Origin: Planctomycetota bacterium
GTDB taxonomy: Bacteria > Planctomycetota > Planctomycetia > JALXBF01
Direction: 5' to 3'
Length of the DNA stretch: 54,247 bases
Assembly: GCA_026991575.1 (NCBI GenBank)
Contig: JALXBF010000109.1
Coordinates: 1-54,247 of the forward strand
Part shown: piece after piece, positions 1 through 54,247 of the stretch
Position numbering within the stretch: position 1 is the stretch's first letter
How the letters are laid out: each line of letters starts with the position of its first letter
Position numbers and translations under genes: made by a program
The notes under the pieces: generated by a model
What the model saw: the letters and a program-made list of their open reading frames with translations, nothing else
Database searches by the model: none
Told to the model about the DNA's origin: nothing

Positions 1-22
1 GATCCTGCAGCTTGCGTCGGGG

Positions 23-713
23 GGCGGCAGGGGGGCTTTATGCCCCCCTGCCGCTCTGTTGATGGGTAGCGCGGGCGGTACGGGGTTTGTTTTTCTCCTC
101 CGTGAAGAGTCGCCGGTCGCCGGGGACGGGGGCCGCGGCGTCGGCAAGGTGGCATCGCGCTGGCGCCGGGACGACAGCGAAATCCGCTTGCGCACACTGC
201 CTGCCCAAGGAAACTCGACCAACGGGGCCGCGGGCGGGATCGACGCGCCCGCGGCCCGGCGGGGAAGTTTTTTTCTTTGGGGGGCCGACGGCACTACCCA
301 TGAACCTTGCGGAAGGGGGGCAAGAAGCCCTCCTGCCGCTCGTCAAGGCAGGCTAGCACGTATCCCCGCTGACGGTCGATCGCCAAGCAGGATGTACCGG
401 CGGGTGCGTTTGAGCATCTGCAGCGCTCAGGGTAAGCCGGGACGGTGCTTGGGTGTCACGTCGTGCCATCGGTTGGGGTGGTGCCTGGCATGCGCTTAGT
501 GACAGGCGAACCAGAGACGAAGTGATCGGGCAGCCTACTTCAAACGGGCCGCGGGCGGCTTTACCCCGCGCCGGCCGGAGGTTGATTCCGTAGCACCCGC
601 TGGCCTCCCGCAAGATTCTTTGTTGCCGTGCCGCCGCGGGCGGGTCGATCAGGCCCGCGGCGGCGCTATCCGTTCAGCCTTGCGGGAGGGGCGCATAAAG
701 CCCCCTTTCGCCC
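23..713. repeat. Cluster of three ~50-bp imperfect repeats, each ending in a GC-rich palindrome (23-72 minus, 291-340 plus, ~663-713 plus), plus a second hairpin family GCCGCGGGC-loop-GCCCGCGGC (225-257, 631-664); REP/BIME- or MITE-like
   Basis: Manual alignment: 291-340 (gcactacccatgaaccttgcggaaggggggcaagaagccctcctgccgct) vs reverse complement of 23-72 (gcgctacccatcaacagagcggcaggggggcataaagcccccctgccgcc) gives 40/50 identity ungapped; third copy gcgctatccgttcagccttgcgggaggggcgcataaagccccctttcgccc. Confidence 0.7.
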
Positions 714-1226
714 ACGAGGCACGCTGACGGGTTGATTCGGCGATGCCCGCGGCAGCGTCCGGGCTACGCCTGGTCGCCTGCTGCCGGGCCGATTCAGCAA
801 TTCCCCTCGGCGGGGTTTCGTGGGGAGTCGCCCCGCTGTCCTTGTCGTCTGCGGGTTCGCAAACTGGCCTTCGGACGGTTACTCGCCACCGCGGCGGGGC
901 CGAGCCAGGGAACGCGGAGCTCGCCAGCTGTCTTGGACCCGGTTCCCACGGGTGTTCGGCCCAGTCTCCTTCCAGTCCCCCGCCCGCCACACCACGCAGT
1001 GCCCCGCGGATCCGCATCCCGCAGCGTACCGTCGGCGCCGTACCGGCCCGCCTGCTTGAGCCGTTGCTGCTCATCGTGCGAAAGCAACCACCGACGTCGT
1101 TGCCTGCGTTTCTGCCGCGTCCTTGGATCCAAAACGGTTCCTCCTCGTCGTCCTCCCCGAAATCCTTGCGCGACAGCGACTGAAGCGGACGCCAAGCAAC
1201 CCCGCACACGGAGGGTGAAATCCCGT

Positions 1227-2591
1227 TCAGTTGCCGTCCTGTCCACCATCGCGAATTGCCAGGATCGCATCACGCTCCCACGGCAACAGCTCCAGCGGTG
1301 TCAGCACCTCCGGATCGCCCTCCGTGCACAGGACCGTGTCCTCCAACCGTAGGTGCAGCCGCTCCTTTCTCACCATCAGCAGTGGTTCCACGTTGAAGAC
1401 GACGCCAGGCACGAATGGCTCCGACGCCTTGCCCACATCATGGACGGCCATGCCCGTGTAGTGACCGGCCACCGGCAACAGATACCGCCCGATGCCCAAT
1501 TCCCTGGCCTTCGCCTGCATCGCCCGCAACACATCGAACATTGTCTTGCCCGGCCGCACCATCGCAATGCCAGCGCGGTGCACCTCTACCAGCTTGTCAT
1601 ACAGTTCCGCGTATCGCGGCGGGAACGGACCTGAAACCGGCCAGCACCGGGTAACGTCGGACGTGTAGTAGTGGTAGTCGGGGCCAGCGTCGATCAGCAG
1701 CATATCGCCCTCGGCAAGGGTGCGGTTGTTGCGCATGTAGTGGAGCTCGACCATGTTCGGACCAGAAGCAACGATCGGTGTCCAGGCAGATCCTCTTGCC
1801 CCATGCGTCAGGAACGTTGCTTCGCAGACGCCGGCCAGCTCTGCTTCCAGGATGCCCGGTCGCGTGCGGCGAATCGCCGCTCGTAACGCCAACGCCGTGA
1901 TGCGTGCCGCACGACGCATCAACTCGATTTCCCGTTTGCTCTTGACCCGGCGCATCGCGTCGCTGATCGGCTCAATCGGCTTTAACGCCACCTGCTTGTC
2001 TGCCAACAACTGCCGCAACGCAGCTCGAAACGCTGCTACATCGCCCACCGGCCGGTAGCCGGGTAACAGCGGGAACGGCCGATGAAAGGCATCCCTTGCC
2101 TGTGCCATGCCTTCTCCCGGGTAACTCTGCACGTAGAAGACCTTGCTCGACTCAGCCAGCTCCTTCAGATCGGCAGCCAGCCGGGTAGCCGGCCGGATCT
2201 CCGTGATGCCTCGTGCCCGTAGCTCGTCGCTCTGCCTGTGCACGCGAGCTGGCCAGGGAACGTAAAGCGTGGCGGCAACAGCGACCTGTTTCCGGCCTCT
2301 GCCGCGCACAACCAGCACCGCATCCGGCCCGGCGTAGCCGCTGAAGTAGTAGAACGTGTTGTACTGCCGGAATGGACGGAATCGATCGGGTTTCGGTGCA
2401 CCCTTGAGCACGGCGACGGCCGATGGTCCGAGCTCATCGGCCAGCCGCTCCACGCGAGCCCGGAACTCCTCTGCAGCGAGCCCTTCGGTGACCTGCTCGC
2501 CCCGTGCAGTCCGCAGTGCGCCCACTCCCACTACCAGAAGCAGCGCCAACTTCCATCGGAACGGACACCGGCCTTCGCCACGTCCACGCAT
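1227..2591 (-). CDS. pepP: Xaa-Pro aminopeptidase (M24B family) with N-terminal signal peptide
   Basis: AMP_N-like FRQYNTFYYFSG; metal ligands in LIDAG, YTSDVTR, GHYTGMAVHDVG, VFNVEP, RLEDTVL. Confidence 0.9.
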   Translation of the reverse strand: MRGRGEGRCPFRWKLALLLVVGVGALRTARGEQVTEGLAAEEFRARVERLADELGPSAVAVLKGAPKPDRFRPFRQYNTFYYFSGYAGPDAVLVVRGRGRKQVAVAATLYVPWPARVHRQSDELRARGITEIRPATRLAADLKELAESSKVFYVQSYPGEGMAQARDAFHRPFPLLPGYRPVGDVAAFRAALRQLLADKQVALKPIEPISDAMRRVKSKREIELMRRAARITALALRAAIRRTRPGILEAELAGVCEATFLTHGARGSAWTPIVASGPNMVELHYMRNNRTLAEGDMLLIDAGPDYHYYTSDVTRCWPVSGPFPPRYAELYDKLVEVHRAGIAMVRPGKTMFDVLRAMQAKARELGIGRYLLPVAGHYTGMAVHDVGKASEPFVPGVVFNVEPLLMVRKERLHLRLEDTVLCTEGDPEVLTPLELLPWERDAILAIRDGGQDGN

Positions 2592-3374
2592 TGGCTTTTC
2601 TCCTCGACAGGACTTCCCCCGTGCTCACGAGCTTCTCTGAAGCCGAACTCATCCGCACTGTAGGCCTCAGTCTATCCAGCCGGTACGCTCGCTACGCACC
2701 GGCGGTACACGATGAAACCTCTCTGGCGGGAGCTGAGGGGGGCGCGCGTGGGGCAGCGGGTGCCGGAAGGCCAGCTCGGTTCTTGTCGGGTGAGGGAGGG
2801 GCACAGGGCCGGTTCAGCCCGACCGTGCCCAGGCACACAGGCCAGCGCGTGCTGTGCGGCCTATCCTGGTCTGCGATGTTGCGCGGTGCCAAGAGCAGTG
2901 CTTGGCAGGCTCGGTGGCTGATCGCTGGATGTGGCGTCTGACGCCGCGGGACAGGCCGCGGCGTTGGGAAGCAAGGAGACCGATCGGCTACGCGGGGGCT
3001 ATCCACGCCAGCGTTGCCTCCAGGGGGGCTGCCGCTGCCGGCCGTGCACTCACCGAAGCGGCGCGGACGGAAGTCGCACGGGCCAACCCGTTCCGCACGC
3101 GGTCGACCCTCCGGTTTCCCGCGCCGCCTCGCAGCCACCCTATCGGGGGTTGGGTGCATGAGCCGAATTGGCCCAGGGCGCCGCATCGAAGCCGGATCTG
3201 GTACACCCAGAATCTGTTACCATGGAACGCGGTTGCCGTGTGATCTCACGCGCGCGGCACGCGGGTGTCCGGTAATCGGACTGAGTTGCGGTGAGATAGA
3301 ATAGAGAGCACGTTCCAAGCGCGAAAGCACGTGAGCCGAACGCCGAGCTGGGCTTTCCGTCGGCCCGATGGGTC

Positions 3375-4148
3375 ATGATCCGTATCCTGGCTGCTGGCAA
3401 ATCCGTCAAGGGGCCCGTTCGCAAACGGAACGAGGATGCGCTGTTTCTGGACCCAGACCAACGGCTTTTCCTCGTCGCCGACGGCATGGGCGGACAACGG
3501 GGCGGCGAGCGGGCAAGCCAGCTGGCCATGAACGTCTTTGCCGAAACCATCTGCCCCTGGCCCGTTCCACCCGGAGCTCCGGACGAGGCGGTCGAGCAGC
3601 TGCTGCGCTCGGCAATCGTGAAGGCTAACAGCGAGATCATGAGCCTGGCATCGATCGAGCCGGCCTACCACGGCATGGGGACGACCATTGTCTTCGCCTA
3701 CTTCGTCCCGCCGGACCGTGCCTACGTCGGAGGCATCGGCGACAGCCGCTGCTACTACCTGCGCAATAACCAACTCCGCCAGCTCACCGAGGACCACTCT
3801 GTCGACCAGTACCTACGCAAGCACGGCCTGGTCGGCGAGGATCGTGCCATGGCCTCCCGCTTCCGTAACACCCTCTGGAATTACCTGGGTACGAAGGAGG
3901 CCTATGAAGGCACGGACATCCTCGTGCTGGCCGTGCGTCCCAGGGATCGGATGCTGCTGACGACCGACGGGCTCACGTCCGTGGTTAGCGATAGAGAGAT
4001 TGCCGAGCTGCTTCAGCAAGCCAGCACGCCGGACGAAGCCGTCTCGGCACTGGTGGGCGAAGCGCTGGCTCAGGGGTCGCGCGACAACATCACCTGTGTG
4101 GTCATCTTCTTCGAAGAGGCACCCCACGAAGATCAAACCGCGCAATAG
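3375..4148 (+). CDS. PP2C/PPM-family Ser/Thr protein phosphatase (Stp1/PrpC-like)
   Basis: Motifs RKRNEDA, VADGMGG, GMGTT, IGDSRCY, LTEDHS, LTTDGL, GSRDNIT. Confidence 0.95.
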   Translation: MIRILAAGKSVKGPVRKRNEDALFLDPDQRLFLVADGMGGQRGGERASQLAMNVFAETICPWPVPPGAPDEAVEQLLRSAIVKANSEIMSLASIEPAYHGMGTTIVFAYFVPPDRAYVGGIGDSRCYYLRNNQLRQLTEDHSVDQYLRKHGLVGEDRAMASRFRNTLWNYLGTKEAYEGTDILVLAVRPRDRMLLTTDGLTSVVSDREIAELLQQASTPDEAVSALVGEALAQGSRDNITCVVIFFEEAPHEDQTAQ

Positions 4149-4978
4149 ACGCCGGTCTCCAGTTTCCCGATACCGTCCACAGCGATCACGATGCGGTCAT
4201 CGTGCTGGAGCGTGAAGTCATCGGGCGGGATGATCCCGGTCCCGGTCAAGAGCACCACCCCCCGTTCGAACCGCTGGTCACGGACCAGCCAGCGGGCCAG
4301 TTCATGAGGTGATCGGACCATCTGCTCCAGAGCAGTCCTACCCGTAAACACGGTCGTCCTGCCCCGCACGATTTCCATTTGAATACTCTTTGTCTGCCAT
4401 GGTTCGAACTCATCGCATGTGACCAGCACGGGGCCAAGCGCACAGCAATCGGCGAACACTTTCGCCTGTGGCAGGTACAGTGGGTTTTCCCCCTCGATGT
4501 CGCGGCAGGAGACGTCGTCGCCGATCGTGTAGGCGACCACCTGACCCGACGGTGCAACGAAGACGGCCAGCTCCGGTTCCGGCACGCACCATCGCGTGTC
4601 GCTGCGCACTCGCACGCGGCCACCGGGGCCAACGACGCGATCGGGCGTCGCTTTCAGGAACAGCTCCGGCCGCTCAGCCCGGTAAACCTTTTCGTAGAAG
4701 AACCCGCCATCATGCGACTCTAGCTTGCGGGCTTCCTCGCTGCGCTTGTACGTCACACCTGCGGCCCACACCTCCTGCCCTTCCAACGGTGCCAGCAACC
4801 GGACGCGCTGAACCGGCCAGCTCCGTGAGCGGTCTACGGCGGCCTCCGCGGCGTCTGCCGGCTCGGGTGCAAGCAACACGTCGGTCAGCCCGACACCGTC
4901 CAACGGATGCACCCACTGCCCCTCGATCAGACCGGCAAACACGCGACCGTCCTCGGCTTCAAAGCGACACAGACGCAT
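4133..4978 (-). CDS. Fumarylacetoacetate hydrolase family protein (2-keto-3-deoxy-pentonate dehydratase KdaD/XylX-like)
   Basis: EVWAAGVTY, RPELFLK, VPEPEL, DVSCRDIEGENPLYLPQAK, LLTGTG motifs. Confidence 0.88.
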   Translation of the reverse strand: MRLCRFEAEDGRVFAGLIEGQWVHPLDGVGLTDVLLAPEPADAAEAAVDRSRSWPVQRVRLLAPLEGQEVWAAGVTYKRSEEARKLESHDGGFFYEKVYRAERPELFLKATPDRVVGPGGRVRVRSDTRWCVPEPELAVFVAPSGQVVAYTIGDDVSCRDIEGENPLYLPQAKVFADCCALGPVLVTCDEFEPWQTKSIQMEIVRGRTTVFTGRTALEQMVRSPHELARWLVRDQRFERGVVLLTGTGIIPPDDFTLQHDDRIVIAVDGIGKLETGVYCAV

Positions 4979-4981
4979 TGT

Positions 4982-6868
4982 TCAACTCCCGTTCACAGCA
5001 CCTGTCCCCAACGGCCGGCGGCTTCTTGCTGGAGGCGGTTCGGAGCCCCCCAACGATGCCCCGCTGCCCGCTACCAGCAAGTACAGGCCGGCTGCAGCCG
5101 CGAGCCACCCATACTCGTAGGCCAGGCGGGCAGCGACCGGACCCGGCCGTTGGTCGTCATAGGCAACGTACACAGGCGGTACAGCCTGCCGATAGAGTGC
5201 TTCTCCCGGTGTCCGCCACACGAGGGGTGTTCTTAGCCCCGCGGGATGCTCGATGCGCAGCACGCTGCCTGCTGTCGCCTGCACCGTCATGCGCCACCAG
5301 CTGCCGCCGGCCGGGCTCAGCCGTAGCGGACGACCGTTAACCGCCACCTGCACCGGGCGGCCGGAGAGCCGAACCGCGAACTCGTACGTTCCCGTCACGG
5401 GCACGTAGACGGCGGCGCTTTTGGTCTGCTGGGGCGGCCGGCCCGAGCCAACGGCTAGATTGGCCAGGGGGCGTGCGGCAAGGCCGACAAGCACTAGCGC
5501 GGCGCCCAACCAGCCCGCCGGCCCGAGCCTCGTTCTCGGGCATGCGGCAACGAAGAACCGGACGAGTTGCGGACCGGCCAGCACACCGGCTCCCACGGCC
5601 AGCACCGCTGCAGCACCGGCTGCGAACCATCCCACCGTGCCGCCGTGTTGGATCAGCTGCACCCACCACCAGTCAGGCCAGTCGGCTTGGCCCGTCGCCA
5701 GGATCGACAGCGTGGGTACAAACAGGTGCTCGGCTTCGGTTGCCAGAGCTGACCGCCAGCCTGCGCGTTCCGCGAACGGGTGGGAACCGGAGGCGACGAG
5801 CTGAAGGAGGATGCTGAATGCCAACACCGTGGCCAGCGCGAACTGGCCGCGCGGGTGAGCTCGGTCCCACAGCTCGGCGACTGCCAGTGCCGTCAGTGGC
5901 AACACGGGCAGCAGCAACCTGGGACCCCAGCAGTAGCCCCCGTGCCAGGTCCACCAGCACGCGACGGCAACCAGGTAAACGGCGGCCGCCGTGACGCTCA
6001 ACCGGACCTGGCGTTGTCCTGACCACGCCAAGCCCCACAGGAGGCCAATGGCACTGAGGGGCGAGAACCAGAGCAGGCCCTTGCCGCTGGAGAAGAGCAG
6101 CCCGTAGAGGCCAGCCAGCGGTGGGGTCAGGAACGTCTCGCCCTGGTACCCGCCGGCCAGCCACGGGTCGCCACGCAGCACGTTCGTCAGCACCGTTAGC
6201 ACACCGCCAACGACTGTGCCGGCGGCCAAAGCCATCCGCTCACCGCGTCGCGTCGCCAGAAGAGCGAACGCCGGGAGCAGCAAGGCCAGGTCCGGGCGGC
6301 ACCAGATGGCAGCCGACCAGCATAAGCTGGTGGCCCCTGCTGGCCAGCCCCGTGCCAGACTGGCCACGGTCGCTGCCAACCAAAAAGCAGCGACCGGCTG
6401 CACGTAAAGCGACCCGGCGTACGCGAAGGCGAGGCTGCCGAGGCCATAAGCGAGCAGCAGAAAGGTGCAGGCTGCCGGGCTGTAGCCCCAGGCAGCGGCG
6501 GTCGTGCCGAGTAGTGCAGCCGTGCCGGCCAGGACAGCGGCGCCGAAGCAGAACAGCACGGCGTCGCGAAGCTGTGTGGCTGCCGCGTTCCGTTCCCATT
6601 GTGGACCGGCGACCAACCGGGCGGCCGTGCGGCCTGCCAACTCAAATGGCACTGCCATCAGCGACGGTAGCGGGCTGTAGCGGCTGTAGCGGCGGTCGTT
6701 GAGCGGCTCGTACAGTTGCCACGAACCCCGCTCCACCAACGATCGGGTCGTCTGGTACACGTGCCCTTCGTCGACGCTGGTGCCGTGTCCCCGGTTGAAG
6801 AGGACTGCCATGCAGAGGATGCCGATCAGCACCGGCCAGCCAGCATGCCGCTTGATTGTTGGAGCCAT
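4982..6868 (-). CDS. Polytopic membrane protein, GT-C fold glycosyltransferase-like (PMT/GT39-like) with soluble beta-rich insert
   Basis: Many hydrophobic helices; DE motif after first TM (SVDEGHVY); GLLFSSGKGLLWFSP and WHGGYCWGPRLLLP segments typical of bacterial GT-C proteins; start placed at MAPTIK. Confidence 0.6.
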   Translation of the reverse strand: MAPTIKRHAGWPVLIGILCMAVLFNRGHGTSVDEGHVYQTTRSLVERGSWQLYEPLNDRRYSRYSPLPSLMAVPFELAGRTAARLVAGPQWERNAAATQLRDAVLFCFGAAVLAGTAALLGTTAAAWGYSPAACTFLLLAYGLGSLAFAYAGSLYVQPVAAFWLAATVASLARGWPAGATSLCWSAAIWCRPDLALLLPAFALLATRRGERMALAAGTVVGGVLTVLTNVLRGDPWLAGGYQGETFLTPPLAGLYGLLFSSGKGLLWFSPLSAIGLLWGLAWSGQRQVRLSVTAAAVYLVAVACWWTWHGGYCWGPRLLLPVLPLTALAVAELWDRAHPRGQFALATVLAFSILLQLVASGSHPFAERAGWRSALATEAEHLFVPTLSILATGQADWPDWWWVQLIQHGGTVGWFAAGAAAVLAVGAGVLAGPQLVRFFVAACPRTRLGPAGWLGAALVLVGLAARPLANLAVGSGRPPQQTKSAAVYVPVTGTYEFAVRLSGRPVQVAVNGRPLRLSPAGGSWWRMTVQATAGSVLRIEHPAGLRTPLVWRTPGEALYRQAVPPVYVAYDDQRPGPVAARLAYEYGWLAAAAGLYLLVAGSGASLGGSEPPPARSRRPLGTGAVNGS

Positions 6869-7056
6869 CGGTGTTGTGGATATCACGACGCGGAAGACTA
6901 CGGATCGCAGTATTTCGGATGGTCGTTGTGTAGAGGTTTGCCGTGAGCTCGATGACGCGGCAACGGGGACCGAAGCCGATACAGTTTAGCGACCCGCCGG
7001 GCGGAGGCTGCACCAGTTTGCGAGCATGAACCGAACGGCACGGCCGTGTGAGGGCA

Positions 7057-7962
7057 ATGACAATGGGCCGGCGGAGAGGTGTCCTGCTGGGAGCACACCT
7101 ATCGATAAGCGGTGGCTACTATCGGGCGGTGGAGCGTGCGGCGGAGCTGGGCTGCGACACCGTGCAGCTCTTCACACGCAGCAACGTCCAATGGCGTGCC
7201 AGACCACTGACTGAGGAGGACTGCACGCTGTTCCGCCGAGCTCTACGGCGCACGGGCGTGCGGCTGCCGTCAGCCCATGCCAACTACCTGATTAATCTTG
7301 GCAGCGCCGAGCGGGCGAAGCGGGAGCGGTCGATCCGGGCGCTGGTCGATGAAGTGGAACGATGCCATCGGCTGGGCATCGGCTACCTGGTGCTGCACCC
7401 TGGCGCGCATCAGGGTGACGGGGAGCGGCAGGGGATTGCTCGGGTAGCCCGGGCGCTGGACCGGGTGCTCCGCGCGTCGGCGGGCCTGGAGGTCCGCATC
7501 TTGCTGGAGAACACCGCCGGCCAGGGCACGAGCCTTGGCTATCGCTTTGAGCATCTGAAAGCATTGCTTGAGCGTTGCCGAGAACCAGAGCGATTGGGGA
7601 TCTGTCTGGACACGTGTCATCTGTTCGCGGCCGGCTATCCGCTGGCACCGCAGGCCGCTTACGAACGGACCATGGAGGAGTTCGATCGAACGGTCGGTCT
7701 GCGCCAGGTTCGGGTCGTGCACCTGAACGACTCGAAGAAGCCGCTCGGTTCGCGTGTGGACCGGCATGAGCACATAGGGGAGGGGAAGCTGGGCTTGACG
7801 CCGTTTCGGCTGCTGCTGGCGGATCGAGCGTTTCGGGGGCTGCCGATGTACCTGGAGACGCCCAAGGGCGTGCGTAACGGCGTGGACATGGACCTCGTAA
7901 ACTTGAACCGGTTGCGGCGGTTGGTGACCGATACCGTGCCGCGTGGACGGAAACCCGGTTAG
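7057..7962 (+). CDS. nfo: Endonuclease IV (AP endonuclease family 2)
   Basis: LGAHLSISGG, HANYLINLGS, VLHPG, LLENTAGQG, CLDTCHLFAAGY, HLNDSK, DRHEHIGEG, LETPK. Confidence 0.97.
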   Translation: MTMGRRRGVLLGAHLSISGGYYRAVERAAELGCDTVQLFTRSNVQWRARPLTEEDCTLFRRALRRTGVRLPSAHANYLINLGSAERAKRERSIRALVDEVERCHRLGIGYLVLHPGAHQGDGERQGIARVARALDRVLRASAGLEVRILLENTAGQGTSLGYRFEHLKALLERCREPERLGICLDTCHLFAAGYPLAPQAAYERTMEEFDRTVGLRQVRVVHLNDSKKPLGSRVDRHEHIGEGKLGLTPFRLLLADRAFRGLPMYLETPKGVRNGVDMDLVNLNRLRRLVTDTVPRGRKPG

Positions 7963-7989
7963 GGCGGGATTCTGGACGTGATCGGGACA

Positions 7990-9348
7990 ATGCGTCTCTG
8001 GCCCGAGCCGCTGGAGACCGTCTCGGGGCTGGCCACGGCGATCCGCGCCGGGGAGCTGAGCGCCAAGGAGGCGGCGGAGCGGTGCATCCGTCGGATCCAG
8101 CGGTTGGAGCACAAGTTGGATGCTTGGGCCTATATCGACTCTGACGATGTCATGGCTCAGGCAGCGTATCTGGACCGGCTGGCTGCCAAGCGCCGTTGGC
8201 TCGGGCCGTTGCACGGTGTGCCCATCGGGATCAAGGACATCATTGACGTTGCTGGTTGGCCGACCGGTTGTGGGTTTCCGCCCTGGCGGGAACGGCGTGC
8301 CCGGCGGGACGCCTGGGTCGTGCGGCGGTTGAGGATGGCTGGTGCGATCATCTTAGGCAAGACCGTCACCACGCAGTTCGCCGCCTTTGATCCCCCACCG
8401 ACCGCTAACCCGTGGCGCCATGACCGCACGCCGGGCGGGTCATCCAGCGGCTCGGCGGCGGCGGTGGCAGCGGCCATGTGTCCGGCGGCGCTGGGCACGC
8501 AGACTGGTGGGTCCATCCTGCGGCCCGCCGCCTATTGCGGTGTCGTTGGGCTGAAGCCGACGTTTGGCAGGGTGAGTGTGCGGGGGGTGTTCCCGTTTGC
8601 GCCCAGGCTCGATCACGTCGGTCCAATCACTCGTTCAGTACGCGATGCGGCCCTGTTGCTGGACGTGCTAGCCGGGCCGGATCCCCGCTCCGTGCGGTCG
8701 TCCCTGACAGCGACGCGGACCGTGGAGGCGTACGACGCGGCGGTTGATCGGTGCCACCTGCGGGTCGGACTGCTGTCGGCTTTCTTCAAGGAGCGCGCTA
8801 CGGAGGACGCTTGGTTGGTGGCGGAGCGGGCGGCGATGCTGCTGGCGCGGTCGGGGGCGCGGATCGCTGCCGTGGAGGAGATCTCTGCCGAGCTGATCGA
8901 AGACGTTCTGGCCGAGCACCGCGTGATCATGACAGCCGAGGCGGCGTTCGTGCACCGTAAGCTGTTCGCCCGGTACCGAGACGAGTACGCACCGCGAATC
9001 GGACAGGTCATCGAGGAAGGCAACCGCGTGTCGGCGGCACAGTACCTGGAGGCGTGCCGCGCACAGGATCGCTTCCGCCGCCTCGTACGCCGGCTCTTCG
9101 ACCGGTACGACCTGATCATCACGCCGGCCACGCCCGATCGAGCCCCAGATCGGTCCACCACGGGACCCCCCGTGTTCCAGTCGCCCTGGAGCTTTGCCGG
9201 CGTACCCACGATCGCTCTGCCGGCACGGCTCTCCGTGGACCAGCTGCCCCTGGGGGTCCAATTGATTGCCAACTGGGGGAGGGAACGCTGCCTGATCCGG
9301 GCCGCTGCGCTGGTGGAGCACTTGCTCCGCGAGGATGCTGGCCAGTGA
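7990..9348 (+). CDS. Amidase-signature family amidase
   Basis: GPLHGVPIGIKD, GGSSSGSAAAVA, GTQTGGSILRPA (Lys-cisSer-Ser triad). Confidence 0.93.
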   Translation: MRLWPEPLETVSGLATAIRAGELSAKEAAERCIRRIQRLEHKLDAWAYIDSDDVMAQAAYLDRLAAKRRWLGPLHGVPIGIKDIIDVAGWPTGCGFPPWRERRARRDAWVVRRLRMAGAIILGKTVTTQFAAFDPPPTANPWRHDRTPGGSSSGSAAAVAAAMCPAALGTQTGGSILRPAAYCGVVGLKPTFGRVSVRGVFPFAPRLDHVGPITRSVRDAALLLDVLAGPDPRSVRSSLTATRTVEAYDAAVDRCHLRVGLLSAFFKERATEDAWLVAERAAMLLARSGARIAAVEEISAELIEDVLAEHRVIMTAEAAFVHRKLFARYRDEYAPRIGQVIEEGNRVSAAQYLEACRAQDRFRRLVRRLFDRYDLIITPATPDRAPDRSTTGPPVFQSPWSFAGVPTIALPARLSVDQLPLGVQLIANWGRERCLIRAAALVEHLLREDAGQ

Positions 9349-9440
9349 CCCTGACGGTGCTGCCGGTGCCGTGGCGGCCGCCGAAGCGGCCAGCCGGTGT
9401 AGGATTTAGCGGTAGGCACATTCCAGAAAGGGGGCCTTCG

Positions 9441-12386
9441 ATGCTTCGAAAGCGTTCCCCGGGCTGGTTGCTTTCGGTTTCGCTGGTTGGTCTCCTCGCG
9501 GCAACGGTACCGGCGGCCGAAGAGCAAGAGCAGTTCCTGGAGCGGCTACGCCAGGCGGGTTACCACGACATGGTCGTGGCCTATCTGGAGCGGCTCAAGG
9601 CACGCCCGGAAACGACGCCCGCCGAGCGGGCCGACTACGAGTTTCTCATCGGGCGAGCGCTTCTGGACTGGGCTGCCGATAGCCAGGATCTGACGGAGCG
9701 GGCGGAACTGTTGCAGCGGGCTGAGGCAGTCTTGCGCGACTATGTGGCCAAGCATCCCGAGGGCACGTATGCCGGTGATGCCTCGCTGGAGCTAGCCCGG
9801 CTGCTGTTCGAGCGTGGTAAGCTGGCGGCGGCGCGTGCAGAGCGGGCCGGGGGGGGCGATGAGGCCGGCCAGTTCCTTCAGGAGGCGCGGCGCCTGCTGG
9901 CTGAGGCGCGGGAGGCCTTCCTGGCGGCTGCCGAGGCGTTCCACCGGCAGATGCGGCAGTTTCCGGCATACATCGATCCCCGTCGCTCGATTACCGTTCA
10001 GGGCAAGCGGCTGGCCGGGCGCGAGGCGATCCGACGGAGACGGCAGGCGGAGCTGAACTGGGTGTTGGCCCAGTTCCACGCGGCGCTGGCCGACTACGAG
10101 ATTGCCCAAAGCTATCCGGAAGGCAGTGCCGAATGGCATCGCCAGTTGGAGGCGGCACGCAAGCAGTTTGAGCAGATCTATCAAAGACATCGCATTCTCG
10201 TGGTTGGTTTGCACGCACGGCTCTGGATGGCCCGCTGCTTTGAAGAGGCGGGGGAGGTTCGTCGCGCGGTTGGCTTGTACGACGAGCTGTTGCGGCACGA
10301 CCCTGCCCAGCAGCAGGATCCGGCCGCTCGCGCCGCACTGCGGAGTCTGCAGCGGCGCGTCCGGCTGCAGTGGATCTCCGCGCAGAACAGGCTGAAGAAC
10401 TACCGGCTTGCCTACGACGCTGCGCGCGAGTGGCTGCGGCAGAACCGGACCATTCGCGATGAATCGCTGCGGGCGCGAGCGCTGTGGGAGCTGGCAACTG
10501 CCGCGCGCGAGCTGGCGCGCGCGCTGCCTGAGGGCGATCGAGACCGCCGTCGGCTGCTGCGCGAAGCGATCAACGCATGGGCAGAGCTGGCACGGGGAGA
10601 ATCGCAATACCGCACGCTCGCCGTCGCCGAGCTCCAGCGCTGGGCCGGCAGCCGCGAAGCGGCCCGTACGCACGGCCGGCTGACGTTCGCCGCCGCAGTG
10701 TCGCTGGCCGAAGAAGCCCTGGAACAGGAAAAGTGGCAGGAAGCTGCCCGGTACTTCCGCACCGCCCTCACGCTGGTGCACGAGGCCGACAGCAGCTACC
10801 AGATCGAAAACGCCCGGCTGCGCTACGCGTACACGCTCTATCAGCTGGGAGAGCTGTTCGACGCGGCCGTGGTGGCCGAGCACGTCGCAAGCCGGGCGAC
10901 CGACAGCGGGCTGGCCCGCTCCGCAGCCAACATTGCCATGACTGCCTACTGGAAAGCCTACCGGAACATGTTGACCGCTACCAGGAACCAGGGGCCGCGA
11001 CCATCGGGGGCCGACTCGCTGCGCGCTCGTGCTGAGCGGATGGCTCGCCTGATCGTGGACCGCTGGCCAGAGAGTGGCCCGGCCGATTTTGCCCACTCGT
11101 TGCTGGGCAGCATTGCCTGGGCTGAAGGCAACTGGTTGCGGGCCGCTCGCCACTACGCTGCTGTTAGCATGCGCGCTGAAACGTTCGCGGCGGCTCAGCT
11201 CAGAGCGGCCGAGGCGTGGTGGCAACTCTACGTGCAACGGCTACGGGCCGGCCAAGCACAGGCAGCCAGGGAAGCTCTGGCCCAGGTGGAGAGAACCGCG
11301 GTGGCGGTCCGACAAAGGTACGAGAGCAAGACGGGTGAACCACCCGAACGGAGGCCGCTGGACCTCGTGCGCGCCGATCTGATGCTGGCCCGGGTCAGGC
11401 TGGAGCAGGGGCGGCCAGAAGAGGCCCAGGCCATACTCGAGCCGTACTTCGTGGTCCTTTTCTCCCGCCACGATCTTGCCCCGTTGCGACGGCCGTTCCT
11501 GACCACCCTGTTGCGGCTGCACCTGATGCAGGGCGACGTAGATGCGGCCCAACGGGTGCTCTCATTGCTGGATGAAACGGGCGCGGAGGACCTGAAGGAC
11601 CTGCTGACGGCGCTGGCCCTGCAGCTGGCCGAAAGGGCCGAGCTGGAGGAGGGGCAACGGGCCGGCGAGGCGCTGGCAACGCTGGCGGAACGGATTGCTG
11701 CAGCAGCCGAACCGGACGACCGCGAGGCACTCCGCTGGCTTGTGCCCCCGCTGGAGCGTGTAGGGCAGTATGACGCGGCCGAGAAGGTGTGCCGAAAGCT
11801 GATCGAACTGGCCGGCCAGGACACGCGCCAGCGACGCGCCGCCCAGCTGCTGCTGGCATCCGTGCTGAGGCACAAGGGGCAGTACGCAGCCGCGGCCGAG
11901 CTGCTGGTGTCGCGCGATCGGCGCCGCGGTGTACTCGTGGAAACCCCACGCGCGATCGATGCCATCATGGAGTACGGTAGGATCCTGTCCTGGTGGGCGC
12001 TGTCGGATCCGAGCCGCTGGGACCAGGCGATCGCGCACTGGAACCGCTATGCTCGGCTGCTGAGCATGGCGCGCCGCAAACCGCCCGAGTACTACGAGGC
12101 ATGGGCATACCTGGTGCTGTCCTATGTCGGTAAGTTCCGAAGTAGTGGATCGGGAGATACGAGGACAGCGGCACGGGGGCGAGCGCTGGTGCAGTATGCA
12201 CTGCGGAGCATGCCACCAGCAGGCCTGTCGCAACCGATCGATCCAGCACGCTGGCCCGACCTGGTCGCGTTCGCAAAGAGGGTTGGGTTGCCCATGACGG
12301 AGGGCCGGCCATACAGGGAGTTCCTGGCCGATGTGCTCGATGCGCTTGCCGGCCGATCAGCTGCAACCGGTGCCGCCGTGCGCTGA
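9441..12386 (+). CDS. Large secreted TPR-repeat protein (planctomycete type)
   Basis: Signal peptide MLRKRSPGWLLSVSLVGLLAATVPA after GA-rich RBS; FLERLRQAGYHDM N-terminus; helical A/L/R/E repeats throughout. Confidence 0.8.
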   Translation: MLRKRSPGWLLSVSLVGLLAATVPAAEEQEQFLERLRQAGYHDMVVAYLERLKARPETTPAERADYEFLIGRALLDWAADSQDLTERAELLQRAEAVLRDYVAKHPEGTYAGDASLELARLLFERGKLAAARAERAGGGDEAGQFLQEARRLLAEAREAFLAAAEAFHRQMRQFPAYIDPRRSITVQGKRLAGREAIRRRRQAELNWVLAQFHAALADYEIAQSYPEGSAEWHRQLEAARKQFEQIYQRHRILVVGLHARLWMARCFEEAGEVRRAVGLYDELLRHDPAQQQDPAARAALRSLQRRVRLQWISAQNRLKNYRLAYDAAREWLRQNRTIRDESLRARALWELATAARELARALPEGDRDRRRLLREAINAWAELARGESQYRTLAVAELQRWAGSREAARTHGRLTFAAAVSLAEEALEQEKWQEAARYFRTALTLVHEADSSYQIENARLRYAYTLYQLGELFDAAVVAEHVASRATDSGLARSAANIAMTAYWKAYRNMLTATRNQGPRPSGADSLRARAERMARLIVDRWPESGPADFAHSLLGSIAWAEGNWLRAARHYAAVSMRAETFAAAQLRAAEAWWQLYVQRLRAGQAQAAREALAQVERTAVAVRQRYESKTGEPPERRPLDLVRADLMLARVRLEQGRPEEAQAILEPYFVVLFSRHDLAPLRRPFLTTLLRLHLMQGDVDAAQRVLSLLDETGAEDLKDLLTALALQLAERAELEEGQRAGEALATLAERIAAAAEPDDREALRWLVPPLERVGQYDAAEKVCRKLIELAGQDTRQRRAAQLLLASVLRHKGQYAAAAELLVSRDRRRGVLVETPRAIDAIMEYGRILSWWALSDPSRWDQAIAHWNRYARLLSMARRKPPEYYEAWAYLVLSYVGKFRSSGSGDTRTAARGRALVQYALRSMPPAGLSQPIDPARWPDLVAFAKRVGLPMTEGRPYREFLADVLDALAGRSAATGAAVR

Positions 12387-12452
12387 GCGAGACGATCTGC
12401 CCCCCTGCGCCATCGAGGACCAACTCCCCGTGAACTCTCATGGCCGAACCGG

Positions 12453-14396
12453 CTACAGCGACCGCAGGTACTCAACGAGGGCTTCCATGTCCTCGCCCTG
12501 AATGTGGGCATGTTCCTCGGCGTTGTGCATGTATACGGCGTCCGCCAGCGTCTTGGCCCGTCCGTCATGCAGCCAGGGACCGTCATCCCAGGTTCCCCTC
12601 AGATCCGGGACATCGTACTCGTCCGGCTGGATCCGATCGCCGTTCGGCAGAACGAGCACGTCGGGCCGACCCTTGCCCGTACCCGGCGCACGACGCACGA
12701 TCAGCACCTCGTCGTGCGGGAAGTGGCACTTGGTGCAGCCGGCAATGTAGTCGCCCTCGAAGATCGCACGGCCGCGTAACGCCTTCTCCGTTAGCTCGCC
12801 GTTTGGCTTGCGGAATGGGTTGGGGACCTTCGGAATCGATAGCACATAGGCTTCCAGCTTGGCGATTTCGTCCGGCAATGGCTTGCCACCACGCATGACC
12901 TGCTCGATCGTCGGGAGGCACTCGTCGTTGCCCACCGTTCGGGCTTCCCCTTGCCAGCGGAACGGGCTCGTACCTGCAATGCCACGCAGCGATTTGATGT
13001 CCTTGAACGTGCCCAGGCCATCATCGGCCAGGTCCCACGCCAGCCGGGCGTTGTGCCCTTCCGGGTGGCACGTCGCGCAGGCGAACTGATTACGGTAGCA
13101 GAACAGCGAGGAGTTAAACAGAATCTCGCCCTCACGCAATCTGCTCCTCTCCGACGGCCCAACAGCGAAGCGACGCACCAGCTCCGACTTGTCCCCCACA
13201 CGAACGGCAGCGACCGTCTCGTTCAGACGCTCGACGACGTAGAGCCAACCGTCTGCCCCCGCAAGGCCCTGCGGATTGGCCGCCACCGTCACGTACTGTA
13301 CCCTGTCCCTGGCAAGCGAGGTGCGGGGACCGGGGGCCGAACTTGCGGTCGGTAACGCATCAAACCGCCTCAACAGCCACGCTGCGTCGATAAGCAGCAC
13401 GCGGTCCGCCGCGCCACACGCCACCACCAACCACCGCCGACCGCCTCCGTCGCGGACCAACACCAGGTCGTACGGATTGGCGTAATAACGTTCAGTAGTG
13501 TCCAGCACGAAGGCACGCACTTGGGGCGATTCGCCCAATCGGATCAGGCCGATAGCGTGGTTCCATGGCGCAGGTTCACCGGCAGCCGGTACGTCGGGTC
13601 GCGGGATCGAGTACGCGAAGGCAATGGTGCGATCGTCCAGGTAAGCGATGCCGCGCAGGTTGGCAGCAGGCTTGACGGGGATCGTCTGCAGCACGTCCAA
13701 GCTGTCGGCCGCCAGCAGCACAACGTACCGCTGCAGACCTGCGGCGTCACAGGTAACGGCTAGCGTGTTGCCGTTGGCGCTGAGGGCCATGTGCCGCGGG
13801 TTATCGGGCAGTCGCCTGCGAGCCACGACGCGTTTGGTCACCGGGTCGATGGCGCAGATCGTTTCGTCCTTGCCCATACAGGTGACATAAACCCGACCGG
13901 TAACAGGGTGCGTGATCAGGTCGAACGGCTGGTTGTCCACGGCGACGTGACAGATCGGGGCCTGAGAGCGAAGATCGAGAACGGTTACCGTGTCCGAGTA
14001 GCGGTTGGCCACATAGAGCGTTTCTCCGTCGGGTGACAGCGCGATCCCGTTGGGGTAGTCCTGGGCCGGCAGTTCGGCCAAGACCGTGCCCTTGGCAGTG
14101 TCGAGCACGATGACCGCTCTGGCGTTACTTGCGGAGACGTACAGACGGCCGCGGTCTGGATCGACTGCCGCACGCAGCGGGGTCCGGTAACGCCGGTCCA
14201 GTTCCGTCGGGTCCGGGGCAACCGTACGGAATGTTTGCGGGACCGCCGAACGATCCTCAACGAGCACGAGTTCTGCTGGCCGAGGCGCAAGAAGCGAAGC
14301 CAGGTCCAGGTAGCCGCTGAGCTGTAGGCTGAGCGGAATGAGCAGCAGTACGAGCAGGATGGCGAGCAGAAGCAGACGTCGCTGCACGCGTATCAT
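12453..14396 (-). CDS. YVTN beta-propeller + diheme cytochrome c peroxidase-fold fusion; hydrazine synthase beta-gamma-like paralog 2
   Basis: N-terminal TM anchor; propeller repeats (PNGIALSPDGETLYVANRYSDTVTVLD); CATCH and CTKCH; WDLADDGLGTFKDIKSLRG..PFRWQG; YDVPDLRGTWDDGPWLHDG; clearly paralogous to 43081-44925. Confidence 0.8.
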   Translation of the reverse strand: MIRVQRRLLLLAILLVLLLIPLSLQLSGYLDLASLLAPRPAELVLVEDRSAVPQTFRTVAPDPTELDRRYRTPLRAAVDPDRGRLYVSASNARAVIVLDTAKGTVLAELPAQDYPNGIALSPDGETLYVANRYSDTVTVLDLRSQAPICHVAVDNQPFDLITHPVTGRVYVTCMGKDETICAIDPVTKRVVARRRLPDNPRHMALSANGNTLAVTCDAAGLQRYVVLLAADSLDVLQTIPVKPAANLRGIAYLDDRTIAFAYSIPRPDVPAAGEPAPWNHAIGLIRLGESPQVRAFVLDTTERYYANPYDLVLVRDGGGRRWLVVACGAADRVLLIDAAWLLRRFDALPTASSAPGPRTSLARDRVQYVTVAANPQGLAGADGWLYVVERLNETVAAVRVGDKSELVRRFAVGPSERSRLREGEILFNSSLFCYRNQFACATCHPEGHNARLAWDLADDGLGTFKDIKSLRGIAGTSPFRWQGEARTVGNDECLPTIEQVMRGGKPLPDEIAKLEAYVLSIPKVPNPFRKPNGELTEKALRGRAIFEGDYIAGCTKCHFPHDEVLIVRRAPGTGKGRPDVLVLPNGDRIQPDEYDVPDLRGTWDDGPWLHDGRAKTLADAVYMHNAEEHAHIQGEDMEALVEYLRSL

Positions 14397-15104
14397 AGCC
14401 GGACTCCCGTTCTGCCAGCCCGACCGTGCACGTGGCCGTCTCGGTCGTCCCATCCACCCTATGCAGTTCTTGCTCAGTCGAGACGATCGCACGTATGGTC
14501 GGGCTCGCTACCGCTGTGCCACAGGCAGAAGAACGGACAGTACCGGCGGGCAGCTTGACGTTGCTACCGGTTTATACCCTTCGGTCCAGCGGCCAGTTCG
14601 GAGCGAGGACCAACGGACGACATGATGCAGACGCGGCGGGCCAGAAGCGACGGACGTGGCGTGGGTGCCAGGGGTACGAGTCTTTGCCGATGGTGCAGAC
14701 GCTGTCTGTGTGCGTCGTGAGGGGAGGAGACGGAAAAGCAAGCGGGCGGCGCGTGTGCTCATCGCTCGCCGCTGCGGCCCGAGGCGGGGGATTTGTCCCG
14801 GCTGCCGGTTTGCAGGGAAGCCAATCGCATCGGGCCGGGCCGGTAGCGCTCAGTCGGCGAAGCGTCCGCCGATGGGGTATCGTCGGTGATTCAGCCACGA
14901 CTTGCTCCGGGGCCGTGCATGTGGAAGCTTAGCTGGAGCCGGCCCCGGGGGCTCGGCCAGCAGCCGGGGCCGGCGGGGGCAGGGAAGCGACCCGGGGTTG
15001 GCCGGAGTTCGGCTTCACGCCGTCCCGTGTCTTCGGCTCATCCTCCTGGCGACTAGCTGCGAGGATAGCCGGCGCGATGCCCGCGCCTCTGCTGATGGGA
15101 CCTG

Positions 15105-18405
<3,301 letters not shown>

Positions 18406-18612
18406 TTAGCTCATCTTAGGCGCCGCACGCAGCATGGCCAGGATTCGGGCTCCAGCGCCGGCCGGCGAGCGTCCTGGAGGTTCGACCGCAGCGGATTCCT
18501 TCGTGCCAGTAGCCAGCCGCCAGCGGTAGGATGGAGTGGGAGGACGGTCGGCAACTGGGCTTGCCGGCGTCAAGAACTTCCGGTAGCGTCGTCTGGCCAG
18601 GTCGGAGAGCAC

Positions 18613-19044
18613 GTGCAGGGCTGGAACACGTCGGCGAAAAATCGGTGGTTGCATCTGGCGATTGCCGCGGCCCTGTTTGCTCCCATCGGGATTGCCACGT
18701 TTTTGAGTCCGGACCCGAGGGGCTATGGAACCCATGAGCAACTCGGGCTGCCACCCTGCGGCTTTCGCCTCGTTACGGGCTATCCGTGTCCTGGCTGTGG
18801 CGGTACGACCGCGTTCGTGCTCGCCGTGCACGGCCGGTTTCCGGCGGCGTTCCAGGTGCACGTAGCCGGCGCGACCTCGGCTGTCGTGTGCGGCGTGTCC
18901 GGCGTGACGGAGGTGCTTCTGGCAGCAGGGGTGCTCAAACGCGCCCGCGCGCACCGGATGGTGGCTCTGACCACGATGCTGGTAGCGCTTGCGGCACAGT
19001 TGGCCCTGTGGACCTGGCGAACTGCCTTGCTCTGGCTGCCGTAG
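18613..19044 (+). CDS. DUF2752-family membrane protein
   Basis: PDPRGYGTHEQLGLPPCGF..TGYPCPGCGGTT between TM helices; GTG start inferred. Confidence 0.8.
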   Translation: MQGWNTSAKNRWLHLAIAAALFAPIGIATFLSPDPRGYGTHEQLGLPPCGFRLVTGYPCPGCGGTTAFVLAVHGRFPAAFQVHVAGATSAVVCGVSGVTEVLLAAGVLKRARAHRMVALTTMLVALAAQLALWTWRTALLWLP

Positions 19045-19100
19045 CCGGAGCAACTCCGCCAGCGTCCCAATGGCAGTGACGGTTCAGGGAAGGAACGACG

Positions 19101-19757
19101 ATGAGCCAGACGAGGGTACTGCGCAGGAGGCTGTGGAGGCAGGCGGGAGCTGCACTGACGGTGGCCGCTACGCTACTGATAGCCGGGTGCCGTCCAGCAG
19201 CTCTGCTTTACTACCTGCTACTGGCACCGGAACCGAAGATTGCCGCGGAGTTCGACAAGCTCGAGGGCAAGAAGGTCGTGGTCCTCGTCTACGCCACGGC
19301 TGCGGCGCGGTATGCGTACCCAAGCATTGAAGCGGATCTGCGCCGTCACATCGTCCGCGAGCTGCTGAATAACGTCGAAGACATCGAGATCGCCGATCCG
19401 GACGAAGTCGTGGCCTGGTGCTCGAGGAACGAAGGCTTTAGCCTCGCTGAGGTCGGTAAGGAATTTGCCGCTGATTACGTGGTCTACGTCGAAATCCAGC
19501 AGTTCGCCATCTCCGACCCGGCTAGCCCACAGCTGTATCGCGGCCGCGCAGCGGCGACGATCCAGGTTGCCGACGTGCACGATGACGGCGACATCGTGTG
19601 GGAAACGTACCTGGAGTCGGCGTACCCGGCGAGCCGGTCCGTACCGGCCAGCGAGATTTCCGGCACAAAGTTCCGCAATATCTACGTGAAGCGACTGGCA
19701 CGCGAGATCGCGCGGCACTTCTTCCCGTACCGCCCGGAGGAGACGTTCACGATCTGA
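19101..19757 (+). CDS. Hypothetical lipoprotein (planctomycete-conserved type)
   Basis: Lipobox-like LLIAGC after a basic/hydrophobic leader; alpha/beta domain ending IARHFFPY. Confidence 0.7.
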   Translation: MSQTRVLRRRLWRQAGAALTVAATLLIAGCRPAALLYYLLLAPEPKIAAEFDKLEGKKVVVLVYATAAARYAYPSIEADLRRHIVRELLNNVEDIEIADPDEVVAWCSRNEGFSLAEVGKEFAADYVVYVEIQQFAISDPASPQLYRGRAAATIQVADVHDDGDIVWETYLESAYPASRSVPASEISGTKFRNIYVKRLAREIARHFFPYRPEETFTI

Positions 19758-20619
19758 GCTGGGCCTGCTCCAGGAGGGACCGATCTAGTCGGCCTTCAAA
19801 AACGCGTTCGGCCGGGCCGGTCATGTACACGCGATTGTCGGCTTCGGACCATTCCAACGTCAGGCTGCCGCCGGGCAGCTCCGCCACCACGCGGCGACCG
19901 GTCCGGCCCGTAAGCGCCGCGACCACGGCCGCGGCACACGCTCCGGTGCCGCAGGCAAGCGTCTCGCCGGCACCCCGTTCCCAAACGCGCAGCCTCAGCC
20001 GATCACGGTCCACGACCATCACCACCTCAACGTTCGCCCGCTGCGGAAAGACGCCCGCTTGCTCCAGTGCCGGTCCCAACTGCGCCAGCGGCACTGTCTC
20101 AGGTGGTTCGTCGACGAACACCACGCAGTGCGGATTGCCCATCGAGACCGCACTCAACCGCACCGTGCCTCCGTTGAGCGAGTAGGGAACTTCCAAAGGG
20201 GGGCAACCGGGTAGCTCGGCCGGGATGCGGTCCGGTTCAAAGATTGGCTCGCCCATGTCCACCCGGACCGCGATCACCTCACCACGTTCGTCTCGCCTTA
20301 CCTCCAGCCGGTGCAAGCCGCGGAGCGAGCGGATCCGGACAATCGGGCCGGCGACCCGGCCGCTTTCCACCAGGTACCTGGCAACGCAGCGGATCCCGTT
20401 GCCGCACATTTCCGCTTCCGAACCGTCCGCGTTGAAGATCCTCATGGCCGCGTCCGCCGACGCATCGGGCAGGATCAGGATCAGCCCGTCGGCTCCGACG
20501 CCGAAATGACGACGGCAGACCACGGGCGCGAGCCGCTGCGGCTCGACCGGTAGCTGCTGCCGGAAGCAGTCGACACAGACGAAGTCGTTCCCCGTGCCGT
20601 GGAGTTTGACAAAATGCAT
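19747..20619 (-). CDS. dapF: Diaminopimelate epimerase
   Basis: FVKLHGTGNDF, GVGADG, NADGSEAEMCGNG, SMGNPH, WERGAGETLACGTG. Confidence 0.98.
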   Translation of the reverse strand: MHFVKLHGTGNDFVCVDCFRQQLPVEPQRLAPVVCRRHFGVGADGLILILPDASADAAMRIFNADGSEAEMCGNGIRCVARYLVESGRVAGPIVRIRSLRGLHRLEVRRDERGEVIAVRVDMGEPIFEPDRIPAELPGCPPLEVPYSLNGGTVRLSAVSMGNPHCVVFVDEPPETVPLAQLGPALEQAGVFPQRANVEVVMVVDRDRLRLRVWERGAGETLACGTGACAAAVVAALTGRTGRRVVAELPGGSLTLEWSEADNRVYMTGPAERVFEGRLDRSLLEQAQLRS

Positions 20620-20744
20620 GGCACCGCTCCGCTGAGGCCGCGTCGGCGTTCGATCCACCGGAGGCCTTCGGTACCATCCTATGACCGGATCACGGCCGGG
20701 GCTCCGGTAGAATCTGGCCAACCGGGCAGGAGAGGATAAGCACG

Positions 20745-21572
20745 ATGAAGTTTGCAATCTGCAACGAGCTGTTTGAAGATTGGCCTCTGGAGCGGATTTG
20801 CGCGTTCGTTGCGCGCACGGGCTACGAAGGCTTGGAGCTGGCCCCGTTTACGCTGGCCTCGCGCATTGACCAGTACCCGACGCAGGCGCGGGAGCAGCTG
20901 CGGCAGACGGCGGCCGACTACGGGCTGGAGATCGTCGGCCTGCACTGGCTGCTGGCCCGTACTGAAGGTCTGCATCTGACCTGTCCCGACGAGCACGTCC
21001 GCGCGAACACGGCGGCCTATCTTGAGGAGCTGGCCAGGGCGTGTCACCAGTTGGGAGGCCACGTGCTCGTCTTCGGCTCACCCAAGCAGCGGAACCTGGA
21101 ACCGGGCGTCACCAGGCAACAGGGCATGAAGTGGGCCGCAGAAGTGTTCCGTGCCGTGATGCCCACGTTGGAAAGGTATAACGTGGTGCTGTGCGTCGAG
21201 CCGCTGGCGCCGGCCGAGACCAATTTCCTGACCAGTTGTGCCGAGGCGTGGGAACTGGTCCAGATGGTCGGCCACCCGAACTGCAAGTTGCATCTGGATG
21301 TGAAGGCGATGAGTGCCGAGCGTGAGCCGGTGCCTGCGTTGATCCGTCGTTGGGCTCGGCATGCCGGACACTTCCACGCCAACGATGCCAATATGCGTGG
21401 ACCAGGATTCGGAGACGTTGACTTCGTGCCCATCTTCGATGCCCTGCTCGAGGTCGGTTACGACGGCTGGGTGTCCGTGGAAGTGTTCGACTTCCGGCCC
21501 GATCCCGAAACGATCGCCATCAAGAGCCTCGAGTACATGCGGGCGTGCCTGCGGAAGCTGGGAGTCGCGTGA
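20745..21572 (+). CDS. Sugar phosphate isomerase/epimerase (D-tagatose/psicose 3-epimerase-like TIM barrel)
   Basis: MKFAICNE, VFGSPKQR, VEPLAPAETNF, HLDVKAM, HFHAND, VSVEVF metal-binding motifs. Confidence 0.85.
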   Translation: MKFAICNELFEDWPLERICAFVARTGYEGLELAPFTLASRIDQYPTQAREQLRQTAADYGLEIVGLHWLLARTEGLHLTCPDEHVRANTAAYLEELARACHQLGGHVLVFGSPKQRNLEPGVTRQQGMKWAAEVFRAVMPTLERYNVVLCVEPLAPAETNFLTSCAEAWELVQMVGHPNCKLHLDVKAMSAEREPVPALIRRWARHAGHFHANDANMRGPGFGDVDFVPIFDALLEVGYDGWVSVEVFDFRPDPETIAIKSLEYMRACLRKLGVA

Positions 21573-21604
21573 ACTGCCGTTGCAGTTGCCTACGGAGTGC
21601 CGTG

Positions 21605-23773
21605 ATGAAGACGACAGCCGACAAATCGCCGCTCCGGGTTGTGCTGCTGGTGGCAAGCGTCGTTGTCAGCCTGAGTCTTGGGTCGGCCAGCAGCGGTCTG
21701 AGCGGTGAGGACAAGCCCATGGCCAGCAAGAAGATCAAAAACCCGGAGGAGCCGGTCCGTGAGGTGATCCACGGGGTGGTTGTCGAGGACCCGTTCCGCT
21801 GGCTTGAGGACGGCGACGCGGCCCGGGTGCGCGAGTGGGCCAGGCGTCAGGACCTCCACACACGGAACATCCTCCATGGTCTGCCCTGGTACGAACAGCT
21901 CAAGCAGCGACTGCTTCAGTTGCACCGGCTGGCGGCGATCGGGACACCCACGCCCCGCGGCCAGCGCGCGTTCGTCCTGGAACGCAGCCCGGAACAGATC
22001 CAGTACGTGCTGGCGGTCTACGAGCTCCGTTCCGGGCAGCGGACCGTGTTGGTTGACCCGAACAAGCTGGCTGCCGACGGGACGGTGGCGATCGACTGGT
22101 TCCACGTCTCACCCGATGGCGAACTGGTTGCCTACGGTCTGTCGGAGGGAGGGAGCGAGCGGAGCACACTGCACATCGTGCGTGCCGACGGTAGCAAGCT
22201 CGATGACGTCATCCCCGCCACGCGTGCATGCAGCCTGGCCTGGTTGCCCGATGCCAGCGGCTTCTTCTACACGAGGTACCCGCTGCCGGGCACGGTGCCC
22301 GCGGGCGATGAGAACTACTACAGGCGGGTGTACTTCCACCGCCTGGGCACCGATCCTAAAGCTGACCCGTTGGTCTTCGGTGCCGACCGGGCACGCGAGG
22401 ACTGGCCTGTGGTGGACCTGTCACCCGACGGCCGCTGGCTGGTAATTACAGTGCATCAGGGCTGGGCGCGCAGTGAGCTTTACGTGGCGGACGTCAGCCA
22501 GGAGCCGTACGTCTTCCGCCCCGTGGCCGAGGGCATCGACGCAATCTTCGACGGCATTGCCCTGAACGACCGCATCCTGATCCACACCAACTGGCAGGCT
22601 GCCCGTTACCGGGTGCTGATCGTGAACCCCCGGCAGCCGGACCTGGCGAAGGCCACGGAGTTCGTGCCCGAGCAACAGGACACGTTGCTTGACGTCGCTG
22701 TCGCCGGCGACAGGTTGCTGTTGACGTACCTCCACAACGCCGTCTCCCGGCTTGTGGTCACCCCGCTGGCGGAGTACCGCCCCAGTCCTGTGGCACTGCC
22801 GTCGATGACGACCATTGCCGGCATCGGGGCCACCCGCGGCAGCCGCGACGCGTTCGTGCGGATCCACTCGTTCGTTCGCCCCACGGAGCTGTACCGCCTC
22901 GGACCCGAGGAACAGAAGCTGGTGCTGTGGCGCAAAGTGCAGGCTCCGATCGACCCGGAGCAGTATGAGGTCAAGCAGGTGTGGTACCGGTCGAAGGACG
23001 GTACGCGCGTGCCGATGTTTCTGGTGTTCCGCCGCGACCTGAAGCCGAACAGTCCCATGCCCACAGTACTTTACGGCTACGGCGGGTTCAACATCAGCAT
23101 CACCCCACGGTTCTGGCCGTCGTTGCCGGTCTGGCTTGATTCGGGTGGTTTGCTGGCAGTGGCGAACCTGCGAGGAGGGGCCGAATTCGGTGAGGCGTGG
23201 CACCGGGCCGGGATGCTGCAGAACAAGCAGAACGTGTTCGACGATTTCATCGCCGCCGCTGAGTGGCTGATCGAACAGGGGTACACCAGTCCGGAGCGGT
23301 TGGCCATTATGGGGCGTTCCAACGGCGGACTGCTCGTGGCCGCGGCGCTGACGCAGCGGCCCGAGCTGTTTCGCGCCGTGATCTGCGGCGTGCCGCTGAC
23401 GGATATGGTCCGCTACCACAAATTCCTGATTGCCCGTCTGTGGATTCCCGAGTACGGCGACCCCGACGACCCACAGCATTTCCGCTGGCTGTACGCTTAC
23501 TCACCGTACCACCGCGTTCGACGCGGTGTCTCGTATCCGGCGGTGTTGATCACGACGGCGGAGTTCGACACCCGGGTTGATCCGGCTCATGCGCGCAAGT
23601 TTGCGGCCCGGTTGCAGAACGCGACTGCGGCCGAAGACCGCCCGATTCTGCTAAGAGTCGAGTCCCGTGCCGGCCATGGGGCAGGCCGACCGGTGACGAA
23701 GGTGGTCGATGAGGAGGCGGACGTGTGGAGTTTCCTGTTCTGGCAGCTAGGTATTGAGCCGGCGCTGCCATGA
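21605..23773 (+). CDS. Prolyl oligopeptidase (S9A), probably secreted
   Basis: DPFRWLED; propeller domain; YGYGGFN; GRSNGG nucleophile, DTRV Asp, AGHG His. Confidence 0.96.
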   Translation: MKTTADKSPLRVVLLVASVVVSLSLGSASSGLSGEDKPMASKKIKNPEEPVREVIHGVVVEDPFRWLEDGDAARVREWARRQDLHTRNILHGLPWYEQLKQRLLQLHRLAAIGTPTPRGQRAFVLERSPEQIQYVLAVYELRSGQRTVLVDPNKLAADGTVAIDWFHVSPDGELVAYGLSEGGSERSTLHIVRADGSKLDDVIPATRACSLAWLPDASGFFYTRYPLPGTVPAGDENYYRRVYFHRLGTDPKADPLVFGADRAREDWPVVDLSPDGRWLVITVHQGWARSELYVADVSQEPYVFRPVAEGIDAIFDGIALNDRILIHTNWQAARYRVLIVNPRQPDLAKATEFVPEQQDTLLDVAVAGDRLLLTYLHNAVSRLVVTPLAEYRPSPVALPSMTTIAGIGATRGSRDAFVRIHSFVRPTELYRLGPEEQKLVLWRKVQAPIDPEQYEVKQVWYRSKDGTRVPMFLVFRRDLKPNSPMPTVLYGYGGFNISITPRFWPSLPVWLDSGGLLAVANLRGGAEFGEAWHRAGMLQNKQNVFDDFIAAAEWLIEQGYTSPERLAIMGRSNGGLLVAAALTQRPELFRAVICGVPLTDMVRYHKFLIARLWIPEYGDPDDPQHFRWLYAYSPYHRVRRGVSYPAVLITTAEFDTRVDPAHARKFAARLQNATAAEDRPILLRVESRAGHGAGRPVTKVVDEEADVWSFLFWQLGIEPALP

Positions 23774-23782
23774 AAGATGCAC

Positions 23783-23820
23783 AAAAAAGCCCCGTTACCC
23801 GGTGCAACCCGGGCAACGGG
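23783..23820 (-). terminator. Intrinsic terminator on the minus strand
   Basis: Minus strand CCCGUUGCCCGG-GUUGCA-CCGGGUAACGGG-GC-UUUUUU: 12-bp stem with one G.U pair (A.C mismatch on plus) followed by a U6 tract. Confidence 0.85.
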
Positions 23821-23900
23821 ACCGGAACAGAGAAGAGGCGAGGGTAATGCGGGCATCGCCAGGGCGACTGGAAGGGGGGACAGCCGCCCTTCGCCTCGGG
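23783..23900 (-). ncRNA. Candidate ~120-nt small RNA (no family recognised)
   Basis: Lies between a near-consensus sigma70 promoter and an intrinsic terminator on the same strand, with no credible ORF; folds into outer stem GAGGCGA/UCGCCUC and hairpin GGGCGGCUG-UCCCCCCUUC-CAGUCGCCC. Confidence 0.65.
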
Positions 23901-23905
23901 TATCC

Positions 23906-23933
23906 ATCCTAACCAATTCCAGTCTGGTGTCAA
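23906..23933 (-). promoter_or_regulatory. sigma70-type promoter TTGACA-N16-TAGGAT
   Basis: Perfect -35 (23928-23933) and 4/6 -10 (23906-23911), pointing at the terminator ~90 nt downstream. Confidence 0.7.
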
Positions 23934-24241
23934 CCGGCGCAGCAGTGCAGTTCGGCTCGTGCCCGCACAGCGGCATTGCAGTTCCCAGGGAGACAGCGAC
24001 CGGCGAGCGGCCGGCGTCGCTTGCCGTGTCGCGGGAGCGAGGAGAGTCACACGGTGTAGGGGGCCGTTGAGCGGTTACGCGTGGGGCCATTGCGCGGTAG
24101 CCAGCTCCAGGGGCTTGCCCGGTCAAGTCAACCACGCGTCGTTGCCACTCCGCCGGCTGCCAGTCTGGACGGAGTGTTCCGTCGTGGCGACGTGCCCGTG
24201 TGTGTGTTGCGGGGGTGCGAGCTCGTTGCGGGGTGCTCTGA

Positions 24242-25342
<1,101 letters not shown>

Positions 25343-25379
25343 TGGCCCGGCCACGGCACGCTCTGGCGAGAAAGACACG

Positions 25380-25408
25380 ACCCCCGGCCCGGTAGGTCGG
25401 GGGTTTGT
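25380..25408 (+). terminator. Probable terminator hairpin between convergent mdh and dnaA
   Basis: ACCCCCGGCC-CGGTA-GGTCGGGGGT followed by a short TTGT tract. Confidence 0.5.
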
Positions 25409-25490
25409 CGTGCGCCGCGGCGGCACAGCGATTGTGAACGGGCCCACACGTGCGAGCGAAGCCAGAGATCAGGGGGCGTCGTTGTCGCGT

Positions 25491-26885
25491 CTAGTAGCCG
25501 AGGCTGCGTTCGATCGCCGCCAGGGCCTCTTCCACTGGCCAGCTCGCGCCGCCAATGGTCAGGATGGCGCGATCCTGGAGCCACTGGCGCACGCGCCGCT
25601 CAGCGGCCATGACGGTCGTGTGTAGCCGGCCGCCGAAGTGCTTGCCGATGGCTTCGTACGAGGCGCCCGTGTGCTTGCGAGCCAGGTACATGGCGAGCAT
25701 GCGTGGGTAGGCGATGCTGGTGGCTCGCGATCGGGAACGGATGGTTTTGGTGTCGAGTTGGAAGAGTCGACAGACGGCCCGTTCGATGTCGCGCAGCGTG
25801 ACGCGCTTGACTCTGCGGTGGAGCAGATCGACGAGTGCTTCGCGGGCGGTTTCCACCGTGAGCTTCCGCTGACGCAACGATGCAGCGGCCAGCAGTCGGT
25901 TGACTGCTCCTTCCAGCTCACGCACGTTGCCGATCACATGGTCGATGACAAACTGTTTGACCGGTTCGCTGAGCTGCAGCCCGATGGCGGCCGCCTTGGT
26001 TTCCAGGATCCGGCGTCGGGTTTCGCGATCAGGCAGGGCCAGTTCGCAGGTGAAGCCGGTGACGAGCCGTTCGCGGAGCGGTTCGGAGAGGGCGTTCAGG
26101 AAGCTGGGGTGCTGATCGCAGGTGACCACCACCTGGTGGTTGTTGGAGACGAGTTCGTCGATGGTATGGAGCAGTTCTCGTTGCGTGGCGTTTGTGCGTG
26201 CGATGAACTGGATGTCGTCCAGCAGCAGGAATCGGGTGCTGCGCATTTCCTTGCGGAACCCGCTCAACTTGCGGGCCTGCATGGCTTCGAGGAAGCGGTT
26301 GGTGAATGCTTCGCTGGTCAGGTAGATGGGCCGGCTACTGCCGCGGCGTCGCTGGGTTTGGTGTTCGATGGCGCGGAGCAGGTGTGTCTTGCCGGTGCCG
26401 AACGGGCCGTAGAGCACGAGCGGGTTGAAAGCGCGGCCGGGGTTCTGAGCCACTTGCTTGGCGGCCACCACGGCCAGTTCGTTGCACGGGCCGACGACGA
26501 AGTTTTCGAACCGGTATCGGGCGGCGGGCAGTTTCGTTTCGTCGGACTCGTCGCCTTCGCTGACCGCGGTGCCGTTGGTGGGCCGGCTCTGGCTGGGCGG
26601 TGCGGCCTCATTGCGACGCATCTGGCGGAACAGTTCCGGGTCGACCACGATGCGCACGCGCACCGCGTGCCCTGTGACGCTATGGGCTGCTTCTCTGAGC
26701 AGTCCGAGGAAGTTTGCCGATAGCCAGTCCTGGAAGAAGAGGTTCGGGACGCCTACGACCAGCTCGCCACCATCCAGCTCGAACTTCGTGTTGTCCCTGA
26801 ACCAGAGGTTATAGCGCAGTTCTCCCACGCGCGCAGCCACCTCGCGCCGGATGGCTGCAGCCAAGCCGGTCTCCGTGACTTTCAC
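25491..26885 (-). CDS. dnaA: Chromosomal replication initiator DnaA
   Basis: Domain I YNLWF/VPNLFFQDWL; FENFVVGPCN; NPLVLYGPFGTGKTHLL; LDDIQF; NVRELEGA; domain IV GGRLHTTV; GTG start after GGGGGA. Confidence 0.95.
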   Translation of the reverse strand: MKVTETGLAAAIRREVAARVGELRYNLWFRDNTKFELDGGELVVGVPNLFFQDWLSANFLGLLREAAHSVTGHAVRVRIVVDPELFRQMRRNEAAPPSQSRPTNGTAVSEGDESDETKLPAARYRFENFVVGPCNELAVVAAKQVAQNPGRAFNPLVLYGPFGTGKTHLLRAIEHQTQRRRGSSRPIYLTSEAFTNRFLEAMQARKLSGFRKEMRSTRFLLLDDIQFIARTNATQRELLHTIDELVSNNHQVVVTCDQHPSFLNALSEPLRERLVTGFTCELALPDRETRRRILETKAAAIGLQLSEPVKQFVIDHVIGNVRELEGAVNRLLAAASLRQRKLTVETAREALVDLLHRRVKRVTLRDIERAVCRLFQLDTKTIRSRSRATSIAYPRMLAMYLARKHTGASYEAIGKHFGGRLHTTVMAAERRVRQWLQDRAILTIGGASWPVEEALAAIERSLGY

Positions 26886-27174
26886 GACTTTTCCCCCAGC
26901 GCTACTTAAAGCACCACACAACCGAGCATCCAGCTCCGTCCCTGCGCACACAGTCCCTGGCGGCGACTGTGGGTGTGTCACGCAGGGGCCCCGGCCATGA
27001 GTGGCCATGACCGGGCAAGGACCGATTGTACCCGCTGCACGGTAGAGGTCAAAAGCTTCCCGGGCGAATTCTTGTCCTTTCCGGCGCGCGATAGCGGTTG
27101 CGCGCAACCGCTGGTGCGCGAAAACCCTGAGAGCGGCAGCAGATTTGCCGGTTGTGCGGCGGCTGTCGATAGCC

Positions 27175-27183
27175 TGTGCATAA
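27175..27183 (-). promoter_or_regulatory. DnaA box (TTATGCACA) upstream of dnaA
   Basis: Matches TTWTNCACA; a one-mismatch box TGATCCACA also lies at 27574-27582. Confidence 0.5.
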
Positions 27184-27205
27184 CCGGCTGCCGCCGCTGC
27201 ACCGG

Positions 27206-27529
27206 TCACCGCCCCCCCTCAAGGCGCCCGCCTAGCTCTGCCGCCAACTCATCAGCACGCACCAGTTCCCGATCCCGTTTCCCCGGCTGCCAGCGGTAGA
27301 CGGTCAGCGGCCCGAGCTGCTCGGGGGGGCGTGGTTTGTGCTGAGCATGCCGCTGGCTGGCCTGCCCATACAGCAACGCCACGTGCTCCCGGCACGCCAG
27401 AGCGTAGGTCTTCAGCTCCGTCAGCACGCCGTCCGTCCAGCGTGCCGCGATCTTGTACACAGCCGGCTGCTCACAGCCACGCGCGGTGCAACGCACCTCG
27501 TAGTGCCAGCCGTCGTCCTTCTGGCTCAT
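27206..27529 (-). CDS. Small conserved hypothetical protein, possible Zn-binding (planctomycete type)
   Basis: C-x4-C..AVYKIAARWTDG..ELKTYALAC..H pattern; directly upstream of dnaA on the same strand. Confidence 0.7.
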   Translation of the reverse strand: MSQKDDGWHYEVRCTARGCEQPAVYKIAARWTDGVLTELKTYALACREHVALLYGQASQRHAQHKPRPPEQLGPLTVYRWQPGKRDRELVRADELAAELGGRLEGGR

Positions 27530-27624
27530 GCCCGCCGTCCCCCGCAAGTAAAATGCTCCAATGTTCCGAACACTGATCCACACCACCGCTAAGTCTAGCC
27601 GAGCGGCGGACGGAGGGTCCGACG

Positions 27625-28875
27625 GTGTCCGAGAAATGGTCCAAGGTGTACATCGTCGGTGTCAGCGACACCGGACTCAGCGGCCTGTCCGATGCTGCCC
27701 GCCATCTGGTGCTGTCTGCTGACCTGCTGGTCGGCGATCCGGACGTCCTGGCCCGGTTCGCGGAACTGGATAGCGAGAAGCAACCTGTCAGCACCGATTG
27801 GGCCCTGGTCTGCGACACGATCGCCCGCCAACTCGGCCACCGTAACATCGTGGTCCTGGCCACCGGCGATCCGCTCTTCTACGGCGTGGCCCGGTACATC
27901 ACGGAGAAGCTGGGGAAGGACCAGGTGGAGATCGTGCCCCATGTCAGCACGATGCAGCTGGCCTTTGCGCGCGTGAAGGAGTCCTGGGAAGACGCCTACC
28001 TGCTGGATCTGGCGCAACGCGACCTGGATGACGTACTGGACCGGATCCGAGTGGCAGCGAAGGTGGGGCTGTTTACGAGCGAGCAGTGGCCGCCGAGCCG
28101 GATCGCACGCGAGCTGCTGGACGCGCAGCTTGACTACTTCACCGCTTACGTCTGCGAAAACCTCGGCTCTCCAGACGAACGGGTCACGCGGGCGGAACTG
28201 GCCGAAGTCGCCGAGATGACTTTTTCGCCGCTCAATGTCATGATCCTGGTGCGCAAGGCGAAGGTGCCGCCGAGGGGGGACCTGCCGCGTAAGCCCGCCC
28301 GCTTCGGCAACCCGGACGACTGGTTCGCGCAGTCCCCGGCCAAGGAAGGACTGTTGACGCACGCCGAGATCCGGGCCGTGGCGCTGGCCAAGCTGGCGGT
28401 GGAACCGTCTAGCGTGGTCTGGGATATCGGTGCCGGTACCGGCGCGGTGGCCATCGAGGCAGCGCTGCTGGCGCCGCAAGGGACCGTCTACGCCGTCGAG
28501 CGGGACGCGGCCGACTTCGACCTGATCCGCTCCAACGCCGAGCGGTTCGAGGTCACCAACCTGGTGCCGATCCACGGCTCAGCACCCGAGGTCCTGGAGC
28601 GGCTTCCGGACCCGGACGCGGTGTTCGTCGGGGCGACGGCGCGCGAACTGGCACCAATCCTGCACGAAGCTTTCCAGCGGCTCAAGCGGGGCGGCCGCCT
28701 CGTCGTGCACGTCGCCACACTGGCAAACCTGAACCAGGCCCTTGCCGAGCTGGGCCAACTACGCCGTGAACCGGACATCTGCCTCCTGCAGGTGGCACGC
28801 GCCGTACATCAGCTGGGCAGCATCCGTTTCGACCCGATCGCCCCATCGTTCCTGATCGCAATCACCAAGGCTTAG
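27625..28875 (+). CDS. cbiET: Precorrin-6Y C5,15-methyltransferase (decarboxylating), CbiE-CbiT fusion
   Basis: VVLATGDPLFYG, STMQLAFARV, ENLGSPDER, EIRAVALAKL, WDIGAGTGAVAIEA, PDPDAVFVG. Confidence 0.93.
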   Translation: MSEKWSKVYIVGVSDTGLSGLSDAARHLVLSADLLVGDPDVLARFAELDSEKQPVSTDWALVCDTIARQLGHRNIVVLATGDPLFYGVARYITEKLGKDQVEIVPHVSTMQLAFARVKESWEDAYLLDLAQRDLDDVLDRIRVAAKVGLFTSEQWPPSRIARELLDAQLDYFTAYVCENLGSPDERVTRAELAEVAEMTFSPLNVMILVRKAKVPPRGDLPRKPARFGNPDDWFAQSPAKEGLLTHAEIRAVALAKLAVEPSSVVWDIGAGTGAVAIEAALLAPQGTVYAVERDAADFDLIRSNAERFEVTNLVPIHGSAPEVLERLPDPDAVFVGATARELAPILHEAFQRLKRGGRLVVHVATLANLNQALAELGQLRREPDICLLQVARAVHQLGSIRFDPIAPSFLIAITKA

Positions 28876-28879
28876 GACC

Positions 28880-29887
28880 ATGAGCACCGCCTCGCTTACC
28901 GCACGGGAACGCATCGAACGAACGCTACGCGGCGAACCGGTCGATCGTGCCCCTGTCGCCACGTGGCGGCACCACCCGCGGCAGGAGGTCACGACGGACG
29001 GGCTCGTCGAAATCACGGTCCGCTATCAGCGTGAACACAACTGGGACCTGGTCAAGATCAACCCCCGGGCCGAGTACCATGCCGAAGCATGGGGCAACCG
29101 CTACGCACTCTACCTGGACGACCACCGCCGGCCCACGCTGCTGGAACACCGGATCACAGAGCCGGCCGACTTCGAGAAACTCGAGGAGCTCGACCCCGAA
29201 GAGGGCGTTCTCGGCGAGCACCTCACCGCGGTACGCCGCATCCGGGAGCAGTTGGGCAACGACGTACCCATCGTCATGACCGTCTTTACCCCGTTGTCCA
29301 TCGCTGCCGAGTTGGCCGGCATCCGCAGGGAAAACCCTGCCCGGATCTTTACCGACCCGGAGCCCCTGCGCGTTGGTCTGGAGCGGATCACACGCACGTT
29401 CGAGGGATTCGTGCGCAGGGTGCTGGAGGCCGGTGCCGACGGCATCTTCCTGGCCACCACGCGGCTCGGCACCAGGAAGTACCTGACCGACGAGCAGTTC
29501 CGCGCCTTCAGCACACCGTACGACCTGCGCATCCTCCAGGCCGCCTCCGCCGGCTGGTTCAACATCCTGCACGTTTGCGGCAGCCAATGCATGCTGGACC
29601 TGACCCGCGACTATCCCGTGCCGGCCTACAGCTGGGACATGGCCGACCGGACCAACCCCGGCCCTGAACTGGTCGCCGTGCAGTGGTGCCGGGTTGCCAT
29701 CGGGGGAATCGATCAGAGGCTGATGAACCGCGCCGACGCCGCGGAGATGATCTGCGCGCAGGCACGCGACGCGTGGCAGCGAGCAGGGGCAGCACGGATG
29801 GTGATCGCCGGCGGCTGCGTGCTGCCCACCGACGTGCGGCCCGAGAACCTGCACCGCCTGAGGCAGTGCGTGGAACAGCTACATTGA
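28880..29887 (+). CDS. Uroporphyrinogen decarboxylase superfamily protein (non-HemE, MtaA/CmuA-like Zn motif)
   Basis: RERI..LRGEPVDRAPV start; TVFTP; AGADGIF; LHVCG and AGGCVL; lacks the HemE MRQAGR motif. Confidence 0.8.
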   Translation: MSTASLTARERIERTLRGEPVDRAPVATWRHHPRQEVTTDGLVEITVRYQREHNWDLVKINPRAEYHAEAWGNRYALYLDDHRRPTLLEHRITEPADFEKLEELDPEEGVLGEHLTAVRRIREQLGNDVPIVMTVFTPLSIAAELAGIRRENPARIFTDPEPLRVGLERITRTFEGFVRRVLEAGADGIFLATTRLGTRKYLTDEQFRAFSTPYDLRILQAASAGWFNILHVCGSQCMLDLTRDYPVPAYSWDMADRTNPGPELVAVQWCRVAIGGIDQRLMNRADAAEMICAQARDAWQRAGAARMVIAGGCVLPTDVRPENLHRLRQCVEQLH

Positions 29888-29932
29888 CGGCTGGACGATG
29901 GCCTGCAGCGTGCGGCTAGCGGAGAACGCACG

Positions 29933-30676
29933 GTGAGCACGACGATCGAATTGCCCGAGAAGCTGGATGTGATCGCGGTCGGCGCGCATCCGGACGATGT
30001 GGAGATCGCCTGCGGCGGCACCCTGGCCTTGCTGGCCCAGCAGGGCTATCGGGTCGGCATCGTGGACTTGACCGATGGTGAGCCGACGCCGTTGTCTCCG
30101 GGCCCGGAGGCCAGACTAGGCGAAGCCCGGCGAGCTGCCGAGATCCTGGGGGTGCATGTGCGCGAAACGCTGGATCTGCAGAACCGGGCGCTGTTCGATA
30201 GCTTCGAGGCACGCGTGGCACTGGCGCGAGTCCTGCGCCGGTACCGCCCCTCCGTGGTAATCGGCCCGGGTGGCGGCACGCCGATGGCGTCACCGGATCA
30301 CTACCAGGCGATGCTCATCACCGATGCAGCCGTCTTCTACAGCCGATTGACCAAATGGGACGCTCACTTCGACCACTTGCCCCCCCACCGCGTCGCCGCC
30401 CTGGTACACTACTGGCTCGCACTGCGTGGCCCCGAGCCGCTGCCCCAAGGGGGGGCATTCGTGGTTAACATCACCCGTACCTTCCAACGCAAGATCCAGG
30501 CGATCCGAGCGTACGAGAGCCAGTTTCCTCCCGAGAAGGAGTACATCTTCCACGTTATCGAAACGGTCAATCGGCACGCGGGCCTGAGAGCCGGGTTCGA
30601 GTACGGGGAACTCTTCCTGTACCATCGACTCGTCGGCACCGAAGACCTGGTCTCGTTGGTCGTGCCGGAAGGTTGA
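29933..30676 (+). CDS. PIG-L family N-deacetylase (BshB1-like)
   Basis: GAHPDDVEIACGGT, DLTDGEPT, R..EARRAAEILG, SPDHYQ, AYESQF. Confidence 0.88.
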   Translation: MSTTIELPEKLDVIAVGAHPDDVEIACGGTLALLAQQGYRVGIVDLTDGEPTPLSPGPEARLGEARRAAEILGVHVRETLDLQNRALFDSFEARVALARVLRRYRPSVVIGPGGGTPMASPDHYQAMLITDAAVFYSRLTKWDAHFDHLPPHRVAALVHYWLALRGPEPLPQGGAFVVNITRTFQRKIQAIRAYESQFPPEKEYIFHVIETVNRHAGLRAGFEYGELFLYHRLVGTEDLVSLVVPEG

Positions 30677-30913
30677 CCGGTTTCGGCGGCCAGTTCGGCC
30701 CTGGCTGCAGCGATGGTTGTCAACGGTGGTACGGAAACACACAATAGCAAGTGTCATGGTAGCCCGACGGGGGTCTCGAGTGACCGCCGTTACTAGAGTG
30801 TGACGCACGCGTTCGATGGTGGTTTGGCCTGGCCGCCCCCGCCACGGGGCCGGGGTGGCCGACCACGTCGCCAGGATCGCTTTTGGTGCGTTGCCGCTAA
30901 AGGAAACCGAACC

Positions 30914-31969
30914 ATGAGACCACTGCTCAGGGAACTGCCGCCATTACTCGCAGCGCTAGTGATCCTGCTGGGCTCGGCTGCAGTGCGCGCGGAGGACAAT
31001 GTCCTGACGCGCGACGGCAAGCGGATCCGGGGCAGCATCGTGTCCGAGTCACGGAGCGAAGTCGTGGTTCGGACGCGCGGCGGCACGACGGAACGGATCC
31101 CCACCGATCAGGTGGAGCGGATTCAGTACGATGGGCCGACCGGCGTGGCACTGACCCAGGCGTTCTTCGCCGAGCGGGCCGGGCGGTTCGAGCAGGCGCT
31201 GAAGCGGTACGATGAGGTGATTCAGCAGAGTGCTGCCGGCTCGCCCCCCCAACTTGCAGCCCGGTTTGGCCGCGTGCGCGTGCTGGCCAAACAGGCGCTG
31301 TTGGACCCGAGCAGGGCAGCGTCCGCGATCCGGGCGCTGCAACAGTTCGTGACTCGTTACAGCTCAAGCCGCCATTACTACCCGGCCCTGGTCCTGCTGG
31401 CGCGCCTGGAGCTTGCCTCGGGTGATCAGAACGCTGCTGCCGAGACGCTGCGCTTGCTGGAACAGGCACCTTTGGCTGGGTTCCGGGCGACTGCGGTGAT
31501 CGAGTCGGCGCGGTTGCAGGCGGAAGCGGGCCAGGCGGCGCAAGCCGAGCAGAAGCTCCGCGCGCTGCTGGAGGAGAAGCTGCCGCAGGAAAGCCAGTGG
31601 CGGGCTCGGTTGGCGCTGGCCGAAGTACTGGCTGCGTCGGGAAAGTTCGACGAGGCGGAGAAGCAAGCCAGGCGTGTGATCGACGCGGTGCCTGCCGAGA
31701 ACGCGGCACTGAACACGGAGGCGTTCCTTGTGCTGGGGCGCATCTACGAGCGGGCCAAGAAGCCGATCGATGCCATCCTGGCCTACCTGTACATCGATCT
31801 CAACTACCCGAACGCGGGCCAGGCACGGGCTCAGGCGCTGGCCCGCCTGGCCGAACTGTGGCAGGAGGTCGGGCGGCCCGATCGGGCACGGCAAGCGCGG
31901 GAACAACTCGTACAGGACTATCCGAACAGCCGCTGGGCACAACAGCTCAAAGCGGCTGAAGACCGGTAA
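30914..31969 (+). CDS. Secreted TPR protein
   Basis: Signal peptide ending AVRA; short beta N-domain; TPR helices; DAILAYLYIDLNYP and LVQDYPNSRWA C-terminus. Confidence 0.8.
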   Translation: MRPLLRELPPLLAALVILLGSAAVRAEDNVLTRDGKRIRGSIVSESRSEVVVRTRGGTTERIPTDQVERIQYDGPTGVALTQAFFAERAGRFEQALKRYDEVIQQSAAGSPPQLAARFGRVRVLAKQALLDPSRAASAIRALQQFVTRYSSSRHYYPALVLLARLELASGDQNAAAETLRLLEQAPLAGFRATAVIESARLQAEAGQAAQAEQKLRALLEEKLPQESQWRARLALAEVLAASGKFDEAEKQARRVIDAVPAENAALNTEAFLVLGRIYERAKKPIDAILAYLYIDLNYPNAGQARAQALARLAELWQEVGRPDRARQAREQLVQDYPNSRWAQQLKAAEDR

Positions 31970-32064
31970 CGATTCTTCCTCCAGCCTGGTTTCCGTCAGT
32001 CAACGGGGGCCGCGGGCAACAGCGTACTACTTCTTGAAGCGTCAACAGGAGGCTCGGGTACCCG

Positions 32065-32685
32065 ATGGCCGACGTAACAAACAGAGGACGGAAACGGGCA
32101 GCGCGCTCCGGGCAGGCGCCTGCGGCGCAGGATTGCACCAAAGGCAGCGACTCGTGGTTGGTGGAACGGGCGCGTAGCGGCGATGAGGATGCGTTTGCCG
32201 AGCTGGTGCGCCGCTATGAACGCCGCGTGATCAAGACGCTCTACCAGGTCGTTGGCAATCTGGAGGTCGCGCGCGACTTGGCCCAGGAGACGTTTCTCCG
32301 GGTCTATCGCTCGTTGGACCAGTTCGATACGTCGCGCCGCTTCGGCCCGTGGCTGTTCCGCGTCGCGGTGAACCTTGCTACAGACTGGATGCGCCGCGGC
32401 CGGCACCTGTCCGTCATGAACCAGGCAACGCAGCGCGGGCTGGAGCCAAGACCGGCCGTGACCCGGCCCGAAGCTGATCAGCGAGCGCTGATTCAAGAAG
32501 TGCGGCATGTTCTGATGATGTTGCCGGAGAACTACCGAATCGTACTCGTGTTACGCGAGTTGCAGGGGCTGTCCACAGCCGAGATCGCCGCCATCACGGG
32601 CAGGAAGGAAGCAACGATCCGCTGGCGGTTGGGGCAGGCACGCCAGATGTTTCGCGATCTATGGGAACAGCGTAACGGTGCATAG
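32065..32685 (+). CDS. ECF sigma factor (sigma-70 group 4)
   Basis: GDEDAFAELVRRY, DLAQETFLRVY, FGPWLFRVAVN, LRELQGLSTAEIA..TIRWRL. Confidence 0.95.
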   Translation: MADVTNRGRKRAARSGQAPAAQDCTKGSDSWLVERARSGDEDAFAELVRRYERRVIKTLYQVVGNLEVARDLAQETFLRVYRSLDQFDTSRRFGPWLFRVAVNLATDWMRRGRHLSVMNQATQRGLEPRPAVTRPEADQRALIQEVRHVLMMLPENYRIVLVLRELQGLSTAEIAAITGRKEATIRWRLGQARQMFRDLWEQRNGA

Positions 32686-32688
32686 ACC

Positions 32689-33273
32689 ATGGCCAGTTGC
32701 CGTCGCGTCCGGCACAAGCTGGCGCTGTTGGTGGGCGGAGAGCTGGAGCCAATGGAGGTGGCCGCCGTGCGGAGCCATCTGCAAGGCTGCCCTGCATGCG
32801 CGCGCGAGCTGGAGGGCCTGCGCCGGGCGCGCGAGCAGCTTGCGTCACTTGCCACCTGGGACTGGGACCAACTCGGTCCTGGCGTGCTTGACGATGTGCT
32901 GCGCCGCATCCGCGAGGAGGCTCGGCCGGCGGCCGAGAAACGTCCGCTGCTGCGCCGGCTGCTCTGGGTGCTATCAGCGGCAGCCGTTGCAGCAGCCTGC
33001 CTGGCCGTCGTCGTCAGCACCGGAGGATTGCGGCCCGACGCGGGAACGCCGTCGCACCGACCGCAACCGGCCCCCGGCTCGGTCGGCACGGAGCGGCCGC
33101 TGACGAAGCAGGCTCAGTGGCAGTCCGACCACCGCGTACGGTACCGGCTGCAGTGGGCCTCGCAAGCCGGCACACCAGGGCTGGAGCCGATGGACAGGAC
33201 CGGCGATTGCACGTACCGGTTGGACCTGGCCGACGCCGTCAGCGTCGCGCCCGTGAGCGCTCTGGAGTTCTGA
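32689..33273 (+). CDS. Zinc-binding (zf-HC2/ZAS) membrane anti-sigma factor
   Basis: HLQGCPAC (HxxxCxxC) plus one TM helix; 3 bp downstream of the ECF sigma gene. Confidence 0.88.
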   Translation: MASCRRVRHKLALLVGGELEPMEVAAVRSHLQGCPACARELEGLRRAREQLASLATWDWDQLGPGVLDDVLRRIREEARPAAEKRPLLRRLLWVLSAAAVAAACLAVVVSTGGLRPDAGTPSHRPQPAPGSVGTERPLTKQAQWQSDHRVRYRLQWASQAGTPGLEPMDRTGDCTYRLDLADAVSVAPVSALEF

Positions 33274-33420
33274 CACGTTGCGGTTGTTCCCCCCGCACGC
33301 GGGGCAAGCGTGTGATGCCGCACAGGCATTTCGGCCGTACGGGGTACGCTTCGACGACGACGCGGCGGTTGCGTCGCCGGGGACGGCTGACTCAGAGCGG
33401 AGGTCCATCGACTTCGGACT

Positions 33421-34530
33421 ATGGCCCAGCGCGTCCTGACGACAATCCTGTTACCAACCGCGGTCGCCGCACTGTTGTGGCTCGCCGACCCGGACGAACA
33501 CGACTGCAGTAGCTGCGGCGGCGTCTGGGCCGAGGTGCACGAGCGGGCCAGTCGCAGCGTGGTGACGGTCGAGTGCATCGGTCCACGGGATACCGGCTAC
33601 CAGGAAGTGCTCAGCGGGGTGGTGGTCCGTCCGGGGCTGGTTGCTACCGTGGGCCTGGTTCCGGCCAACGCCGGCCAGATGCTTTGCGTGCGCGACGCCG
33701 AGGGCCGCGATCACCCCGCTACCTGGCTCGGTCTGGACCCGCTCACTGGAGTCACCGTTCTTCGCGTCGCGGACCCTGGGCCACCGGCCATGCAAACGGC
33801 GACCGCAGACGTGCGCGTGGGGCAGCCTGTGCTGCTGGTCGGCAACGCCTACGGTCTCCGCCTGTCGGCGAAGGTGGGCTACGTCGCCGGGCGTGAGCGT
33901 ACCGTCACGATCGGTGGCATGCGACTGCACCACCTGCTGCAGTTATCCCTGCCCACTCACCCGGGCGACAGCGGCGCTGTGGTCTGCAACTGCGAAGGTG
34001 AAATGGTCGCGCTGGTTCGCTCCGGGATGGTCGACCCGGCAACCGGACACCCGGTTGAAACGATCGCGTTTGCGGTCCCGGTCCGGCATGTGCTCGCGGC
34101 GGTTGATCGTGTGCTGGCCAACCCGCGCCAGGCGGCCCAGCTTATCGGAAAGCCCGGATATGTCGGAATCGTACTGGCGGAGGACGACGGTCCGGAGCCG
34201 GGCGTGCGGATCGCTCGCGTCGTCCCCGGATCACCTGCCGATCGAGCTGGCCTACGCCGGGGCGACGTGCTGCTTGCCGTGGACAACAAGCAACTGTCGA
34301 CCGCAGATTGCCTGGCCGAGGCGCTGGCCGGTAAGCGTGCCGGCGCGGTTGTTGAGCTAACGGTTCGACGCGGTGCGCAGGTGTTCCGACGGACGCTTCG
34401 GCTGGAGCAGCGGTCGCTGCGGCCGGGCACGCCGCCGCGCAGCGTTGCGGACTTGAGTCGTCGCATTGACCGACTGGAGCAAGAGTTGCGCCGGCTCAAG
34501 GCGCAGTTGCGCCGTCAGGCTCAACCGTAG
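33421..34530 (+). CDS. HtrA/DegP-like trypsin-PDZ protein with degenerate catalytic triad and C-terminal coiled coil
   Basis: VGQPVLLVGNAYG, HPGDSGA, IAFAVP, PDZ GYVGI..GSPADRAGLRRGDV; His and Asp motifs not recognisable. Confidence 0.8.
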   Translation: MAQRVLTTILLPTAVAALLWLADPDEHDCSSCGGVWAEVHERASRSVVTVECIGPRDTGYQEVLSGVVVRPGLVATVGLVPANAGQMLCVRDAEGRDHPATWLGLDPLTGVTVLRVADPGPPAMQTATADVRVGQPVLLVGNAYGLRLSAKVGYVAGRERTVTIGGMRLHHLLQLSLPTHPGDSGAVVCNCEGEMVALVRSGMVDPATGHPVETIAFAVPVRHVLAAVDRVLANPRQAAQLIGKPGYVGIVLAEDDGPEPGVRIARVVPGSPADRAGLRRGDVLLAVDNKQLSTADCLAEALAGKRAGAVVELTVRRGAQVFRRTLRLEQRSLRPGTPPRSVADLSRRIDRLEQELRRLKAQLRRQAQP

Positions 34531-35114
34531 CGGACCGCTCAACGCGCCAAGCAGTTCTCCAGCAACATACCCCAGCGAGCTTCCGGTGCCGCGTAGCCCC
34601 GGCAAACGCAAACTGCACGTGGCGTGCCGGGGCCGGGGGCGCCGGACCAGTGGGCAGAGTGTGTTGACGTGGTTCGGGCCGAAGGGGCCCTGCGTGCGCG
34701 GCCTCCTTGCCTCACGCCCTCAGGGCGTATCACCCCGCGGGCAGTGTCGATCGAGTGCCCCCGTAGCCACGTTGCCTTTCTGTTTTGCTCCCGACACGCG
34801 GGGCCGAGAATGCCAAGTTGGCTGCGTGCCCGGGCGATCGGCAAACGAATTCCGGCCCGCCTAACGCCATGCGAAGCGTATGGATGCCGTGGCCCGCGTG
34901 GGTCGGTACGTACCGGAAACGTTGGCTGCCCCGCGGCACCATGCGTCCGGCCGTGCGTGGTCCGGAACGCGGTTGGCGCGGACTGCGGAATGTCTGAGGG
35001 GGGTTGTGGCTGCTATGCGGGGTGGGGGTATGATGCTTCAGTGGCCGCTGGCAGCGGTGCGCATGCGGTGGCCAGGGCGACGAGGCGTGCAACAGCACGG
35101 GAGGAGCGGCAGCG

Positions 35115-35804
35115 ATGGTGCAGCTACCCCCGCTGACGCGCGAACAGGTTCGTGAGATCGATCGGCGCACGATCGAGGAACTGGGGCTTCCAGGCGTGGT
35201 GCTCATGGAGAACGCAGGGCGAGGCACCGCCCTCTGGCTCCGTGAACTCGGCGTGACCGGTCCGGTGGTCATTTGCTGTGGCAAGGGCAACAATGGCGGT
35301 GATGGCATCGTCGTTGCACGCCACCTGGATGCCTGGGGAATTCCCGTGCACCTGATCTTCGTGGCGGATCCGGCCGAACTGCGCGGCGATGCCGCCATCA
35401 ACTTTACCGTCGCCGACCGCGCATCGATCCCGTGGAGTGGTCCCGACCCGGAGTTGACCAGCGACGAGACACAGGCACTGCTGCAGGAGGCCGACTGGGT
35501 GATCGACGCCCTGCTGGGGACGGGCACCCGTGGAAACTTGCGCGGTCCCATCGTTCGAGCGATCGAGAACATCAATCGCTCGCCCGCTCGAAAGCTTGCC
35601 ATCGACCTGCCCAGCGGGCTGGACTGCGATACCGGCCAACCGCTTGGCCCGGTGGTCATGGCCGACTACACGGCGACGTTTGTGGCGCTGAAGGCCGGCT
35701 TCTCAAACCCGTCCAGTCGCCGGTACACGGGTGAGGTTCGTGTGATCGATATCGGTGTGCCGCGGGTCGTGCTGGCATTCTACACCGAGGGGGGGGACCA
35801 CTAG
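35115..35804 (+). CDS. nnrE: NAD(P)H-hydrate epimerase (YjeF N-terminal domain)
   Basis: LMENAG, CGKGNNGGDG, IDALLGTG, AIDLPSGL. Confidence 0.95.
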   Translation: MVQLPPLTREQVREIDRRTIEELGLPGVVLMENAGRGTALWLRELGVTGPVVICCGKGNNGGDGIVVARHLDAWGIPVHLIFVADPAELRGDAAINFTVADRASIPWSGPDPELTSDETQALLQEADWVIDALLGTGTRGNLRGPIVRAIENINRSPARKLAIDLPSGLDCDTGQPLGPVVMADYTATFVALKAGFSNPSSRRYTGEVRVIDIGVPRVVLAFYTEGGDH

Positions 35805-36174
35805 CAGGTACTTTTCCACGCCACGTGGCCGAACGGCGCAGCGTCCGCGGCACGAGCACGAGCAGCTTCTCAGATCCAGATGCACGCCGGCGTCCCTGCT
35901 GGCCAATGGCGAGGCGTTCCGGAGGCTGTCTAGCCCGCCGATCGTTTGGATCGGCCGATTCGCATGACCCGGGACGATCGCGACCACTGAGCTTCTCATG
36001 ACTCGGAAACCAGACACGGTCGGTTTCGTGCGGTTGGGAGGGTGTGTGTGTGTGTACGCCTTTGGTCGGACGTTCGGGCGAGCGGGGGAATCGCACGGAG
36101 GGGGGGCGGCGTCAGCAGCCCGGCTGGTCGCACTCGATGCAAGCGAGGACACCATGCAGGTTGGGTACCGGTTC

Positions 36175-36204
36175 TTGACAAAGTGGACACACTTTAGCTA
36201 GATT
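36175..36204 (+). promoter_or_regulatory. sigma70 promoter TTGACA-N18-TAGATT with palindromic operator AAAGTG-GACA-CACTTT (36180-36195)
   Basis: AT-rich island in GC-rich DNA ~110 nt upstream of the NapC-like start; perfect 6-4-6 inverted repeat overlapping the -35 and spacer. Confidence 0.65.
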
Positions 36205-36311
36205 TAAGATGCCTGCCGCGGTGGCGCATCCGAGGTGCCCCGCACGACGAGAGCGTCCCTCCCACGAGATCCCGCCCACCGAAGTGGCCCTTCGTTCCAG
36301 GAGGTAAGGCC

Positions 36312-36875
36312 ATGGCGGAGACAGGCCTGCAGCCTGTTGAGCAGCCGGAGCCCTGGCCCAGGAGACGACGCACCGTGCTGGCTCTGGCCCTAGCCGGCTG
36401 CGCGGTCATCCTGGCTGCGGCGGGATGGGTGGGCAGAAGGGTGACGGAGCGGCCCGAGTTCTGTGCCGCCTGTCACGAGATGAGACCGAGCTACGAGCAA
36501 TGGGTCTGCTCCTCCCACTACCAGCCCGAGCTGGGGGTCACGGCGACCTGCCAGGATTGCCACGTGGCCCCCGGCTTCACGGGCGCGTTGCAGAGCAAGC
36601 TCAGGGGACTGGTCCATGTCTACCGGCACCTGACCGAGCCATGGGATCCGATCCGATGGGAGGCCGACCGACTTCGGCGGCAACAGGTGGCCCGCGCGCA
36701 GATCGCTAACGAGGCATGCATCCGCTGTCATAAGCCGCCCGAAATAGCGCCTGCGCTGACCACCGTCGACCACACCAAGGTGGGCCCACGCAGCCGCTGC
36801 GTCGATTGCCACCGCAACCTGATGACGGGCCGTCGTCCGGCAATCCGTCGGCTGGCACACGCAATCGGAGAGTAG
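36312..36875 (+). CDS. NapC/NirT/NrfH-family membrane-anchored tetraheme cytochrome c (quinol dehydrogenase)
   Basis: N-terminal TM; FCAACHEM (CxxCHxM), SSH..CQDCH, CIRCH, CVDCH; GGAGG RBS. Confidence 0.9.
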   Translation: MAETGLQPVEQPEPWPRRRRTVLALALAGCAVILAAAGWVGRRVTERPEFCAACHEMRPSYEQWVCSSHYQPELGVTATCQDCHVAPGFTGALQSKLRGLVHVYRHLTEPWDPIRWEADRLRRQQVARAQIANEACIRCHKPPEIAPALTTVDHTKVGPRSRCVDCHRNLMTGRRPAIRRLAHAIGE

Positions 36876-36878
36876 ACC

Positions 36879-38210
36879 ATGCTGCCGAACCGCCTCCGTC
36901 GCCGCCGCTGGAAGGCTGCCCTGGCTGGCTTCATCTTGCTGGTTCTTGCGGGGACCGTAGCGGCCCGTCTATGGCGCGGGGACATGGCGGCATCGTCGGT
37001 ATCGCCGCCGGCGCCGGCCGCTGGGCAGGCCGTCGTGCTCAAAGACGCCTACGTGCCGAAAGGGTTCACGGTCCACGAGGCTCAGGCCATCTTTGATGCG
37101 CTCGCCAGGCAGATGCCGCTGGCGGCGGATGCATTCCGCAGAAGCGCCCACTACCGCGAGGGTATGACCTGTGTGACCTGCCATCAGGAGCTGCGCTGGG
37201 ACCAGGCCAGCGGCTCGGTGGATGTCACTTCGCTGGGACGCGTTCCGCCGGAGCGGTGCGGCGAATGCCATGAGCAGGAGTACGACGGTTTCCGAAAGAG
37301 TCGACACTTCAAGGCGGTGACCGTCTTCCGGGAGGTGGTTCGCTACAAGGCGCTGGCCGGCTACCCGGCCATGCAGCAGCAGGGCTGCAATCGTTGCCAC
37401 GAACCGATCGGTCAGAGTTGTTCAGCCTGCCATCCGGCCCACCTCTTCGAGCCGCCCAGACCGCCAAAGGACGAGTTCGGCGGGTGCCAGCGGTGTCACC
37501 TGGGACCCGACCACCACCAGCTCGAATCGTACGTAGCCAGCGTGCACTACCAGGTCGCGCGCGCCCGGGGGGACGGGATCCCTAACTGCGTGTTCTGCCA
37601 CACTGCCGACGACAACAAGCACCACATCTTCCGGATCAAGGGCACCAAGGACCATGGCAGGACAGCGCTGATGGCCAAGTGCACACAGTGTCACACGGAG
37701 CAGTTCGCTCGCCGAGCATTCGAAGGCATCGACGCCATCAAACATGAAACGAACAAGGTTGTCGATGCAGCGCGGCAAATCATTCGGGATCTGTATGCCG
37801 ACGGGATCCTCAACCGCGTCTCTGGCTCACTGACCGACGAGCAGGGCCTGCCCGCTCTGAACCCAAACCTGACCGCTTACGACCAGCATGTCCATCCAAT
37901 CGAGAACTTGATGTTCCGCATGTTCAAATACGATGCCGTGGCAACGATTGCCGGTGCTCAGCACTTCAGCGCAGTACGCACGCACTGGTACGGCCACGCT
38001 CAGCTCATGGAGACTTACAACCGCATCCGGCAAATGGCGCAGGAGCTGCGGTTCATGCATGCGCTGAGCAAGAAACTGGGCGTGCCGCTGCCGTCGATTC
38101 CCGTCTACCGCTACACGCACGAGACCGGCCGCGAGCTGGACGAACCATGGCACGATCCGGTGGGCTACCGCAAGAGATTGGCGGAGTTCTACAGCGAGGT
38201 CAATGAGTGA
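36879..38210 (+). CDS. Hydroxylamine oxidoreductase (HAO)-family multiheme cytochrome c with 7 CxxCH motifs
   Basis: TM anchor; CVTCH, CGECH, CNRCH, CSACH..H.F, CQRCHLGPDHHQLESY..SVH, CVFCH, M..CTQCH; helical C-terminus with GAQH..HWYG; spacing is typical of HAO/epsilon-Hao hemes 2-8. Confidence 0.85.
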   Translation: MLPNRLRRRRWKAALAGFILLVLAGTVAARLWRGDMAASSVSPPAPAAGQAVVLKDAYVPKGFTVHEAQAIFDALARQMPLAADAFRRSAHYREGMTCVTCHQELRWDQASGSVDVTSLGRVPPERCGECHEQEYDGFRKSRHFKAVTVFREVVRYKALAGYPAMQQQGCNRCHEPIGQSCSACHPAHLFEPPRPPKDEFGGCQRCHLGPDHHQLESYVASVHYQVARARGDGIPNCVFCHTADDNKHHIFRIKGTKDHGRTALMAKCTQCHTEQFARRAFEGIDAIKHETNKVVDAARQIIRDLYADGILNRVSGSLTDEQGLPALNPNLTAYDQHVHPIENLMFRMFKYDAVATIAGAQHFSAVRTHWYGHAQLMETYNRIRQMAQELRFMHALSKKLGVPLPSIPVYRYTHETGRELDEPWHDPVGYRKRLAEFYSEVNE

Positions 38211-38286
38211 ATGGGTTACCCGGCCGACGAAAGTCGTCGCGGGCCGCGGAGCCACTGTCCTGGAGCGAATCGGGAGGAGCTGAGCC

Positions 38287-39606
38287 ATGAGTGATGCTTT
38301 CGGTGCGCTTCATCGCCGCCGTTTTCTGAAGCTATCTAGCGGCATCGCCATTGGGAGCTGGACGGCCGCAGCGGCTACCGCCGCGTCGGCTCGACCAGCT
38401 GTATCGGCTGCTGAGACGGTAACGGTCGCGATTATCGGATGCGGTATTCGAGGTGGCCATCTGCTGCGCGCGTTTCAGCGGGTGCGGGGCTGCACCGTGG
38501 CCGCTGTGTGCGATGTCCATCGCGGCCGCCTGGCCAAAGCGCGCGACGCCGCAGGCAGCAGCGTGATGGCAACCACTGACTATCGCCGCATTCTCGATCG
38601 CAAGGACATCGATGCGGTCGTGGTGGCCACGCCTGATCAATGGCACGTCCTGATAACGATCCACGCATGTCAGGCCGGCAAGGATGTCTATGTCGAGAAG
38701 CCGCTGGGTGTGACGATCGCCGAAGGACGTGCCGCCGTGCGCGCGGCCCGAAAGTACAACCGGGTCGTCCAAATCGGCACGCAGCAACGCAGCTGGCCGC
38801 ACTATGCCGAAGCGGTCGAGATCTTAAGGTCAGGCGAGCTGGGCACCATCAGCGAAGTGAAGGTGTGGGACTATGAGAACCAATACCCAGGCTTTGGGAA
38901 CCCGCCCGACGAGCCGGCACCTGCGGAACTGGACTGGGACTTCTGGCTGGGACCGTCCCCTCTGGTGCCGTACAACCGCAACCGGTATCTCCACCACTAC
39001 TGGTTCTTCGACTACGGCGGTGCCTGGCAAGTCGACTGGGCCGTCCATCACTATGACATCGTCCACTGGGCCATGGGCGTGCGGTGGCCCCGGACGGCGA
39101 CAGCCAGTGGCGGCAAACTGTGCTTTGAAGACAACCGAGAATGGCCCGACACGTTCGAAGGGATTCTCGAGTACGGACCATGTGACCTGGCACCGAAGGG
39201 GTTCGTGCTGCAGTACACGTTCCGAGGGGGCTGTCGGCGGGAGCGGCACAACCACGCCAAACTGTTCTGCGGCACCCACGGTTCAATGCTGCTGGACCGC
39301 AGCGGGTACTACATCCTGGCCGAAACGCACCGCGGACAGCGGGTGATCAAGAGCAGGGAGGTGCGGGCCAAAGAGCCGCCACGTCACCAGGAAGCGTTTC
39401 TGGAGAATGTGCGTGAGCGGAAGCGGCCGTTTGCCGACATCGAGGAAGGCCATTACGCCACGAATCCCGGGCACCTGCTGAACATCGCCTGGCGACTGGC
39501 CAGGAAGATCGTCTGGGACGGCGAAAAGGAGCAGGTCCTCGGCGATGAGGAGGCCAACGCACTGCTTGGGCGGAAGTTTCGCGCTCCGTGGGAGCTGACG
39601 ATCTGA
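38287..39606 (+). CDS. Tat-exported Gfo/Idh/MocA oxidoreductase
   Basis: HRRRFLK twin-arginine leader; IIGCGIRG; ATPDQWH; KDVYVEKP; QIGTQQRS; LDWDFWLGP; DWAVHHYD. Confidence 0.93.
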   Translation: MSDAFGALHRRRFLKLSSGIAIGSWTAAAATAASARPAVSAAETVTVAIIGCGIRGGHLLRAFQRVRGCTVAAVCDVHRGRLAKARDAAGSSVMATTDYRRILDRKDIDAVVVATPDQWHVLITIHACQAGKDVYVEKPLGVTIAEGRAAVRAARKYNRVVQIGTQQRSWPHYAEAVEILRSGELGTISEVKVWDYENQYPGFGNPPDEPAPAELDWDFWLGPSPLVPYNRNRYLHHYWFFDYGGAWQVDWAVHHYDIVHWAMGVRWPRTATASGGKLCFEDNREWPDTFEGILEYGPCDLAPKGFVLQYTFRGGCRRERHNHAKLFCGTHGSMLLDRSGYYILAETHRGQRVIKSREVRAKEPPRHQEAFLENVRERKRPFADIEEGHYATNPGHLLNIAWRLARKIVWDGEKEQVLGDEEANALLGRKFRAPWELTI

Positions 39607-40117
39607 TGCTCGGAGCTGGGAGCTGGGAAGTTGGATGGACAGGCTGCCCGAGGGGGTGAACTCGTCGGCTCTTGGAGCGTGGCTGTCAAAGGTCGTGGTT
39701 CCTTTTGTTGGTGACCCGACGGCCGGGCGCAGGACTCGGAGCCGCGGCAGTCAGTCCTACGGCCACGGGGGCTGCCTGCGACGCTGCGCGCAGGGGGACG
39801 CCGCCACGGGCGCGGCACTGGCTTCTGTTCGCCGACGGAAGTGCTGGCCCGAAGTGCCAGAGCGACCCCGATACTGCCTGCGCCGACCAGGCGAATACCC
39901 CCCACCACGGCTGCCGGGGAAGGGACGATGCCGCTCGGTGCCGCTGGTTAATGGGCCGTTGGGAGCGCGGAACCGGTGTCTTCAAGAATGCCACGGTGAG
40001 AGTGGGACAGGTGAGGGTATCCGGTTCGATCGACCCCCGGCGCAGCTCACGCGGCATGGCGGCTGTGAAAGCCGCTCGAATGGCTGGCCTGAGGAGCTGT
40101 TCTGGTTGAGCGAAGCC

Positions 40118-40144
40118 GGCGAGGGGGATTGGTCCCCCTTCGCC
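40118..40144 (-). terminator. GC-rich hairpin 70 nt downstream of the HZS-alpha-like gene (possible terminator, no U tract)
   Basis: GGCGAAGGGGGA-CCAA-TCCCCCTCGCC on the minus strand. Confidence 0.35.
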
Positions 40145-40213
40145 AGCTCGTTGCGGAGATCTGGTGGGCCGGTACGGCGCTGCGACGGCAGCCCGATCCG
40201 CGGCCTTGCCGTC

Positions 40214-43027
40214 TCACCGGCTCAGGGCATAGGCCGGGCTGGTCAGTTCCGGGCCGGTGGTTATCCGGACGCGGATGCGCCAGGCACCGGAGAAGTTGTG
40301 CACCTTGAACAGCAGCTGGTTCTCTCCCTTGCGCAACCTTACCGGGATCACGTCCCAGTCATACCAGAAGGGCTGACGTACCAGCCGTTGGATCATGGGC
40401 TGACCGTTCACGAACAGCTCGAACATATCGTCGGCCGTAACACGCACCCAGACCGTCTGGTCTCGGTCAGAAGGCACGATGGCCAGCGCGTACGCAGTGG
40501 CGGGACCGGACGGTCTGAGCACCCGGCCCAGATTCAGGACGCCGGTCGGCTCATCCACGTGAACTTCTTGCCACCCGATCTGGCCGCTCGCTGCCGAGAA
40601 CTTTGCCCCCGGATCGAACCGCTGCTGCTCGGGACCGAAGCGGGTGCGGATGCCGGCTGCGCCACGGTTGTCGAACGGGCCGCAGACGTACCAATCCCTC
40701 ACTTCGCCGGCATTGTCGGTGAGAGTGTGGACGTAGCGGGCAATCAGCTCCACCTCTTCGTCTTTGATCCAGTTCCTGGCCTTTTGCTGCATGTTCCGCA
40801 CGGTCTCGAGCCATTTCGCCATGCTGCGCCTGAGCCCCAGGAACTTCCGAAGGCCATGACACCGCGTGCAGCGCACTTCGGTGGCCTGCTTGCCGTCGGT
40901 GAAGGTGATCTTTGCGTAGTCGGGCTGCCTAGCGCGCCACTGCTGAGCGAGCGCCGCGCTCTGCTTGCGGTTGTAGCCCGGGTACGGGTCTGGACCGGGG
41001 ATGTTGTCCCATTGAGCTCCGAGGTCGATCCACAGAGCGAACAGACGTTTCTCTTCGTCGGTGAGCGGCTCGTCAGGCGGACATTGATTGACTTCGGTGT
41101 TGTACTCGAACGAGTACCCGTACAGCCGCCAGATGAGTGGGCTCTTGCGCGCAAAGCCCGGGTAGATGTACTTGCCGGTGCGGTAGTCGGCCGGGGCACA
41201 CAAGCTTAAGTACGACTTGCTGAAGAACGCCCCGTTGATCTCGTAGGCGCGGTCGGGCATGGTGACGCGCGGGATGAACACGAGCTTGTCACCACCGGAA
41301 AGATCCAGCCCCCCTTCGGCTTTCTTCTCGTTATGGCATCGCACGCACTTGCGTTCGATAATCGGGATCAGGTCGCGGCGGAAGTCGACCGTTTTTCGGT
41401 CTTCGGGCTTGGTTACAAGATCGACTGGTCCGGCGGTGGCGGCCAGCGGCACGCGGTCCAGGAGCGGCGGCCGACTTCGCCGCTCGTGGCAGCCGACACA
41501 GGTGCGATGCTCTCCGGGCCGGACCCAGATCCAGGTGAGCGCATCCTGCAGTGCCATGCCGTTCTCGTCAAGCACCTGAAGATGCAGCACCGTATCGGCT
41601 GGTACCTTGACGTAGAACGAACCGTCGCTGGCCACGGGCGCCTCGCCCACAACCCGCTTCTGTTCGAAGTTGCTGATGGAGTTGGTCGATGAGCCGAAGG
41701 AGGAGAAGCCGATGCCGGGCAGCAGCGTGCGGAAGGTGTCGTTGTCGTCCTCGACACCGAAGCCCTCGATGATCCGGACCCGCTTGATCTGCCCCGGCTT
41801 GATGAACGCTTCCTTGTCCGTCTGACCGATGTAGGCGTTCAGGCACAGCAGCGTTCCCCAGTTCTGATGGCGGGCGATGTTGTGGTCGGGGATGATTGGT
41901 GGTTTGGGCCGAGCTTCCACATAGATCGGGTTCAGTGCCTGGTAGTTCGGGTCGTTGTACACGGGCGCCCCTCGCTTGCGGGCCTCAATATCGAACCAGT
42001 AGATGCCAAACTGCGCCTTGGGCCCCTCAGGGTTGCGGTAGCCGCTCCAGCAGGGCGGCGGTGACCAGCAGACCAGCAGGCGGCCGTCACGGGTCGGGTA
42101 CGGATCGCGATAGCGGCCCCCGGGAGTGTTCGGCCCGTACAGGCGGACGTCAGGAGTCAGATTGACCATGGCCTTGCGATCGTCCGGGTCGCCCGGGGTC
42201 AGTAGCGCGAGCGCGCCGCCGCCGTAGGCATGGTGGAAGACGCTTTCGATGTACACGATCCGCCCGTCGGGCAGCTCGCGCTGTTTCCACCGGAAGCCGC
42301 CGCGATGGTTGCCATAGAAGTCGATGAACTCGGTGCCGTCCGGGTTCATCGTGAACAGAGCGGATGCACCAGAGGTGTGGAACCGCATGCCATGATGTTG
42401 CCAGCTCTGAAACAGCACCCGCCCGTCGCTGAGTACGATGAACTCCGAGTCGGAGCTGAGGTTGAAGGAGATCTGTTCCACGTTGCTACCGTCCGGATCA
42501 CAGCGGTGGACTAGCCGGGCATAGTCGCGGTCATATTCATCCCGCCGCTTGTGCGGATCCATGGCCACATGGCGTGTGGAGCTGAAGATGATCCGGCCGT
42601 CAGGCAGGTAGTACGGCGAGCAGGCGTCGGCCATGCCGCGCGTGATCTGTCGTTTGTTCTTGCCGTCCAGGTCCATCTCCCAGATTTCCCAGCCATCCTG
42701 TGGCGTGCGTCGCCCGGAGAAGATGATCTTGGTGCCGTCGTAGCTGAGCTCCGGTTCGTCGGCACCGTAGAACTCCGGTGTCAACACCGTCAGCTTCCCG
42801 TCCGGGCGGGGGGGCGAGAGCTTCACGATCTCCATTCCGGGCACATGCGCAGACTGCCCGAAGTGGTACATGAACGGCTCGTAGTGGATGCCGGGCCGTC
42901 CGTTCGGACGATTCTTGATCCGCACGAAGATGATCGCCCCTTCGTCCCGGTTCACCTCTTCGGCGTAACTGGCAGGGACGGCCACGATGGCCGCGACGAA
43001 AGGCAGAACTGCTAACCACCACTTCAT
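40214..43027 (-). CDS. Hydrazine synthase alpha-subunit-like protein with three CxxCH motifs and an added C-terminal beta-sandwich domain
   Basis: Signal peptide; TolB-like propeller (PYYLPDGRIIFSSTR, RDEY..DGSNVEQISFN, SWQHHG, LFTMNPDGT, GRYRDPYP); HZS-alpha middle domain GEAPVASDGSFYVKVPADTVLHLQVLDENGMA..WIWVRPGE..CVGCHE; VDFRRDLIPII..KCVRCH; extra CTRCH. Confidence 0.85.
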   Translation of the reverse strand: MKWWLAVLPFVAAIVAVPASYAEEVNRDEGAIIFVRIKNRPNGRPGIHYEPFMYHFGQSAHVPGMEIVKLSPPRPDGKLTVLTPEFYGADEPELSYDGTKIIFSGRRTPQDGWEIWEMDLDGKNKRQITRGMADACSPYYLPDGRIIFSSTRHVAMDPHKRRDEYDRDYARLVHRCDPDGSNVEQISFNLSSDSEFIVLSDGRVLFQSWQHHGMRFHTSGASALFTMNPDGTEFIDFYGNHRGGFRWKQRELPDGRIVYIESVFHHAYGGGALALLTPGDPDDRKAMVNLTPDVRLYGPNTPGGRYRDPYPTRDGRLLVCWSPPPCWSGYRNPEGPKAQFGIYWFDIEARKRGAPVYNDPNYQALNPIYVEARPKPPIIPDHNIARHQNWGTLLCLNAYIGQTDKEAFIKPGQIKRVRIIEGFGVEDDNDTFRTLLPGIGFSSFGSSTNSISNFEQKRVVGEAPVASDGSFYVKVPADTVLHLQVLDENGMALQDALTWIWVRPGEHRTCVGCHERRSRPPLLDRVPLAATAGPVDLVTKPEDRKTVDFRRDLIPIIERKCVRCHNEKKAEGGLDLSGGDKLVFIPRVTMPDRAYEINGAFFSKSYLSLCAPADYRTGKYIYPGFARKSPLIWRLYGYSFEYNTEVNQCPPDEPLTDEEKRLFALWIDLGAQWDNIPGPDPYPGYNRKQSAALAQQWRARQPDYAKITFTDGKQATEVRCTRCHGLRKFLGLRRSMAKWLETVRNMQQKARNWIKDEEVELIARYVHTLTDNAGEVRDWYVCGPFDNRGAAGIRTRFGPEQQRFDPGAKFSAASGQIGWQEVHVDEPTGVLNLGRVLRPSGPATAYALAIVPSDRDQTVWVRVTADDMFELFVNGQPMIQRLVRQPFWYDWDVIPVRLRKGENQLLFKVHNFSGAWRIRVRITTGPELTSPAYALSR

Positions 43028-43080
43028 GGCTGTCGTCTCCTTGTAACGGTGCTGGCCACGAGCGCGGGCAGGCGGCGGAC

Positions 43081-44925
43081 TCAGAGGGAAAGCAGGTAGG
43101 CAATCAGGTCCGAGAGCTCTTGCTCGGTCAGCTGCGACGTCTTGCCGTGCTTGTCCTCAGGGTTGTACTTGGTGAAGACCTCACGAAGCGTTCGCGCACG
43201 GCCGTCGTGCAGGTAGGGGGGGCTGTCCCAGATGCCCACCAGCTGCGGGACGTCGAACTGAGTGGGGTAGATCGTGTTGCCGGAAGGCAACTTCAGCGGA
43301 GCGTACCGCCCCTTACCGGTGCCCACGTCGCGCCGCTTGCGGTTCGTGAACTTCGGCCCGCTATGGCACTTGATGCAGCGAGCCTTCCCTTCGAAGATCT
43401 GCTTGCCGCGGCGAGCCGCCTCGCTCAGCGAGCCGTCCGGCATGCGATACGGATTCGGTACCAGCGGCACGGAGCGGACATAGCTTTCCAGCGCCTCCAG
43501 ATCGGCCGGCGACAGGGGGCTCCCGCGCATGGCGAGCGTCACCGTCGGCCCGCACTCATTCGCGCCGATTTCGGCTGCCTCGCCTTGCCAGCGGAACGGA
43601 CCGGTACCGTCCACACCGCGGAAGCTCCGGATGTTCTTGACGTTGCCCAGCCCGTCGTCTTCCAGGTCCCAGCTCAGACCGGTCGTGTGTCCTTCCGGAT
43701 GGCAGCTCGCACAGGAAAACTGACGCTGGAAGCAGAGCGTCGCCGAGTTGTACAGGATCTCGCCACGCCGACGCATCGTGATCCTGGCAGTTTCGCCCAC
43801 CGGGATGCTCGTGCCCACGGTCAGGTGCCCGAGGTCGATGACGGAGAGCGTGTCGGCGAGCCGGTTGGCCACCACCGCCACATCGGCTCGCGGCACCAGC
43901 GCGATGCCATACGGATTGCGCCCCACCGGGATCACCGCCAGCCGATACGGCCGGCTCGCTCCAAGCGGCACATAGCCGCGTTGCCCCTTCAGCCTGCTTG
44001 CTTCCGCCAACAGCCGAGGCAGGTCATACACCAACACCTCATCAACGCCGGCGCAGACCACAAACAACCGACGGCCCTCCGGACCGACGGCTAGCCCGTA
44101 CGGGTTGGCGAAGTAGCGGTGTGCCTCGTCCAGGATCACAGTCTGAACCTGGTCCTTGGAGGCCGTGTACCGGATGAAGCTGATCGCGTTGTTGTTCACC
44201 CAGCCCTGGCGAACCTGCGTCAACGGCACAAACGGCTTGGGAATCAAGTGGGCCACGGCAAGAACGCCGGGGGCTACCTCGATCAGATCCCGTAGGTTGC
44301 TGGCTGGCCGAAGCTCGAAGCGGCCGACGATCTTGCCGCTGGCCAGCTCGATCTGCACCACGGGCCTGCTCAGGTCGTAGGCGTCGCAAGCGACAAACAG
44401 GTACCGACCATCCCGGCTGACGGCCAGGTGTCGCGGATTCTGGGCCACGCTGATGCGACGCAGCAGCGTGCGCTGTGCCACGTCGATTTCCACGACCACT
44501 TCGTCCTTGCCCATGCAGCTAACCCAGAGCCGATCACGCCCGGTCCACTCCACGTCGTACGGTTGGTTCGGCACCGGCACGGTTGCGGCGACCTGGAGGT
44601 CGGGCAGCGTAAACAGGTAGAGCTCGTCGCTGTAGCGACACGCGACCGCGGCCAGCTTGCCGTCGGCTCGTACAGCAACGCCCGTCGGCTCGCGCCCCAC
44701 AGGCGTCTCCCGCACGACCTGGCCGCCGTCCAGGTCAACCAGGCTGACGGAGTTGCCCTGGTGGTTGGTGACGACTACCAGCGCTGTGCCCGGAACGGCA
44801 GCGACCTGAAGCGGCGATCGATAGTGGGGCTGATCGGCCGGCGAGGCGGTAGTGCTGGGCGCCAGGAGCAGGAGCACCGGTAGCAGGAAGAGCAATTGCG
44901 TACGAGGCTGCTGCTTGGCGTGCAT
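43081..44925 (-). CDS. Hydrazine synthase beta-gamma-like fusion (YVTN propeller + diheme CcP/MauG-like domain)
   Basis: Signal peptide; YRSP start; PKPFVP..QGWVNNNAI, LDE...FANPYGL; FQRQFSCASCHPEGHTTGLSWDLEDDGLG..KNIR..RG..PFRWQG; CIKCH; DVGTG; FDVPQL..PYLHDG; DKHGKTSQL; GGAGG RBS. Confidence 0.85.
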   Translation of the reverse strand: MHAKQQPRTQLLFLLPVLLLLAPSTTASPADQPHYRSPLQVAAVPGTALVVVTNHQGNSVSLVDLDGGQVVRETPVGREPTGVAVRADGKLAAVACRYSDELYLFTLPDLQVAATVPVPNQPYDVEWTGRDRLWVSCMGKDEVVVEIDVAQRTLLRRISVAQNPRHLAVSRDGRYLFVACDAYDLSRPVVQIELASGKIVGRFELRPASNLRDLIEVAPGVLAVAHLIPKPFVPLTQVRQGWVNNNAISFIRYTASKDQVQTVILDEAHRYFANPYGLAVGPEGRRLFVVCAGVDEVLVYDLPRLLAEASRLKGQRGYVPLGASRPYRLAVIPVGRNPYGIALVPRADVAVVANRLADTLSVIDLGHLTVGTSIPVGETARITMRRRGEILYNSATLCFQRQFSCASCHPEGHTTGLSWDLEDDGLGNVKNIRSFRGVDGTGPFRWQGEAAEIGANECGPTVTLAMRGSPLSPADLEALESYVRSVPLVPNPYRMPDGSLSEAARRGKQIFEGKARCIKCHSGPKFTNRKRRDVGTGKGRYAPLKLPSGNTIYPTQFDVPQLVGIWDSPPYLHDGRARTLREVFTKYNPEDKHGKTSQLTEQELSDLIAYLLSL

Positions 44926-45002
44926 GGCGTGCCTCCAAGCTTCTTGGATTCGCTGGCGGGCCCGGCGGCGGATCGGCGGGTGCGGCAGGAGGAAAGTTAT
45001 TG

Positions 45003-45050
45003 AATGTCGATCCACATTACATAGATTAGCCGCCGCACGCACCCTGTCAA
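45003..45050 (-). promoter_or_regulatory. sigma70 promoter TTGACA-N16-TAATCT of the HZS-like operon with palindrome AATGTGGATCGACATT at the inferred TSS
   Basis: -35 at 45045-45050, -10 at 45023-45028; 7/8 inverted repeat at 45003-45018; AT-rich island. Confidence 0.65.
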
Positions 45051-45448
45051 GACCCCGGCGGCATCGGAGCTGCGGCGAGGCCTGACCGCTCGAGTCGGCC
45101 AGTGTCATACTCAGACGAGCGGTCACCCGGTGGGCTGAAGCGCGCCAGAGCGGCGGCCACGGCGTTGTGCGCCTGGTCGACCCCAGCACCGCTGCGCGGC
45201 TGCGGCTACCGCGGCGGCACGTCACCGTCAGGTCAGCCGGACTGCCTGCGCCGTGCCGGTCCGTGCGCGGCGTCGCTGTACAATAGTGGGCACCCGCGCG
45301 GCAGAACCGACGGGGCCACCTCCAGGCTGAAGACTTCTATCGTGGAGAACACGCGCTGGTCGATCTTAATAGCGGGTGCCCGGACCGCGACCGGTCCGCG
45401 TAGCAACCGCATCTCCACAGCTGGACGTGCTAGCGTGGGTAAACGTCC

Positions 45449-48400
45449 ATGAGCAGCAGTGTTCAGAAGAGGCCCGTCACCGCCTTCCTGGTTGCACTCC
45501 TGTCCTGCCTGGCCGTCGTTCGGGCGGCTGCTTGGGGCCAAGCGGGAACCGGCGTACAGGAGCGGGCGCCTGATCCCGCCGCGCTTCGGCAGCTGAAGGC
45601 CGCGGCGCGTTTCTTTCAAGAAGGCAAGTACGACTTTGCCGCGGACACGTACCGCGAGTTTCTGAATCGCTACGGGCAGATGCCTGAGGCTGAGGAGGCC
45701 CGCTTCTTCCTGGCCGAATCCCTCATGCTCCTGAAGCGCTATGACGAAGCGCACCGCGCCTACCAGGACTATCTCCAGCGTCATCCCGATGGTCGCTACC
45801 TGCCCTGGGCCCGATTCCGACTCGGCGAGTCGGCGTTTCTTGCCGGACGGTGGCAAGAGGCAATCGAGCAGCTCCGTGCGTACGTCTCGCAGCACGGTGG
45901 CCATCGGATGGTGCCATACGCGGAGCGGTACATCGGTGAGGCGTTGTTGAAGCTGGGCCGCAATGAAGAGGCGGAACGCCAACTTCGGGCCACGATCCGC
46001 CGGTACCCGAAATTGCCGGTGACGGACCACGCTCGCTATGCCCTGGCTCAGCTGTTGGAGGCCCAGCAGCAGCGGGACGAAGCGTTGCAGTTCTACTTGG
46101 TGGTTGGCCAGGGGAACTCATCCGTTGCGGATGACGCGCTGCTGGCTGCCGGCACCATCGAATACGCTGCCGGGCGGTACGCGCATGCGCAGAAGCTGTT
46201 CGAGACGCTGTTGCAGCGGTTTCCACAGAGCAAACTTCGGTGGACGGCTCACTTCAACGCCGGACTCAGCCTGTTTCGTCAAAAACGCTACGCTGCAGCC
46301 GAAGGCCACTTCATGCTGGTTGCCGGCGCACGGAAGGGTGATGAGCTCGGGTTGGAAGCCGCCTACTGGCTGGGCCGCTGTCTGGCCGAGCAGGGCAACG
46401 GCGACGAGGCAGCGCGCCGGTTGGCCGAGCTGGCCGACCAGGCAGTCAAGGCGGGCAAGGTCGATCTGGCGGCGCGCGCACTGTACGAAAGTGCTCGAAC
46501 GCTTGCGCAGAGTGGCGATGTCACAGCGGCCGTGACCCGATACCTGGCGGTTGCAAGCCGCTTCCCCGAGCACGAACTGGCCGAACAAGCAGCCGCGCAG
46601 GCCGTGTTCACCGCGGCACGCAGCGAAGCGAACGCCAGGGCGATCGAGCTGGCCGACAGCTACTTGCAGACGTTCCCCGAAGGCAAACGCCGTGCTCAGG
46701 TGGCGCTGGCCGCTGTGCGCGCCGCGCTGGCGGAGCGCAAGCCGGACGTGGCCGAACGATGGGTCAGGATCGCTTTGCAGGACGGCGACCAGACCGTGAT
46801 CCGCGCCGGTCGGTACTACCGCGCGCTGATCGAGGCTGATCGGGGGGCTTATGCCCAGGCCGTGCAGACGCTCGACCCGTTGCTCACCGATGCCGAAACG
46901 GCGCGGGTCTTGCCGGAAGCCTACTTCCTTGCGGGCCGGTGTGCCTATCAGTTAGGCCGGTATGCAGACGCGCTGAAAGCGCTTGCAGTGTTCTTGCAAA
47001 CGCAGCCCGACGAGGAGTTGGCGGCGCATGCGCGCGCGTACCGCGTGGTCTCCTTAGCGCATCTGGGGCAGTTTGACGGCGTTCTCGAGGAGCTGCAGCA
47101 GTTGGCCGATACGGCGGACGTGCGCATCCCAGCTGCGCTTGCAGCCGCGGACGCCTTCTATGACCGGGAAGCTTATGAGCCAGCTGCGACGTTGTACGGC
47201 ATCGTCGTTGCCGCGGAAGGCGTCGACGAGCAGGACCGGGCCTACGCGCTGGCCGGCCGCGCCTGGGCACGCTTCTACGCGGGCCGGATCGACGAGGCGT
47301 TGAGCGATGCCGACGAGTTCCTCAAGCGATACGCGGACCACAAGTTGGCGGCCGAAATGCTTCTCTTGACCGGCTTCGCCCACAAGCAGGCTGGAGCGAT
47401 CGACAAGGCGCTGGCAGCGTTCGATCGTCTCGTGAGACGCTACGCCGACAGCGATCTGGTGGTCGATGCGCTGCTTGCGCGCGCCCGGCTGCTGGTGCAA
47501 GCGGACCGGTCCGCGGAGGCACTGGCCGCGTATGCCGACGCGCTCGCCATCCTCCGCAGCGGTCAGCAGAGCAGCCGCGCGGGGCGGAGCAAGGAGGACT
47601 CTGATCGCGACCTGGCCGGGGTGCTCGGCGAGTATGCCTGGGCGCTGTGGAAGGCGGGCAAAGTGGACGAGGCGATAGCGCACTATCGTGAGTTAATCCA
47701 GCGCTTCCCCGACGCGCCCGGCACGGCCAAGGCCGAGCTGAACCTGGCCCAGCTGCTGCTGGACCGCAACGACCCGGTGGCACGCCAGGAGGCGGTAGCT
47801 CTAGCTACAAAGCATCTGTCGGCCGGTGATTCGGAGTTGCGGGCCGAGGCATCGTTCCTGCTGGCCCGCGCCGCTTTTGCGGAGGCGGACTGGTCGCAGG
47901 TGGAGAAACACTGCCGCAACTATCTGGAAATCGCCGCCGACGGTCCTCGCGCGGCTCAGGTCTACTACATGCTGGTCGAGGCCCTCTACGAGCAGCAGAA
48001 GGGCAACGAGTTGGGCGACACGCTACAACGGGCCCTGGCCGTGACGAACCAGGACGCGCCATGGCGGGGCCGGTTGCTGCTGCGACGGGCTCAGTGGCTC
48101 ATCGGCCAGCGAAGATGGCAGGAGGCGATCGAGGCGCTGCGGCCGCTGCTGGGCGATCCGTCGAATTCTCTGCGACCGGTTGCCGAATACTACAGAGGTA
48201 GGGCGCTGTACGAGCAGGGCAAGCTCAACGAGGCGCTCGCTGCGTTCAAGGAGGCGCTGGCGGCGGAGGATGCTGAGTTAGCGGCGCGGGCGCAGTTCAT
48301 GATCGGCGAGACGCTGTTTGCGCAGCGGCAATTCCGTGCCGCGATCCGCGAATTCCTAAAGGTAGACCTGGTCTATGACGTTTCACGCTGGCGAGCCGCG

Positions 48401-48571
48401 GCTCTGGTGGAAGCGGGCAAGTGCTACGAGCAGCTCAGGGAATGGCGTGCCGCGCGGGAGGTGTACGAGAGGGTGCTGAAGGAGTTTCCTGACGAGCCGG
48501 TGCGGCAGGAGGCCGAACGCCGGCTGAAAGCGATCCAGACCATGTCTGCGATGCGAAAGGGCACCGGTTAG
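45449..48571 (+). CDS. Large secreted TPR protein (BamD/YbgF-like repeats)
   Basis: Signal peptide; repeated A..Y..FL..YP...A.A.F.LGE helices; ARAQFMIGETLF..FLKV C-terminus. Confidence 0.88.
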   Translation: MSSSVQKRPVTAFLVALLSCLAVVRAAAWGQAGTGVQERAPDPAALRQLKAAARFFQEGKYDFAADTYREFLNRYGQMPEAEEARFFLAESLMLLKRYDEAHRAYQDYLQRHPDGRYLPWARFRLGESAFLAGRWQEAIEQLRAYVSQHGGHRMVPYAERYIGEALLKLGRNEEAERQLRATIRRYPKLPVTDHARYALAQLLEAQQQRDEALQFYLVVGQGNSSVADDALLAAGTIEYAAGRYAHAQKLFETLLQRFPQSKLRWTAHFNAGLSLFRQKRYAAAEGHFMLVAGARKGDELGLEAAYWLGRCLAEQGNGDEAARRLAELADQAVKAGKVDLAARALYESARTLAQSGDVTAAVTRYLAVASRFPEHELAEQAAAQAVFTAARSEANARAIELADSYLQTFPEGKRRAQVALAAVRAALAERKPDVAERWVRIALQDGDQTVIRAGRYYRALIEADRGAYAQAVQTLDPLLTDAETARVLPEAYFLAGRCAYQLGRYADALKALAVFLQTQPDEELAAHARAYRVVSLAHLGQFDGVLEELQQLADTADVRIPAALAAADAFYDREAYEPAATLYGIVVAAEGVDEQDRAYALAGRAWARFYAGRIDEALSDADEFLKRYADHKLAAEMLLLTGFAHKQAGAIDKALAAFDRLVRRYADSDLVVDALLARARLLVQADRSAEALAAYADALAILRSGQQSSRAGRSKEDSDRDLAGVLGEYAWALWKAGKVDEAIAHYRELIQRFPDAPGTAKAELNLAQLLLDRNDPVARQEAVALATKHLSAGDSELRAEASFLLARAAFAEADWSQVEKHCRNYLEIAADGPRAAQVYYMLVEALYEQQKGNELGDTLQRALAVTNQDAPWRGRLLLRRAQWLIGQRRWQEAIEALRPLLGDPSNSLRPVAEYYRGRALYEQGKLNEALAAFKEALAAEDAELAARAQFMIGETLFAQRQFRAAIREFLKVDLVYDVSRWRAAALVEAGKCYEQLREWRAAREVYERVLKEFPDEPVRQEAERRLKAIQTMSAMRKGTG

Positions 48572-48604
48572 GGGCCCCGAGGTGTGTGGAGAGGTCACGA
48601 GCCG

Positions 48605-49453
48605 ATGAAGCGAACGTTCTGGCCGCTGTCACTTGTTGCTGGAGCTGTTATCTTTGGCTTGTTCGTGTCGCCCGTGTTCGCCCAGCAGTTCACGGCGGCG
48701 AAGGTGTTGGAGGGGCTGATCCCCGACGAGGCGAACCCGATCGTGGCGATCCTGCGCCGCGGTGGGGTCCTGATGTATCCGATCCTCGGCTGTTCGATCC
48801 TCCTCGTTGCGGTCGCGCTGGAGCGGCTGATTGCCCTGCGGCGCGCGCGTGTGATTCCACAGCCGTTCGTGGACCGCTTCCTGGCCGATCTGCGTGAAGG
48901 CCTCTTGGACCGGGACGCGGCGCTGTTGCGGTGCCGCAGCGACGGCAGCCCTGTCGCACGTGTTCTGGAGCACGCGGTCCGCCGCTGGGGGCGACCGGCC
49001 GTGGAGATCCAGCAGTCGGTCGCCGAAGGGGGGCAGCGCGAAGTGCTCGAACTGCGCCGGAATCTACGTGTGATCAACGGCATCTCGACCGTGGCACCGC
49101 TGCTCGGCCTCCTTGGCACAGTGATCGGCATGATTCGCTGCTTTGCCGAAGTGGCCGCTCAGACCGACGCCATGGGTAAGCCCGAGGCGCTGGCCCAGGG
49201 CATCTACGTGGCGCTGTACACGACCGCGTTCGGTCTGAGCGTCGCGATCCCAGCACTGATCGTGTACTACTACTTCCTCGGGCGGGTGGATCGGCTGGTG
49301 GCCGAGATCGACGCGCTGGCTCAAGAGGTGATCGAGCTGGTTGCCGGCGACGGGGCGGTTGCGCCGGTACGGGGGATCGTGCCGGCCGACGGTGATCATC
49401 GGCCTCAGGTGCGTACCGCCAAGACGGTCCACTCCGCACGACAGAGCGCGTGA
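48605..49453 (+). CDS. exbB: MotA/TolQ/ExbB proton channel protein
   Basis: GGVLMYPI, APLLGLLGTVIGMI, GIYVALYTTAFGLSVAIP. Confidence 0.93.
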   Translation: MKRTFWPLSLVAGAVIFGLFVSPVFAQQFTAAKVLEGLIPDEANPIVAILRRGGVLMYPILGCSILLVAVALERLIALRRARVIPQPFVDRFLADLREGLLDRDAALLRCRSDGSPVARVLEHAVRRWGRPAVEIQQSVAEGGQREVLELRRNLRVINGISTVAPLLGLLGTVIGMIRCFAEVAAQTDAMGKPEALAQGIYVALYTTAFGLSVAIPALIVYYYFLGRVDRLVAEIDALAQEVIELVAGDGAVAPVRGIVPADGDHRPQVRTAKTVHSARQSA

Positions 49454-49482
49454 CGCGAACTTCCAGCGGGAGCAGCCGGGCG

Positions 49483-49935
49483 ATGTTGTCGGGAACCCAG
49501 CAAGACGACCTGCCCACGCTGAACATGACCCCCCTGATCGACATGGTCTTCCTGTTGATCATCTTCTTCCTCGTGGGTACACGATTCGAACAGTACGAGA
49601 ACGAACGCAGGCTGGACCTGCAGGTGCCCGAGGTCGCAGCGGCCCGTCCCATGGTGTCCGCACCGTCGCAGTTGGTGATCGAAGTGACACGCGACGGGAC
49701 GATCCGCTGGGCAGGTTCGCCTGTGTCGCTTCCAGAGCTGGCGAAGCGCCTGGCCGAAGCGTTGCAGGACGATCCAGACCGTGCTGTGCTCATCCGGGGC
49801 GACGGCCGCGCAACGCTACAGCCGGTGGCTGACGTGCTCAGCATCTGCCAGCAGCAGGGCGTGCGCCACCTTGGTGTGAGCGTGCGCGAGCGGCGGCAAC
49901 GGCCCGAGCGGTTACAGGAGCAGCGGTCGGAGTAA
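49483..49935 (+). CDS. exbD: ExbD/TolR protein
   Basis: LNMTPLIDMVFLLIIFFLV (conserved Asp); VLIRGD. Confidence 0.93.
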   Translation: MLSGTQQDDLPTLNMTPLIDMVFLLIIFFLVGTRFEQYENERRLDLQVPEVAAARPMVSAPSQLVIEVTRDGTIRWAGSPVSLPELAKRLAEALQDDPDRAVLIRGDGRATLQPVADVLSICQQQGVRHLGVSVRERRQRPERLQEQRSE

Positions 49936-49939
49936 CGCG

Positions 49940-52420
49940 ATGACAAACCTGGTAGCGGTCCTGGTGTGGCTCCTGCTCCTGGTGATCGTCGTGGGTCTGA
50001 GCCTGCTGCTCTGGACCCGGTGGGGCCAGTACCGGCCGTTCGCCAAGTGCCTGGGGCTGTCGATCGTGTTGCACGCGGCGCTGCTGCTGTTCGGCAGCAC
50101 AGTTGAGCTTGCCCACCGCCTCAAGCAGCCTGAAGAGCATCCCGAGGAGGTCGTCTGGCTGGAACGGGTGGAGACGGAGGCGATCGATGAGTTCGTCGGG
50201 CTAGGCGGCGACGCCCCCCTGAATGAGCCGTGGGATCGGCTCACGCCCGCGCGTGACCTGACCAGTCCGGAACTGGACTACACGCCGCCGACCGTCACGC
50301 CCCCTCAGCCGACGCGCGCACGGCGTGAACCGGTGGTGATGGATCGGTCGCGGCCTCTGCCGGACTCCCCGAACCCCATCGACCAGACTGCTGACCCCGA
50401 GTTGCTGGCCAGGAGGGAGCGGATCCGTCCGGAGCAGCTTCTGCCTAACGCGACGCTCACTCCCGGCGTGCCGGACGTTACGGACCGGGCTACCATGCCG
50501 CCCATGCCGGTCAGCGGACCGCTGACAGCACCGGAAACGGTGCAGCACATGCCTCGACTGCCCCGGCGCGGGACTGAGCTGACGCTGGATTCGCCCGTCG
50601 GGTTGCCTGATCCGCAGCTGCGGATCGAGCCTCATGAGCTCAGCGAGCCGGTGGCCCGCCGCGACCTCAGTCGTCAGCCATCGGCCGGTCCACCGGCGCT
50701 GGCCGATGAGCTACCGCTTCGGCCCGAAGTGCCTGAGCAAGCGGAGCACGCACCCGCTCCGAGCAGCCGTGCACAGGGCTTGGTCACCGCTGACCCCCTG
50801 CCGCAACAGCCGGTCGCGGAAGCGGGCATGCGGAAGCGTACCCGACGTTCAGGGCGACAGCGCCTCGAACGCCTGGCCGCCAAGGCCTCCATACCAGACG
50901 TGGTTTCGATTGAGCGGACCAACCCGAAGGTGGCCGGATTCGGCGAGCGGCCGGCCACCGCTGCACGCAGGGATGCGGCCGAGCAGGGCAGTGGCATTCC
51001 CAGGGAGGCGAGCCGAACAGGGCTGAGTCCCGAGGTGGCGGAAACTGCTCGCCGTGTGCCACAGCAAGATCGGCTCCGGCAGATGCCGACGGCTGGATTG
51101 CTGGGGCCGACGTCCCATGCGGCGGCTGGAACCGGCCAGCGGCCGGTGCGGCGCCGGTTGCAGTCCCGGCCGGGGTTGCGACGGCTGGACGAACGGCTTA
51201 CTGCCCGACCGCTGCCGGCGGTGAGTGAGCCGGAGGAGGTGGTCGGCCATGGCATTCCGGCACGCTCCAAGGCCGCACTGGCCGCCGTGCCAAGCGAGCT
51301 GCGTCTGAGGGTCAGTCCGCAGCGACGCGAGATTCTGCTGCGCCGCGGTGGTTCGCCGGAGACAGAGCAGGCGGTGGAAGCTGCGCTGGCCTGGCTGGCA
51401 GCGCACCAGAGCGCCGATGGTCGGTGGGATGCGGACGGGTTCGCGGCAGCTTGCCCCAAGGTCCAGCCCTGTGGCGGTGAGGGGACGCTGGCGCAGGGGG
51501 ACACGGCGATCACTGGCCTGGCGCTCCTGGCATTCCTCGGGGCGGGACACACCCACCAGGGCGGACCGTATGCGGAAACGGTCGCGGCCGGGCTCAGATG
51601 GCTCGTTGCACAGGAGACGGGCGATGGAGATGTGCGGGGCGGGGGCCGGATGTACGCCCAAGGAATTGCCACGATCGCGCTGTGCGAAGCGTACGCGCTG
51701 AGCCGCGATCCGGCATTGCGGGCGCCAGCACAGCGGGCCGCACTGTTCGTGGCTCGGGCGCAGAACCCGGCCACGGGCGCCTGGCGATACCAGCCGCAGG
51801 CCGTAATCGGCGACACGAGTGTCTTCGGCTGGCAGCTCCTAGCACTACGCTCCGCGAAGTTGGCCGGGTTTGAGATCCCGGCGGTCGTCTGGCAGCGGGC
51901 ACGCGCGTGGTTGCCGCGCGTAAGCTGGGGCAAGGCCGGAGGACTGGCCTCGTACCTGGAACGGTCCGTCGACCGCCATGGCCCCACGCCGCCGATGACC
52001 GCCGAAGCGCTGGCGTGCCGCCTCTTTCTCGGAGCCGCACCTGAGGACCCGCAGGTCCAGGAAGCGGTTGCCTACCTGTTGGAAAACCTGCCCGACTACC
52101 GCCTGCGAAACGTCTACTACTGGTACTATGCGTCCCTGTCCTTGTCGCAGGTCGGGGGGCGGCCGTGGCAGCTTTGGAACGAGCAGATGAAAGCAATCTT
52201 GCTGCGCACGCAGCGACGTAGCGGCCACGCCAAAGGCAGTTGGGACCCTGCATACAACGTGGCGTGGGACACCGTAGGGGGCCGAATCTACACAACCGCC
52301 CTGAGCACACTGTGCCTGGAGGTCTATTACCGCTACGCCTACCAGGAGCCGCTGGTGGCCACGCCGTCCGCTCAGAAGAGTCCCGCGACTGCCCGGACCG
52401 CCCGCCGCGACGAGCGCTAG
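49940..52420 (+). CDS. Membrane-anchored protein with TonB/TolA-like SxxxH helix, Pro-rich linker and C-terminal prenyltransferase/squalene-cyclase-repeat (alpha/alpha barrel) domain
   Basis: Two TMs (LSIVLHAALL); ~400-aa P/R/E-rich linker; ALAWLAAHQSADGRW, TGLALLAFLGAG, AQNPATGAWRY, YYWYYA, GGRIYTTAL..LEVYYRY. Confidence 0.8.
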   Translation: MTNLVAVLVWLLLLVIVVGLSLLLWTRWGQYRPFAKCLGLSIVLHAALLLFGSTVELAHRLKQPEEHPEEVVWLERVETEAIDEFVGLGGDAPLNEPWDRLTPARDLTSPELDYTPPTVTPPQPTRARREPVVMDRSRPLPDSPNPIDQTADPELLARRERIRPEQLLPNATLTPGVPDVTDRATMPPMPVSGPLTAPETVQHMPRLPRRGTELTLDSPVGLPDPQLRIEPHELSEPVARRDLSRQPSAGPPALADELPLRPEVPEQAEHAPAPSSRAQGLVTADPLPQQPVAEAGMRKRTRRSGRQRLERLAAKASIPDVVSIERTNPKVAGFGERPATAARRDAAEQGSGIPREASRTGLSPEVAETARRVPQQDRLRQMPTAGLLGPTSHAAAGTGQRPVRRRLQSRPGLRRLDERLTARPLPAVSEPEEVVGHGIPARSKAALAAVPSELRLRVSPQRREILLRRGGSPETEQAVEAALAWLAAHQSADGRWDADGFAAACPKVQPCGGEGTLAQGDTAITGLALLAFLGAGHTHQGGPYAETVAAGLRWLVAQETGDGDVRGGGRMYAQGIATIALCEAYALSRDPALRAPAQRAALFVARAQNPATGAWRYQPQAVIGDTSVFGWQLLALRSAKLAGFEIPAVVWQRARAWLPRVSWGKAGGLASYLERSVDRHGPTPPMTAEALACRLFLGAAPEDPQVQEAVAYLLENLPDYRLRNVYYWYYASLSLSQVGGRPWQLWNEQMKAILLRTQRRSGHAKGSWDPAYNVAWDTVGGRIYTTALSTLCLEVYYRYAYQEPLVATPSAQKSPATARTARRDER

Positions 52421-52670
52421 CGCGGAATCCCGGCGTCGACCCAGTTCGAACGCATTCGGTGCCGAATGCAACAGCATGCCCGCCGTGCGGTACCCTGACC
52501 GGGAAGGCAGCCGCAATCCAGAGGTCAGCTGTAGCGAGCAAGCGTTGGGCTGCTGGTGCCGCCCCCCCGTGGAATAGTCCCGGTCAAAGCGGGAAGAGCC
52601 TCAGTGGTCGTGAGCGTGACGGCCGGCGGCAGAGAGGGGTCGTGGTGGTCGGGCGAGGGCAGGCCAGTGG

Positions 52671-53042
52671 CTAAGGTACATCGCTGACCGGATCGGCGGC
52701 CGTCGTGGTCTGCTGACGGCCCTCGTCACCTGGCTGGCCGTCGCGTCTGCTTTCCGTTTGCTGGGCTGCTTTGCCTGACGGGGCGTCTGCTTCCTTCTCC
52801 TCTTCTTCGTCAGGCAGCTCGAACTTCGGTGCTGTCGGCTCCTCACGCTCAGTTGGAGCAGGGACATACCCGACCGGCTCGGACTCGTAGCTGTCCGCGT
52901 TCCATTCGTTCAGGCCCTTCTTGAATTCCGTGATGCCCCGGCCCAGCGAGCGAGCCACTTCCGGCAGGCGCTTGCCGAACAGTAGCACCGCGATGAACAG
53001 GATGATTACCATCTCCCACGGGCCAGGACTGAAACCGAACAT
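52671..53042 (-). CDS. tatA: Twin-arginine translocase TatA/TatE subunit with long acidic tail
   Basis: GPWEMVIILFIAVLLFGKRLPEVARSLGRGITEFKKG. Confidence 0.92.
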   Translation of the reverse strand: MFGFSPGPWEMVIILFIAVLLFGKRLPEVARSLGRGITEFKKGLNEWNADSYESEPVGYVPAPTEREEPTAPKFELPDEEEEKEADAPSGKAAQQTESRRDGQPGDEGRQQTTTAADPVSDVP

Positions 53043-53096
53043 CACCCTCTCTCCCGGAAACTTGCGCTGCCTGGGGTGGGGAACTGCTCAGAATGG

Positions 53097-53315
53097 CTAC
53101 GTTTGCTTCTGTTCGGCGTGCTCAACCTTGCCCGCGTTCTCAATCTCCTCCTCGATGCCCTGCATGCCCTTCTTGAACTCGGTCACGCTGCGGCCCAGCG
53201 AGCGCATCACGCTGGGCAACCGGTTCCCGAACAGCAGCAGCATGATGAACGCGATGAGGAGCAGCTCGTAGCCGCCCGGCATGCCGAAGATTGCCAACAT
53301 CGACGAACCGAACAT
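53097..53315 (-). CDS. tatA: Twin-arginine translocase TatA/TatE subunit
   Basis: GGYELLLIAFIMLLLFGNRLPSVMRSLGRSVTEFKKG. Confidence 0.92.
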   Translation of the reverse strand: MFGSSMLAIFGMPGGYELLLIAFIMLLLFGNRLPSVMRSLGRSVTEFKKGMQGIEEEIENAGKVEHAEQKQT

Positions 53316-53357
53316 GAGGTCCACTCCCACTTGCCGGCAGCTGCTGCGCCGGCCAGT

Positions 53358-53582
53358 TCACGGTCGGGTGTGCCATCTAATCCAGTATACGAGAGCGAGC
53401 ATGACGACGAAAACGGCCCCGCCAATCCAGCTCCGGTACCGCTGAAACCACGGGCGGTACACGCGGTAGAACCAGGTGTTTCGAAACAGGCGATAGGTGA
53501 GCGGTCCGACGATGGGGAGCCGCTCGCCAAACAAGAGCAGCCCGAGTACCACGACCAGGCACAGCTCCCACTTGCCTGCCAT
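53358..53582 (-). CDS. Divergent TatA-like protein with a second, C-terminal TM helix
   Basis: MAGKWELCLVVVLGLLLFGERLP matches the TatA TM-hinge; then an aromatic/basic amphipathic stretch and WIGGAVFVVMLALVYW; first gene of the tatA run. Confidence 0.6.
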   Translation of the reverse strand: MAGKWELCLVVVLGLLLFGERLPIVGPLTYRLFRNTWFYRVYRPWFQRYRSWIGGAVFVVMLALVYWIRWHTRP

Positions 53583-53767
53583 CGCCAGAGGCAGGTCGCA
53601 GGCACCTGAGCTCTGCAGATAGTGGGTGGGCTGCTGTGGCATGGCCGCTCCACGTGTGCTCGCCGTTTCATTCTAAGCCGGTGTCTCTGGCACGCGGGCT
53701 GTGCCCGGCCGCACACCGCTGCGCCAGCACGTCACGCCGTCCGCGACCCTCTGGCCAGGATGCCACC

Positions 53768-53796
53768 TTGACGTACCGAACAAATCGTCGTAACCT
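53768..53796 (+). promoter_or_regulatory. sigma70 promoter TTGACG-N17-TAACCT upstream of the SQR-like gene
   Basis: 5/6 -35, optimal spacer, TAnnnT -10. Confidence 0.5.
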
Positions 53797-54012
53797 TTCG
53801 ATACAACGATATTGGGTCGCCATGCCGCTGCTCCAGGACTTGAGTGCCTGGCAGGGCGGTGGCACGCTGTGTGCTATTAGCCTGGCGCGGGGGCGCGGCC
53901 TGACGCTTGGGCCGACGACGCAGCGGAAGCCCTTAGTGCCGTGCTCCGCCGCGAGACTCAGTGCTCTGAAGGCAGCAGCAGCGCTAGGCCTGTGATGGCC
54001 GGGAGGTGGATC

Positions 54013-54247
54013 ATGGCGGGCAGACCGAAAGTCCTGGTGCTCGGCGGCGGCTTCGGTGGTCTGGAAGCAGCCTTCTACCTGCGCTGGAAGCTACGCGATC
54101 AGGTCGACCTGACGCTGGTCAACGATACCGAGAACTTTGTGTTCCGGCCGAATACGATCTACATCCCGTTTGGCGAGCCGCCTGAGAAGTTCCTGATTCC
54201 GTTAAGCAAGCCGGCGGACCGCCAGAAGATCGAGCTGGTTGTCGACC
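54013..54247 (+). CDS. FAD-dependent pyridine nucleotide-disulfide oxidoreductase, sulfide:quinone oxidoreductase-like (5' part, truncated by the window end)
   Basis: GGAGG RBS; translation MAGRPKVLVLGGGFGGLEAAFYL..DLTLVND..FVFRPNTIYIPFG; not in the ORF track because it has no stop in the window. Confidence 0.75.
   Translation, partial: MAGRPKVLVLGGGFGGLEAAFYLRWKLRDQVDLTLVNDTENFVFRPNTIYIPFGEPPEKFLIPLSKPADRQKIELVVD

Follow-up and report, generated by a model that had tools for sequence, protein, structure and literature searches.

In the sponge pairs QrrX-Qrr1-4 of Vibrio and SroC-GcvB, sibling sRNAs are titrated by a sponge RNA whose complementarity to their seed is extended, and this depends on Hfq; in Vibrio it is the sRNAs, not the sponge, that are σ54-driven. 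RNAs of the CsrB/RsmZ type are decoys with repeated GGA-containing motifs, and CsrA prefers A-N-GGA. According to the available text of PMC11331407, ArcZ of the Enterobacterales combines a variable 5' part with a conserved seed of 16-18 nt ahead of the terminator and has an active unit of 55-60 nt; the 5' part is proposed there to mask the seed, and ArcZ pairs at the SD regions of many mRNAs. The sX13 RNA of Xanthomonas is described in part of PMC3771888 as Hfq-independent, with pyrimidine motifs that pair with G-rich start regions and three conserved C-rich loops. NmsR of Neisseria, in the portion of PMC5362039 at hand, has sibling copies, anti-SD pairing and a tricarboxylic-acid-cycle target set. 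For the Planctomycetes, the Weinberg 2010 set includes the candidate RNA motif Rhodopirellula-1, typed as cis-regulatory (PMC2864571, in part). The available part of PMC9029176 gives 8 recorded sRNA families for the whole PVC group.

The DNA studied here, which we call the window, is a stretch of 54,247 nt from contig JALXBF010000109.1 of the Planctomycetota bacterium assembly GCA_026991575.1. The original prediction placed in it a minus-strand promoter, TTGACA-N16-TAGGAT, followed by a small RNA of about 120 nt ending in a terminator, all between two plus-strand genes. Each of these was recovered, the RNA with a predicted length of 118 nt, and the neighboring genes were recognized as a convergent peptidase gene and a divergent malate dehydrogenase gene. 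The features of the locus are as follows.

23928..23933, minus strand: -35 hexamer TTGACA of the σ70 type, from the promoter scan and homologues
23906..23911, minus strand: -10 hexamer TAGGAT, from the promoter scan; homologues have TAnnAT, often with TGn before it
23783..23900, minus strand: predicted small RNA, long form, about 118 nt, from the fold and terminator; its start is inferred to lie 6-7 nt past the -10 box
23891..23897, minus strand: predicted 5' arm masking the first five seed bases, from the fold
23861..23890, minus strand: lineage-specific 10-bp hairpin with C-rich loop, not conserved, from the fold and locus comparison
23842..23848, minus strand: weak match, a looser variant here, to a second, U/A-rich motif, W-U-Y-A-U-Y-C
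23822..23839, minus strand: invariant 18-nt seed, the pyrimidine stretch GCCUCUUCUCUGUUCCGG, from homologue comparison
23783..23823, minus strand: intrinsic terminator, stem 23823-23788 then U6, from the fold and homologues
21605..23773, plus strand: convergent neighbor, prolyl oligopeptidase gene; context only, not conserved beside the RNA
24404..25342, plus strand: divergent neighbor, malate dehydrogenase gene; context only

The promoter has 10 of 12 consensus letters and a spacer of 16 nt; two promoter-like sites are present in the interval 22500-25000, where 0.3 would be expected. The 118-nt minus strand folds with a predicted energy of -63.3 kcal/mol (z -5.3, with none of 200 shuffles as good), while the plus strand of the same stretch reaches a z of only -1.8, in agreement with the proposal that G-U pairs favor the minus strand. 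Some details of the proposed fold had to be corrected. The terminator ends in U6, reaching 23783, but its stem comprises 15 pairs counting G-U rather than 12. The outer stem (23897-23891/23841-23835) is present in both the MFE and centroid structures, as is the hairpin with the C-rich loop (23880-23871), whose length is 10 rather than 9 bp. The second hairpin, also proposed to have a C-rich loop, has only 3 bp and the loop AUGCC and is missing from the centroid. The outer stem covers five bases of the conserved linker/seed, and the computed cost of opening the seed in this copy is 11.9 kcal/mol. The terminator base is UCCCG in the window RNA and CCCCG in almost all homologues. The dnaA gene (25491-26885, minus strand) is 1.6 kb from the RNA, in a neighborhood that is not common to the homologues.

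Locus comparison shows that the small non-coding RNA element is real and that the conserved unit is the seed linker plus terminator, not the C-rich hairpin. A DNA search of 60 relatives matched 11 genomes, with every match starting at the pre-terminator linker and the hairpin body matched in none of the 60. The exact 18-mer (23839-23822) was found at no fewer than 119 loci (at least 119) in the species collection, and 76 of the 80 titled records among the matches listed are from Planctomycetota. Exact-seed records span Pirellulales, Gemmataceae, Isosphaeraceae and Thermoguttaceae and include a described species, Paludisphaera soli. By a lenient test, a terminator lies directly behind the seed in 125 of 130 unique loci. 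In 100 of these 125 there is a σ70-type promoter within 150 nt, compared with 15 for the reverse complement and 19 for shuffles; these promoters have T[T/G/A]GACA and a spacer mostly of 16 nt. The terminator stem covaries: 7 of its 8 pairs have changed on both sides. The stem base is fixed in sequence, with CCCC in 122-124 of 125 loci per position, and the seed variants observed are mostly C-to-U changes, which preserve pairing to G. Since the 125-locus sample had been selected on the exact seed, a covariance model was built. In 64 of 121 class genomes the model scored 66 hits at 48.9 bits or more; about seven further hits in the class were intermediate. No score passed 25 bits in the 29 genomes of family f6, or 25.1 bits in 141 genomes from other classes. 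A pattern search for the seed element gave 0 of 272.

Predicted RNA lengths at 107 loci range from 60 to 189 nt. Short forms, with at most 20 nt ahead of the seed, account for 36 of these and long forms for 63. The seed is mostly unpaired in the 36 short forms, and RNAalifold leaves it open. For 53 of the 63 long forms, pairing to the seed is better with the first 18 nt than with the rest of the extension (-10.2 vs -5.9 kcal/mol), a purely computed count in which kin are not independent. The W-U-Y-A-U-Y-C motif occurs in 32 of 63 long forms, vs 3.0 in shuffles. A second, short copy with two seed changes is present in this genome at C110:21421-21487 (minus strand; L198:2922-2988); it is convergent with a large upstream gene. 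Several genomes carry the RNA at two or three separate syntenic loci, the siblings having the same seed but unlike hairpins, and three separate sibling loci retain the exact seed. Twenty loci with extra chromosomal copies were inspected by eye and none was prophage-borne. One sibling locus adjoins feoB in several genomes (L362, L368, L373, L051, L064, L087). The class-wide conservation with its own promoter and terminator, the siblings and the convergent contexts support a free-standing trans-acting RNA, as originally predicted, with a working part other than the one then proposed.

Seed matches that lack a terminator were found to represent a second element on the opposite strand. In the loci examined, unique seed sites with at most one mismatch comprised 185 canonical sites and 37 non-canonical ones (without a terminator). 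The σ54 consensus is TGGCAC-N5-7-TTGCT in the available text of PMC12316311. A σ54 promoter was located 20-170 nt upstream on the complementary strand for 12 of the 37 non-canonical sites. The other strand had no such promoter at any of the 37, none of the 185 canonical sites had one, and the remaining 25 of the 37 had none in range. At 2 mismatches, the σ54-linked sites were 15 of 85, vs 0 of 85. The putative partner RNAs share a layout in which the promoter is followed by about 100-300 nt with one near-perfect and several partial seed complements, and a hairpin with a run of U's often closes it; ORFs within 330 nt behind the promoter reach maximal lengths of 40-108 codons. Sites are repeated 2-7 times in 14 of 15 partners, vs 0.4-0.8 in shuffles, and nine partners align solely at the promoter, sites and 3' end (37% mean identity). 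A GGG extension complementary to the terminator base is present at 13 of 16 partner sites, vs 2 of 18 sites near start codons (see below) and 0 of 54 in f6. Of seven cognate pairs, the five computed all cofold, each gaining between -28 and -36 kcal/mol. In these predictions the partner takes up the run of four C's at the base of the stem and opens the four basal pairs; the upper stem stays paired.

The first partner scan of this genome did not pick up the RNA that we now regard as its likely partner:

C138:23592-23730, plus strand: candidate partner RNA, σ54 promoter at 23592, U-run at about +104

This predicted RNA (about 110 nt, terminated) has a 5' tail that makes 17 contiguous pairs with the seed and two bases upstream of it. 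It is the best of 120 intergenic σ54 regions, its site is among the two longest exact seed complements in the genome, and 17 pairs were reached by 2 of 200 shuffled seeds. When cofolded with the full-length window RNA, it gains -18.3 kcal/mol with the masking arm displaced; that arm (23891-23897) has the same letters as the pairing tail. The pairing does not reach the terminator stem. The second best σ54 region, C65 with a promoter at 30312 (minus strand), has a 20-bp extended site that does reach the stem. Its leader precedes an ORF with a signal peptide, thioredoxin-like in function as judged by eye, that was missed by the gene caller. Three copies of a repeated element (C149:178, C149:2536, C161:11491) have a σ54-like promoter ahead of a transposase-like frame.

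No Rfam 15 family reached its gathering score for the window (best sub-threshold 11-20 bits), for 20 homologue loci or for 14 partner or csrA loci. Like ArcZ, the window RNA family has a conserved seed directly before the terminator and a variable 5' part that, by computation, masks the seed in most long forms. It differs from ArcZ in having no sequence or Rfam match to it, in that the short form seems to be transcribed directly in many species, in the existence of a predicted σ54 counter-RNA and in its apparent independence of Hfq, which ArcZ needs: Hfq (PF17209) was matched in 0 of 121 class genomes (control 5 of 14). ProQ had no match in this genome, which has one RNase E/G gene and two csrA genes. 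The likeness to the sponge pairs is a separate RNA, non-coding and complementary to the seed over an extended stretch; here, however, it is the sponge that would be σ54-driven, multi-site and able to reach the terminator base. The window RNA is similar to sX13 in length, with a weak Rfam resemblance (15.2 bits; gathering 50), but its C-rich loop is not conserved and its seed is a single-stranded linker. With NmsR it shares sibling copies and predicted anti-SD pairing; it has no sequence match to NmsR, and no tricarboxylic-acid-cycle target set emerged here. The partner RNA resembles CsrB/RsmZ in its repeated GGA-containing motifs, and its sites recur in csrA leaders; GGA does not occur in the window RNA, the repeats of the partner track the complement of the seed, and there is no Rfam match. 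Rhodopirellula-1 has another sequence, and the seed string is absent from the supplement parts of PMC2864571 that were searched. Two toxin-antitoxin assignments were rejected. For type III, the element is a single unit, the protein encoded downstream of many copies is predicted to be a beta-supersandwich, and family f7 has the RNA without that protein; for type I, an antisense ATG is present in 30 of 125 loci, with ORFs of 1-366 codons and no peptide common beyond close kin. The literature searched, which did not extend to subscription journals or bioRxiv supplements, holds no description of the RNA, and no paper in it has the seed string. As judged from its sequence, the RNA is ArcZ-like in anatomy and sRNA-sponge-like in logic, outside any Rfam family and in a class where Hfq was not detected. 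The match of its seed to a second RNA with a promoter of another type points to an undescribed RNA-against-RNA control circuit.

Candidate mRNA targets were sought with gene calls from a simple caller (3453 genes, 81% coding), which overlooks some genes and starts. The top start region of 3391 in this genome belongs to C29:1380-2243, with a predicted -41.3 kcal/mol across the SD region. The site also ranks first after accessibility correction, is matched by both RNA copies and was equalled by 0 of 25 shuffled seeds. The product has a signal peptide and a PEP-CTERM-like tail, a label given by eye to its C-terminal motif, for which Pfam and NCBIfam gave no hit. This site is not conserved in its two homologues (-24.5 and -17 kcal/mol). 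More generally, the 11-mer complementary to seed positions 8-18 lies 12-45 nt ahead of a plausible ATG in 18 of 95 sites in RNA-bearing genomes, counting non-RNA sites, vs 3 of 54 in f6 (Fisher p 0.018), f6 being a single family and kin not being independent in this comparison. The replication sets alone gave 8 of 43 (p 0.045); the strict rule was written after sets 1, 2 and f6, so that only set 3 (5 of 29) is blind. An earlier, looser classifier, applied before the last replication set, gave 13 of 66 vs 7 of 54 (p 0.23). By eye, about 11 of the 18 near-start sites precede genes for exported proteins; the Pfam names at such sites are planctomycete extracellular domain, prepilin motif, beta-helix, BNR repeat, CsrA, kinase and RecR. 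A start-anchored pattern was no commoner outside f6 than inside, and no mRNA target is conserved class-wide. Within this genome, neither the 15 planctomycete extracellular-domain genes nor the PEP-CTERM genes were enriched as a class, and 5' regions of up to 300 nt, taken for 2545 genes, held no site better than -29.4 kcal/mol. Motif-defined Fe-S and haem protein classes were likewise not enriched (p 0.5-0.99), and an iron-sparing role of the RyhB or FsrA type was set aside on this result.

Several individual targets were also discarded. The rpoD gene has one strong site (L271) but is average across 30 orthologue leaders; shuffled seeds did as well at pairing to 16S, 23S and RNase P RNA; and among tRNA and tmRNA duplexes the seed reached -21.6 kcal/mol at best. 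Aragorn output for this genome includes normal and permuted tmRNA calls that overlap on a single contig. Among 60 of the roughly 70 listed sites with one or two mismatches, the near-full-length target candidates were mostly variant RNA copies, coding sequence or partners, and a link to IS110 was dropped, two of the sites being codons at a protein C-terminus. A boxA reading, considered in view of a suhB-like neighbor, was abandoned: what we take to be the boxA-like sequence of the 16S leader differs, and suhB is divergent. At the level of sequence, the mRNA evidence fits many weak, shifting targets and not one fixed target.

From the observed anatomy, distribution, complementarity and statistics we infer a scheme of transcription, pairing in the cell, repression, sponge direction and processing. 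In this scheme, which we consider probable, the window RNA is a constitutive, Hfq-independent base-pairing repressor, and σ54 activation yields a sponge that removes it. The RNA, one of the class Planctomycetia, would be made from a housekeeping-type promoter, with a working unit of about 60 nt (seed plus terminator). The seed would pair with purine-rich ribosome-binding regions of many mRNAs, individually poorly conserved and often for exported proteins, and with leaders of σ54-driven genes (csrA paralogues and, here, the secreted thioredoxin-like gene); at initiation regions, pairing would most likely block translation. The σ54-driven non-coding RNAs would act as an inducible sponge, often reaching the terminator base, and sponge pairing over seed and stem base would explain why both barely change. 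Long forms such as the window RNA would hide the seed behind their own 5' end and would have to be processed or opened by strand displacement. With an invariant 18-nt seed and a co-conserved σ54 counter-RNA, a class-wide sRNA would give Planctomycetia a first defined circuit of post-transcriptional control. It would make testable both base-pairing regulation without Hfq or ProQ and the wiring of σ54-driven csrA paralogues; both RNAs are short, with exact predicted ends and pairing.

A same-strand gene downstream of the terminator, as expected of an attenuator or riboswitch leader, is present in 65 of 85 loci and at neither copy in this genome; the downstream gene is on the opposite strand in 18 loci. 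The most frequent neighbor, in 43 of 85 loci, is a divergent inositol-monophosphatase (suhB-like) gene. One conserved same-strand protein is encoded downstream in 42 of 85 loci, at a median of 36 nt from the U-tract, which leaves no space for a separate promoter. This protein (L084:2593-3336 and 41 homologues) is planctomycete-specific, about 240 aa long, with a conserved C-terminal motif and no Pfam or NCBIfam match; its model is a beta-supersandwich (pLDDT 89) like glycosidase N-terminal or mutarotase domains. It is conceivable, if rather unlikely, that a σ54-induced RNA pairing over 22-23 nt (seed plus terminator base) both neutralizes the sRNA and drives read-through into the promoterless gene at the ancestral locus. 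If so, an RNA-triggered switch at an intrinsic terminator would tie σ54 and the CsrA paralogues to the synthesis of exported proteins, in an ancient circuit free of Hfq that is also carried by some planctomycete phages. An outright antitermination reading makes the element chiefly a leader, where the σ54 RNA binds the nascent seed and the four basal C's and polymerase reads into the next gene. All five computed cognate partners do take these C's, and in several genomes of family f5 (L263, L265, L296, L299, L302) a syntenic copy keeps a structured leader and terminator with the seed decayed, so that leader and terminator outlast the seed. We nevertheless think this reading unlikely. Both copies in this genome and the 18 opposite-strand loci face a convergent gene; f7 has the RNA in 25 of 25 genomes and the downstream protein, which was not found in f6 either, in 0 of 25; the C138 partner stays out of the stem; and the upper stem is still paired in the cofolds.

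The scheme of repressor and sponge must also be weighed against protein binding, in which a protein binds the seed, or else CsrA binds the GGAAC repeats and the partner is a CsrB-like decoy neutralized by the window RNA. The invariance over 18 nt would suit such a reading, as would the two csrA genes here and the extended site found in csrA leaders of three independent sources (L150, L408, L566/L571), in L150 behind a σ54 promoter; four csrA leaders with sites were, however, retrieved because of the site, and neither csrA gene of this genome has one. We counted in its favor that, in the available texts, csrA is common in the phylum (PMC13443453) and often σ54-driven in the class, with σ54 promoters enriched at csrA (PMC12316311); the main text of the latter is silent on small RNAs. 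Against it, the 118 nt of the window RNA contain no GGA, partner letters before GGA vary freely while those after it follow the seed complement, and the C-to-U bias of the seed variants keeps pairing to G. Protein binding is, in our view, an improbable account.

The roles of the two RNAs might instead be reversed, the σ54 RNA being the regulator and the window RNA a constitutive, threshold-setting sponge. The consensus-like promoter, minimal size and multiple copies of the window RNA suit a titrator, and the C138 RNA offers a purine-rich tail free at its 5' end. The repeated sites in 14 of 15 partners, however, are the pattern of a sponge, and start codons carry the complement, not the seed; we consider the reversal improbable.

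The original prediction proposed the C-rich hairpin loop as a functional anti-SD element with dnaA as a possible target. The hairpin folds stably, and 10 of the 63 long forms contain C5 runs, vs 3.6 in shuffles, but the loop decamer is in no other seed-bearing locus, the window 5' body compared with 271 seed-bearing loci is at shuffle level (best 27; shuffles up to 24), and 36 of 107 homologues have at most 20 nt ahead of the seed. Pairing at the dnaA start region is weak (-13.9 kcal/mol with the loop, -10.7 with the seed), and we consider this reading highly improbable. That the locus is untranscribed as a gene, being a normal bidirectional terminator that serves the peptidase gene and lies by chance near letters resembling a promoter, is almost certainly wrong: the hairpin does lie 10 nt past the peptidase stop codon, but the U-tract and G-U pairs favor the minus strand, among 151 other strong terminators of this genome none has more than 10 of the 18 seed letters ahead of it, and promoter, seed and terminator move together across contexts.

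A few copies lie in unusual surroundings. INPHARED phages and PLSDB plasmids had no match to the element. Full seed-plus-terminator copies were found among phage genes in IMG/VR contigs (L350:6960-7022, L351, L352:1871-1892, L604), near integrase and repressor genes and in one case directly ahead of terminase; these may be phage-borne copies or attachment sites. In a contig titled archaeal (L015:2495-2563), GC content jumps from 35% to 69% exactly at the seed, there is no promoter, and the contig is a probable assembly chimera. Two contigs titled non-planctomycete, L061 and L081, have the complete element, L061 together with the planctomycete downstream gene, and are probably mis-binned.

Follow-up and report, generated by a model that had tools for sequence, protein, structure and literature searches.

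We report a locus in which two genes resembling those of hydrazine synthase (HZS) face a probable quinol dehydrogenase and a seven-haem HAO-family protein, here called Hao7, in a 54,247-nucleotide stretch of DNA (the window) from a Planctomycetota bacterium (GCA_026991575.1, contig JALXBF010000109.1). The HZS-like pair represents a MAG-only clade without earlier description; our search, which covered mostly open-access literature, found no published account of it. The pair almost certainly forms an HZS-shaped complex that makes no hydrazine. Our preferred reading, offered tentatively, is that of an NO/hydroxylamine enzyme whose reductase partner can be swapped; the neighbourhoods are observed, while the chemistry and the coupling are what we infer.

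Architecture of the locus

The five genes listed in the original prediction are all intact ORFs, with CxxCH counts of 4+7+0+3+2 = 16. Plus-strand napC, hao and gfo genes converge with the minus-strand pair, a fused beta-gamma gene followed by alpha, and the GC and GC3 of the locus are in line with those of the window around it. A sigma-70-like promoter of the napC-hao-gfo operon (36175..36204, plus strand; a consensus match only) overlaps a 16-bp palindrome, perfect in sequence, at 36180-36195. A putative promoter of the beta-gamma/alpha operon (45003..45050, minus strand) was placed by eye on a TTGACA at 45050-45045, which is followed by a 16-bp near-palindrome at 45003-45018; the consensus scan did not list it. 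An operator common to both operons was rejected: the palindrome was found post hoc and is absent in G001, the sole other genome of the family. Allowing at most one mismatch, it has 6 hits genome-wide against about 9 expected by chance, and no motif common to all promoters of the pair's clade was found. A 524-aa plus-strand ORF at 39635-41209 was also rejected, as a shadow frame, because it has no Pfam hit and overlaps alpha in antisense. The layout is best explained by two operons transcribed separately, both with periplasm-facing products and, in our preferred reading, a common place in nitrogen-oxide metabolism.

A predicted reductive NapC-Hao7 module

The first gene (36312..36875, plus strand) encodes a 187-aa membrane tetrahaem protein of the NapC/NrfH family, a probable quinol dehydrogenase, with PF03264 (NapC/NirT) over cut-off, NrfH (2j7a) as nearest structure, an N-terminal membrane helix and four haems. 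Its quinol site keeps the family Lys96, which the G001 protein lacks, and has His at the acidic position where most partners have Glu. Hao7 itself (36879..38210, plus strand; 443 aa) is a reductive-type Hao with an N-terminal hydrophobic anchor, PF13447 over cut-off and HAO-family proteins (6h5l, 6t5e and 4n4j) as nearest structures. Its seven haem motifs map to HAO haems 2-8; haem 1 is absent, leaving the protein short of an eight-haem definition. Catalytic haem 4 (Cys170-His174) and the distal Asp211-His212 are kept and are invariant among members of the group.

Trp370 of Hao7 aligns gap-free with the Tyr of HOX and HDH and with the Trp of HAOr; the residue next to it, Tyr371, is replaced by His or Phe in other members. 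A small doubt attaches to this assignment because pairwise HMM alignments to HOX, by opening a gap, put Tyr371 on the cross-link Tyr. The AlphaFold model (mean pLDDT 59.7) is too poor to place either residue; at that low confidence it has long C-terminal helices. According to the accessible text of PMC8042395, HAOs without the cross-link are reductases, and the Trp at this position therefore leads us to read Hao7 as a reductase. In a tree with anammox HAOs, which took in no epsilon-Hao sequences, Hao7 falls outside the HOX/HDH/HAOr clade in a separate clade with support of 100/100.

Where a metagenome locus extends 600 bp or more upstream of Hao7, napC is the directly preceding gene in 16 of 18 cases, several of them near-duplicates, and in 3 loci napG/napA/napH of a Nap operon follow NapC-Hao7. 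Judged by sequence, NapC-Hao7 is a cross-phylum module of its own. The proposal that it is a quinol-fed reductive nitrogen-oxide module thus gains support from the upstream napC, the Nap-linked loci and Trp370. The sequence shows family and polarity; a reductive activity is probable. NapC would take electrons from quinol and pass them to the membrane-anchored Hao. That enzyme would reduce nitrite towards ammonium, with NO and hydroxylamine as probable further substrates, in a role like that of NrfHA or epsilon-Hao and acting after the genome's nitrate reductases. Hao7 with NapC is a candidate for an Nrf-independent ammonification module in several phyla. The absence of any NirK, NrfA, full-length NirS or NosZ hit in the source genome, which is 97.8% complete and has NapA over cut-off, favours this reading. 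The genome has, however, a second, Nap-linked eight-haem Hao, which could cover nitrite reduction.

The module resembles the epsilon-Hao/reverse-HURM system of Nautilia profundicola (PMC3701875) in an Hao without the Tyr cross-link, a NapC-type tetrahaem partner and, in some genomes, Nap. It shares the missing cross-link with the HAO-family HAOr of Kuenenia, as described in the accessible text of PMC8042395. Unlike both, the Hao7 group has seven haems, no haem 1 and a length of about 400-440 aa. As in NrfHA, an NrfH-type quinol dehydrogenase gene directly precedes that of a multihaem N-oxide reductase; unlike NrfHA, the catalytic subunit is of the HAO family and has CxxCH haems only, with no CxxCK. 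We found no published account of a seven-haem Hao in the mostly open-access literature covered.

The third gene (38287..39606, plus strand) encodes a 439-aa Tat-type oxidoreductase assigned by family match to Gfo/Idh/MocA, with an RRRFLK Tat-type motif in its sequence. It has many paralogs in the genome (30 tblastn hit rows) and is syntenic and 77% identical in G001. A part for it in the catalytic module was rejected, as it adjoins Hao7 in no metagenome locus except that of G001.

The HZS-like pair

The fused beta-gamma-like protein (43081..44925, minus strand) matches both HZS gamma (5c2v_C, E 1e-38) and beta (5c2v_B, E 7e-34) within a single ORF and consists of a propeller and a dihaem CCP/MauG-type domain. 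Its start is most likely ATG 44925, giving 614 aa, and not GTG 45225, because the database protein has 614 aa and the TTGACA hexamer lies inside the longer ORF. The HZS-alpha-like protein (40214..43027, minus strand; 937 aa) matches 5c2v_A (E 7e-64), also by fold (Foldseek E 4.5e-38, TM 0.54/0.65). It comprises a propeller, a middle domain with haem I, a haem II domain with Cys649 in a CPP motif, a third haem domain with a weak SorB match (E 0.006) and a C-terminal beta-sandwich. ESM Atlas matches for the C-terminus all fall below 0.9, and their cytochrome c plus PA14-like hint is a lead only.

For each of the three subunits the pair matches HZS of Kuenenia (PDB 5C2V) in fold and in domain order; it also has four haems homologous to those of HZS and keeps gamma Cys165, Arg143 and the distal His332. 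The order beta-gamma then alpha is also that of anammox HZS, with beta-gamma fused as in Scalindua, and recurs in the window and in loci L003 and L005-L009. Unlike anammox HZS, with which it is about 27-38% identical, the pair does not keep the beta loop Glu, and its alpha has an extra haem domain and the beta-sandwich. Cys165, the third covalent Cys of gamma haem I, is conserved in 31/31 clade proteins, where we predict the same bond. His144, Arg167 and Asp168 of gamma are Trp, Pro and Thr in all 31. In alpha, the haem ligand Tyr591 is absent, and the position of Cys303, which with His587 makes up the HZS Zn site, is occupied by His in 10 of the 18 clade proteins and by Gln in the other 8. 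His772, which makes alpha haem II bis-His in HZS, is also absent; all 18 have CPP there, versus MPP in 16/19 and 7/11 proteins of neighbouring alpha groups. The Cys at the ligand position suggests His/Cys ligation.

Trees place the clade near the base of anammox HZS, with the exact branching left unfixed. The pair ranks with the closest relatives that HZS has outside anammox, and no group sampled is closer to HZS than its clade. Distant alphas of the same class branch well apart from it, and union with clade-I-type alphas is rejected by the AU test (p-AU 2e-93). The clade-I rows were chosen by gene order and haem count, with the middle gene unscanned for FG-GAP, and the trees contained no named clade II-IV sequences. 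When the phylum was searched with the alpha HMM, no more than 2 candidates per genome were scored and the source genome's own alpha was missed; the use of this search was therefore confined to fetching anammox sequences.

HZS homologs have been sorted into clades I-IV by Hagglund et al. 2025 (PMC12758564), and hzs-like genes were reported by Suarez et al. 2023 (PMC10732223). As far as the accessible text of both papers goes, the pair resembles these genes in being non-anammox, with co-located alpha and fused beta-gamma, lost catalytic residues and Trp for His144; neither text describes a reductase partner. On the same basis, gamma Cys165 is common to the pair and clade I, which has alpha, an FG-GAP gene and a multihaem beta-gamma with up to 10 haems; the pair, unlike clade I, has beta-gamma (2 haems) then alpha (3 haems) with no gene between, and shares with anammox HZS an insertion that follows the gamma haem II motif. 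Clades II and III, there given as alpha first and without alpha haem II, differ from the pair by inspection, and the gene order of clade IV is described as variable.

A divergent but true hydrazine synthase in an unrecognised anammox-type organism would fit the gene order, the Scalindua-like fusion, the 5c2v fold match and the nitrate and NO metabolism of the genome (NapA is over cut-off). We consider it highly improbable. Alpha Tyr591, Cys303 and His772 and gamma His144, Arg167 and Asp168 are all replaced, and the pair scores 288 of 800 and 217 of 1250 bits on the NCBIfam HZS models, below their cut-offs. The 97.8% complete genome yielded no hydrazine dehydrogenase (best HDH match 26%) and no Wood-Ljungdahl CODH (no PF03063 CODH/HCP family hit), has an aa3-type oxidase gene, and is related to anammox genomes only as same-phylum kin. 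The description of the locus as an anammox-like parts list is not supported, given the placement of Hao7, the replaced HZS residues and the missing HDH and CODH.

Neighbours of the pair in other genomes

Hao7 and the pair's clade occur together in the same 2 of 401 class genomes, the source genome and G001. In both, napC-hao-gfo touches a clade gene and the outer flanks map to other contigs; the NapC-Hao link survives reshuffled flanks within the family. In G001, the gene directly upstream of napC is an ortholog of bc2, a membrane-anchored second beta-gamma-like paralog derived from the same clade (12453..14396, minus strand), not the pair's own beta-gamma, and the window's layout is one inversion away from bc2-napC-hao-gfo. 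The pair's own adjacency is not visible in G001 because both contigs end in repeats; a BLAST for overlap between them, which left out C418, showed none. The link to HZS-like genes is conserved in G001 and restricted to the family, with its 2 genomes. A general NapC-Hao/HZS-like module was not borne out by the synteny survey: Hao7 was not found in any of the 8 pair-carrying genomes outside the family, and in 23 of the 24 metagenome loci, a set with many short ones, Hao7 has no HZS-like gene next to it. The Hao7 link to the pair is one lineage and one event.

In 7 of these 8 other carriers, a CysI-like sirohaem reductase gene adjoins the beta-gamma gene. It is an extra copy that has lost Arg153 in 6/6 readable cases; the second copies elsewhere in the genome keep it (6/6 read). 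The source genome and G001 have no such Arg153-less paralog. The neighbour scores as a sulfite reductase (PRK13504 over cut-off in 4/5) and not as NirA. The accessible text of PMC11947256 gives the Arg153-type residue as a sulfite-binding Arg; that of PMC9295563 reports the same loss in ANME FsrII, whose nitrite specificity it ascribes to the electron-supply module and not to the binding pocket. Two carriers have a flavin halogenase/QhpG-like gene close to the cluster, and one has a radical SAM gene there. Neither sox nor tsd genes were seen in the fetched flanks.

Possible functions of the pair

Under our preferred reading, the pair would retain an NO/hydroxylamine-level reaction at gamma haem I, the triple-Cys haem that HZS also possesses; gamma haem II, the His/Cys alpha haem II and a third, His/Met haem would provide the wiring. 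With Tyr591 and the Zn site missing, the proposed mechanism includes no N-N bond to ammonia. The partner reductase would handle hydroxylamine or nitrite entering or leaving the complex and would be swappable, being NapC-Hao7 in the source family and the Arg153-less CysI-like enzyme in most other carriers; in the window, the pair may use the product of Hao7. Several findings count against this reading: the one-lineage Hao7 link, the sulfite-type score of the neighbour, bc2 (not the pair) touching napC in G001, the FsrII precedent, the chance-level palindrome, the second eight-haem Hao, and four more beta-gamma-like genes in the source genome without such reductase partners in view.

The replacement of gamma His144 by Trp and of Arg167/Asp168 by Pro/Thr argues against HZS-type NO reduction, and Trp at this position is, in the accessible text of PMC12758564, the state of peroxidases and MauG. 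The neighbours may be unrelated, with NapC-Hao7 an ordinary accessory nitrite reductase, the adjacency left over from a joint acquisition within a single family, and the pair a CCP/MauG-type oxidative enzyme in which H2O2 or O2 reacts at gamma haem I and holes hop via Trp to modify an organic or protein substrate. This account, which we judge rather unlikely, draws on the Trp between the haems and the CCP-like Gly-Pro after it, weak MauG/MbnH model matches, the 8 carriers in which Hao7 was not found, convergent operons each with its own promoter, and the halogenase/QhpG-like and radical SAM genes. It sits poorly with the CCP catalytic Glu position, which by eye is not kept, and with reductases of a nitrite/hydroxylamine-competent type adjoining clade genes in 9/10 genomes, in mutually exclusive forms.

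SoxA and TsdA have Cys-ligated haems, which the His/Cys alpha haem II resembles. The pair might then act on sulfur compounds, with the CysI-like partner reducing a sulfite-level product and Hao7 a bystander; the CPP motif that sets the clade apart from its MPP neighbours, the partner's score and the SorB match point the same way. We regard this as a long shot: the partner has lost the sulfite-binding Arg while a normal copy exists elsewhere in the genome, the source family has no CysI-like partner altogether, the flanks showed no sox or tsd genes, and the Cys ligation is read from motif position, not from a haem-bound model.

Implications

We know of no function for any distant HZS homolog reported in 2023 and 2025. 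The neighbours of the pair, in pointing to nitrite/hydroxylamine (or sulfite) reduction, narrow the choice of proteins and substrates for assays to a few. The locus is also a warning that a metagenome bin with both hzs-like and hao-like genes is not thereby shown to be anammox. The pair's clade bears on the origin of HZS and hints at the role that this enzyme family had before anammox. As a speculation that we think improbable, the pair could belong to the sister lineage of anammox HZS and still carry out an ancestral conversion of NO to hydroxylamine, with ammonium finished by the exchangeable reductase. Were this true, hydrazine synthesis would have evolved from an NO-detoxifying or ammonifying complex through a small number of changes, located at alpha haem I and in the gamma pocket, and the locus would represent a pre-anammox pathway that is still alive and whose His/Cys haem has no counterpart in HZS.

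The HZS-like pair lacks several HZS residues

The forward strand of the locus carries a napC-like ORF (36312-36875, four CxxCH motifs), a hao-like ORF encoding the HAO-family protein Hao7 (36879-38210, seven motifs) and a Gfo/Idh/MocA oxidoreductase ORF (gfo; 38287-39606, no motif). Facing them on the reverse strand is the HZS-like pair, a fused HZS-beta-gamma-like ORF (43081-44925, two motifs) followed by an HZS-alpha-like ORF (40214-43027, three motifs). A motif count recovered all five ORFs originally described and their total of 16 CxxCH motifs, and family and structure searches returned matching gene labels. The host is an uncultured planctomycete (G000; 4.96 Mb, 97.8% complete) that shares only its phylum with anammox genomes. 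At 45449-52420, a single run encodes a 1040-aa TPR protein, ExbB, ExbD and a prenyltransferase/squalene-cyclase-repeat protein, followed on the opposite strand by tatA. Similar 16-bp palindromes lie at both putative operon promoters (36180-36195 and 45003-45018), at a frequency not above chance and without conservation in G001, a second genome of the same family.

The window pair does not belong to HZS by NCBIfam cut-offs, reaching 288/800 bits and 217/1250 bits, and it has lost HZS residues. Compared with anammox hydrazine synthase, alpha Tyr591, Cys303 and His772 and gamma His144, Arg167 and Asp168 are replaced, and gamma Cys165, Arg143 and His332 are kept (residue roles from the accessible part of PMC12758564). 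The pair almost certainly does not synthesize hydrazine. All 18 alphas of its clade carry Cys-Pro-Pro, against mostly Met-Pro-Pro in neighboring groups, which suggests a His/Cys haem. Clade alphas are also distinguished by a third haem domain, in which a Met is conserved, and by a beta-sandwich at the C terminus. Elsewhere, G000 encodes a distant alpha-then-beta-gamma pair (C65:84206-88683) and two lone beta-gamma-like genes (C162:24321-26129 and C6:61082-62896). Separately, the Pfam lists of three proteins of ~1300 aa (P0090, P0092, P0094) combine alpha-like and beta-gamma-like domains in a single chain.

The clade is among the nearest relatives of HZS

We searched 1.84 billion representatives with a profile of nine anammox alphas, ranking only proteins longer than 560 aa. 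The top non-anammox matches in that range were P0033 (332 bits), P0018 (310), which belongs to the window's clade, and P0257 (303). In a finer set, the window alpha scored 290 and ranked 25th among 175 non-anammox rows; scores reached 349 in a 630-aa group and were 70 for the other alpha of G000. In a 41-row alpha tree, the sister of anammox combines the window's clade with an 1100-aa clade, at a support of only 72/67; among 1000 bootstraps, the sister was this combination in 474, the 1100-aa clade alone in 252 and a group holding clade I of Hagglund 2025 in 244. The window's clade falls outside the group with clade I (98/94), and a tree forced to unite it with clade-I-type alphas, picked by published gene order and 9-10 haems, was rejected (p-AU 2e-93). 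A 47-row gamma tree gave a trichotomy of anammox, the window's clade, and clade I plus allies. On these sequence comparisons, the window's clade is therefore among the nearest HZS relatives, and the trees do not support ranking it as the single nearest. Unlike the window pair, the homologs described in the accessible text of Suarez 2023 (PMC10732223) and Hagglund 2025 (PMC12758564) have the alpha gene first. The latter's trees, by that text, drew on RefSeq, and the searched portion of its supplement contains no match to Fuerstiella, Pirellulaceae or Planctomycetaceae. Our literature search found no description of the clade, its CysI partner (see below) or a seven-haem Hao.

Hao7 is a reductive-type HAO outside the anammox lineage

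The seven motifs of Hao7 correspond to HAO haems 2-8, with haem 1 missing. Neither catalytic haem 4 nor the distal Asp-His varies. P460 residues are lost at this locus. When aligned with anammox HAOs (49 rows), Hao7 has Trp370 in the column of Tyr in HOX and HDH, where HAOr also has Trp; labels for the HOX and HAOr rows came from matches to PDB fragments, and HDH rows are presumed from their haem-motif pattern. Other members carry His or Phe in place of the adjacent Tyr371, which meets the cross-link Tyr in pairwise HMM alignments to HOX only when a gap is opened. HAOs without the cross-link are described, in the text available, as reducing nitrite, NO and hydroxylamine without oxidation (PMC8042395). 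A 30-row tree, in which long branches were flagged, placed the Hao7 family as a separate clade (100/100) outside HOX, HDH and HAOr. On this tree Hao7 is not of anammox lineage, and the proposed anammox-like parts list is not supported.

A metagenome scan yielded 67 Hao7 loci, of which 24 with E <=1e-29 were examined and 43 weak ones dropped. Of the 18 loci with 600 bp or more of upstream sequence, several being near-duplicates, 16 have napC before Hao7; napG/napA/napH follow in three, where the NapA score of 841 bits falls slightly short of cut-off. One member has the source label Syntrophomonas erecta, and short Hao-type clusters are common across several phyla in the ESM Atlas. The arrangement resembles the reverse-HURM route as outlined in the accessible part of PMC3701875. 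Electrons would probably pass from quinol through NapC to Hao7, which would reduce nitrite or hydroxylamine. In several loci of 59-60% GC (L040, L044, L050), the gene after Hao7 encodes 990 aa and has no NCBIfam match, and a histidine kinase with one CxxCH plus a response regulator occur near napC-hao7 in low-GC loci (L039, L037, L049, L051).

Linkage of Hao7 to the pair is confined to one family

Alpha orthologs at 58-71% occur in nine genomes, including G001; the named ones are Planctomycetota MAGs, seven of nine labelled Planctomycetia. In a strict first look at 401 class genomes, G000 and G001 were the only two in which Hao7 was found, and likewise the only two with the pair's clade. One strand of G001 reads bc2, napC, hao, gfo. 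The gene bc2 encodes a membrane-anchored beta-gamma-like paralog that falls within the window's clade (100/98); its ortholog in the window is gene 12453-14396 (-). The G001 pair lies on other contigs, both relevant contig ends stopping in repeats, and the genes flanking the G001 block on the outside have their counterparts on other contigs of G000. One inversion separates the two layouts; the simplest family ancestor would have had bc2-napC-hao-gfo facing the pair.

The proposed NapC-Hao plus HZS-like module, and its expected synteny, held in this family, where napC-hao of G001 touches bc2, and did not extend further. Neither napC nor hao flanks the pair in the other eight genomes, which are of unstated completeness and gave only weak partial matches to the Hao7 profile. 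No HZS-like gene lies beside Hao7 in 23 of the 24 metagenome loci, only five of which have ~4 kb or more on both sides.

With a module confined to one family and a Hao from outside the anammox lineage, the locus does not amount to a miniature anammox system. Searches of G000 did not find NirK, full-length NirS, NrfA, NosZ or HCP/CODH. G000 does carry a type II DMSO-reductase trio (C1:5689-12913) of Tat-exported alpha (1155 aa), beta and dihaem gamma-like subunits, Nar/Nxr-like with scores under cut-offs. A run at C114:25898-31963 combines NapA over cut-off with a tetrahaem protein, a cytochrome b and a reductive-type Hao of eight haems that is 56% to one of the anammox Haos; it is a second candidate for a nitrate-to-ammonium operon independent of Nrf. 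At C102:1491-5200, genes for an 812-aa haem-copper protein, qNor-like and presumably a qNor, and RIC lie divergent from an Rrf2 gene, an apparent NO-stress unit. Two NirA/Sir genes and an aa3-type oxidase are also present.

A CysI-like gene is the alternative neighbor

Clade genes have two mutually exclusive neighborhoods, NapC-Hao7 or a CysI-like gene. Sirohaem enzymes also reduce nitrite and hydroxylamine. Among the eight carriers other than G001, seven have a CysI/Sir-type sirohaem gene next to the beta-gamma gene (four directly upstream, one divergent, one visible as a gene end where the contig stops, one sharing the beta-gamma contig); the eighth, with a beta-gamma of different type, has no CysI-like match. 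The gene is an extra paralog, absent from G000 and G001. Its second anion-binding Arg, E. coli Arg153 (PMC11947256, accessible part), is lost in 6/6 readable copies (Cys in five, Gly in one) and kept in 6/6 second CysI copies read in those genomes. The same loss occurs in the nitrite reductase FsrII of ANME; because its authors, in the text available, credit specificity to electron supply (PMC9295563), the loss is a weak hint. A Cys-Cys motif lies just after the Arg153 position in paralogs tied to the pair (L005:6110-7879, L006, L007, L008, L009, L227, L228). In L007:1051-13382, the pair and its CysI-like gene form a cluster with another beta-gamma-like gene, a HemN-like radical SAM gene, a flavin halogenase/QhpG-like gene and an Rrf2 regulator; L228 also has a flavin gene of this kind close to its CysI-like gene.

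Tentatively, the pair would act on the level of NO and hydroxylamine, together with an exchangeable reductase. Peroxidase-like chemistry of the pair, with the adjacency incidental, is a somewhat less likely alternative, and sulfur chemistry is improbable. The value of the locus is as a test case for pre-HZS function.

Follow-up and report, generated by a model that had tools for sequence, protein, structure and literature searches.

Hydrazine synthase (HZS) was long thought to be without relatives, and the detection of hzs-like genes serves as a marker for anammox. Its beta and gamma subunits are reported to be fused in Scalindua, as they are in the first gene of the locus presented here.

According to two papers, haem alpha-I of the anammox enzyme has Tyr591 as proximal ligand, with a zinc held by His587 and Cys303 (PMC12607021, PMC12758564), gamma Cys165 forms a third covalent link to haem gamma-I (PMC12758564, PMC12607021), and gamma Asp168 is proposed as the proton supplier in hydroxylamine formation (PMC12607021). 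Outside anammox bacteria, hzsABC-like genes have been described from Phycisphaerae UBA1845 (FEMS Microbiol Lett 2023, PMC10732223), and Hagglund et al. 2025 (Genome Biol Evol, PMC12758564) divide clusters of HZS homologues into clades I-IV. Co-localized alpha and fused beta-gamma homologues occur in non-anammox Planctomycetota and in other phyla (PMC10732223, PMC12758564), and Hagglund et al. 2025 conclude that the related clades are not hydrazine synthases (PMC12758564). The novelty which the first-pass annotation of our DNA had claimed for a full set outside anammox bacteria is therefore lost, such sets having been described already in 2023 (PMC10732223) and 2025 (PMC12758564).

The window analyzed here, namely the whole stretch of 54,247 nucleotides of planctomycete DNA, has a GC content of 0.63-0.70 along its length, as expected from its first description as GC-rich. 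It contains two co-oriented ORFs on the minus strand (43081-44925 and 40214-43027), 53 bp apart, with the following layout:

45023-45050, minus strand: promoter-like site read from the sequence (TTGACA at 45050-45045, 16-nt spacer, TAATCT at 45028-45023)
43081-44925, minus strand: fused HZS beta-gamma-like gene (614 aa, signal peptide, SD sequence GGAGG upstream)
43028-43080, minus strand: intergenic spacer of 53 bp, with AAGGAG ahead of the ATG of the alpha-like gene
40214-43027, minus strand: HZS alpha-like gene (937 aa, signal peptide)

At its maximum length the first ORF would span 43081-45225 on the minus strand; we took the Met at 44925 as its start because an identical database protein (P0122) has the resulting length of 614 residues. 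The N-termini of both proteins resemble Sec signal peptides when judged by eye, and their translations contain two CxxCH motifs in the beta-gamma-like and three in the alpha-like protein, so that the original picture of two co-oriented, secreted haem proteins separated by 53 bp is sustained. All the motifs then listed recur in the translations, namely FSCASCH, GHTTGLSWDLEDDGLG, PFRW, DVGTG and DKHGKTS in the first protein and DGSF..VPAD, RPGE..CVGCH and VDFRRD..CVRCH in the second; both CxxCH motifs listed for the alpha-like protein are thus present, but a third, CTRCH (residues 720-724), had been overlooked. A sequence scan found no terminator-like site within the gap at 43028-43080. The sigma70 promoter that had been proposed upstream retains a perfect TTGACA at 45050-45045 together with a TAATCT that matches in three of six positions, but a consensus promoter scan of the minus strand from 39500 to 45600 reported no promoter-like site, and since the site fails the criteria of that scan we consider the promoter unproven. 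An ORF on the opposite strand, 39635-41209(+), overlaps the 3' end of the alpha-like gene and belongs to no family; its overlapping part was taken as spurious because the C-terminus of the alpha-like protein is conserved in orthologues.

When searched with phmmer against the PDB, the beta-gamma-like protein matches both HZS beta (5c2v_B, E 6.9e-34) and HZS gamma (5c2v_C, E 1.2e-38). Its features are:

43837-44817, minus strand: seven-bladed YVTN-type beta-propeller, HZS beta-like (residues 37-363; phmmer 5c2v_B; Pfam YNCE and Lactonase)
43087-43776, minus strand: dihaem CCP/MauG-like domain, HZS gamma-like (residues 384-613; phmmer 5c2v_C)
43699-43713, minus strand: CASCH, haem gamma-I-type motif (residues 405-409; invariant in 20/20 orthologue rows)
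43588-43590, minus strand: Trp446, aligned to the position of Kuenenia gamma His144 (Trp in 20/20 orthologue rows)
43552-43554, minus strand: Cys458, aligned equivalent of gamma Cys165 (Cys in 20/20 orthologue rows)
43363-43377, minus strand: CIKCH, haem gamma-II-type motif (residues 517-521)

The alignment of Cys458 with gamma Cys165, which holds in all orthologue rows, predicts a third thioether link at the gamma-I-type haem. The two other gamma residues considered diagnostic of HZS are replaced, His144 by Trp and Asp168 by Thr, the latter in 19 of the 20 orthologue rows, and two inserts specific to anammox gamma are missing. Likewise, the conserved Glu on the beta loop reaching into the tunnel between the haems is absent, for the anammox AENG aligns to VRQG (VRQGW here); two further Glu in the same Kuenenia-numbered stretch align to Gln and Arg, the numbering of beta Glu253 among these aligned residues being uncertain. 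The gamma-like domain also scores below the gathering cut-off of Pfam CCP_MauG (22.9 versus 25.6 bits) and is devoid of the loop segment that follows the FWDG motif in a canonical CCP of the same host (C87). In bacterial CCPs the catalytic Gln/Glu lies in this segment, whose absence makes simple peroxidase chemistry doubtful.

The alpha-like protein matches 5c2v_A with an E value of 7.3e-64 in phmmer and Pfam HZS_alpha with 6.3e-27. Its AF2 model (pLDDT 78.6) retrieved 5c2v_A/D first in Foldseek (E about 1e-38, TM 0.67-0.68), followed by TolB at about 4e-9, and the fold alignment with 5c2v has about 27% identity. Its features are:

41483-41794, minus strand: HZS_alpha middle domain (PF18582; residues 412-515; Pfam)
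41486-41500, minus strand: CVGCH, haem alpha-I-type motif (residues 510-514); E515 comes next, and Tyr591 has no counterpart
41333-41347, minus strand: CVRCH, haem alpha-II-type motif (residues 561-565)
41081-41083, minus strand: Cys649 within a CPP motif (MPP in related proteins), in the region of anammox His772
40856-40870, minus strand: CTRCH, third haem motif, of an extra class-I cytochrome c domain (residues 720-724; 20/20 rows)
40253-40696, minus strand: C-terminal all-beta, sandwich-like domain (residues about 778-925; AF2 secondary structure)

Around the alpha-I-type haem, the stretch with Cys303 is deleted and a gap of two residues falls at Ser590/Tyr591, so that neither the proximal Tyr591 nor the zinc site with His587/Cys303 is retained; E515 is present in 20/20 rows of the orthologue alignment. 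The CVRCH of haem alpha-II is kept, but its distal ligand in the bis-His anammox haem, His772, aligns to Pro. Two residues before this Pro lies the conserved Cys649, found in 17 of 20 alpha-like rows, which are all 17 close orthologues, and the alignment suggests that this Cys stands in place of the usual Met haem ligand. The extra class-I cytochrome c domain is missing from anammox HzsA, and its CTRCH, invariant in the rows aligned, may provide additional capacity for electron transfer. The C-terminal 250 residues matched no Pfam family, nor any PDB sequence at an E value below 0.035; an Atlas search pointed weakly to cytochrome c/PA14 clusters (scores at most 0.85).

Judged from these sequence comparisons, both proteins are true but distant homologues of the HZS subunits, beta-gamma in the first and alpha in the second, and together possess every HZS domain, in line with the HZS architecture initially recognized: chains B, C and A of 5C2V are all matched, and beta-gamma precedes alpha. 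The locus very probably encodes a complex of the HZS family that is not a hydrazine synthase. A genuine HZS, or another enzyme forming N-N bonds, in a non-anammox planctomycete would find backing in the complete architecture and anammox gene order, in the retained equivalent of gamma Cys165 and in the placement of the alpha-like protein in one superclade with anammox HzsA (100/98), yet every other HZS-specific residue that we tested is missing. Moreover, scores fall three to six times below the cut-offs of the NCBIfam equivalog models for HZS (NF052339-NF052342), with 288 bits versus 800 for hydrazine_alpha, 217 versus 1250 for hydrazine_BC, 139 versus 625 for the gamma model and 132 versus 560 for the beta model. 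The host, 97.8% complete as a genome, has no hydrazine dehydrogenase to consume the product (best match 82 bits versus a cut-off of 900), and Hagglund et al. 2025 reach the same conclusion for the related clades (PMC12758564). We thus regard a genuine HZS as barely credible. The HZS-type N-N chemistry entertained in the first-pass annotation loses its basis with the residues that define it, absent from the alpha, beta and gamma alignments, and the gamma match said there to exceed that of generic relatives does not stand out, many non-anammox proteins being nearer to both of our proteins than anammox HZS is.

The host is not a member of the anammox class: HzsA scored above its NCBIfam cut-off in 17 of 401 Planctomycetota genomes, and all 17 share with the host only the phylum, which bears out the non-anammox host assumed from the start. 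No equivalent of NrfA or NirS was found in the host genome (97.8% complete). Among the 401 genomes of the class (host included), only G001 possesses, beyond the host's own copy, a relative of at least 45% identity (58%, on short contigs).

The pair belongs to a published and widespread kind of HZS homologues. The alpha-like family comprises 1062 clusters at E<=1e-30, and both orthologues are found on the same contigs in the protein database. From the related loci, gathered with a 12-row alignment of closer relatives, 80 were fetched; beta-gamma lies directly upstream of alpha in seven of them, besides the window and G001, and in those seven the stop-to-stop frames are separated by gaps of -43 to +51 nt. 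This conserved tight spacing, the arrangement shared with the solved HZS complex and the existence of natural single-chain fusions such as P0091 (1323 aa, alpha plus beta-gamma) all speak against the view that the two periplasmic haem proteins are independent of each other, mere neighbors on the chromosome that do not assemble. That reading, which we hold to be very improbable, can draw on the frequent separation of the partners: alpha-like genes have no beta-gamma gene in the surrounding stretch in 36/80 loci, and beta-gamma-like proteins, present in 137/401 genomes of the class, often occur without alpha, which few genomes contain, as does a further beta-gamma-like paralogue in the window itself (12453-14492).

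In the careful tree of alpha proteins, anammox sequences group with clusters of the FG-GAP type (99/98), and the lineage of the window forms a separate, deeper branch below them. The placement of this lineage as the alpha sister of anammox, one of the forms first suggested for it, was consequently rejected. Forcing the window clade together with anammox costs 18.0 lnL with a p-AU of 0.036, a comparison of weak value since the group was named after the tree had been seen. A quick gamma tree splits three ways and a quick beta tree places anammox weakly (84) with type-1 lineages, so that neither singles out the sister of anammox. The alpha protein of locus L032 groups with that of the window but its gamma groups elsewhere, an incongruence implying either that partners have been exchanged or that the trees err.

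The best explanation, which we hold to be slightly more probable than not, is that the two genes form an operon whose product is a periplasmic enzyme of the HZS family with five haems, one that makes no hydrazine. Judging from homology, the alpha-like and beta-gamma-like proteins would assemble as HZS does. Electrons might enter via the class-I cytochrome c domains, reach the gamma-II-type haem and travel by way of the conserved CCP/MauG-type Trp towards the gamma-I-type haem; this haem, with its third Cys link, might then reduce a small oxidant, for which NO, hydroxylamine or peroxide are candidates, while alpha haem I, as an ordinary His-ligated CxxCH haem, could act, in a buried pocket, on the product or on a second substrate. 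That the reaction is the reduction of a small inorganic oxidant has, in our estimate, slightly less than an even chance, the substrate being guessed from homology. The idea that NO is converted to hydroxylamine is weakened by the missing Asp168. A bolder version would have the lineage of the window keep the ancestral layout of HZS, with beta-gamma first, alpha second and a gamma-I haem held by three thioethers, and carry out the first half-reaction of HZS, from NO to hydroxylamine. The product would go to a His-ligated alpha haem whose chemistry is not N-N coupling, and a conserved His/Cys haem of very low potential would replace the usual His/Met one. We find it quite improbable; if true, it would offer a living model of the enzyme ancestral to HZS in a non-anammox heterotroph.

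Counting against this best explanation, the neighbors of sister loci are mostly carbohydrate-related and not genes of the nitrogen cycle. The proteins might instead perform a MauG-like long-range oxidation of a sugar-derived compound, or serve as a periplasmic electron outlet for sugar oxidoreductases, with the alpha propeller and C-terminal beta-sandwich binding an organic substrate. Just downstream of the operon, and converging on it, lie genes for a cytochrome with seven CxxCH motifs and for a GFO/IDH/MocA oxidoreductase with a twin-arginine signal, and the second pair of the host (C65) adjoins GH43, GH39 and GFO genes. Beta-gamma/alpha loci elsewhere carry GH81, heparinase II/III-like, sulfatase, FGGY kinase and DeoC aldolase genes, as well as ABC sugar-type permeases, 3-keto-disaccharide hydrolase, ThuA and xylose-isomerase-like TIM barrel proteins. 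Galactose-binding domains, F5/8 type C or NedA-like, occur joined to alpha-like paralogues, and the weak Atlas lead to cytochrome c/PA14 clusters points the same way. However, genes for CAZymes, sulfatases and GFO proteins abound in planctomycetes and their allies, so that such neighbors may be no commoner than expected by chance; no neighbor is common to all loci, the GFO and cytochrome genes of the window are on the opposite strand, and Pfam and PDB searches detected no carbohydrate-binding family within the protein itself. We therefore consider the carbohydrate role unlikely, and retain the five-haem enzyme of the HZS family as the preferred reading.

Complete hzsBC-hzsA-like operons hence occur in ordinary planctomycetes incapable of anammox, the window being one more example, and matches to hzs-like genes must not be counted as anammox potential. 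From the window comes a further lineage that combines the anammox gene order with a conserved Cys for the Met ligand, which is useful for reconstructing the origin of HZS. Given that the alpha-like family exceeds 1000 clusters, a single biochemical characterization would annotate many genomes.

Compared with the dihaem CCP/MauG superfamily (PF03150), the gamma-like domain shares two c-haems in two domains with a Trp between them, at the position named in Hagglund et al. 2025 (PMC12758564), and weak matches to CCP/MauG models; it differs in scoring below the CCP_MauG cut-off, in lacking the segment after FWDG, in its fusion to a propeller and in having an alpha-like partner. With anammox HZS ('Ca. 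Kuenenia stuttgartiensis', 5C2V) the locus shares the TolB-like propeller, middle domain and cytochrome domain of alpha, the YVTN propeller with its blade-6 loop and the dihaem CCP-like domain, the gene order beta, gamma, alpha, four homologous CxxCH sites and the third Cys at gamma-I, whereas Tyr591 and the zinc site, His772, gamma His144 and Asp168, the beta-loop Glu and the anammox inserts are missing, and its alpha adds a cytochrome c domain and a beta-sandwich.

A further close likeness is to the clusters of Hagglund et al., whose clade IV or GTDB-wide hit tables may include the lineage of the window. As described there, these clusters share with the window co-localized alpha-like and fused beta-gamma-like genes in non-anammox planctomycetes, Trp at gamma 144, the gap at alpha 590-591 and the loss of the beta Glu, and clade I also keeps Cys165. 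In the published descriptions, alpha lies upstream in clades I-III and UBA1845, an FG-GAP/CRTAC1 gene is placed between alpha and beta-gamma in clades I-II and upstream of alpha in clade III, and beta-gamma of clade I bears about eight extra haems (cytochrome c554), an alpha-first, FG-GAP-type layout with extra haems that we confirmed in locus L038 as a contrast. Relative to clades I-III as so described, beta-gamma lies upstream in our operon, which is devoid of an FG-GAP gene and of additional N-terminal haems but has a third haem on alpha. Its distinctive traits are the anammox-like gene order, the third alpha haem domain with the C-terminal beta-sandwich, and Cys in place of Met.

The HZS-like operon consists of two co-oriented genes separated by 53 bp, with Shine-Dalgarno-like sequences ahead of both the beta-gamma-like gene (GGAGG) and the alpha-like gene (AAGGAG). 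These genes and the other features discussed here are the following:

43081-44925, minus strand: gene of protein 1, fused beta-gamma-like; the ORF is readable from 45225, and the Met at 44925 is the start of an identical 614-aa database protein
40214-43027, minus strand: gene of protein 2, alpha-like; ORF of 937 aa
41081-41083: Cys649 of the alpha-like protein, in its 'CPP' motif
36879-38210, plus strand: 7-CxxCH cytochrome with an N-terminal anchor, downstream of the operon and convergent on it
38287-39606, plus strand: GFO/IDH/MocA oxidoreductase with a twin-arginine signal, downstream of the operon and convergent on it

Every motif quoted for this gene pair in the first-pass annotation was found in the translations, and the haem motifs it listed for protein 2 are accompanied by one further CxxCH that it had omitted; protein 1 contains two such motifs and protein 2 three. 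Judged by eye, the N-termini of both proteins look like signal peptides. The sigma70 promoter proposed earlier has a perfect -35 element (TTGACA at 45050-45045), but its -10 element, TAATCT, is poor (3/6) and a consensus scan reported no site. On the opposite strand, a 524-aa ORF (39635-41209, plus strand) overlaps the alpha-like gene in its 3' third; it is probably an artefact of GC-rich DNA, since it matches no family while the C-terminus of the alpha-like protein is conserved.

The homology of both proteins to anammox hydrazine synthase is real, as previously proposed. A search of PDB sequences with protein 1 recovers both HZS beta (5c2v_B, E 6.9e-34, over residues 137-463 of the long ORF) and HZS gamma (5c2v_C, E 1.2e-38); with protein 2 it recovers HZS alpha (5c2v_A, E 7.3e-64) in three stretches spanning residues 77-686. 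Protein 2 also contains the HZS_alpha middle domain of Pfam (6.3e-27), and the top structural matches of its AF2 model (pLDDT 78.6, pTM 0.75) are 5c2v_D/A, with E ~1e-38, target-normalised TM of 0.67-0.68 and 27% identity, followed by TolB structures at ~4e-9.

On the basis of sequence scores and residues, however, the window operon is not a hydrazine synthase. Its scores lie far below the cut-offs of the NCBIfam equivalogs: 288 versus 800 for alpha, 217 versus 1250 for the BC fusion, 139 versus 625 for gamma and 132 versus 560 for beta. Residues were numbered after an anammox genome (G167, locus L022), in which the CxxCH His of HzsA at 587 and Cys102, Cys105 and His106 of HzsC agree with the published Kuenenia numbers; their roles are those described by Hagglund et al. 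2025 (PMC12758564) and Versantvoort et al. 2025 (PMC12607021). When aligned with this reference, the alpha-like protein has the stretch around Cys303 deleted, retains the motif of haem alpha-I as CVGCH with a two-residue gap at Ser590/Tyr591, and retains that of haem alpha-II as CVRCH without His772. Versantvoort et al. 2025 (PMC12607021) confirm that haem alpha-I of the anammox enzyme is Tyr-ligated and irreducible. The gamma-like domain retains CASCH, the second CxxCH and the equivalent of Cys165, lacks two anammox-specific inserts, and carries Trp for His144, Thr for Asp168 and Asp for Glu122; the same paper (Versantvoort et al. 2025, PMC12607021) implicates Asp168 in supplying protons at haem gamma-I. 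In the beta-like propeller, the Glu of anammox 'AENG' is aligned to 'VRQG'. In the alignment of close orthologues, Trp446 and Cys458 occur in 20/20 rows and Thr461 in 19/20.

The host genome (4.96 Mb in 191 contigs, 97.8% complete) is consistent with the GC-rich, non-anammox planctomycete described earlier: the GC of the window is 0.63-0.70, and HzsA exceeds its cut-off in 17/401 Planctomycetota genomes, with which the host shares only the phylum. The nearest named protein homologues are found in MAGs of Fuerstiella, Planctomycetaceae, Pirellulaceae and Rubripirellula. The best match in this genome to the hydrazine dehydrogenase model reached 82 bits against a cut-off of 900, and NrfA and NirS gave none over their cut-offs, apart from weak propeller matches. 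A 500-aa open frame on contig C114 (~30701-31702, plus strand, locus L111) has a weak match of hydrazine dehydrogenase/HAO type (82 bits versus 900), and a dihaem CCP gene lies ~9 kb from it on the same contig.

Altogether the host carries five beta-gamma-like and two alpha-like genes. Its second HZS-like pair (contig C65, locus L027 6207-10684, plus strand) has the alpha gene (827 aa) before the beta-gamma gene (640 aa), with GH43, GH39 and GFO/IDH/MocA genes on its flanks; the alpha protein of this pair falls in the outgroup of the alpha tree. The window itself contains a second beta-gamma-like gene (12453-14492, minus strand), with two CxxCH and with the Trp and the Cys165 equivalent retained, the product of which joins the window clade on a long branch in the gamma and beta trees. 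This gene has no alpha-like neighbour; the gene upstream of it (15105-16892) matches no family and is followed by guaB.

Gene layouts were counted in 80 fetched loci. The beta-gamma gene lies immediately upstream of alpha in 7/80, in addition to the window and one other genome (G001), whereas alpha precedes beta-gamma across a gap of 1.0-3.7 kb in 36/80 and directly in 1/80; no beta-gamma gene was seen in the sequence around alpha in the other 36/80, some of which lie on contigs that end early. Natural single-chain fusions of alpha with beta-gamma also exist (P0091, P0093 and P0095, of 1266-1323 aa). BLASTP against both window proteins places the alpha-like part of P0091 at residues 85-641 and its beta-gamma-like part at 722-1323, and the other two long clusters carry the same Pfam sets. 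Because the two proteins are homologous to a solved complex, their genes show conserved tight adjacency and such fusions occur, we infer that the alpha-like and beta-gamma-like proteins work together.

The alpha-like protein has distinctive features of its own: an extra class-I cytochrome c domain, with a CxxCH invariant in 20/20 rows, and after it, at the C-terminus, an all-beta domain that matches no family. Related alpha-like proteins show 'MPP' where all 17 close orthologues have 'CPP', the residues at this position of the alignment being Cys in 17/20 rows, Met in two and Lys in one. We take 'MPP' to resemble the motif that supplies the Met ligand in c551 and other small class-I cytochromes; its replacement by 'CPP' suggests a possible His/Cys-ligated haem instead of a His/Met one.

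The careful alpha tree (IQ-TREE, LG+C20 PMSF) was built with 41 rows hand-picked from the 100 of the FastTree analysis and rooted on alpha-like proteins lacking the partner layout of the window operon. Within a superclade supported at 100/98, the window clade (100/100) is set against a group (97/94) containing a second beta-gamma-upstream clade (100/100) and the pair (99/98) of anammox (100/100) and FG-GAP-type proteins (100/99), the latter from non-anammox clusters that include an FG-GAP gene. FastTree with all 100 alpha rows recovers the same superclade (99) without resolving its inner branching. Holding the window clade and anammox together costs 18.0 lnL (p-AU 0.036), for a group named post hoc with the tree already known. 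In the quick gamma tree of 52 rows, a branch of 91 splits three ways, into the window clade (97), FG-GAP-type proteins (95) and anammox (100, on a stem of 2.59); the other beta-gamma-upstream clade, which lacks Cys165, lies elsewhere. In the quick beta tree, limited to 36/52 rows after dropping 16 FG-GAP-type rows, anammox joins the beta-gamma-upstream lineages weakly (84). Taken together, the trees place the lineage of the window operon among the closest relatives that anammox HZS has, without establishing a sister position; the earlier proposal of a sister form is not supported by the alpha tree, which pairs anammox with the FG-GAP type. At locus L032 (59-4375), the alpha protein groups with that of the window (59% identity) and the gamma-like domain, lacking the third Cys, with the other beta-gamma-upstream clade, a conflict reflecting either partner exchange between lineages or tree error.

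Alpha-like proteins are widespread: HMMER against 1.84 billion cluster representatives finds 1062 of their clusters at E<=1e-30, a number that rises to 4294 at E<=1e-10. Scanning the GTDB species genomes yielded at least 602 pattern matches, at least 587 of them confirmed as relatives, and those listed span Planctomycetota, Verrucomicrobiota, Acidobacteriota, Chloroflexota, Gemmatimonadota, Myxococcota and others. In the 401 genomes of the host's class, beta-gamma-like proteins occur at E<=1e-60 in 137, and besides the host's own the only match of >=45% identity is that of G001, a member of the same family (58%); alpha-like proteins at E<=1e-20 are found in 4/41 relatives, host included. The close orthologue group comprises ~30 clusters (alpha 54-82% identity, beta-gamma 48-80%), with both genes on the same contigs.

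Downstream of the operon, the 7-CxxCH cytochrome and the GFO/IDH/MocA oxidoreductase genes are 77 bp apart and could form a candidate periplasmic electron-transfer module. TPR protein and ExbB genes lie divergently upstream, and carbohydrate genes surround the sister loci as well as the C65 pair. In the closest named relative (L031, 62% alpha identity), a NIR_SIR (nitrite/sulfite reductase) gene at 2110-3879 lies directly upstream of beta-gamma. Directly downstream is a gene for another alpha-like protein, this one with an F5/8 type C domain (8792-11812), and beyond it come xylose-isomerase-like and ThuA/DUF7133 genes.

The HZS-like operon reported in the first-pass annotation is confirmed as an observation, its interpretation being partly supported. 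Our literature searches turned up no functional study of a family member from outside the anammox bacteria. Homologues of this kind are already in print: Hagglund et al. 2025 (PMC12758564) describe co-localised homologues in four clades, judged not to be hydrazine synthases, and a 2023 study (FEMS Microbiol Lett, PMC10732223) reports that hzsA-like genes of Phycisphaerae precede fused hzsBC-like ones and proposes a wider enzyme family that acts on other substrates. Locus L038, of spaced layout with an FG-GAP/ASPIC-UnbV gene in the gap and cytochrome c554 domains in its beta-gamma protein, shares the layout described for clade I by Hagglund et al. 2025 (PMC12758564). The window operon is a further member of this published kind with a few lineage-specific features, which merit a biochemist's attention.

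Follow-up and report, generated by a model that had tools for sequence, protein, structure and literature searches.

An HZS alpha-like protein lacking the heme-ligating tyrosine marks a planctomycete clade and is most probably not an anammox-type hydrazine synthase

The question raised by this locus is whether a relative of the alpha subunit of anammox hydrazine synthase (HZS) should be expected to make hydrazine when the tyrosine that binds its first heme is missing. In HZS, heme alphaI is ligated by Tyr591 while His587 of its CxxCH motif sits on zinc, as described in PMC12758564 and 10.1101/2023.01.22.525020, and the facts on the Kuenenia structure given in an initial sequence-only reading of this DNA agree with these sources. 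The features discussed here (Table 1) lie in the window, i.e., the whole 54,247-nt stretch analyzed, on contig JALXBF010000109.1 of a Planctomycetota bacterium (GCA_026991575.1).

Table 1. Coordinates of the features in the window
Feature	Position	Strand	Description
HZS-alpha-like gene (P0001)	40214..43027	-	937 aa; ORF, profile and fold matches
Heme alphaI motif C510-V-G-C513-H514-E-R-R-S518-R	41471..41500	-	residues 510-519; translation, alignment
His514	41486-41488	-	His of the heme alphaI CxxCH
Ser518	41474-41476	-	His+4; translation
His241	42305..42307	-	at the position of HZS Zn ligand Cys303; alignment
His211-His212	42392..42397	-	invariant in the clade
His265	42233-42235	-	candidate pocket His
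His482	41582-41584	-	candidate pocket His
Heme alphaII motif CVRCH	41333..41347	-	residues 561-565; alignment
Cys649 of CPP	41081..41083	-	candidate distal ligand of heme alphaII
Third heme motif CTRCH	40856..40870	-	residues 720-724; small cytochrome-c-like domain
Fused HZS beta-gamma-like gene (P0241)	43081..44925	-	614 aa; 53 bp upstream of alpha
Second beta-gamma-like paralogue	12453..14492	-	no alpha partner; 39% to the first
NapC/NirT-type tetraheme cytochrome	36312..36875	+	linked only in the window's family
HAO-family heptaheme	36879..38210	+	Tyr371 at 37989-37991; linked only in the window's family
Gfo/Idh/MocA oxidoreductase	38287..39606	+	convergent on the alpha gene

By profile, alignment and predicted fold, the protein is truly homologous to HZS alpha, as the sequence-only reading had taken it to be. 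It matches 5c2v_A (E 7e-64), the Pfam HZS_alpha domain spans residues 412-515 (E 6e-27; PF18582 score of 94.4 bits against a cut-off of 26.6), and its AlphaFold model (pLDDT 91) matches the HZS alpha fold (Z 38.8, rmsd 2.8, 603 residues). The PF18582 score, the HZS fold and a co-located beta-gamma gene place it in the HZS-like superfamily. From the N to the C terminus, it comprises a signal-like hydrophobic stretch (the signal peptide being judged by eye), a beta-propeller, the HZS middle domain carrying the heme alphaI motif, the heme alphaII domain, an extra third c-heme domain, and a C-terminal beta-sandwich. The cytochrome-c-like third-heme domain, which gives a weak Cytochrome_CBB3 match below the cut-off, has no counterpart in HZS alpha. 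A scan of the locus for promoters and terminators stayed near chance level.

The heme alphaI CVGCH is not a chance CxxCH: it forms the end of the HZS_alpha domain, and in the alignment its HZS alpha counterpart is C583-x-x-C586-H587. The decamer CVGCHERRSR is encoded as first read, with Ser at His+4 and no Tyr in the 8 residues past His514. Ser590 and Tyr591 of HZS alpha fall in a two-residue gap, and an anammox-only insert of ~50 residues past heme alphaI is also absent; thus, on this alignment, Ser518 does not correspond to Tyr591, and the tyrosine is lost by a two-residue deletion rather than by substitution with serine. Tyr occupies His+4 in 12/12 anammox rows versus 0/152 non-anammox rows. 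The same gap was already published for HZS homologues (Hagglund et al. 2025, PMC12758564), and, as far as the aligned sequences go, HZS relatives outside anammox bacteria normally have no Tyr here. Tyr loss alone therefore adds nothing new; in practice, it can serve to keep genes of this kind from being mistaken for anammox markers. Tyr residues 140, 306, 310, 357, 399 and 606 are invariant in the clade, as is 165 with one row excepted, and at the sequence level they mostly align with non-ligand positions of HZS.

The proposed check of both the Tyr ligand and the zinc-binding Cys against HZS alpha held for the former, which is absent, and gave a less simple picture for the latter, since Cys303 is replaced by His241, a possible metal ligand. 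Among the 19 clade proteins covering this position, 11 have His and 8 have Gln. Cys303 is itself not diagnostic of anammox HZS because, according to PMC12758564, Ca. Scalinduaceae lack it. Conventional His ligation and loss of the metal site, both proposed in the initial reading, are inferences. His211, His212, His265 and His482 may line a His-rich pocket close to heme alphaI, a placement taken from strand order only.

The gene upstream encodes a protein with two heme motifs (CASCH at 405 and CIKCH at 517) that folds as HZS beta and gamma in structure comparison. At the sequence level, it keeps the three Cys of heme gammaI (C405, C408 and C458, the latter equivalent to gamma Cys165) and the bis-His pair of gammaII (H521 and distal H593), while Trp446 stands for gamma His144, Thr for gamma Asp168, and the beta-loop Glu is absent. 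The NCBIfam hydrazine_alpha model scores the alpha-like protein at 288.3 bits against an equivalog cut-off of 800, and the BC fusion model scores the beta-gamma protein at 218.1 bits against 1250. In the host genome (97.8% complete), hydrazine dehydrogenase (HDH) is absent (best match 82 bits versus 900), and hydrazine synthesis by the host is hence unlikely. A search of this genome recovered a heme-copper oxidase and NapA but neither NirK, as a NO source, nor SoxB. The low family scores, the lack of HDH and the replaced beta-gamma residues all argue for the earlier suggestion that hydrazine is probably not made in the anammox way, and we are strongly confident that this is not an anammox-type hydrazine synthase.

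A genuine hydrazine or N-N synthase with a rebuilt site, in which His241, His211, His212 and His265 would hold a metal and a Tyr-type HAO would oxidize the product, could nevertheless account for the anammox gene order, the three-Cys gammaI, the His at the Cys303 position, the adjacent Tyr-bearing HAO and the BLAST score of 252 bits to anammox alpha, compared with 123-179 for seven clade-I-group rows; Cys303 is also dispensable in Ca. Scalinduaceae, which lack it (PMC12758564). We regard it as very improbable given that Tyr591, Asp168, His144 and the beta-loop Glu are all missing, that Gln is frequent at the Cys303 position, that the host is without HDH, that searches of 8 other genomes recovered the HAO partner in none (8/8 negative), and that HZS condensation is described as tied to an oxidized, Tyr-ligated, very-low-potential heme.

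Judged from sequence, the alpha-like protein identifies a tight clade of planctomycetes that falls outside the architecture published for clade I. This clade branches separately, with full support, in the alpha tree (apart from L056-L059) and in the beta-gamma trees, and its pocket residues are very highly conserved, with long invariant runs; its genomes are kin and not independent. Bit scores and gene order suggested that it could be the sister of anammox HZS, which the trees did not establish. The careful alpha tree groups anammox with a 19-row group including clade-I-type proteins (96/89), a grouping of anammox with the window clade was not rejected in an AU test on 30 rows (p 0.208), and from beta-gamma the two came out as sisters under LG+G4 (SH-aLRT 80) and in a polytomy under a mixture model (quick tree). 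Another protein, P0059, reaches 300 bits to anammox alpha and keeps the anammox-like His.

With HzsA/B/C of Ca. Kuenenia stuttgartiensis (5C2V/5C2W), the locus shares the alpha, beta and gamma folds, both alpha CxxCH motifs, the conserved C-terminal WIDLGAQWDNIPGPD stretch, the three-Cys gamma heme, the bis-His gammaII, the order beta, gamma, alpha and an HAO-family gene nearby, and beta-gamma is likewise fused in Ca. Scalindua HZS. Besides the Ser590/Tyr591 gap, the missing insert, the changes at Cys303, His144, Asp168 and the beta-loop Glu, and the lack of HDH in the host, it differs by CPP in the His772 region, by the third heme and beta-sandwich on alpha, and by an identity of only ~29-30%. 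Clade I, as described in PMC12758564, has in common the Ser590/Tyr591 gap, the loss of Cys303, His772 and the beta-loop Glu, the kept alphaII motif and gamma Cys165, and Trp at His144. Its order is alpha, an FG-GAP gene, then beta-gamma with 4-8 extra N-terminal hemes (a layout with 8 extra hemes is seen in L087-L089), whereas in the window a two-heme beta-gamma precedes a three-heme alpha with no FG-GAP gene. Unlike clades II/III, reported in the same source to be without an alphaII site and ~100 aa shorter, the alpha-like protein has both the alphaII site and the C terminus. The hzs-like genes of Phycisphaerae UBA1845 (Suarez et al. 2023, PMC10732223) also belong to non-anammox Planctomycetota, with a fused hzsBC-like gene beside hzsA-like and no hdh; there, hzsA lies upstream of hzsBC and scores 89-163 bits, against the reversed order and 252 bits here, the figures being only roughly comparable because the databases differ. 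The clade resembles HZS alpha markedly more than clade-I-type proteins do, and its compact two-gene layout suits expression. It matters more than the Tyr loss, since it gives testable leads on the role of non-anammox HZS homologues; three of them, namely, a candidate Cys-ligated heme, an Arg153-less CysI neighbor and a Tyr-type HAO, had no earlier report that we found in the HZS-homologue literature.

The first lead concerns heme alphaII. In place of the His772 of a bis-His alphaII, the alpha-like protein has CPP, whose Cys649 aligns with the Met of the next group's MPP, with anammox His772 nearby, and is a candidate distal ligand from its position in the alignment. CPP occurs in 20 of the 21 clade proteins, the remaining one being without the region, so that Cys649 is invariant (20/20) where covered; the site is MP in 34/36 next-group proteins and His in 12/12 anammox proteins. 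The second lead is a CysI paralogue, directly upstream in 7 of the 12 loci with upstream DNA, in which Arg153, an anion-binding residue (10.1101/2024.06.14.599029), is Cys or Gly while Lys215 and Lys217 are kept. It is an additional copy beside canonical CysI in 2/2 genomes checked, and passes the PRK13504 (sulfite reductase hemoprotein) cut-off in 4/5; searches of G000 and G405 did not recover it. Our literature search found no paper on the activity of an R153S variant, nor one linking Arg153 loss to a hydroxylamine preference. These two features could indicate a sulfur-oxyanion or sulfane-sulfur enzyme, with a Cys-ligated alphaII resembling the Cys/His hemes of TsdA/SoxA, which are the active sites of TsdA according to PMC9562282, and with the Arg153-less CysI acting on a sulfur product of partial reduction, which might derive from the sulfated or sulfonated glycans to which a sulfatase and glycoside hydrolases in some loci may point. 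The window's family, however, keeps Cys649 without the CysI variant, the host is without SoxB, CPP also appears in 7/63 more distant proteins, and alphaII is surface-exposed in HZS; a sulfur role is unlikely in our view.

The third lead is restricted to the window's family. Tyr371 of the heptaheme lies at or beside the cross-link site of oxidative HAO/HOX: it aligned with the HOX Tyr in two alignments and was one column off in a broader one, where 31/90 rows share it. This protein is without one of the eight HAO hemes, and its gene is on the opposite strand behind the Gfo gene and therefore not in the alpha operon. A close orthologue was not found in the 8 other clade genomes searched (8/8), and HOX-type genes lie 3' of hzsA in 4/4 anammox loci that were extended. 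At locus L051, the neighbor is a CooS, and not an Hcp as once considered, with 7b7q, which we take to be CooS-V, as its best PDB match. Hydroxylamine is a slow substrate of CooS-V according to PMC9311411. Altogether, the anammox gene order and the altered N-/S-oxide enzymes nearby are hints at the role of such proteins.

We favor, tentatively, an exported five-heme HZS-like redox complex (three hemes on alpha and two on beta-gamma) that would carry out no Tyr/Zn N-N condensation and would turn over NO or hydroxylamine; that the substrate is such a small nitrogen oxide is a suggestion held at less than even confidence. Alpha and beta-gamma would assemble as in HZS, and electrons would enter at gammaII, the bis-His heme, and pass on to gammaI, the three-Cys heme, with the Trp lying between the two as in MauG/peroxidases. 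Heme alphaI would have the usual c-heme ligation, by His514, in a pocket lined by clade-invariant histidines and would therefore be reducible, unlike the Tyr-ligated heme of HZS, while a Cys/His-ligated, low-potential alphaII and the third heme could form alpha's own electron path. The product would be removed by the partner of each lineage, i.e., the Arg153-less siroheme enzyme in most genomes or NapC and the Tyr-type HAO in the window's family. In favor of NO/hydroxylamine turnover, three different neighbors are members of families whose substrates are N- or S-oxides, 14 of the 15 distinct loci, that of the window among them, have a beta-gamma gene immediately upstream of alpha, and the gammaI heme attachment binds NO in HZS, as reported in 10.1101/2023.01.22.525020. 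Against it count the CysI paralogue, which points to sulfur as readily as to nitrogen, the Thr that replaces Asp168, for which proton handling at gammaI has been proposed, the L051 CooS, which retains a Cys at the position of a Glu in 7b7q and scores above the cut-off for canonical CODH, the pairing of the same alpha with a different beta-gamma without the third Cys at L009, L052 and L053, and an alpha without beta-gamma at L050.

The gamma fold and the inter-heme Trp are also those of the MauG/di-heme cytochrome c peroxidase superfamily, and Trp446, in the terms of PMC12758564, takes the CcP/MauG-like position. Activation of H2O2 or O2 at gammaI, followed by hopping along a Trp relay, could thus oxidize a substrate held by alpha, either a sugar derivative, with the C-terminal beta-sandwich binding carbohydrate, or a protein residue. 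Weak CCP_MauG and TTQ_mauG matches, the heme-copper oxidase of the host, the Gfo oxidoreductases and glycan-related genes that accompany several loci, and other host proteins with the same C-terminal domain are consistent with such an enzyme. It appears rather doubtful, as gammaII keeps an HZS-type distal His where MauG has Tyr and CcP has Met, the distal catalytic Glu of both seems replaced (on our reading of the alignment), and the CysI variant is left unexplained. Unlike members of that superfamily, the gamma domain is fused to a beta-propeller and has a third heme-binding Cys, and the scores lie far below the MauG/peroxidase family cut-offs.

We find it distinctly unlikely that the clade stands in for a pre-anammox state, in which an HZS-like complex of an aerobe or facultative anaerobe, with the same gene order, already used its three-Cys gamma heme for the first half-reaction, the reduction of NO to hydroxylamine. 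If so, the product would pass to the His-ligated alphaI heme or to a partner (Tyr-type HAO with NapC, or the Arg153-less siroheme reductase), the later step to hydrazine synthesis would have been the insertion of two residues, Ser-Tyr, together with replacement of His/Gln by Cys, exchanging the ligand of the iron, and heterotrophic planctomycetes would hold an undescribed hydroxylamine/NO module. Quite improbable, too, is a scaffold for electron transfer or sensing with no catalytic heme chemistry on alpha and with neighbors that are incidental island cargo: the neighbors do differ between lineages and the same loci harbor several HZS-like paralogues in clusters, but the very high conservation of the pocket and the dedicated, altered CysI paralogue adjacent in 7 genomes argue otherwise. 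As for the second beta-gamma-like paralogue of the window, its orthologue heads a napC-heptaheme-gfo run in G405, a genome of the same family.

The sequence-only reading held that the first heme motif of the window alpha, CVGCHERRSR, has Ser at His+4 with no Tyr close by, as translation confirmed; the Pfam HZS_alpha domain closes with this motif. The hydrazine synthase (HZS) chemistry it drew on, with a Tyr on the iron and the motif His on Zn, agrees with the available text of PMC12758564 and 10.1101/2023.01.22.525020. Taking anammox alpha proteins from genomes above the NCBIfam cut-off (17 of the 401 sampled in the phylum), we found Tyr591 kept in all 17 anammox rows of a first alignment; in L024, one anammox alpha of 809 aa, C583/H587/Y591 match the published numbering. 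A larger alignment comprised 165 rows (12 anammox, 37 loci, and 116 proteins, with duplicates among them and four fragments excluded). Here, Tyr stands at His+4 in 12/12 anammox rows versus 0/152 other rows having the His, one further non-anammox row lacks that His, and no non-anammox row has a Tyr within 8 residues of it. Aligning the window protein to anammox alpha put Tyr591 in a two-residue gap at Ser590/Tyr591 and His241 at the Cys303 position, with an ~50-residue insert also missing. The available text of PMC12758564 reports the same gap and the loss of Cys303 and His772 in its HZS homologue clades I to III, and concludes that these cannot make hydrazine. Thus, the missing Tyr is real, but it is a family-wide trait already in print. 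According to the accessible parts of these sources, HZS condensation needs an oxidized Tyr-ligated heme of very low potential; as this heme should be missing here, hydrazine synthesis by the window complex appears highly improbable.

Both genes are homologous to HZS in sequence and in fold. The sole PDB sequence match of alpha is HZS alpha (5c2v_A, E 7e-64), and its AlphaFold model (pLDDT 91, built on a 117-row alignment) has 5C2V as best match in both Foldseek and VIA-align (the latter with Z 38.8, rmsd 2.8, 603 residues). The fused partner matches 5c2v_C (E 7e-39) and 5c2v_B (E 3e-34), the latter also being its top Foldseek match. Neither heme motif has been lost from it, and the gammaII His and the third Cys that binds heme are likewise conserved, but it has Trp at the His144 position, Thr at Asp168, and no beta-loop Glu. 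NCBIfam scores of alpha and beta-gamma are far under the HZS cut-offs.

At the Cys303 position, Cys occurs in 12/12 anammox rows, a sample apparently devoid of the fused-gene, Scalindua-type locus; Ca. Scalinduaceae lack Cys303 according to the available part of PMC12758564. The 153 non-anammox rows include His 46, gap 41, Gln 25, and Cys 0. Since the clade of the window alpha, described below, mixes His (11/19) and Gln (8/19), this residue would fit a hydrogen-bonding role better than that of an essential metal ligand. Eight histidines (H55, H61, H153, H174, H211, H212, H265, and H482) are invariant across 18 full-length proteins of this clade, and strand order in the model would place H211/H212, H241, and H265 on loops of one propeller face. 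The window alpha may or may not have a metal site.

The clade comprises the window alpha and 20 other proteins (P0002 to P0020 and P0040) 63 to 91% identical to it, the next dropping to ≤46%. It is rare, occurring at this level among 401 class genomes only in the window genome (G000) and in G405, a member of the same family; records of relatives are labeled Planctomycetaceae, Pirellulaceae, Fuerstiella, and Planctomycetota. All members except one fragment carry a third heme on alpha. CPP occupies the alphaII distal position in 20/21 proteins (one lacks the region), a position held by MP in 34/36 of the next group and by His in 12/12 anammox proteins; CPP also occurs in 7/63 more distant proteins. 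Because CPP stands where MPP gives Met, the usual cytochrome c ligand, the alphaII heme of the clade is putatively Cys-ligated. Beta-gamma precedes alpha, which is also the anammox arrangement, in 14 of the 15 distinct loci; these are the window, L003 to L011, L048, and L050 to L053 (L047 duplicates L004 and L049 duplicates L010), with L050 as the exception. In contrast, the available text of PMC12758564 describes the opposite gene order for clades I to III, whose clusters also include an FG-GAP gene, placed between alpha and beta-gamma in clades I and II; L087 to L089 show this FG-GAP arrangement too. The window alpha scores 252 BLAST bits against L024 versus 123 to 179 for seven clade-I-group rows, and that text cites a range of 80 to 200. 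The top scores to anammox alpha among non-anammox rows belong to P0059 (300 bits) and P0060 to P0066; at its alphaII ligand position, P0059 keeps His-Asp-Lys-Phe, resembling anammox proteins.

In a thorough alpha tree, computed from 54 rows and 603 columns, eight sampled clade proteins form one branch (100/100) and fall outside a group joining anammox to 19 rows, clade-I-type proteins included (96/89); an alternative placement was not rejected (AU test, p 0.208). Of two beta-gamma trees, one gave a weak clade/anammox sisterhood (80) and the other none. The clade is close to anammox HZS, with a sister relation not established. Searches of the literature outside subscription journals found no description of the clade or of its CysI link, although members are possible among the raw hits of PMC12758564. 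In our view, the clade is a novel form within an already recognized but functionally uncharacterized family, and it offers useful leads.

Locations of the features discussed
Feature	Location	Details
HZS-alpha-like gene (P0001)	window 40214-43027 (-)	937-aa ORF
Heme alphaI motif	window 41471-41500 (-)	residues 510-519; His+4 = Ser518
Fused beta-gamma homologue (P0241)	window 43081-44925 (-)	614 aa; 53 bp upstream of alpha
napC, seven-heme HAO-family gene, Gfo	window 36312-39606	convergent on alpha
TPR protein, ExbB/MotA, ExbD, prenyltransferase-like repeat protein	window 45449-52420	divergent from the alpha/beta-gamma pair
napC/heptaheme/Gfo run of G405	L112:3566-8963	contig end; orphan beta-gamma paralogue at head
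Clade alpha without adjoining beta-gamma	L050:5859-8936	preceded by another distant alpha-like gene
CooS	L051:4857-6794	directly upstream of beta-gamma
Arg153-replaced CysI-like gene	L005:6098-7876	
Arg153-replaced CysI-like gene	L006:6214-7968	
Arg153-replaced CysI-like gene	L007:5977-7707	
Arg153-replaced CysI-like gene	L008:3724-5589	
Arg153-replaced CysI-like gene	L049:2523-4334	
Arg153-replaced CysI-like genes	L096, L097	
Second, distant HZS-like pair	G000:C65:84179-88680 (L002, L045)	alpha then beta-gamma
napA, tetraheme, cytochrome b, octaheme HAO-family protein	G000:C114 (L046:3824-9961)	
DMSO-reductase-family type II protein	G000:C1 (L119:960-4511)	1184 aa; Nar/Nxr-like
Heme-copper oxidase family protein	G000:C102 (L121:507-2948)	814 aa

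Directly upstream of beta-gamma, 7 of the 12 loci having upstream DNA carry a siroheme hemoprotein gene (L005, L006, L008, L010/L049, L007 in divergent orientation, L003 via L113, and L004, which a contig break splits), counts from related genomes that are not independent trials. The window, G405, L050, L051, and L052 lack it, and L009, L048, and L053 end too early. The product scores as CysI-like, but in alignment to E. coli SiRHP its Arg153, one of four anion-binding residues according to the available text of 10.1101/2024.06.14.599029, is Cys or Gly. Among 125 planctomycete CysI-like rows, residue 153 is Arg in 88, Cys in 34, Ala in 2, and Gly in 1; Arg214 is mostly His in the Arg153-replaced subfamily. 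A canonical CysI copy is additionally present in both genomes checked (G778 and G779), and the window genome has only NirA/SirA-type enzymes (27%). Sulfur chemistry by the HZS-like complex, a close rival of the reading that we favor below, is unlikely in our view.

The window and G405 have the napC/heptaheme/Gfo run in place of the CysI-like gene. Tyr371 of the heptaheme protein aligns with the anammox HOX Tyr, which we take to be the cross-link residue, where reductive relatives have His; another alignment sets it one column off. Tyr371 is a possible cross-link Tyr; the oxidative/reductive rule is given in the available text of PMC12758564. No close heptaheme orthologue was found in 8/8 other clade genomes searched, and with only five cluster representatives reaching E 1e-30, the subfamily is rare. 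The CooS of L051 has 7b7q as best PDB match and a noncanonical C-cluster region. The TPR-to-prenyltransferase-like set of the window was not seen next to the pairs of relatives.

We propose that alpha and beta-gamma would form a complex with a His-ligated alphaI heme and a Cys/His-ligated alphaII heme, in which gammaII and the third heme of alpha would be the entry points for electrons. The gammaI attachment that binds NO in HZS is retained, and the neighbors come from N/S-oxide families; on these grounds, we tentatively favor a putative NO/hydroxylamine redox chemistry. Peroxide-driven oxidation, its other close rival, also seems unlikely.

The host genome (4.96 Mb, 97.8% complete) shares the phylum of the anammox genomes, not their class. 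Hydrazine dehydrogenase was not found in it (best 82 bits versus a cut-off of 900), nor were NirK, SoxB, or Hcp/CODH. The host is not an anammox organism. The main conclusion of the sequence-only reading, that the enzyme probably does not make hydrazine by the anammox mechanism, holds, although already published. The gamma part of the second HZS-like pair lacks the third Cys. NapA is above its cut-off, and the run that begins with napA on C114 is a possible nitrate-to-ammonium module; its octaheme protein has His at the cross-link site, the reductive type. Heme-copper oxidases are present, one reaching 646 bits versus a CtaD cut-off of 671, and the L121 protein is possibly a candidate NO reductase.
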